In this document: positions 1 to 20,000 of the stretch, piece after piece | Layout: each line of letters opens with the position of its first letter | Position numbering within the stretch: the stretch's first letter is position 1 | DNA from: an uncultured virus (IMG/VR IMGVR_UViG_3300030202_003277) | Lineage: Duplodnaviria; Heunggongvirae; Uroviricota; Caudoviricetes | Strand: one strand, 5' to 3' | Length of the DNA: 20,000 nucleotides | Virus record (IMG/VR): IMGVR_UViG_3300030202_003277 | Notes under the pieces: generated by a model | Seen by the model: the letters and a program-made list of their open reading frames with translations, nothing else | What the model was told of the DNA's origin: nothing | Databases searched by the model: none | Position numbers and translations under genes: made by a program

Positions 1-1817
1 GTAGAGATTTAGGTATGAGTGATGAAGAAATTGCATTTTCAAGAAATTTAGCAGAAAGAGGTTATGGATATGATGTTAAAAATGTAAGAAGATTAGCTGG
101 TGGTAGTGCTGGAGTTGCTTTAGGTAACTTAGGAAGAGCGCAAGGGCAATTGTATGACCAATATGCTAATATAGCTGCTGCAGACCAGCGAGTTAGAAGA
201 GCTAATAGAGATCAGTTTTATAGGGGAGCTATGGCAGATGAAAACATCAATAGACAAAAATTTCAAGATGAATTTCAACAAGCTGTTATGAATAAACAAT
301 CTGGAGCTATGTTAGTTAATGATGCATTAACTAATATGGATGAAAGAATGCAATTTAATAAAGCATATGGAAAAGGTTCTCCTTATTATGAAATGATGAA
401 ATCTACATGGCAAAGTTCAGAACAAGAAAGAATTAATAAAGAAGAAGCATTAAAAAATACACGTCAATCTAATATTGATAACTTAAATAAACGAAAAGAA
501 GATTATCAATCAGAATTAGATAAAATGCAAACTTTAGGTACTGGAAATCAAGTTGTTTTACCTGACCCTAAAGATAATACACCTCGAACAATTGCAGAAC
601 AAACATTACAAACTGTACCAACTGGTGGAGTTGATGTAACTAATGTTGAAAATACTGCTGGAGATGCTACAGAAATTGCAGAATATAAAAGAAGAGTAGA
701 TGATGGAGAAAATGAAATGGATGTTTTAATGGATCTTCGTAAAAAAAGAAAAGCTGGACAAGGGATTCTTAATAATGTTAATGATGTTGAAGAACCTGTA
801 GTAGATGAAACTTTCGTTGAACAAACACCTATAACTGGAGATACAGATAATTTAGGTGATCCTATGGCTACTGATAATAAACCTGTTGCTGGTGAATTAG
901 AAAAGGTTTCTCCTGAAAATCAAACTTGGGAAGATAAATTAGCTGATTATAAATCTGAGTTTAAAGATGAAGAAACATTAGCAAAATATGAAGAAAATCC
1001 AATTGCATTTTTAGAAGAAGATATAAGAGGGTGGGAAAGTGAACCAGATAGTGAACAAAAAACTCAAAGTCTTAAAAATCTTAATGAAAATCTTGAGATA
1101 TTAAAGAATGAACAACCAGGTACATCATTAGTTAAAACTACAGAAGATTCAGAAGCTATAGATGAAAGTATACCAGAATATAGTAATATTTATGGATTAG
1201 ATAATGTTAGTAGTGCTGTAGGAGAATATGAAGGAGATTTAGCTGTAACAGATAATGGAGAATTAGTTGAATGGAATATTTTTGATGAAAAATGGGATAA
1301 ATCTCCAGAAAGTAGACAACCAAAATTTGTTTATGAAGGACCAGAGAATTATGAATTATATAAATCTAATTCACCAAGGTCAGCTACAGATTATAATATA
1401 ACTCCTTTTATTAATAAAGTTAAATCGGGTTCATCTAAAGATGAAGTTTTAAAAGATATAAAAGATTTATCTAAAATACAGATAGATAAAACATGGGGTA
1501 ATAATAATTTAAGTTTTGCAAGTGCTACATCAAATCAAATTATGTTTAATAAATCAGAACAAAAAGATTTTGAAAAATTATTAGATTCAGATGAATTTAA
1601 AAAACTTGTTGGTGGAAGAGATAGTCAAATACCTGATTTATTAATGGAAGTTGAAAGACAACTTGAAAATGGTTCAACACAAGGATTGTCAAATAATTTT
1701 TTACAGAAAACTAAAAAATCATTAATTAGATTTAATGAAGCAAGAGATAAATATATTACTCAAAAATCTAATGAATTAAATGATGAATTATCTAAACAAT
1801 TTTTACAGAACTTATAA
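1..1817 (+). CDS. Putative phage ejection/cargo (internal virion) protein, probably 5'-truncated by the window
   Basis: The frame is open from the window edge (codons from position 3: R-D-L-G-M), so the ATG at 15 may be internal. The N-terminal part is Ala/Gly/Gln-rich and helical (RRLAGGSAGVALGNLGRAQGQLYDQYANIAAADQ), followed by a long acidic region. No Cys. TAA at 1815-1817. Lies upstream of the virion RNAP cluster. Function is inferred from composition and context. Confidence 0.6.
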   Translation, partial: RDLGMSDEEIAFSRNLAERGYGYDVKNVRRLAGGSAGVALGNLGRAQGQLYDQYANIAAADQRVRRANRDQFYRGAMADENINRQKFQDEFQQAVMNKQSGAMLVNDALTNMDERMQFNKAYGKGSPYYEMMKSTWQSSEQERINKEEALKNTRQSNIDNLNKRKEDYQSELDKMQTLGTGNQVVLPDPKDNTPRTIAEQTLQTVPTGGVDVTNVENTAGDATEIAEYKRRVDDGENEMDVLMDLRKKRKAGQGILNNVNDVEEPVVDETFVEQTPITGDTDNLGDPMATDNKPVAGELEKVSPENQTWEDKLADYKSEFKDEETLAKYEENPIAFLEEDIRGWESEPDSEQKTQSLKNLNENLEILKNEQPGTSLVKTTEDSEAIDESIPEYSNIYGLDNVSSAVGEYEGDLAVTDNGELVEWNIFDEKWDKSPESRQPKFVYEGPENYELYKSNSPRSATDYNITPFINKVKSGSSKDEVLKDIKDLSKIQIDKTWGNNNLSFASATSNQIMFNKSEQKDFEKLLDSDEFKKLVGGRDSQIPDLLMEVERQLENGSTQGLSNNFLQKTKKSLIRFNEARDKYITQKSNELNDELSKQFLQNL

Positions 1818-1839
1818 AATAATACTTTAAATTTATATT

Positions 1840-3501
1840 ATGGCAGATTGGGGTTTATATTCAGCATTAAGGGGTAAAAACAATTGGCAACAAAGACGTG
1901 CTGATAAGATGATGAATTTTCAAATGACTGAAGCTCTTAGGGCTAAAAGGGAAAGAGAAAATCAACAGAGAATGCAAATGGAAGCTAAATTTTTAGAATA
2001 CCAAAATGCTATTCAAAATTTAGATGTTTTAAAACAAGACCAAGAAAGAGTTAGGGGTGTAGAAGGTAAGGCTCGACAAAATGTTATAGCTGGTATTGCT
2101 AAGTATGATGGTGATATTAACAAATATATGAACAGTGGTGGTTTGCAACAAATGAATGCATATCAGCAAGAAGTAATGCAATCTGAAGAGTTAGCAAATG
2201 CTGTTCAAAATAAAAAAAATATGGCTTTATATCTTGCAGATAGAGCTAAAGGAGATAGATGGATGAAATCAGTTATGGTAGATAAAGAATTTATAGACCC
2301 ACAAACTGGAAAAAAAACTACAAGAAAAGTAGCTACAAATATGGAAGATCAAATGGCAATGTTTGATTCTGGTCAATTATCTAATTTTCAATTTAATGGT
2401 TCTGAAAAAAAGGTAGCGATAAATCCTGCATTATTTAAAAAATCTGTTAAAGACGCTACTAATCCATATAGTAAAGATAATTATGTAACACAATCTAATG
2501 TATTTGATGCTGCATTAATGCAAGGAGCAAGTAAAGAACAAGCTATGCAATTAGCAGAAGAATATGGACAAGGAGTACAAGCTGGCGGTGTTGAAAGTGC
2601 TTGGAGATGGGGAGCTGGTAATCCATTAGACATTGAAAAACTTAAAATGCAAGCAAGTCAGTTTAGAGAAAGTATGAATTATAAACGAGACTATTTAAAA
2701 CAACAAAAAGAACTTTCTCAATATAGGGCTAAATATGGTAATAAAGCAACTAATACTTTAGCTGCACATGCTGTTGCTGTTAATAGAAAATTATTAGCTG
2801 GTGGAGATGGTGCTACTTCTACTGATGGTTTGTTATTAAATGACATAGCAAAATTAACTCCAGAAAACTTTATTAAAATGCCACAAAATAAAGATAATCC
2901 AAATGGTATGCAATATATGTATTCTGGACCAATGCGTACAGCTACAACAAATTATATTGATGGTAGAGCACAAAGTCAATTAACTGGTGGAATAATAAAT
3001 TCAACAGGCAATCCAGTTCCAATAATGTTAGGAGATCCAAATAGTCGAAATTCATTTGTAAGATTAAGACAAGAAAATGGAGATATGGAAACATTTGCTA
3101 TAGCTTACGCACAAGGAAATGCTGATAATCCGATTTTTGGAGCAGCAGCTGCTAATGGTCAAGCTGGTAGTTGGGTGGTTGGAGATATTGATAATGCTAT
3201 TACTGGACAATCACAGAAAAAGTTTGTTGGTTTAATACCTGTAGGTGGTTTATTAGATAATCCAGCATATACTCAAGCATTAGATATGGAAGCTGGTTAT
3301 AAAGTACAAGGTCAAGGGCCTTATGAAAATTGGCAATCTTTGGGTACAGCTGGTTACAATGAAATTAATCAACAAAATATTAATGCTATGGGTGGTTTTG
3401 ATCAATATAATCAAATGGTTAATAATCAACTTGGAACATTTTATACCGGAAGTACATCGGCTGGACAAACAAATTATAGTTTAGAAAATTACGATCAATA
3501 A
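1840..3501 (+). CDS. Putative phage ejection/cargo protein (553 aa)
   Basis: Uninterrupted ORF with a Q/M/N-rich coiled-coil-like N-terminal half and a Gly/Asn-rich C-terminal half, and no Cys. AT-rich leader without a Shine-Dalgarno. The stop overlaps the next start (TAATG at 3499-3503). Confidence 0.6.
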   Translation: MADWGLYSALRGKNNWQQRRADKMMNFQMTEALRAKRERENQQRMQMEAKFLEYQNAIQNLDVLKQDQERVRGVEGKARQNVIAGIAKYDGDINKYMNSGGLQQMNAYQQEVMQSEELANAVQNKKNMALYLADRAKGDRWMKSVMVDKEFIDPQTGKKTTRKVATNMEDQMAMFDSGQLSNFQFNGSEKKVAINPALFKKSVKDATNPYSKDNYVTQSNVFDAALMQGASKEQAMQLAEEYGQGVQAGGVESAWRWGAGNPLDIEKLKMQASQFRESMNYKRDYLKQQKELSQYRAKYGNKATNTLAAHAVAVNRKLLAGGDGATSTDGLLLNDIAKLTPENFIKMPQNKDNPNGMQYMYSGPMRTATTNYIDGRAQSQLTGGIINSTGNPVPIMLGDPNSRNSFVRLRQENGDMETFAIAYAQGNADNPIFGAAAANGQAGSWVVGDIDNAITGQSQKKFVGLIPVGGLLDNPAYTQALDMEAGYKVQGQGPYENWQSLGTAGYNEINQQNINAMGGFDQYNQMVNNQLGTFYTGSTSAGQTNYSLENYDQ

Positions 3502-6500
3502 TGGGAGAATACGTAAAAAAACCGTTACAAACATCAGGTGGCAATCCAAATCAAGGGGCACAAGGATTTACTGAAGATTTTAGAGATAGAACTCCAGCTT
3601 TAATAGATGCTGATGGTAAAATAAATCTTGATAGAGAGTTTCTTTCTGGTAGGTCTGAAATGGAACAACAAATGACTTCAATGGGGTTTGATGTTGGAAG
3701 ATTAGATTTACAAGAATATGATTATGCTAATTTATATAGAGATTGGAACTCAGTTGATGCAAGAGAAGTGCCTGATTTTTACGATCCATTTGAAGCAGAA
3801 TCATATGAATTTGAAAGATGGGCTATAACTGACATGGCTGCTGGACTTTGGAATAGAGGTGTTGCTGGAATGGTTAGTGGTTTAGCACAAGCTCCAGCTA
3901 TTGTTGGTGCGGCTATTACTGGTGGAGAAGTAGATGGGTTTTGGGATAGTTGGATTCAAGGAGCAAATGACATGGGTGAAGCTATGAGTGTTCAGCAAAG
4001 TGATAGATCTTTAATTCCTATGACATCTGAAATTAATTCAAGCAATTTAGCATATGCTATTGGAGATGGATTAGGATTTGTAGCAGATATATTTTTAGGA
4101 AGTCATGGTGTTGGTTCATTAGTAAAAGCCGGTTCTGCTGTTAGTAAAGTACAAAGAGCACAAAGACTTGGAAGTTTTTTGACTGGTACTGTTCAAATGC
4201 AAAAAGATTTATATCAAGAAGGAATTAGAAATGGTTTAAATCCTGGAGATGCAGCAAGAGTTGCTATACCTACAGCTTCAATAGTTTCTTTATCTGAGGG
4301 AGCTGCTTTAGAAATGTTAGGTGCTACTATAAGTGGACAAACATTAAGGGGAATAGGTACATCTGCTTTAAAGGGAGAATTTCAAGCTATGGGTAAAGCT
4401 TTTGCTAAAGGTGGTTCTGGATTAACAATGTCAAATTTTAAAAAATTAGCTCCAAAATATGCTAAATCATTTGGTCAAAAAATGAAAAGTTTAGGAGCCA
4501 GTGCATATAAAGGTGCTACAGTTGAGGCAACACAAGAATTTACTCAACAATATATTGAAGATTTTGGAAAGTTTGCTTATGATACATGGTTTGCTGGAGA
4601 TGATAAAACAAAAGGTAAAGGGAAATTTGGTGTAGAGTGGGATAAAACTTTAGAAAAAGCAATGGTAGGTGCTTTAGTAGGTGGTCTTGTTGGTGGTATG
4701 GTAAGTGGTGGTGGTTCAGCAATTAGAGGGGTTGAAGGAAATACTACGTTTGCATATGTTAAAGATGCAATAGATAATAACAAACCTGGTAAAATTAAAA
4801 GAATTATAAATCAAGTTAATAGAATGGGTGCTAATGGAAAGGTAGAAAACGCTCCAGAAGTAATTCAAGCTATTAAAGATATGACAAGATTTTCTCAATC
4901 TATAAAAGGTCTTAATATAGATTCAAGTACTGCTAATTTTCAATTATTTCAATTAAATCAAATACAACAAGGGTTTCAAGAAAAATTTGGTAAAGAATTT
5001 AAAACTGATCCTAAAACAAATTATTTAATAGCTAATGCTTATAGAATTAATGAGCAAAAAGCAACTATGCTTACTCAAGCTATGAATAATGAAATGCAAG
5101 TTCTTATTCAGGATAAAAAGCCACTAACTAAAGACTTAAATAAATTTGAAACTAAATTAAATAATTATCAAAAGTTATTTAAACAAATTCAAAAAGGACA
5201 AATTAATGAAGAGCAATTAGTTAAAGAAATTAGAAAAAATGAATCCCCTACTGTTACTAAATGGAGACAATCCATTGAAGCAGAAATGGAAAAAATTAAA
5301 CAATCACAATTAGATAATGATGGTGTTTCTGTTAATGAACAATTAGATAATTTAGACGCTGAAAAATTAAAGAAAAAAGAATCTACATTAGAATATGTAG
5401 AATTACCTAATAATAAAAAAGCTACTAAAAAAGCAATTACAGATTTTGAAAAAATTATTGCAGAGAGAGATAAAATGAATACTGCAGCTGAAAAAGATAG
5501 TACTGTTCGTGATGCATTTGCAGATAAAATGAGAGATGAATATGGAATGACTTTAGCTGATTTAACAGAGCTTGAAACAAATTGGACTTTTGGCGAAAAT
5601 ATTAAAAGTAAACGTGAAGAGGGTTCATTAAAATATGTACAACCAAAAACAAAACAAACTGAAGAATCAAAGACTCCAAAACAAGAAAATAGAATTAAAG
5701 AATTAGAACAAGAAATTGAAGATCAAAAAAGAGTTGTTGCTATAACTGGACCAGCTAAAGCGGGAGATGTAACTTCTACTGATGCTAATTTAAAATTAAA
5801 ACAATTAGAAAAATCTTTAGAAATTGAAAAAGCAGCTGTTGCTGCTTCTGAAAGGAAAGAAGGTACTACACCAGTTTTTGAAAACGAAGAAATAGATGGT
5901 AAATTCTATAGAGATAATCAAAAAGAAATTGAAAGTAGAGCTAAAGAAATTAGAGAAAATAAAGAAGCTAATAAAATAGCAGATGCAATAAAAAAATCTT
6001 CTAAAGAAGAATTAGAAGATGCAGCTAAAAAAGCTGAAGAAATTAAAGAAGCTAAAAAGAAGCCTGAATCTAAGAAGAAACAAGATAAGAAAGTAGCTCC
6101 TAAAAAAGTAAAAGAAGATTCTAAAGCTGAAAGAATTGCTAAAAGAGATAAAAAACTTTTTGAAGAAACTCAAGAAGCTCCTGGAATACCAGGAAAACCT
6201 AAATTAGATAATATAATTAATGATGGAAATGTAACTACAGGTGTTTATGTAAATGAAAATGGTGATATAGATATAGTTATTAGTAGTACAGGTACAAACC
6301 AAAATTATGTAGGATTTTATAGAGTTTATGAAGATGGTAAACCAACAAATAAATTTACCTCTAAAATGCAAGTTGTTGATGGTAAAGGGTTTGGTAAAAT
6401 GATAGCAAATGCTCAAAAACAATTACCTGAAGGACATCAATGGTTAGAAACTAAAAGTGTTTCTAAAGATGGTTTAAGAGTTTGGAATAAAGCTAAACAA

Positions 6501-9500
6501 AAAGGATATAAAGAAGTTGTTGATGAAAATGGTAATATAGTAACTAATGAGGTAACGTTAAATCAAGCCACAAAAGAAGGTATAACTGGAGAGTCTACAG
6601 ACTACAAAGATGTTGTAGTTAGTAAAGCTGAGGCTGATAATATTGTTAATGAACTTCAAGAGATATACCCAGGAATTGAAACATCTACCATTAAAGGAGG
6701 TCCAGGTAAAGTTAAAATAAAAATAAAACTACCTGTATTAGAAAGCACTACTGAAAAAGTTGATTCTACAAAAACTAAAGATAAAGTACCTACAGAAACT
6801 AAAGAAGTTTCAACTGAAATTTCAAGTTCTGAAGAAATTAAACAAGAATCAGCTGCAATTTTAAATGAATATTCAAATTCTGAAATTGCTAAAATAATAA
6901 GAAGAGAAGATGATGAATATTCTCAAAATGAAGAGTCTTTAGGTAGATTTATCGAAAGAAATACTGAAAATGTTGAAGGTGGAAAAGCTATAGAAGATAT
7001 ATATGAGTATGGTATTATTCAAAGAATAATTGCAAATGATGGTTCTAAAATTCAAAGATTAGTTGATTTAAATGGAAAAGTTCATGGTATTCCTTTAATT
7101 AATCTTACAATGGATGCAAAAGAATCTGGATTGTTATTTGATGGAAAAAAAGATTTTAGTTTATCAGAAAAAGAAATTTCAGATTTCTTTAAATCTAAAT
7201 TTGGTACTAAAGAAGATGTAGATGAAATTACAGATGAAGATATAGATGAAGATGATATGCCATTTGGTTATACTCCTATGTCTGAAGAAGATAAAGCTAA
7301 ATTAGACAATCAAACAAAAGACAAAAAAGAACAAAGGACTGATTTAAAAAGAGATTTACAAAAAGAAAAACTTGAAGCAAATAAAATAAAAAACAATCCT
7401 GAGTTATATGCTAAAATATTAAATCATTTTCAAAAATTATTTCCAAATATACCAGTTCAACAACTTAATAATGCACTGTGGAAAAATGGGCCATTTACTG
7501 TAGCTTATATAAATGAATTAGGTGTTNNNNNNNNNNTACTGATGAAGCTTTTCAAAATACATTATTACATGAAGGAGCTCATATTATAAAAGAAATTTTA
7601 GGAGACAATCATCCTTTAATTAAAGCTGGTATGCAGTTTATTAAAGGCACAGATTACTTTAAAAATGCTCAAGTATTATATTCTGATAAAAGTGTAGCAG
7701 AACAAGCTGAAGAAGCTTTAATGGAAGCTATAGCTGATAATTCATTAGAAAAATTAAAAACTAAATTAGAAGGAACAAACTTACAAAAATTTGTTTCTTG
7801 GTTAAAAAGATTTTGGAATGCAGCTAAAAGAGCTATAGGTCTTAAAAAAGGTAAGCAATCAGTTGAAATGCTTGCTGATATGTTAGCTTATGAAAAAGCT
7901 CCTTATAATGCTGATTTAGGTTTGTTTAATGAATTTAAAGAACAGCGTTCAGCATTACATATGCAAACAGTACAAGAGGTTCAATCTACTATTTCTTTAG
8001 CAAGATTAAATTATAGATTAAATCCAGAAGATTATTTAAACCCTACTACTAAACAAAATTTAAAATATTTAGTTTATAATAAACTTGGACTTAAAGTTAT
8101 TCAAGATTCTATTATAGCAAACCCTAATTCTATAAATGAAACATTATCTTCTCAAACAGTAAATCAAATTAAAGAAGAAACAGATAAAGAACTTAGGGCT
8201 CAAAAATTGTATTATGCATTAAAAGTTGAAAATAATCAATTATGGAAATTGATTGAAACAACTACTAATCAATTATCTAAAAAATCATTACCAACAATAA
8301 CGGATCTTGAAGAATTAGTAAAGACTGAATTAAAAGGTAATAAAGATATTTCAGAATCGGTTAGGTCTATTGTAACAGCAATTGTTGATAATGATGGTTA
8401 TTTATATGATTCAAATGAAGTTTATCAAAATATTGCAAGAATAGCTGATAAATCTATCGATATAAAGTCATTTGAAAAAAATCTTCAAGAAGATGAAACT
8501 AAAGGAAATGATATAGCTAAAAAGATTAATTTAATTTTAAATGCTTTCCCTACTAATGCAAAAAATGGTATTCTTTCTGAATTAGCTTCATTAACTACAA
8601 TAGAATATAGGTCTTTAATTAAAACACATAATGTAGTTGATGGTCAGAAAGTTACACAAGTTTTATGGAAAAGAGTAAATAAAGATAGAACTGTAGATGA
8701 TTTATTTAATAGGTATGCTGTAAATTATAAAAATGCTAACCTAAATCAGCTAAGATTATTAAATAGTCAGTTAAAAGATATTAAAAAAGGATTTGCAATT
8801 AAAAGATTTGTTGTTGATCAAGATGTAAATAATGCATTTTTTCAAAATGCTAAAATGTTTGTTGAAGAATTAGTTGGAGATAGTTTTACTAATGAAGAAT
8901 TTAAACAGTTTTTAAATAAACAAATTAAAACAGCTCCTTCCGTAGAGAAAAAAGTTCAAAGGTTATCATATTTATTTGCAGCAAGTTCAAAAAGAGATGG
9001 AACATTTACACCTGGTTCTTTTAGTAAATTATTAAATGATATAAAAACACAAAACAAATTTGATAAAAAAGAATTTTCAGGTGTTTTAAGAAATTTAGCG
9101 ATTGCTAAAAAGGGTGATTCAATTTCATCAAATTTTGTTAATCAAGCTGGAAATAATGTAACTGCAACTAAATTAGGTTATTGGGTTAATCAATTTGGTA
9201 AAATGTTTGCTTATGATAATAAATTTAGAAATGAATTATTAAACTCTACATTATATAAAGCTAATCCAGTTTTAAAAGAGTGGGCTAAGTCAAAAGAAAT
9301 TCCAGAATGGTTTATACATGACGCATTTGAAAACACTGGTTTTAGTGGAGCTATAGAACACAATAATGCTACAATTAATGATATTGTTTTAAATAACTTT
9401 TTTTATTATTCTCAAAATAAATCTAATCAAAAATCATACGCACAATCAATAGGTGTTACTGGAGATAGAGGACATTTAACATATTTTAAAGTACCTAAGT

Positions 9501-12500
9501 ATAGTGAAGAACAATTAATTAACGAATATAAAATAAGAGCAAAATTAGATGAGGCTTTGTTAAATAGAAAAATAAGAGATAAAGGTGTTTCGCCAAAATC
9601 TTTAGTAAATCAATTTAATAAACTTTCTTTAAATCAAGCTGTTATATTTGATGGTAAAGTTGAAGTATTTATAGATGCAGTTGGAGATTATGAGATGTCA
9701 CTTCCTCGAGTTCGAAAAAGAGTAGAAAATCTATATAAATTATTAGAAAACTCAGGAACATTAGAAGCTCTTGCTCAACAAAATCCTTCTGTAATAGTTG
9801 ATGGTAAAATAAATAAGGATAAAGTAAATGAATTAATAACAAATTATATTTACACTGAATCATTAAATAGGTCTTATTTAACTGATATTTATGCTGGTCC
9901 AGCTATAGATAGAAAATCAGTTGCTGATGTAATGAAGCGTATGGCTGGTTTAAATTCAGGCGGTAAGCTTATTCAAATAGATAAACCAGTTCATGTGTTT
10001 GTTTTAGATACTTCAGGAGCAGATGGAAAAATTATGTCTGATTCATTTTCATTTAATGGTTCACATTTAGCAAACCATATTTCAGAACAAAGTGGAAGTA
10101 CTGATGTAGTTGGTGTAAATATGAAAGATATGCTTTATCAAATTAGTAACGATGGTGGTCTTGATTTTTATAAAATGTCAACTTTAAATGTTACTGGTGA
10201 AATAGATGATAATTCATTAACTCAATTTACTGATTCTAATAATCTAACTGAAGGTTATAATGCAATTGGAAATGCAATTTTAGAATTAGAAAAAGCTTTA
10301 GGTGATAATGCATATGTTAAAATAATTGATAAAGATGTTGTTAAAGGAGATTTGTCTCAATATGATAAAATTCCAATTAATGAATTTCTTGCAGATCCAG
10401 CAAAAGTAAAAAATAGAAATACTCTTAAAGAATTTAAAAATTACAGAGTAGCATTTAATCTTAACAAAGATTTATCAAAAGTTCCATTAGCTAATCAAAA
10501 TGTAATAATGTCTACACAATTAGCTAAAATTTTATTAAATCATGATGTATCAATTGAAGAAATTGAAAATTTTGAAAATGCATTAGTATCTGTATTAGAT
10601 GATTCATTAAAAGAAAATCAAACATTTAGTAAGTTAAATAACATTAATAGATTATTAAATGAATTAACTAAAGATTCAGAAGAAAATACAAAGTCAGAAA
10701 TTATTGAAATTCTTTCTGAAATGAAACGATTAAATAGTGGAACTTTTGAAACTACTTATAGAATTGGAAATTATAATTACTCTCAATCTCAAGTAGCTAA
10801 TTTAGGTTCTATAAATGAATCTGCTAAAAAATTTGCTGATAATTTAATAACTAAACAAGAGTGGCAAGATATATTAAATAAACATGAAATGTCTGAAGAG
10901 ATGTTTAATGAAGCCATGACTAATAATGTTATAAATAGATATAAAGGAAAAGATTTAGGCGAATTTGCAACAACAATTAAAAAAAGTAAAAAAGTTAGTG
11001 TATTATTAGATTCTTTTGATCATCCAAATTTAAAACCTATGGTTGAGCAATTTATATCAAGTAGGTTAACAAAACAGGGTATAAGAACTAATATGTCTGG
11101 TATGTATGCACATATGCTTCCAGATTTTACAGATAAACTTAAAGGTTATAAAGAAAATGGTTTAGAGCCAATGGAAATTGGTGTTCCATGGTCGTTATTT
11201 ATACAAAAAAGACCAGGGGAATCTGATGAAAGTGCCAAAGGAAGAGCTGAAGAATTATTAAAAGAAAAACCAGAATTATTTAGAAATGTTGTTGTTCGTG
11301 TTCCCGCTTCAGGAGCTGTATCAAGTTTTGCTGGACAAGTTAAGTTTTTTGTTGATGGACATTCAAATACAGCTATTGTTCCTAAATCATATATGGAGGC
11401 AGCAGATGCAGATAATGATGGAGATAAAGTGTTTGTTTATAGAGCTGATTTAAATAAAGAAAGTGAACTTTTAGAAAGTAATAAAACAAAAGCTTTTAAC
11501 CAGGTTTATGAAAAAGCAAATTCTAAAGCTCAAAAAGAAGCTGCAGTAAAAGGAGATTTATCTTTAGATAGAATAAAAGAACTATTAAAAGAATTTGATT
11601 TATACAATGAAGATGTTTTTCAATTAAACAGTAATGAGGATTTTGCTAAGTTAGCAAATAACATGTCTTTTGGAGCAGATGCAATTGGTATATGGGCTGT
11701 AGCTTCTAAAATGTTATCTATGCTTTCACAGTCACAAGAACAATTAAAAAAACCTATTTCTTTTGGTTTTGAAAATGGAAATTTAGTTGATATAAAAAGA
11801 CAAAAATTTACTAACAATGCATTAAGTGATGTAGCAGTATTTTTACAAGCAGCTCTTGATATGGGTAATGATCCAGTTCACATTTCAACAGGAGTTAATG
11901 AATATACTATAGGTGTCGCAACAGCATTATCTTTAATGGATGTTTCTTTTGAAGAAATTATTCCTTTTTTAAATTCAAAACCTATTGCTGATTTAGTAAA
12001 TGAAATTGATAATGCTAAAACAAATTATATAGATAAATCTTCTTTTAGTATTAATAAATTCTTGAAAGCAAAATTAAACGAATTTGACGCTAAAAAAGGA
12101 AGTAAGTCTAAAGCTGAAATAAAAGCAATTATAGAGAACGGTGGTCAAGTAATACAAAAAGATCAAGTTGTTCCTGGTATATTTAAAACTGGAGATACAT
12201 ATTATAAAGTAGAAGAAATAGAAGCAAATGTTGCTAAATATTCTTTTGCTACAGAATCTGATTTAGAATCTTCAGATAATTTAGCAATTATTAAAAAGTT
12301 TGCAGAAATTCAAGAATTAGCTTCAGAATTACAAAGACTAATACCAGTATTACAATTAGATAATAAACTTCCTAATAATGGTTTTGATACAAAAAAATCA
12401 TTAGAAGTAATGGCAGATTTAAGAAATGATGGTTTTTCTTTTACTACTGATAATTTAGCAAAAAGACCATTGATTAAACATTACTCTAAAATGCTTGTAA

Positions 12501-13660
12501 AATTAAATGGTTTTTATAATGCAAGATTTTATATAAATGATAATCAATTCTATGATCTTGGTATGCAATTAGCTACTCAAATTTTTGGAAAAAATTCAGC
12601 TATTTATAAACATAAAGAAACTTTTGAATCTATAAAAGATACTATGTATTTATGGAGAGCACAAAAAGAGTTTAACAATCAAATTGATTCAGCTCCTGTA
12701 TTTATACAAGATACTGTTAACAAATTTGAAACAATTATAAATTCATTAAACAATACTAATGAAAGTAATTTGTTTATTTCAAAACCTTATGGTGTTAGTG
12801 ATCAAGCTTTTAATCAAGTTATGAATCAATTGAAATCAGCAAAAGAAATGAGTGTTCAAACTCCAGAAGTTTTTACTAATGAATTGAATAGACTAATAAC
12901 TTCTGAAAATCAAATTGAACGTATAATTGGAGAAGCAGTTGTTAAAAATCAAGAATATGCTGCAATAGGAAATCAATTAAGTAATAATGCATTTATTAAA
13001 CATTTAACAATTCAAGAAACTAAAGATGGAACTAAACATATTGTGCCAGTTAAATTAATTAATGATATTTCTGTTTCTGGATTAAAAGTAATTCAAGATG
13101 CATATAATAATTTAGCTAATATTGAAGGTGGAGTAGGTTTAACTTTACAAAAAGAGATTAGAGCTTATGCAATGTTAAGATTTGGTATGGCTTCTAAAAT
13201 GGGAAGTATATCTAAAATGTTTCCAACAGGAATGTCTATTGCAGTATTAAAAAATTCTCGAGATTTTAAAAATAATGCTATTGACACTCAAAGTGCAACT
13301 AATTTCTTTGTTAACCCAAAAAATATTGAAATGTTAAAAGCAAATACAGCTATTATGATGAAAGAAAAATTACCATTAGCTGTACCTACAGATAGACAAA
13401 TTTCAAGTGATTCAGATTTAGCTTATGGCACATATTATGCACATTCTGAAGGAGTTACTGTAAATACAAAATCAGATTTTGTTAATATTAATAATGATGT
13501 ATATAGAAGAGTACCTGAAAGTAATATTTTTCAAAATTTAAAAGGTCTTGGTGGAATGAAAGAAAAAGGTTATACTGTATTAATTAAAGATAAAAACAGC
13601 TTTGATTTAAGCAATAGAGAAGTACAAGATAATGCTAATCAAATTAAAAAAGAATGTTAA
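3501..13660 (+). CDS. Giant virion-associated polyprotein (about 3385 aa): membrane/ejection domain + GNAT-like domain + zincin metallopeptidase + crAss-like DNA-dependent RNA polymerase; interrupted by an assembly gap
   Basis: The frame of 3501 is open up to the N run (7527-7536). Right after the gap, the frame of the 7631 ORF is open from 7538 and reads TDEAFQNTLLHEGAHIIKEILGDNHPLIKAG-MQFIKG, completing a zincin domain whose first half (KILNHFQKLFPNIPV...AYINELGV) lies before the gap. A true gap of 8 or 11 nt (3n+2) fuses the two. RNAP motifs lie downstream. Confidence 0.8.
3830..4730 (+). other. Gly/Ala-rich hydrophobic helical domain (putative membrane-inserting/ejection-channel region)
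   Basis: Segments GVAGMVSGLAQAPAIVGAAITGG, AYAIGDGLGFVADIFLGSHGVGSLV and AMVGALVGGLVGGMVSGGGSAI, plus GATVEATQEFTQQ (4512-4550). This resembles the ExxxExxQ pattern I recognise from large phage ejection/polyvalent proteins. Confidence 0.55.
6190..6745 (+). other. GNAT acetyltransferase-like domain embedded in the polyprotein
   Basis: Globular beta-rich segment between two K/E-rich linkers. It has GKGFG (6381-6395, similar to GNAT motif A Q/RxxGxG), followed by SVSKDGLRVWNKAKQKGY (6456-6509), resembling motif B of phage polyvalent-protein GNATs. Confidence 0.45.
7401..7890 (+). other. Zincin metallopeptidase domain 1 (HExxH), spanning the N gap
   Basis: HEGAH at 7568-7582, in the frame of the downstream RNAP ORF but upstream of its track-called ATG. 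Candidate third-ligand helix EQAEEALMEAIA and terminal LKRFW helix. Confidence 0.8.
7527..7536. other. Assembly/scaffold gap (10 N)
   Basis: Ten consecutive N. The round length suggests a placeholder. It causes the apparent frameshift between 3501..7589 and 7631..13660. Confidence 0.95.
9850..12000 (+). other. Catalytic core of a two-barrel (DPBB) virion RNA polymerase, crAss-like type
   Basis: Ordered motifs: DVMKRMAGLNSGG (KR at 9935-9940), FYKMS, STQLAKIL (10511-10534), VVVRVPAS (RVP at 11297-11305), DADNDGDK (11405-11428, the DxDxD metal-binding loop; cf. NADFDGD in beta' and DFDID in phi14:2 gp66), and AALDMGNDP (11849-11875). Boundaries are approximate. Confidence 0.85.
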
Positions 13661-16600
13661 ATGACGTGTCCAAATAAATCAAACCCAGATTGGATAGCAT
13701 TAGTTGATGCTGTAGGAGAAAAAGCAGCTATTGAGGCTTATGTTAGAAATAATTATGATATACCTAAATTAAATGGATATGTTAATCCAATTAATGAAGG
13801 ATTGACTGGTACAAAATTTAATCAAGTTTCTACTCAAACTAAATTAAATGAAGCTCCTAAAATAGCACAAGAAATTATTAATAAATTAAATACTCAAATG
13901 CCTGATGTACAGGTTAGTTTAGATGGTTTAATTAAAGATGGGAAATGGATAAAAATACCACCAGGTCAAGATGGTATGCATAATAGAAATGCTTTTGTTG
14001 GTGCTGTAGCTTGGGCTAATGATTCTATGTTAGAAACTCCACCTCATGAATATGCTCATGAATATATCGAGATGTTTAAAAATCATCCTTTAGTAAGGAA
14101 AGCAATTATGGCTTATGGCTCAGAAGGATTAGCTATTAAAATGGGTCAAGATTTTGTTAATCGAACATTGTCTAAAAATCAATTGCCTTTAATAGAAAGA
14201 ATATGGGATGTAATTAGAAACTTTTTTGGATCTAAAGATGTAGCAGATATTATTTCTGATAATTTTTATAAAGGAGAAATGATGTCAGGACAAATTTCTG
14301 AGGGTAATAATATTATAAGTTATAATACTAAAAAACAACCATTAAAAAGAATTAAAGGAGCTTTTGATAGTAAAGGAAAGTTTGATGAAAATTCAGTTGT
14401 TTTAAAAACTATTGATACAGATAGAGCTGTTGATTATATAATGCAAACAATGGCTGGTTATAATGTTTTTGGAAATTTAAAATCAGAATTTGATTTTGAT
14501 GTAGGACAAATTGTAGATAAAGTAGAGGGAGAAGTTAATCCTGATAGAGCTGCTCTTGTTTTTAAGTATATAATGCAAGCTGTTCAAGCAACAGATAGAG
14601 ATGTTAATGGTAAATATGCTAATAGAGCTGGTATATCAATTCAACAAATAAGAGAATTACAAAAACGATTATTTGATCAAGAGCATGTAAAAGAATTATT
14701 AGATATTTTACAAGGCAACAAACCTCAACCAGCAATAAATAACTTAACTAAAATTTCTAAAGATTATTGGCTTTTAGTAAGAGCAATGCAAAAATTAAAT
14801 TATTTAGAAAAAGTTAAAAATGGTGTAATTGCTGATAATAATAAAATAATAAGCAAAGTAACTTTAGCTGAAGAAATTACAAAAAACATAGAATCTTTAA
14901 ATCAAAAAAGAGCAGATTTATTAGATAAGAAATTTAAAAATCCATACATAAGAAAATTTGTAAAATGGTCTAATAAACAAATAACTGATTATTTTATAAC
15001 TCCGTATTTAACTGCTAAATATTTAGCTGGTGAAGATTCAGTGTTTATGGATATGTTTTATAGGGGGTTAGATAATGCTGATACTAATAAATTAAGAATA
15101 CTACAACAGTTTGATAAAGATTTAGCTTTAAAACAAGAAGTTAAAAACCGATTGGGTAAATATTCTGCATTTTCTGATTCTAATTTAGATATAAGTAGTT
15201 ATAAAGGTTTAGAATTAGACCTTATTGTTAATGATAATCAAACAAAAGTAAAGCTTACAGATGGTGAAATACTTTCTTTATATCTAACAGCACAACAAAA
15301 AGGAGATCAATCTATTTTTCCAGATTCTGATAGCCCACGATTAACATTAATAAAGCATGGTTTTCAATTAGATAAAATTGAAGGTAGACCCGGAATGGCC
15401 AAGACAAGATATAATTTTAGTGAAGGAACTTTACAAGCAATTGAAAAGCACGTTGAATCTAATCCAGATTTAATGCAAGTAGTAAAAAATGTAAATAAAT
15501 CTTTAGATAATTTATTTGTTCCATTGTCAGAAACTTTTAAACAACAAAATGGTTTTTATCTACCTAAATATGAAAATTACTTTCCTGTAACAACATATTT
15601 AGGAGCATATGACATGAAAGTACAAAGAAATAATATTGAAAGCTTTAAATCAATTAGAGATAGAGTAGGTTCAGGTAAACCTTTTTATATTTCTGATGTA
15701 AATAAAGTTTTAGCTTATCATTCACAAAATGCATCTTCATATTCTGCATATGCTATTCCTATAGAAAATAATAGGAAAATTATTAAAATGTTAAAAGATG
15801 AATATGATGGTGGTGGTAAAGAATATGAAACTATAAATAAACTTTTAGATCAAGCAGAAAGTAAATTAGTACAATTAAATGACCCTACATTTTTATCTAC
15901 TTCTGAAGGAGAAACAAGACTTGCTAATACTTTAAATAAAGGTATGAGTAATTTTGCTGTTGCAGTATTGTCTTGGAATATACCAGTTATGATGAAACAG
16001 CCTATTTCATATATGGCTGCAAGAGAAATGATAAATGCAAAATATTTAGCTAAAGCTGGTTGGGGAGCTGGTGGTATAGCGGGTATTTCTCCTAAACAAA
16101 TTTGGGATTCATTAAGTGTTCCTGGAGTTAAAGGTGGTAAAACTATATTGCCTGTTGAATGGCAAATGGATGAAAAAAACCCAGCTTATCAAGAAATTAT
16201 AAAATGGTCTCCAAAATTAACTGCAAGATTTGATGGTGCTGTTTCTAAAGAAATGGGTGAAGCTATGTTTGAAAAAAAGTTTGGTAAAGATGAAATTACA
16301 TTACCAGGTTTAAAAAATAAAAATGGTGATAATTATAAAGTTTCACGAGCAAGGTTAATGGAAGGTATTAAAATATTTGATGCTGCTACTGTAATGTCAA
16401 TATGGAGTGCTGTTCAAGAAGAAGCAAAAGAAATGCACCCAAGTTTAAAAGAAGGTAGCAATGAATTTATGGAACATGTAGCACAACGAACAGAAAATAT
16501 AGTTAATGCTACACAGCCTACTTTTGATTTAATGAATAGAACTAATTTAAGTTCTATGAAAAATCCTTTTGCAAGAACATTTTCTATGTTTGGTTCAGCA

Positions 16601-17137
16601 AGAAGTAAATTAGGAGCATTAATGATAGATGGTTTTTATGACGCTATGATGAATCCTACTAAAGAAAATAAAATTAAATTGTGGAAAAGAACATTTAATT
16701 TAGCTGTTTTAAATGGTTTAGCTATATCTATGGCAAATGCATTAGCAATGGGGTTTGATTTTGATGATGAAGATAAAGATGGAAGAGTTGTTGATGATAT
16801 AGGTAATTGGACAAAATATCAACTTGTAAATAATGCATTTGGTAACTTTTATTTTGGTGGTGAAGTTTCAAGATTTATTACTTCAAGAATAGATGATGCA
16901 CCATGGAGAAGTGAAATTGACAATCCTTTAGAACAAGTTTTAAATGATGGATTAGAAGCTACTACTAAAATTATTAGAATAGGAAAAACAGATAAAAGAA
17001 CAGGTGAGTGGAATTACACAATAGATAATGGATTGTGGCAAATGGTTGATGTTGGAACTAAAATGATGGGAATGCCTAATAAATTAGTTAAGTGGCCCGA
17101 AAAATCTTATGAATATTTTATTGGAGATGAAGAATAA
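13661..17137 (+). CDS. Large ejection/cargo protein with N-terminal zincin metallopeptidase (1158 aa)
   Basis: Starts MTCPNKSNPDWIALVDAVGE. TPPHEYAHEY, with HExxH at 14045-14059. The C-terminal half is helical with hydrophobic segments (NFAVAVLSWNIPVMMKQPISY; NATQPTFDLMNR...NPFARTFSMFGS; LAVLNGLAISMANALAMG), as seen in large phage internal/polyvalent proteins. The ATG immediately follows the RNAP stop. Confidence 0.75.
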   Translation: MTCPNKSNPDWIALVDAVGEKAAIEAYVRNNYDIPKLNGYVNPINEGLTGTKFNQVSTQTKLNEAPKIAQEIINKLNTQMPDVQVSLDGLIKDGKWIKIPPGQDGMHNRNAFVGAVAWANDSMLETPPHEYAHEYIEMFKNHPLVRKAIMAYGSEGLAIKMGQDFVNRTLSKNQLPLIERIWDVIRNFFGSKDVADIISDNFYKGEMMSGQISEGNNIISYNTKKQPLKRIKGAFDSKGKFDENSVVLKTIDTDRAVDYIMQTMAGYNVFGNLKSEFDFDVGQIVDKVEGEVNPDRAALVFKYIMQAVQATDRDVNGKYANRAGISIQQIRELQKRLFDQEHVKELLDILQGNKPQPAINNLTKISKDYWLLVRAMQKLNYLEKVKNGVIADNNKIISKVTLAEEITKNIESLNQKRADLLDKKFKNPYIRKFVKWSNKQITDYFITPYLTAKYLAGEDSVFMDMFYRGLDNADTNKLRILQQFDKDLALKQEVKNRLGKYSAFSDSNLDISSYKGLELDLIVNDNQTKVKLTDGEILSLYLTAQQKGDQSIFPDSDSPRLTLIKHGFQLDKIEGRPGMAKTRYNFSEGTLQAIEKHVESNPDLMQVVKNVNKSLDNLFVPLSETFKQQNGFYLPKYENYFPVTTYLGAYDMKVQRNNIESFKSIRDRVGSGKPFYISDVNKVLAYHSQNASSYSAYAIPIENNRKIIKMLKDEYDGGGKEYETINKLLDQAESKLVQLNDPTFLSTSEGETRLANTLNKGMSNFAVAVLSWNIPVMMKQPISYMAAREMINAKYLAKAGWGAGGIAGISPKQIWDSLSVPGVKGGKTILPVEWQMDEKNPAYQEIIKWSPKLTARFDGAVSKEMGEAMFEKKFGKDEITLPGLKNKNGDNYKVSRARLMEGIKIFDAATVMSIWSAVQEEAKEMHPSLKEGSNEFMEHVAQRTENIVNATQPTFDLMNRTNLSSMKNPFARTFSMFGSARSKLGALMIDGFYDAMMNPTKENKIKLWKRTFNLAVLNGLAISMANALAMGFDFDDEDKDGRVVDDIGNWTKYQLVNNAFGNFYFGGEVSRFITSRIDDAPWRSEIDNPLEQVLNDGLEATTKIIRIGKTDKRTGEWNYTIDNGLWQMVDVGTKMMGMPNKLVKWPEKSYEYFIGDEE

Positions 17138-17151
17138 AAAAATTAAATTTG
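17121..17151 (+). promoter_or_regulatory. Putative Bacteroidota primary-sigma promoter (-33 TTG / -7 TAnnTTTG)
   Basis: TTG at 17121-17123, a 20-nt spacer, then TAAATTTG at 17144-17151. The -7 element sits in the 21-bp intergenic gap separating the cargo module from the Cys-rich module. Chance matches are plausible in AT-rich DNA. Confidence 0.45.
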
Positions 17152-17158
17152 TTAAGTC

Positions 17159-18079
17159 ATGGCTTTAGAACTGGATTTTGATTTAAGTATTACAGATTGT
17201 TGTGATGAATTACAGTTTTGTGATACTACTTGTGTTGTTAATCCTGATGAACCAGCACTTTGTTGTGATGGTTACGGAGCTTTAAATAATCCAAACATTT
17301 CAGATATATATTCTACTTCATTTAATTGGGTTTTACCAAGTGGAGCAGTTTATAATAATGTTAACCCTGGTTGGTTACAAGGATTACAAGCGTGCTATTC
17401 GTTACAAATTACTGGTGGTGTAGGTGGAAATATAGGTGTTGCTATAAATAGCACATATATAGGAACAACATTTTTTAATACTGATTTATCAAATACTGCT
17501 ACACAATTAGTACAAAGTATTAATTCACTTTCAGCTGGAACTGGATGGTGGGCTTACAAAGATCAAAACGATACAACAGGTACTACTGTTGTTATTTGTA
17601 ATTTACAAAATGGAATTGGTTTTAATGCATTACCTGTATTAGTTAGTGCTGATGGTACTATGACAACATCTTGGTTAGTTGGTGATGAAACAAGTGGTGG
17701 TAGAAATGGAGATGCGTGTTTTACTGTTAATTTAGATGATGTAGTTCCAGATCCATGTACTGTAGAAAGTTTTCCATCTTGGTTAGATGGAGTATATACG
17801 TTAACATATATTGTATATGATGTTAATGGAATAGAAATAACAAGAAAAACTAAAAAATTCTTTATAGACTGTAATGCTAAAAAATGTTTAAAGACGTTGA
17901 TTAAAGCTTTGTTAGACGATTGCAAAGATTGTGATGAAGCAGATCCTCGTATAGTTATGTTAAGGTCAAAGTTAGATGCAGCCAGAAATCAATTTGATGA
18001 ATGTTTATATGAATGTGCTCAAGAAACAATTGAGTCCGTTAGTAAGCAATGTAGAAACTTTTGCCTTGATTGTGACTGA
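17159..18079 (+). CDS. Cys-rich virion structural protein (putative tail hub/fibre adaptor), 306 aa
   Basis: 19 Cys by my count. Beta-rich body with WLDGVYTLTYIV and a C-terminal helical Cys-rich bundle (IDCNAKKCLKTL...DCKDCD...KLDAARNQFDEC...CRNFCLDCD). The TGA stop overlaps the next ATG (TGATG). Confidence 0.55.
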   Translation: MALELDFDLSITDCCDELQFCDTTCVVNPDEPALCCDGYGALNNPNISDIYSTSFNWVLPSGAVYNNVNPGWLQGLQACYSLQITGGVGGNIGVAINSTYIGTTFFNTDLSNTATQLVQSINSLSAGTGWWAYKDQNDTTGTTVVICNLQNGIGFNALPVLVSADGTMTTSWLVGDETSGGRNGDACFTVNLDDVVPDPCTVESFPSWLDGVYTLTYIVYDVNGIEITRKTKKFFIDCNAKKCLKTLIKALLDDCKDCDEADPRIVMLRSKLDAARNQFDECLYECAQETIESVSKQCRNFCLDCD

Positions 18080-18843
18080 TGAGTTTAATAAATGACATAA
18101 ATAATAATCTGACTTTTTTAAATGCTTTTAAAGCGTCAATGCCATTTGTTATTACGGTTGATCAAATTTGGTGTGATAACGCCACAAAAACATCATTTAC
18201 TCCTGAATCTCGTTCTGGTTTTTATTGTGAACCTTGTTTTTGGTTAAAACCATCAGATAGTTGTGATACATTTTACATGATAGATAAATCTAACTATTGT
18301 GGAAATGAAGGTTTAAATTGTCCTTATAGTGTTTTAACAATTGGGCTTCAAGAGTTTTGGTTGTTGCCAAATGATATTAATCAATATAGTGTTGATTTTA
18401 AAGGTTGTTGTGATACAGAATGGACAAATGTATTAGGTTTAAATACTTTTTCACAAAATTCACAAACTGCAATTACAGCTTCAAGGGGAGATGGGTGTTA
18501 TAGAGTAAATGTAACAATAAGTGTAGATGTTTATGAAAATGTTGATATTGGAAGAGAGCCTGTATTAGTTTTTGTAGAAACAATACAAAAAACTTATTCA
18601 TATACTATAACTATTGATTGCTGTGCTACGTTAAAGAAGAATTTAATAGAAAAAGTTAAATGCAAATTAGGATTAATTTCTTGTCAAATTAATAGTAATG
18701 AAATAGTTGGTAAAAAAACTACACGTCTTTATAATGATATGCATAGGCTTTTAAATATATTATGGGTATTAGAAAACTTTCCATTAGATTGTAAATGTAT
18801 TCAGTCATTAAAATGTGGTTTTGATAAAATTAAAAATTGTTAG
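18079..18843 (+). CDS. Cys-rich virion structural protein, probable distant paralog of the preceding gene, 254 aa
   Basis: 17 Cys by my count. GDGCYRVNVTI parallels DGVYTLTYIV, and TIDCCATLKKNL parallels FIDCNAKKCLKTL. Helical Cys-terminated C-terminus. TAG stop. Confidence 0.55.
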   Translation: MSLINDINNNLTFLNAFKASMPFVITVDQIWCDNATKTSFTPESRSGFYCEPCFWLKPSDSCDTFYMIDKSNYCGNEGLNCPYSVLTIGLQEFWLLPNDINQYSVDFKGCCDTEWTNVLGLNTFSQNSQTAITASRGDGCYRVNVTISVDVYENVDIGREPVLVFVETIQKTYSYTITIDCCATLKKNLIEKVKCKLGLISCQINSNEIVGKKTTRLYNDMHRLLNILWVLENFPLDCKCIQSLKCGFDKIKNC

Positions 18844-18845
18844 AT

Positions 18846-19547
18846 ATGAGTAATTGTTGTGATAATGAAAATAAAATCTTTATAAGTGATATTATATATG
18901 ACTGTGAAGAATTTCAGTGTGCTGGATTGCCAGCGTTAACTATAAAGCCTTGTATGACAATGTGTGAGGTTTTTAACATCATATTAACACAGTTATGCAC
19001 ATTATCAGGTGCTGGAGATATAACTGCTTCAAATGTAGGTGGTGGTATAGGTGTTTTTTATCAAAAAGTGGCAAGTGATTTAGAGTTTAAAACTCTTATT
19101 GCTGGAGATGGAATACAATTAGATAATGTATCTAATCCAGAAGAAATTATAATTACATCTACAGCTGGTACAAGTGCTGCTTGTATAGAGGCTCAAATTG
19201 ATTATACACTTGTACCTGGACCATATAGTGCTTCTAATAATTTACCTTCATTAACGTTTAATGTAGTTGCTACAGGAACGTATAATATTTCTGTAACTTT
19301 AGGTGCAAGAATAGTACCTAATGATAATGTAACATATCAAGTTTATGTTAATGGGTTGCCAGTTGGTTTTCCTTACTTACATACTAAAGATAATACAGCT
19401 ACTGGTGGCGATTATCAAATTTGTCATTTTGAAACTTGTAAGCCTTTAGTTGCTGCTGATGTTGTAAATGTAGTTGGTATTGCAGCCGGAGTTGGTCAAG
19501 GAACTACTATTGGGTCGTGTAATTTGTTTATACAAAGAATTGATTAA
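18846..19547 (+). CDS. Putative short tail fibre/spike protein with C1q/TNF-like (BclA-C-like) C-terminal head, 233 aa
   Basis: ATG at 18846 (MSNCCD) is preferred over the overlapping TTG at 18837. Cys-rich N-terminal anchor; fibre-type shaft motif ASNVGGGIGVFYQKVASDLEFKTLIAGDGIQL (about 19025-19120); beta-sandwich C-terminus (FNVVATGTYNISVTL...VYVNG...LVAADVVNV...NLFIQRID). Confidence 0.6.
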   Translation: MSNCCDNENKIFISDIIYDCEEFQCAGLPALTIKPCMTMCEVFNIILTQLCTLSGAGDITASNVGGGIGVFYQKVASDLEFKTLIAGDGIQLDNVSNPEEIIITSTAGTSAACIEAQIDYTLVPGPYSASNNLPSLTFNVVATGTYNISVTLGARIVPNDNVTYQVYVNGLPVGFPYLHTKDNTATGGDYQICHFETCKPLVAADVVNVVGIAAGVGQGTTIGSCNLFIQRID

Positions 19548-19558
19548 AAAAGAATATT

Positions 19559-19999
19559 ATGGGAAATTGTTGTTGTAATAAAAAAACAAAACTTAAAAGT
19601 TGTAAATGTGGTTCTACTGATGGAACTTATAATATTGTAATACCAAGTAAAGATTTTAATTGGGAAGTATTTGATATTAATTTAGGAGCTACAGCTGATC
19701 CTTTAACGTTTATTGATAATGATTTTCAAGTATGGTATGATAGAATGACTTGTGATGATACTATAAGAGTTACATTGTCTACAAATGATACTTCGGTTGA
19801 TAAAATATTTTTTGGAGTACCTACAGTTTCTGAATTTACATTTAGAGATGTTCCGGCAGATAATAGTACATTTACATTAGGAGATTTATATATAAGATTT
19901 ACAGGTGTTCCAGCTCCCGGCACAGTAGTAACTTTTTATGTAGATCATGAAGGGTGTTCAAGAAAAAGAAAACAAACTGGAACAGCAATAGTACCTTAA
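19559..19999 (+). CDS. Small beta-rich protein with Cys/Lys-rich N-terminus, probably structural (146 aa)
   Basis: Starts MGNCCCNKKTKLKSCKCG. AT-rich leader with A at -3. Complete, with TAA at 19997-19999. Confidence 0.55.
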   Translation: MGNCCCNKKTKLKSCKCGSTDGTYNIVIPSKDFNWEVFDINLGATADPLTFIDNDFQVWYDRMTCDDTIRVTLSTNDTSVDKIFFGVPTVSEFTFRDVPADNSTFTLGDLYIRFTGVPAPGTVVTFYVDHEGCSRKRKQTGTAIVP

Positions 20000-20000
20000 A

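Follow-up and report, generated by a model that had tools for sequence, protein, structure and literature searches.

The 20,000-nt stretch of uncultured-virus DNA analysed here (the window) carries one very long gene followed by a second gene, and the first of these is one gene that the annotation splits solely because a 10-N scaffold placeholder occupies the place of 8 nt (Table 1). The placeholder, the only N run in the window, is flanked by an upstream frame that opens with the ATG at 3501 and has no stop through 7526 (1,342 aa) and by a downstream frame that is open from 7538 to the stop at 13658-13660 (2,040 aa). As the earlier note had observed, the downstream frame runs back to the gap and encodes an HEGAH motif that neither listed translation contains; the motif is 5' of the ATG at 7631, with which the listed downstream ORF begins, and is therefore missed by ORF lists. 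The largest gene of the phage has thus been broken in two and put out of frame by the placeholder, its HExxH motif hidden, and closing the gap yields a 3,385-aa product.

Table 1. Features of the fused gene and of its downstream neighbour, in window coordinates.
Feature	Position	Strand	Basis
Fused gene, ~3,385 codons (8 nt replacing 10 N)	3501..13660	+	Frames, gap fill, continuous ORFs of relatives, P0004
Conserved N-terminal module, residues 1 to ~590	3501..5270	+	Family invariant residues; hhalign to phi14:2 gp078
Hydrophobic Gly/Ala-rich segment 1, residues 121-139, candidate membrane-inserting helix	3861..3917	+	Kyte-Doolittle 19-residue mean 1.63
Hydrophobic Gly-rich segment 2, residues 183-208, with conserved GDGLGF	4047..4124	+	Kyte-Doolittle mean 1.31-1.35
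Hydrophobic glycine-zipper-like segment 3, residues 387-405	4659..4715	+	Kyte-Doolittle mean 1.5
Charged, poorly conserved linker	5271..6191	+	Few invariant columns
Lineage-specific insert ('GNAT-like' segment of the earlier note)	6192..6887	+	Absent from P0008, P0009, P0010
Zincin-like domain Zn1, crossing the gap	7359..7918	+	HEGAH 7568-7582; conserved Glu 7712-7714
Assembly gap	7527..7536	.	10-N placeholder; 8 nt in near-identical contigs
Helical N-terminal domains of polymerase module	7940..9106	+	Equivalent to phi14:2 gp66 residues 104-520
Two-barrel RNA polymerase core	9107..12637	+	First-barrel conserved KR 9935-9940; catalytic DNDGD 11411-11425
C-terminal region of polymerase module and TAA stop	12638..13660	+	Translation; family conservation
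Next gene, 1,158 aa, beginning directly after the stop	13661..17137	+	phrog_28077 E 2.9e-27
Zn2, N-terminal zincin of next gene	~13835-14269	+	HEYAH 14045-14059

Fusion of the two frames requires a gap of 3n+2 nt, and a gap of such length without a stop had been set beforehand as the test of a single ~3,400-aa chain masked by the scaffold gap. In all three near-identical viral contigs that span the site (L001, L002 and L003), the true gap measures 8 nt (ACAATCAA), contains no stop and is translated as ..GV-TIN-TDE... Specifically, L001 is 99.9% identical to window 6082-19999, and contigs from four of four public sequencing runs, belonging to four studies, bridge the site without an indel relative to L001. 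The continuous ORF anticipated for close relatives is present in 5/5 related viral contigs, with lengths of 3,370, 3,123 and 3,145 aa in three of them and truncation by contig ends in the other two; rescanning the viral contigs with the family alignment recovered the same five. Additionally, a database protein of 3,385 aa (P0004) consists of the N half of the window product, TIN (Thr-Ile-Asn) and the C half, with 9 mismatches over 1,342 positions in the former and 2 over 2,040 in the latter, and the polymerase is kept within one long chain in all 30 long family proteins.

In the AlphaFold model, the gap (model residues 446-448) falls inside one confidently folded domain (residues ~390-575), between two strands and just N-terminal of the HExxH helix, which bears out the earlier observation that it divides a single zincin domain into two halves. 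In this domain, Zn1, the His and Glu of the motif are invariant in 24 sequences sharing 21-62% identity, and the second His is kept in 21 of the 24, HExxE replacing HExxH in the other three. Of the 30 family members that reach 2,500 aa, 27 carry HExxH 1,165-1,398 aa upstream of the polymerase catalytic motif. In particular, a Glu 44 residues past the second His (E1395) is invariant in the 24 sequences and is a candidate third metal ligand, a position held by Glu in gluzincins. A Foldseek search with a second model returned no zincin match at E 0.001 or better.

The polymerase module is modelled with a pLDDT of 85.8 and combines two DPBB domains with their connector, a bridge helix and a trigger loop in one chain, in a fold nearest that of phi14:2 gp66 (6VR4). 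Foldseek ranks 6vr4_A first (E 1.1e-20) and places QDE-1, RDR2 and bacterial beta-prime next. In line with this, hhalign comparison of the 24-sequence profile with gp66, run without realignment, gives a probability of 92.6% (E 4.5e-07) and pairs VRVPASG...DADxDGDK with YRIPNQG...SDFDIDK as well as the trigger-loop region. The DxDxD loop is thereby aligned with gp66 1361-DFDID-1365, and none of its three Asp residues varies in alignments of 40 and of 29 sequences. Direct sequence searches matched the fused protein with no PDB chain and with no family of Pfam or PHROGs: both halves gave nothing above threshold against PHROGs and Pfam; phmmer against the PDB with the C half, and a search with a six-sequence full-length profile, gave nothing relevant (best, Beclin-1, E 0.016); tblastn with the C half, with the first 700 aa of the chain or with the downstream protein found no match among 50,697 phage records; and BLASTP against phi14:2 gp076, gp077 and gp078 gave only weak co-linear matches (E 0.005-0.6). 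Support for the assignment therefore comes from profile-profile alignments and predicted structures, and both uphold the earlier reading of a phi14:2-gp66-type DPBB enzyme. The module is predicted to be a single-chain two-barrel DNA-dependent RNA polymerase of this type with a DxDGD catalytic loop.

One point against the assignment is the residue at position 4 of this motif. Among the 48 family members with the motif, it is Gly in 38, Ala in nine and Tyr in one, and never Ile or Val; the window enzyme has Gly. Section 7 of the Drobysheva et al. preprint (bioRxiv 10.1101/2020.03.07.982082) reports Ile or Val here in all crAss-like phage polymerases, a feature that the family of the window enzyme lacks.

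The N-terminal module, by profile comparison, is homologous to the N-terminal region of phi14:2 gp078, a protein encoded just upstream of the polymerase and recorded in GenBank as a virion structural protein by MS/MS. The family profile matches gp078 in hhalign with a probability of 86% and an E of 5e-06 over 260 columns (family residues 128-404 against gp078 95-425), and BLASTP of the module against gp078 gives an E of 0.005. Within hydrophobic segment 2, G188 is invariant and G190 nearly so in 24 sequences; in segment 3, G394, G398 and G399 are invariant in the same number. The three moderately hydrophobic, Gly-rich segments and the phi14:2 homology make the module a candidate membrane channel. 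The first ESM Atlas match of residues 1-500 (score 0.96) is a cluster in which 12% of members carry PF18834 LPD22, and Pfam returned no match for an LPD domain.

Next to this module, the linker contains 15-24 Lys+Arg and 13-24 Asp+Glu per 100 residues. The insert that follows it is confined to the closest relatives (at least 91% identity), being absent from relatives at 59%, 45% and 38%, and by this distribution lies outside the conserved architecture. The earlier note had labelled it GNAT-like; its DGKGFGK presumably resembles GNAT motif A. For window 6192-6887, however, no GNAT family is among the Pfam matches up to E 10, phmmer against the PDB gave chance-level matches only, and a homologue search found three sequences, none with a Pfam domain. 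The AlphaFold model of the insert is of low confidence (pLDDT 25-65), with the order strand-strand-strand-helix-strand-helix at pLDDT 25-48, and the ESM Atlas lists at rank 13 (score 0.87) a cluster 13% of whose members carry PF00583, a faint lead only. Of the earlier reading as a whole, then, the one chain, the gap-split zincin-like domain and the gp66-type polymerase stand, the GNAT label found no support in the tests made, and the membrane channel and self-processing are candidate readings. A continuation of one relative (P0101) into a NADAR-like domain was likewise a guess without Pfam support.

The gene downstream opens with a second zincin. The Zn1 family and the downstream-gene family match in hhalign with a probability of 99.1% and an E of 8.4e-19 over 139 columns, and by this match Zn2 is a paralogue of Zn1. 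Six relatives, 4,226-4,826 aa long, carry the downstream module fused to the polymerase chain, so that all three modules form one protein; the downstream protein matches the C-termini of these six in BLASTP with E values from 4e-118 to 5e-12. The polymerase module and the C-terminal module each begin with a zincin, in two-module and three-module fusions alike. Orthology between the gene downstream in the window and its counterpart in phi14:2 is not claimed, because the downstream-protein family against the phi14:2 zincin protein gp076 gives a non-significant hhalign E of 0.25 and Zn1 against gp076 gives an E of 0.037 with a probability of 1.4%; the PHROG families of the two downstream proteins also differ.

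The source phage has a genome of ~70 kb by CheckV estimates. A relative with 96% identity (G005) encodes a major head protein, TerL and portal; against phi14:2, its head protein has an E of 3.1e-6 and its TerL an E of 4.7e-14, and its head-and-packaging matches among PHROGs are phrog_11589 (E 7e-54), phrog_6681 (E 3e-84) and phrog_6547 (E 1e-62). In tblastn, this head protein matches Flavobacterium FpV4-like phages best, and crAssphage and Bohxovirus are matched as well, at 28% identity; the FpV4 record is not classified in Crassvirales. Judged by these head-protein matches, marine Flavobacteriia are the probable hosts. The genome layout taken to define crAss-like phages, with head protein, TerL and portal and a polymerase block after the structural genes, is present at a distant relationship. 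On these sequence comparisons, the marine phage is a remote relative of the crAss-like phages. At a threshold of E 0.001, the polymerase branch comprises 77 cluster representatives, of which 30 reach 2,500 aa or more. The gene extends the gp66-type virion polymerases, for which a single structure exists, by a marine branch with many sampled members.

Taken together, we propose, with a probability of roughly 85%, that the locus holds one gene of ~3,385 aa whose product comprises a phi14:2-type N-terminal module, a linker, a zincin-like domain and a gp66-type polymerase and would act from the virion. By analogy with phi14:2 and crAss001 (PMC10172136), the protein would travel inside the capsid and be ejected before the DNA or together with it, its N-terminal module would aid envelope passage or anchoring, and its polymerase would transcribe early genes. 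Whether the chain is cut is a separate matter. At slightly less than an even chance, the zincins may cleave it into the units that phi14:2 encodes separately.

The reading in which the zincin-like domains do not cut has a substantial, if minority, chance: the virion polymerase would be packaged and ejected whole, the N-terminal module tethering it at the envelope or DNA channel so that early transcription is coupled to DNA entry, and the HExxH domains serving packaging, autoinhibition or attack on host targets. The N4 vRNAP bears an HExxH/MPTase domain yet is packaged unprocessed according to PMC5512222, which argues against assuming self-cleavage; that HExxH/MPTase region is described as required for encapsidation (PMC5512222; PMC13434306). 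In the P23-45 paper (PMC10770324), vRNAP fusions are proposed to link transcription to DNA translocation, and the occurrence of HExxE in three of the 24 aligned members hints that not every member retains the complete catalytic geometry. Against an uncut chain speak the placement of zincins at module starts in both kinds of fusion, the separate phi14:2 proteins for the N-terminal and polymerase modules, and the invariance of the motif His and Glu and of the downstream Glu across the 24 divergent sequences. A two-barrel homologue that is not packaged in virions, whether a polymerase for middle or late genes or an RNA-dependent enzyme of the QDE-1 or RDR2 kind, is very improbable. Two separate genes as listed (3501-7589 and 7631-13660), with a stop, frameshift or mis-join hidden in the gap, are hardly credible: the 10-N run alone does place the halves in different frames, but the stop-free 8-nt fill, the indel-free bridging contigs, the single long chain of related contigs and long family proteins and the folded domain across the site all speak against them.

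Returning to the cleavage reading, a fuller version seems unlikely as a whole: the phage would represent a separate marine gp66-type lineage in which the paralogous zincins cleave a two- or three-module polyprotein in cis, and the released polymerase, with its canonical DxDGD loop, could do without the active-site refolding that has been proposed for the DFDID enzymes of crAss-like phages. Gly/Ala versus Ile/Val at catalytic position 4 offers a natural contrast that bears on the self-inhibited active site in 6VR4, and two- versus three-module fusions with zincins at the starts of the polymerase and C-terminal modules bear on whether cleavage of such cargo proteins precedes or follows ejection.

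Fusion of such a polymerase to its neighbours has precedent in print for crAss-like phages, and the present case is mainly an annotation repair. The bioRxiv preprint 10.1101/2020.03.07.982082 states that in some crAss-like phages the polymerase is fused with neighbour proteins into a polyprotein, and this text of Drobysheva et al. describes a zincin domain in the polymerase gene block with a proposed cleavage into components; vRNAP fusions are also discussed in PMC10770324. For the exact layout seen here, general statements only were found, and the figures and supplements of Yutin 2018 and of the Drobysheva Nature paper may already show it.

Among known systems, the N4 vRNAP differs in being T7-like rather than two-barrel, its resemblance being architectural and not by descent, and in being reported as unprocessed. 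P23-45 is a Thermus siphovirus whose gp96, a virion two-barrel RNA polymerase fused to the tape measure, carries the polymerase at the N-terminus of the tape-measure protein, that is, in reversed order, and is structurally much farther than 6VR4 from the window polymerase. The combination of several unrelated domains with a putative MPTase in one chain gives an architecture that fits the polyvalent phage proteins of Iyer et al. 2017; delivery of the window protein with the DNA, as in that class, is putative. In the 'huge polyprotein' of some crAss-like phages, for which the Drobysheva preprint cites Yutin et al. 2018, the polymerase and its neighbours likewise share one ORF and a zincin-like protease domain lies in the block, with cleavage proposed; the window differs in fusing two of the three modules.

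The closest counterpart is phi14:2 gp66 (PDB 6VR4; GenBank KC821624 gp077), likewise a two-barrel polymerase in one chain, whose overall fold is shared over ~1,350 residues and whose catalytic loop and trigger-loop region align with those of the window enzyme; sequence identity in the structural alignment is ~14%. In both phages, a large HExxH-bearing protein follows the polymerase, with no homology detected between the two downstream proteins beyond the motif region. The loop reads DNDGD in the window and DFDID in gp66, and the zincin domain of the window occupies the place of the first ~100 residues of gp66. Finally, the homologue of the window's N-terminal module is encoded in phi14:2 immediately upstream of gp66, whereas in the window this upstream protein and the polymerase form one chain.

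The two long frames on either side of the assembly gap belong to one gene, as the earlier note had proposed. Joining them requires a gap of 3n+2 nt and admits no other length class, and the length of that class which the note predicted (for example 8) is exactly what three close contigs contain, the site being filled by 8 nt, ACAATCAA, without a stop codon. Together with the following T, this fill encodes Thr-Ile-Asn. The N run is 10 long versus 8 nt of real sequence in these near-identical contigs; its length is a placeholder and, read literally, shifts the frame. Likewise, the continuous ORF to be looked for in relatives is present in all five related contigs, and P0004, the representative of a database cluster with 27 member sequences, is 3,385 aa long and equals the product of the 5' frame (N half, nine mismatches), TIN and the product of the 3' frame (C half, two mismatches). 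When contigs were aligned to the closed sequence, the site was bridged by a contig without insertion or deletion in all four runs, from four studies. The 8-nt fill and these bridging contigs rule out, for the relatives, mis-scaffolding and a stop codon in the gap. Immediately 3' of the gap the translation reads TDEAFQNTLLHEGAH, and the HEGAH motif therefore lies upstream of the first ATG of the listed ORF.

Features of the window, and length of the uninterrupted ORF in five related viral contigs (L001-L005)
Feature	Position (strand)	Length	Remark
ORF	15-1817	 	corresponds to the last 600 aa of a 1,282-aa product of L003
ORF	1840-3501	553 aa	
Junction before giant gene	3499-3503		TAATG, stop and start share one base
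Giant gene	3501-13660 (+)		one gene
5' frame	3501-7526	1,342 aa	ATG at 3501, open through 7526
Insert	6192-6887		
N run	7527-7536	10 N	single N run in the window
3' frame	7538-13660	2,040 aa	open to TAA at 13658-13660
HEGAH	7568-7582		5' of the listed ORF's first ATG (7631)
Catalytic loop	11411-11425		DNDGD
Junction after giant gene	13658-13663		ATG abuts TAA
Next gene	13661-17137		begins on the base after the giant-gene stop
HEYAH of next gene	14045-14059		
Gene	17159-18079	306 aa	
ORF	17563-17925 (-)	120 aa	antisense within the 306-aa gene; probably spurious
L001 ORF		2,525 aa	5' end open
L002 ORF		2,557 aa	3' end open
L003 ORF		3,370 aa	
L004 ORF		3,123 aa	
L005 ORF		3,145 aa	

The five contigs were obtained by scanning viral contigs with the C half. 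L001, part of record G001, shares 99.9% identity with window 6082-19999; the differences over 13,918 columns are 13 mismatches and one gap opening, mostly due to the N run itself. Two further contigs are 96-97% identical and two share 59% protein identity. A search with L001:900-2100 found the sequence or close variants in 20 public runs of 9 studies, whose organism labels, where given, are all marine, seawater, aquatic or sediment metagenomes. Variants of this segment at 90-99% identity occur together within single runs.

The giant gene encodes a polymerase of the type of phi14:2 gp66, a single-chain two-barrel virion RNA polymerase. Pfam, PHROGs, PDB phmmer and a profile search of the PDB, like tblastn with 50,697 phage records as target, yielded no direct sequence match, as expected for enzymes that have been termed extremely divergent (PMC7886860). 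A core profile, built from window 9107-12637 and three relatives and searched against 1.84 billion cluster representatives, matched 77 proteins at E ≤ 0.001, of which 45 reach E ≤ 1e-30; in the 30 matches of at least 2,500 aa, the core lies ~1,450-3,000 residues from the N-terminus. The AlphaFold2 model of the 1,177-residue core, made from a 29-sequence alignment, is confident (pLDDT 85.8, pTM 0.79), and its top Foldseek match in the PDB is the phi14:2 polymerase (6vr4_A, E 1.1e-20, TM 0.61 by query length), followed by QDE-1, RDR2, bacterial beta-prime and P23-45-family polymerases. Independently, hhalign aligns the 24-sequence full-length profile with gp66 at 92.6% probability (E 4.5e-07, 364 columns), pairing VVRVPASG...SDADxDGDK with GYRIPNQG...GSDFDIDK and LQAALDMGNDP with LNAFVDNAKDP of the trigger-loop region, and a second co-linear match covers the first barrel including the conserved KR (E 0.016); residue ranges of the gp66 elements were taken from section 7 of the Drobysheva et al. 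preprint (bioRxiv 10.1101/2020.03.07.982082). The 29 aligned sequences show no variation at the three Asp residues, the Lys after them or the KR pair; in a 40-sequence alignment, this Lys is nearly invariant. Of 48 family members, 38 have Gly, 9 have Ala and one has Tyr at position 4 of the catalytic motif; none has Ile or Val there. This departs from the family rule stated in section 7 of the same preprint, according to which all crAss-like phage polymerases carry Ile/Val (DFDID/DFDVD) at this position, a residue that imposes a non-catalytic conformation in the crystal structure.

Between insert and core, the gap interrupts a domain classed as zincin-like by its motif, in agreement with the earlier reading. 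A second model, for which Foldseek gave no zincin match at E ≤ 0.001, covers 971 residues of L001, corresponding to the window with the gap closed, from the insert to the core start (pLDDT 61 overall, 70-91 from residue 390 on). In this model, residues ~390-575 form one compact domain, in which the gap site (residues 446-448) lies between two strands and is followed by the HExxH helix (residues 456-469). The motif is conserved: in 27 of the 30 long members it precedes the catalytic loop by 1,165-1,398 residues. HExxE replaces it in three of 24 sequences of the full-length family alignment A3 (P0022, P0038 and P0041; column of P0003 residue 1351, window 7580-7582). The next gene starts with a second zincin: columns of the gap-spanning domain (24 sequences) match a 9-sequence alignment of the downstream family at 99.1% probability (E 8.4e-19, 139 columns) with the HExxH motifs lined up, and the two zincins are therefore paralogues. 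In six of the 30 long members (4,226-4,826 aa), a second HExxH follows the catalytic motif by 745-925 residues, and the C-terminal parts match the window's downstream protein over ~100-1,080 residues (BLASTP E 4e-118 to 5e-12). These six have the single-chain layout N-module, first zincin, polymerase, second zincin, C-module; two- and three-module fusions thus exist among the relatives.

Residues 1 to ~590 form the best-conserved stretch apart from the polymerase. Family profile residues 128-404 align to residues 95-425 of phi14:2 gp078 (probability 86%, E 5e-06, 260 columns), whose gene directly precedes that of the polymerase; on the basis of MS/MS, its record lists it as a virion structural protein. 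Given this homology, the window gene corresponds to a fusion of this phi14:2 protein with the polymerase, and a zincin stands where the two meet. The only features that point to a candidate membrane role for this module are three hydrophobic stretches rich in Gly (residues 121-139, 183-208 and 387-405, with Kyte-Doolittle means of 1.3-1.6). In the ESM Atlas, the first match of residues 1-500 (0.96) is a viral cluster with LPD22, a polyvalent-protein domain, in 12% of members, which serves as a lead only; Pfam gave no confirmation of LPD22.

The GNAT-like domain that the earlier note placed in the insert, on the other hand, is conceivable but found support in none of the tests. The insert lies inside a charged, poorly conserved linker, is present in relatives of at least 91% identity and missing from those at 59%, 45% and 38%, and stands outside the shared architecture of the family. 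No GNAT profile occurs among its Pfam matches up to E 10, a PDB search returned chance-level matches only, and its three homologues, each a fragment of a similar protein, carry no Pfam domain. Its model has a strand-strand-strand-helix-strand-helix order at pLDDT 25-48, and the ESM Atlas lead (0.87) is a cluster of which 13% of the members carry PF00583. In P0101, a 263-aa relative of the insert, the C-terminal continuation differs from that of the window, so the linker seems to host variable small domains; a NADAR-like motif guessed in P0101 lacks Pfam support.

In G005, a 96%-identical relative, the major head protein, TerL and portal are encoded upstream of the polymerase block and match PHROG head-and-packaging families; the head protein and TerL match phi14:2 at E 3.1e-6 and 4.7e-14, respectively. 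The best tblastn matches of the head protein are Flavobacterium FpV4-like phages (28% identity), with further matches in crAssphage, Azobacteroides phage and a Bohxovirus. CheckV completeness of the five records implies a genome near 70 kb, and the window has a G+C content of 28.9%. G001 also encodes a Mom-like DNA-modification protein, a DnaB-like helicase, Sak4, an SSB-like protein and NinB/Orf (L012:9092-9718, 13085-14509 and 15025-16823). Tight junctions on both sides of the giant gene suggest one operon with coupled translation. The two preceding ORFs have no family match and resemble, by position only, the phi14:2 cargo or structural proteins before the polymerase block (593 aa and others).

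The finding is real, and the core of the earlier reading is right. By analogy with model phages, the polymerase would be packaged in the virion, ejected and used for early transcription. We put at roughly 45% the probability that the zincins cut the chain; a processing role has been discussed for the MPTase domains of polyvalent proteins delivered by virions (Iyer et al. 2017, PMC5512222). Nearly as likely is an uncut chain that works in one piece as a tethered polymerase; N4 vRNAP is reported to be packaged unprocessed (same source), and an HExxH subdomain lies in its C-terminal domain (PMC13434306). Orthologues of gp66 and its two neighbours are virion proteins (Drobysheva et al. preprint); according to the same preprint, some crAss-like phages join the polymerase and its neighbours in one polyprotein, a zincin domain occurs in this gene block, and cleavage into components is proposed. 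CrAss001 has three polymerase-associated cargo proteins, thought to cross the tail partly unfolded (PMC10172136). Fusions of vRNAP occur in crAss-like and N4-like phages according to the P23-45 paper (PMC10770324), which also presents a single chain that combines polymerase, metallopeptidase and membrane domains. Since polymerase fusions and metallopeptidase domains are thus already in print, the general architecture is known, and the window gene is an addition to it.

Follow-up and report, generated by a model that had tools for sequence, protein, structure and literature searches.

Crassviruses rank among the most abundant human gut viruses. Their cargo, which includes an RNA polymerase and exceeds 5 MDa, is stored in the virion and injected. 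The available text of the crAss001 structure (PMC10172136) and of a second study (bioRxiv 10.1101/2020.03.07.982082) describes the packing of cargo proteins in virions. The former reports that the tail and portal vertex of crAss001 contain intermolecular disulfides, in a structure where the cargo itself was not resolved, and the latter notes fused polyproteins in some phages; the word 'cysteine' occurs 0 times in the available text of either. In the literature covered, which took in few subscription journals and the gp66 study in its bioRxiv version, we found no description of Cys pairs in crassvirus cargo.

The closest described contact comes from the cryo-EM of the cyanophage A4 pre-ejectosome, in which the C-terminal helix of gp27 lies in a cleft of gp26 and a disulfide joins Cys1715 to Cys5 (PNAS 2025, PMC12002296). 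In the part of that paper available, the disulfide is treated as one stabilising contact, 'cysteine' occurs 0 times, and there is no mention of Cys depletion, of a rule across phages or of fusion versus splitting. In A-4L, residue 1715 of 1717 is the sole Cys of gp27, residue 5 of 1114 is the sole Cys of gp26, and the two genes are adjacent. Suppression of Cys has been described, in the available text of PMC11445570, for the ejection proteins of Schitoviridae (N4 gp50, DEV gp71-gp73; 0.00075% versus 0.865% in the proteome), where it is attributed to passage through the oxidising periplasm. For another group of injected proteins, the polyvalent proteins, release of the domains by autoproteolysis has been proposed, and 'cysteine', 'disulfide' and 'split' are found 0 times each in the available main text (PMC5512222).

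We analysed a window of 20,000 nucleotides from the uncultured virus IMGVR_UViG_3300030202_003277; all of its genes and motifs described below lie on the + strand. Among the ~5,700 residues encoded by the ORFs from 15 to 17137, 2 Cys were observed versus 65-71 expected. The distribution was 0/600 in ORF 15-1817, 0/553 in ORF 1840-3501, 0/1362 in ORF 3501-7589, 1/2009 in ORF 7631-13660 (the final residue) and 1/1158 in ORF 13661-17137 (residue 3). The lower expectation was computed for these ORFs from their position-specific base composition (7.0+7.4+13.8+21.7+15.6 = 65.5), and the alternative of ~71 from the 1.25% Cys (90/7,185 residues) of 33 further ORFs in a near-identical record, which differs from the window at 2/12,400 compared positions. 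The gene boundary reads, in a single frame, AAA GAA TGT (13655-13657) TAA ATG ACG TGT (13667-13669) CCA AAT. This programmatic count agrees with the sequence-only reading of the window, which had noticed only two Cys, placed tail to head across one stop codon, and had likened the depletion to that of phage N4, now found in print as cited above. By our own arithmetic, the chance that 2 Cys placed at random in ~5,700 positions fall in the last 7 and first 6 residues of neighbours is ~3e-6. The phage overall is not Cys-poor, because four ORFs at 17159..19999, which provide a contrast within the window and lie outside the proposed tether, carry 54 Cys in 942 residues (19/306, 17/254, 11/236 and 7/146). 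A protein-atlas look-up of a Cys-rich ORF gave scores all <0.8.

The first of the two Cys ends a giant protein. A run of 10 N at 7527..7536 corresponds to 8 bases in the near-identical record; it shifts the frame and therefore creates a false ORF break, by which the giant gene (3501..13660; 3,385 aa; database protein P0030; single Cys as last residue) is split into 3501-7589 and 7631-13660. On sequence and fold grounds, the giant protein is assigned a crAss-type virion RNA polymerase. Its C-terminal half matched phi14:2 gp66 (hhalign: 91.5%, E 8.6e-7, 450 columns), and its C-terminal model (mean pLDDT 61.6) matched 6vr4_A in Foldseek (E 5.5e-6, probability 1.00), the sole match at E<=0.001. 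The labels 'RNAP' and 'crAss-like' given in the sequence-only reading are upheld; its 'RNAP protein' of 7631-13660, on the other hand, proved to be the C-terminal 2,009 of 3,385 residues and not a whole protein. The RNA polymerase part (10661..13657, the C-terminal 999 aa) is homologous to the catalytic subunit of crAss-like virion RNA polymerases, and its metal-binding motif DADNDGD (11405..11425) has the DxDxD pattern of the phi14:2 gp66 family. The motif aligns with the catalytic DFDID of gp66, and SDADHDGDK is nearly invariant in the relatives. The link to gp66 was seen solely by profile and fold comparison: with phmmer and a 5-sequence profile, the giant found nothing relevant among PDB sequences, and no significant phmmer match linked the window proteins to the cargo proteins of phi14:2 or crAss001. 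Pfam matched 0/8 of the window proteins. The giant ends in NQIKKEC, within a C-terminal tail (13592..13657; model residues 978-998) predicted with low confidence to form a terminal helix (pLDDT <50). From its homologs and from the Cys depletion, we infer that the giant is packed in the virion and injected.

The second Cys belongs to the next protein (13661..17137; 1,158 aa), in which residue 3 is the single Cys and an N-terminal Cys module is followed by a zincin-like domain and an extensive helical part. The module (MTCPNKSNPDW...IP, 13661..13768) was found at the N-termini of split forms only; in the model, residues 1-8 are coil (pLDDT ~63) and residues 9-18 and 20-29 are helices. The putative zincin-like domain holds HEYAH (HExxH, 14045..14059); H129, E130, H133 and the downstream E155, a candidate third zinc ligand, do not vary among 26 homologs and hardly vary among 41. 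No Pfam family matched this domain, and a Foldseek search of the whole model against the PDB gave no match at E<=0.001. The helical part matched phrog_28077 (unknown function), the sole PHROG match among the window proteins, and tblastn of the protein against 50,697 phage records returned no match. A further HExxH, the zincin-like motif HEGAH (7568..7582), lies in the giant; its context resembles that of HEYAH, and it aligns with the HEYGH and HEYGH-like motifs of the fused relatives described below. The two upstream ORFs, ORF1 (15..1817; 600 aa) and ORF2 (1840..3501; 553 aa), both free of Cys and without Pfam or PHROG family, are candidate cargo or ejection proteins.

The facing Cys of the window are the signature of the end-to-end disulfide seen in another phage, and so the giant and the next protein are probably one thread. 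We consider it likely that the two proteins are joined end to end by an intermolecular disulfide tether. Conservation of the pair among relatives supports this proposal. Exactly 1 Cys was found at residue 3-5 in 29/29 homologs of the next protein, and exactly 1, among the last 5 residues, in 6/6 homologs of the giant. The pair is conserved down to 24-27% identity, and C3 of the next protein is invariant across 41 aligned sequences. Both Cys were present at 15/15 split loci. Among the junctions between Cys-poor ORFs in L001-L070 (n=38), 32 had both Cys, 6 had neither and 0 were one-sided; the 32 represent 22 distinct junction strings, and the counted loci are relatives rather than independent events. 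The co-conservation of a C-terminal Cys with an N-terminal MxCPN motif, by which the sequence-only reading had suggested checking its proposal, is borne out by these counts (15/15 split loci, 0/38 one-sided). The proposal itself, a redox-cleavable cargo tether, is partly supported.

The positions of the Cys are also maintained when the proteins change. In L009 and L014, the tail Cys is still found at the very end despite an extra domain of 250-300 aa inserted before it, and a profile of the N-terminal module built without the Cys column found 53 proteins, in which the module is always N-terminal and the Cys always precedes it. Exceptions are P0046, P0057 and P0059, each with one extra Cys; P0036, P0095 and P0101 have 1 Cys each, and the fused P0106 has 3. 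Giants of gut Suoliviridae have 7-13 Cys each, and 5 reference Suoliviridae genomes have the Cys pair. A tether is not needed for all cargo, because the 6 Cys-free-ORF junctions and the junctions 1817/1840 and 3501 of the window lack the pair.

All the pairing evidence would fit equally well if the two termini meet and their thiols hold a shared metal such as Zn or Cu, helped by other ligands, or sit in a non-covalent interface. Metal binding would require no oxidation, suiting the reducing cytoplasm and anoxic habitats, and the N-terminal module often has a His at position 9. However, two thiols by themselves would coordinate a metal poorly, neither Cys has another invariant ligand nearby (position 9 is Asn in the window, and the tails vary), and the only solved case with the signature is reported as a disulfide; we regard a shared metal or a non-covalent interface as improbable.

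In the cultured crassviruses, the terminal Cys run along a chain of three proteins. In phi14:2 (order gp67-gp66-gp65), gp67 has 1 Cys as its last residue, gp66 has 2, at residues 3 and 2179 of 2180, and gp65 has 1 at residue 3. In crAss001 (order gp47-gp50-gp49), they are Cys2339 of 2341 in gp47, Cys5 and Cys2404 of 2412 (9 residues from the end) together with one internal Cys in gp50, and Cys5 in gp49. The internal Cys and the non-terminal C-end Cys of crAss001 gp50 indicate that the terminal-Cys rule is not absolute. Presence of Cys at both ends of phi14:2 gp66 and crAss001 gp50 could also mean that each terminal Cys acts alone, in homodimers, in self-closure or in a link from the cargo to a portal, capsid or tail Cys; homodimers can form through one free Cys, and crAss001 has many structural disulfides. 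We find such independent action unlikely, as it leaves the strict complementarity (0/38 one-sided junctions) unexplained. Moreover, the first protein of the chain never has an N-terminal Cys, the last never has a C-terminal one, and both Cys are lost together in the fused forms.

These fused forms were found in 7 relatives, in which the giant and the next protein make one chain of 3,509-4,826 aa. The N-terminal Cys module is missing from them; 6/7 have 0 Cys, and the remaining one has 3, all away from the junction. Zymogens of matrix metalloproteinases are held latent by a cysteine switch, and on this model the HExxH zinc would be bound by the next protein's N-terminal Cys, or in trans by the tail Cys of the giant, so that the protease would stay latent until ejection. 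The Cys lies ~125 residues ahead of the invariant HExxH...E, and the giant too has an HExxH. However, the zincin domain is retained in fused relatives without any Cys, the phi14:2 gp67/gp66 pair is in proteins without HExxH, the terminal Cys of L036 and L031 are hundreds of residues away from the zincin match, and the disulfide of A-4L gp27/gp26 is mutual, all of which makes a switch very unlikely. Chance placement of the TGT codons, or a nucleotide constraint on them at the stop/start overlap (e.g. for translational coupling), is suggested by codons that directly flank TAA-ATG and is extremely improbable, since crAss001 partner gene 47 sits on the opposite strand, where a stop/start constraint cannot explain the pair, ORF spacing at split loci (-17 to +26 nt) and the distance of the giant Cys from the end (1-7 residues) both vary, a GIY-YIG endonuclease gene separates the two Cys-capped ends in L064, and conservation persists at 24-30% protein identity.

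Three further candidates were rejected. For a split intein, no Pfam family was found on either protein, and the halves would have no room because only 0-7 residues at one chain end and 2-5 at the other lie beyond the Cys. For a bacterial lipoprotein, the Cys at residue 3-6 lies just behind the start Met, and neither a signal peptide nor a lipobox is present. For CaaX-like prenylation, the stub after the Cys varies in length from 0 to 8.

According to the disulfide tether, the giant and the zincin-bearing next protein would be packed in the phage head and then injected. The cargo would have been purged of Cys like other injected phage proteins, with one kept per protein. The C-terminal helix of the giant would dock on the next protein and an S-S bond would lock it, as in gp27 Cys1715 / gp26 Cys5, so that the disulfide would take over, for separate products, the role of the peptide bond in the fused relatives. 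The result would be an almost linear chain of ~4,500 residues, with stubs only a few residues long, which could be packed at a fixed 1:1 ratio, threaded through the tail and opened at the link in the reducing cytoplasm of the host. The bond in the window phage, its timing, its role in packaging and ejection, and the reductive release are all steps that we infer. Further points weigh against the tether. The cytoplasm in which virions are assembled is reducing, and the habitat of gut crassviruses is anoxic. Proteins with Cys at both ends could self-close, and those with a single Cys could homodimerise. Finally, both termini are poorly modelled, and no structural model backs the contact. Complex prediction of residues 1-210 of the next protein with the last 120 of the giant scored 0.13 versus a mark of 0.32, a result that speaks neither for nor against binding.

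If the tether is true, a reversible covalent link would explain the fixed stoichiometry of separate gene products, the order in which cargo proteins exit, the interchangeability of fused and split gene forms, and the survival of exactly these Cys amid the purge. The signature would also mark giant ORFs that belong to one cargo chain, which is useful for genome annotation. More tentatively, and with distinctly less confidence than for the window itself, we suggest a general coupler in which terminal Cys join injected giants head to tail into a single linear thread, thousands of residues long, giving a gene-programmed order, a fixed ratio, single-file extrusion through the tail and reductive uncoupling. 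Disulfide and peptide bond would then be evolutionarily interchangeable, with the pair given up when genes merge and present when they come apart; this would have occurred at two or more junctions and in unrelated families, from T7-like cyanophages to gut crassviruses.

In AB toxins, an interchain disulfide holds two polypeptides together while they cross a narrow channel, and the reducing cytosol opens it; that bond is not end to end and belongs to a different biological system, so the likeness is one of analogy only. The polyvalent proteins, described in the available text of Iyer et al. 2017 (PMC5512222) as injected multidomain giants whose hubs are zincin-like metallopeptidases, resemble the window proteins, in which the zincin-like domain is putative, and an ART-PolyVal domain is present at L044, a locus with the same Cys junction. 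Schitoviridae share the giant injected virion RNA polymerase and the near-total suppression of Cys, but have no terminal Cys and no pair, and their polymerase is T7-like and single-subunit, not two-barrel.

The cargo block of cultured Crassvirales is alike in its terminal-Cys signature, in the zincin protein (putative in the window) that follows the polymerase, and in the homology of gp66 to the C-terminal half of the giant. The window differs in that a single protein carries both the gp67-like and the gp66-like part, and because of this joining the window has one junction rather than two. Its next protein has no detectable relation to gp65 of phi14:2, and complete genomes of its relatives are ~71 kb and not ~100 kb. 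The A4 phage, unlike the window phage, is a T7-like cyanophage without a virion RNA polymerase, and comparison of the window proteins with A-4L gp27/gp26 gave no homology (hhalign probability 0.2% and 0.1%; phmmer E >0.1). The A4/A-4L gp27-gp26 pair and the window pair are nevertheless alike as adjacent genes for large ejection proteins with one terminal Cys each, and the window has the same facing terminal Cys in otherwise Cys-free partners (1 in 3,385 aa and 1 in 1,158 aa).

The five ORFs of the cargo block (15-17137) contain two cysteines in all. ORFs 15-1817 (600 residues), 1840-3501 (553 residues) and 3501-7589 (1362 residues) have none; ORF 7631-13660 (2009 residues) has one, its last residue, and ORF 13661-17137 (1158 residues) has one, residue 3. 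The position-specific base composition of the same ORFs predicted 65.5 Cys, and the frequency in 33 other ORFs of a near-identical record (90 Cys in 7,185 residues; 1.25%) implies ∼71 for the block. The four downstream ORFs (17159-19999) carry 54 Cys in 942 residues. As these ORFs are Cys-rich and the other ORFs have 1.25% Cys, the depletion is therefore confined to 15-17137. The two surviving codons face each other in the same frame across a single junction (AAA GAA TGT TAA ATG ACG TGT CCA AAT, with TGT at 13655-13657 and 13667-13669), and their positions are far from chance.

The four downstream ORFs (17159-18079, 18079-18843, 18837-19547 and 19559-19999) lie directly 3' of the Cys-free block, and their Cys content is 4.7-6.7%, including runs of CC and CxxxC. 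A Cys-rich ORF of ∼300 aa likewise follows the next protein in the relatives' loci L001-L014. Searches of Pfam, PHROG and the protein atlas gave no lead for the four ORFs, which are perhaps disulfide- or metal-rich tail parts.

The polymerase ORF is not a complete gene. P0030, a database protein of 3,385 aa, is 100% identical over the compared part, starts like ORF 3501 and ends in IKKEC. A run of 10 N (7527-7536) takes the place of 8 bases in a near-identical record (2 differences over 12,400 compared positions), therefore shifting the frame and producing a false split into ORFs 3501-7589 and 7631-13660, which are a single 3,385-aa gene. The corrected block thus encodes four proteins: those of ORF1 and ORF2 (600 and 553 aa), the 3,385-aa giant and the 1,158-aa next protein. 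The sequence-only reading had proposed a lone tail-to-head Cys pair at 13652..13669 in a Cys-purged block, and counting bore this out (2 Cys in 5,696 residues). It was also right in placing a C-terminal Cys on the RNAP ORF 7631-13660, but that ORF is only part of the giant, as P0030 and the N run indicate.

Pfam assigned no family to any of the eight window proteins (0 of 8), and the sole PHROG match, phrog_28077 (unknown function), was to the next protein. The giant carries a DADNDGD motif, nearly invariant as SDADHDGDK among relatives. A profile of the giant's C-terminal 999 residues aligned with the catalytic RNA polymerase subunit gp66 of phi14:2 (hhalign 91.5%, E 8.6e-7, 450 columns), with DADNDGD on the DFDID of gp66. 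An AlphaFold model of these residues was of low confidence (mean pLDDT 61.6), and Foldseek matched it at E ≤0.001 to a single structure, that of gp66 (6vr4_A, E 5.5e-6). In the next protein, HExxH...E (HExxH at 14045-14059) is invariant in a 26-sequence alignment and nearly so among 41, by which motif only the protein appears zincin-like. A second HExxH, with similar surroundings (HExAH..e....HPL), occurs inside the giant (7568-7582), suggesting that paralogous zincin modules flank the junction.

In 29/29 next-protein homologs (27-99% identity, 1,105-1,431 aa) there is a single Cys, at residue 3-5, within the motif M-x(1-3)-C-P-N. All six giant homologs, one of them only 24% identical, have exactly one Cys, among the five C-terminal residues. 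Both Cys were found in each of the 15 viral loci with separate giant and next-protein genes, where the tail Cys lies 1-7 residues from the end and the ORFs are spaced by -17 to +26 nt. In L009 and L014, 250-300 aa are added before the tail and the Cys is still at the extreme C-terminus. The added domain follows the polymerase core and precedes the Cys tail (L009:2-2989, L014:2-2743); L008:1-2988 has an insert of ∼170 aa after the catalytic motif. A profile of the N-terminal module of the next protein, built without the Cys column, matched 53 proteins, always at the N-terminus and with the Cys always ahead of the module; the 54th hit was a second, internal match within one of the 53. The chain beyond the Cys amounts to 0-8 residues on the C-terminal side and 2-5 on the N-terminal side.

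Scanned in full with HMMER, 1.84 billion representatives yielded 780 hits (E ≤0.001). Among the best 150 of the 780, at least seven proteins join giant and next protein in a single chain (3,509-4,826 aa), with neither the N-terminal module nor the Cys tail at the junction. Six of the seven lack Cys altogether, and the seventh, P0106, has three, all within the giant part. Exceptions are P0046, P0057 and P0059, with one further internal Cys each, and P0036, P0095 and P0101, with one internal Cys each. In P0036 (2,302 aa; Cys at residue 1517) the polymerase part is missing, and the next protein directly follows the N-terminal part and zincin region of the giant. The junction of giant and next protein is split in the window, and fused and Cys-free in P0056-type proteins; the gp67/gp66 junction is split in phi14:2, and fused and Cys-free within the window's giant.

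Many unrelated-looking pairs of Cys-poor giant ORFs share the same junction type among 70 loci collected via the zincin motif. We tallied junctions with at least 130 aa of the upstream ORF visible, a downstream ORF of at least 250 aa, both at no more than 0.4% Cys, and a gap of -40 to +80 nt. Both Cys were present at 32 of the 38 junctions (22 of 27 distinct strings), neither at 6 (5 strings) and only one at none (0 strings). Several upstream fragments too short for these thresholds fell outside the tally although they show the pair: L011, L036 (its first junction), L039, L040 and L066. The predicted co-conservation of a C-terminal Cys with an N-terminal MxCPN in adjacent cargo genes held in 15/15 split loci, with no one-sided junction in 38. 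Of 37 ORFs showing 1,500 aa or more, 25 lack Cys entirely, and the whole set (72,857 residues) contains 21. Three proteins succeed one another at such junctions in L031 and L036; the only two Cys of the middle protein of L036 (1,883 aa) are its final residue and residue 3. In L064, the gap between a Cys-capped C-terminus and the next giant ORF, whose N-terminus is also Cys-capped, is filled by a gene for a GIY-YIG homing endonuclease (L064:1290-2072), and in L031 a DUF5856 ORF (L031:1394-1855) has the corresponding position; thus, mobile genes occupy such junctions.

Named phages show the same arrangement. In phi14:2, the single Cys of gp67 (1,797 aa) is its last residue, gp66 (2,180 aa) has Cys at residues 3 and 2179, and gp65 (1,421 aa) has one at residue 3; all 4 Cys in 5,398 residues are at facing ends. 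In crAss001, whose gp50 and gp49 are homologous to gp66 and gp65, gp47 has one Cys (residue 2339 of 2341), gp50 has three (5, 1334 and 2404 of 2412) and gp49 has one (residue 5). A nucleotide constraint around the stop and start codons as the cause of the pairs is ruled out by gene 47 of crAss001, which is on the opposite strand. The giant/next-protein junction carries the pair in cr50_1, cr118_1, cr56_1, cr53_1 and cr7_1, with 2-13 Cys in the examined giant part (the last 2,666 aa in the first two, the whole gene in the other three). The annotated giant genes of cr56_1 (L076), cr53_1 (L077) and cr7_1 (L078) have 24-148 in-frame stops under table 11. Stop-codon reassignment is known in such gut crassviruses and fits these stops.

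A tblastn search with the next protein gave no match among 50,697 phage records; the window phage is absent from them. A head-protein search covered four records; two relatives with complete genomes of ∼71 kb matched the head protein of phi14:2 (E 3.7e-9 and 2e-5, 26-27% identity; L080, G004:C1:68994-69674, and L081, G005:C1:59273-59950), and the other two records, 62% and 86% complete, gave no match. These matches place the window phage as a distant relative of the crassviruses, in a lineage with smaller genomes.

The pair is conserved, strictly two-sided and lost along with the gene boundary. We consider it likely that the polymerase giant and the zincin protein are linked by an end-to-end disulfide. 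The paired Cys may instead hold a metal ion in place of the S-S bond. The timing of any oxidation would have to fit assembly in a reducing cytoplasm and, for gut crassviruses, an anoxic habitat. Both facing termini have low-confidence structure models. With a disulfide, so little chain would project past the two Cys (0-8 and 2-5 residues) that the coupled proteins would run almost linearly, which would suit passage through a tail channel. The link may order ejection or only stabilise the cargo complex, and may be opened by reduction; the function proposed for the tether is a hypothesis from sequence.

In the accessible part of the literature, gp65, gp66 and gp67 are present in virions and are fused into one polyprotein in some phages (bioRxiv 10.1101/2020.03.07.982082), a preprint whose accessible text contains neither 'cysteine' nor 'disulfide'. 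In crAss001 virions, gp45, gp46, gp47, gp49 and gp50 were detected, with most cargo unresolved in the structure; disulfides are described for the tail and the gp57 dimer, reduced and non-reduced virions were analysed by MS, and 'cysteine' does not occur in the portion consulted (PMC10172136). Likewise, 'cysteine', 'disulfide' and 'split' are absent from the available text on polyvalent proteins (PMC5512222). Our literature search found no description of Cys pairs in crassviruses. Cys suppression is described, in the part available, for N4-like ejection proteins (PMC11445570).

A structural parallel comes from the cyanopodophage A4/A-4L. Adjacent genes of A-4L encode gp27 (1,717 aa; one Cys, residue 1715) and gp26 (1,114 aa; one Cys, residue 5), which showed no relatedness to the window proteins by sequence comparison. 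Their signature is the same as that of the window's pair, and in A4 it is a disulfide seen in the structure (Cys1715-Cys5), where the C-terminal helix of gp27 lodges in a cleft of gp26, according to the accessible part of the report (PMC12002296). The tether put forward by the sequence-only reading is therefore supported, as a candidate, by all comparative tests run and by this structural precedent. Judged from the sequences compared here, the facing-Cys rule, known from one solved phage (A4), extends to crassviruses.
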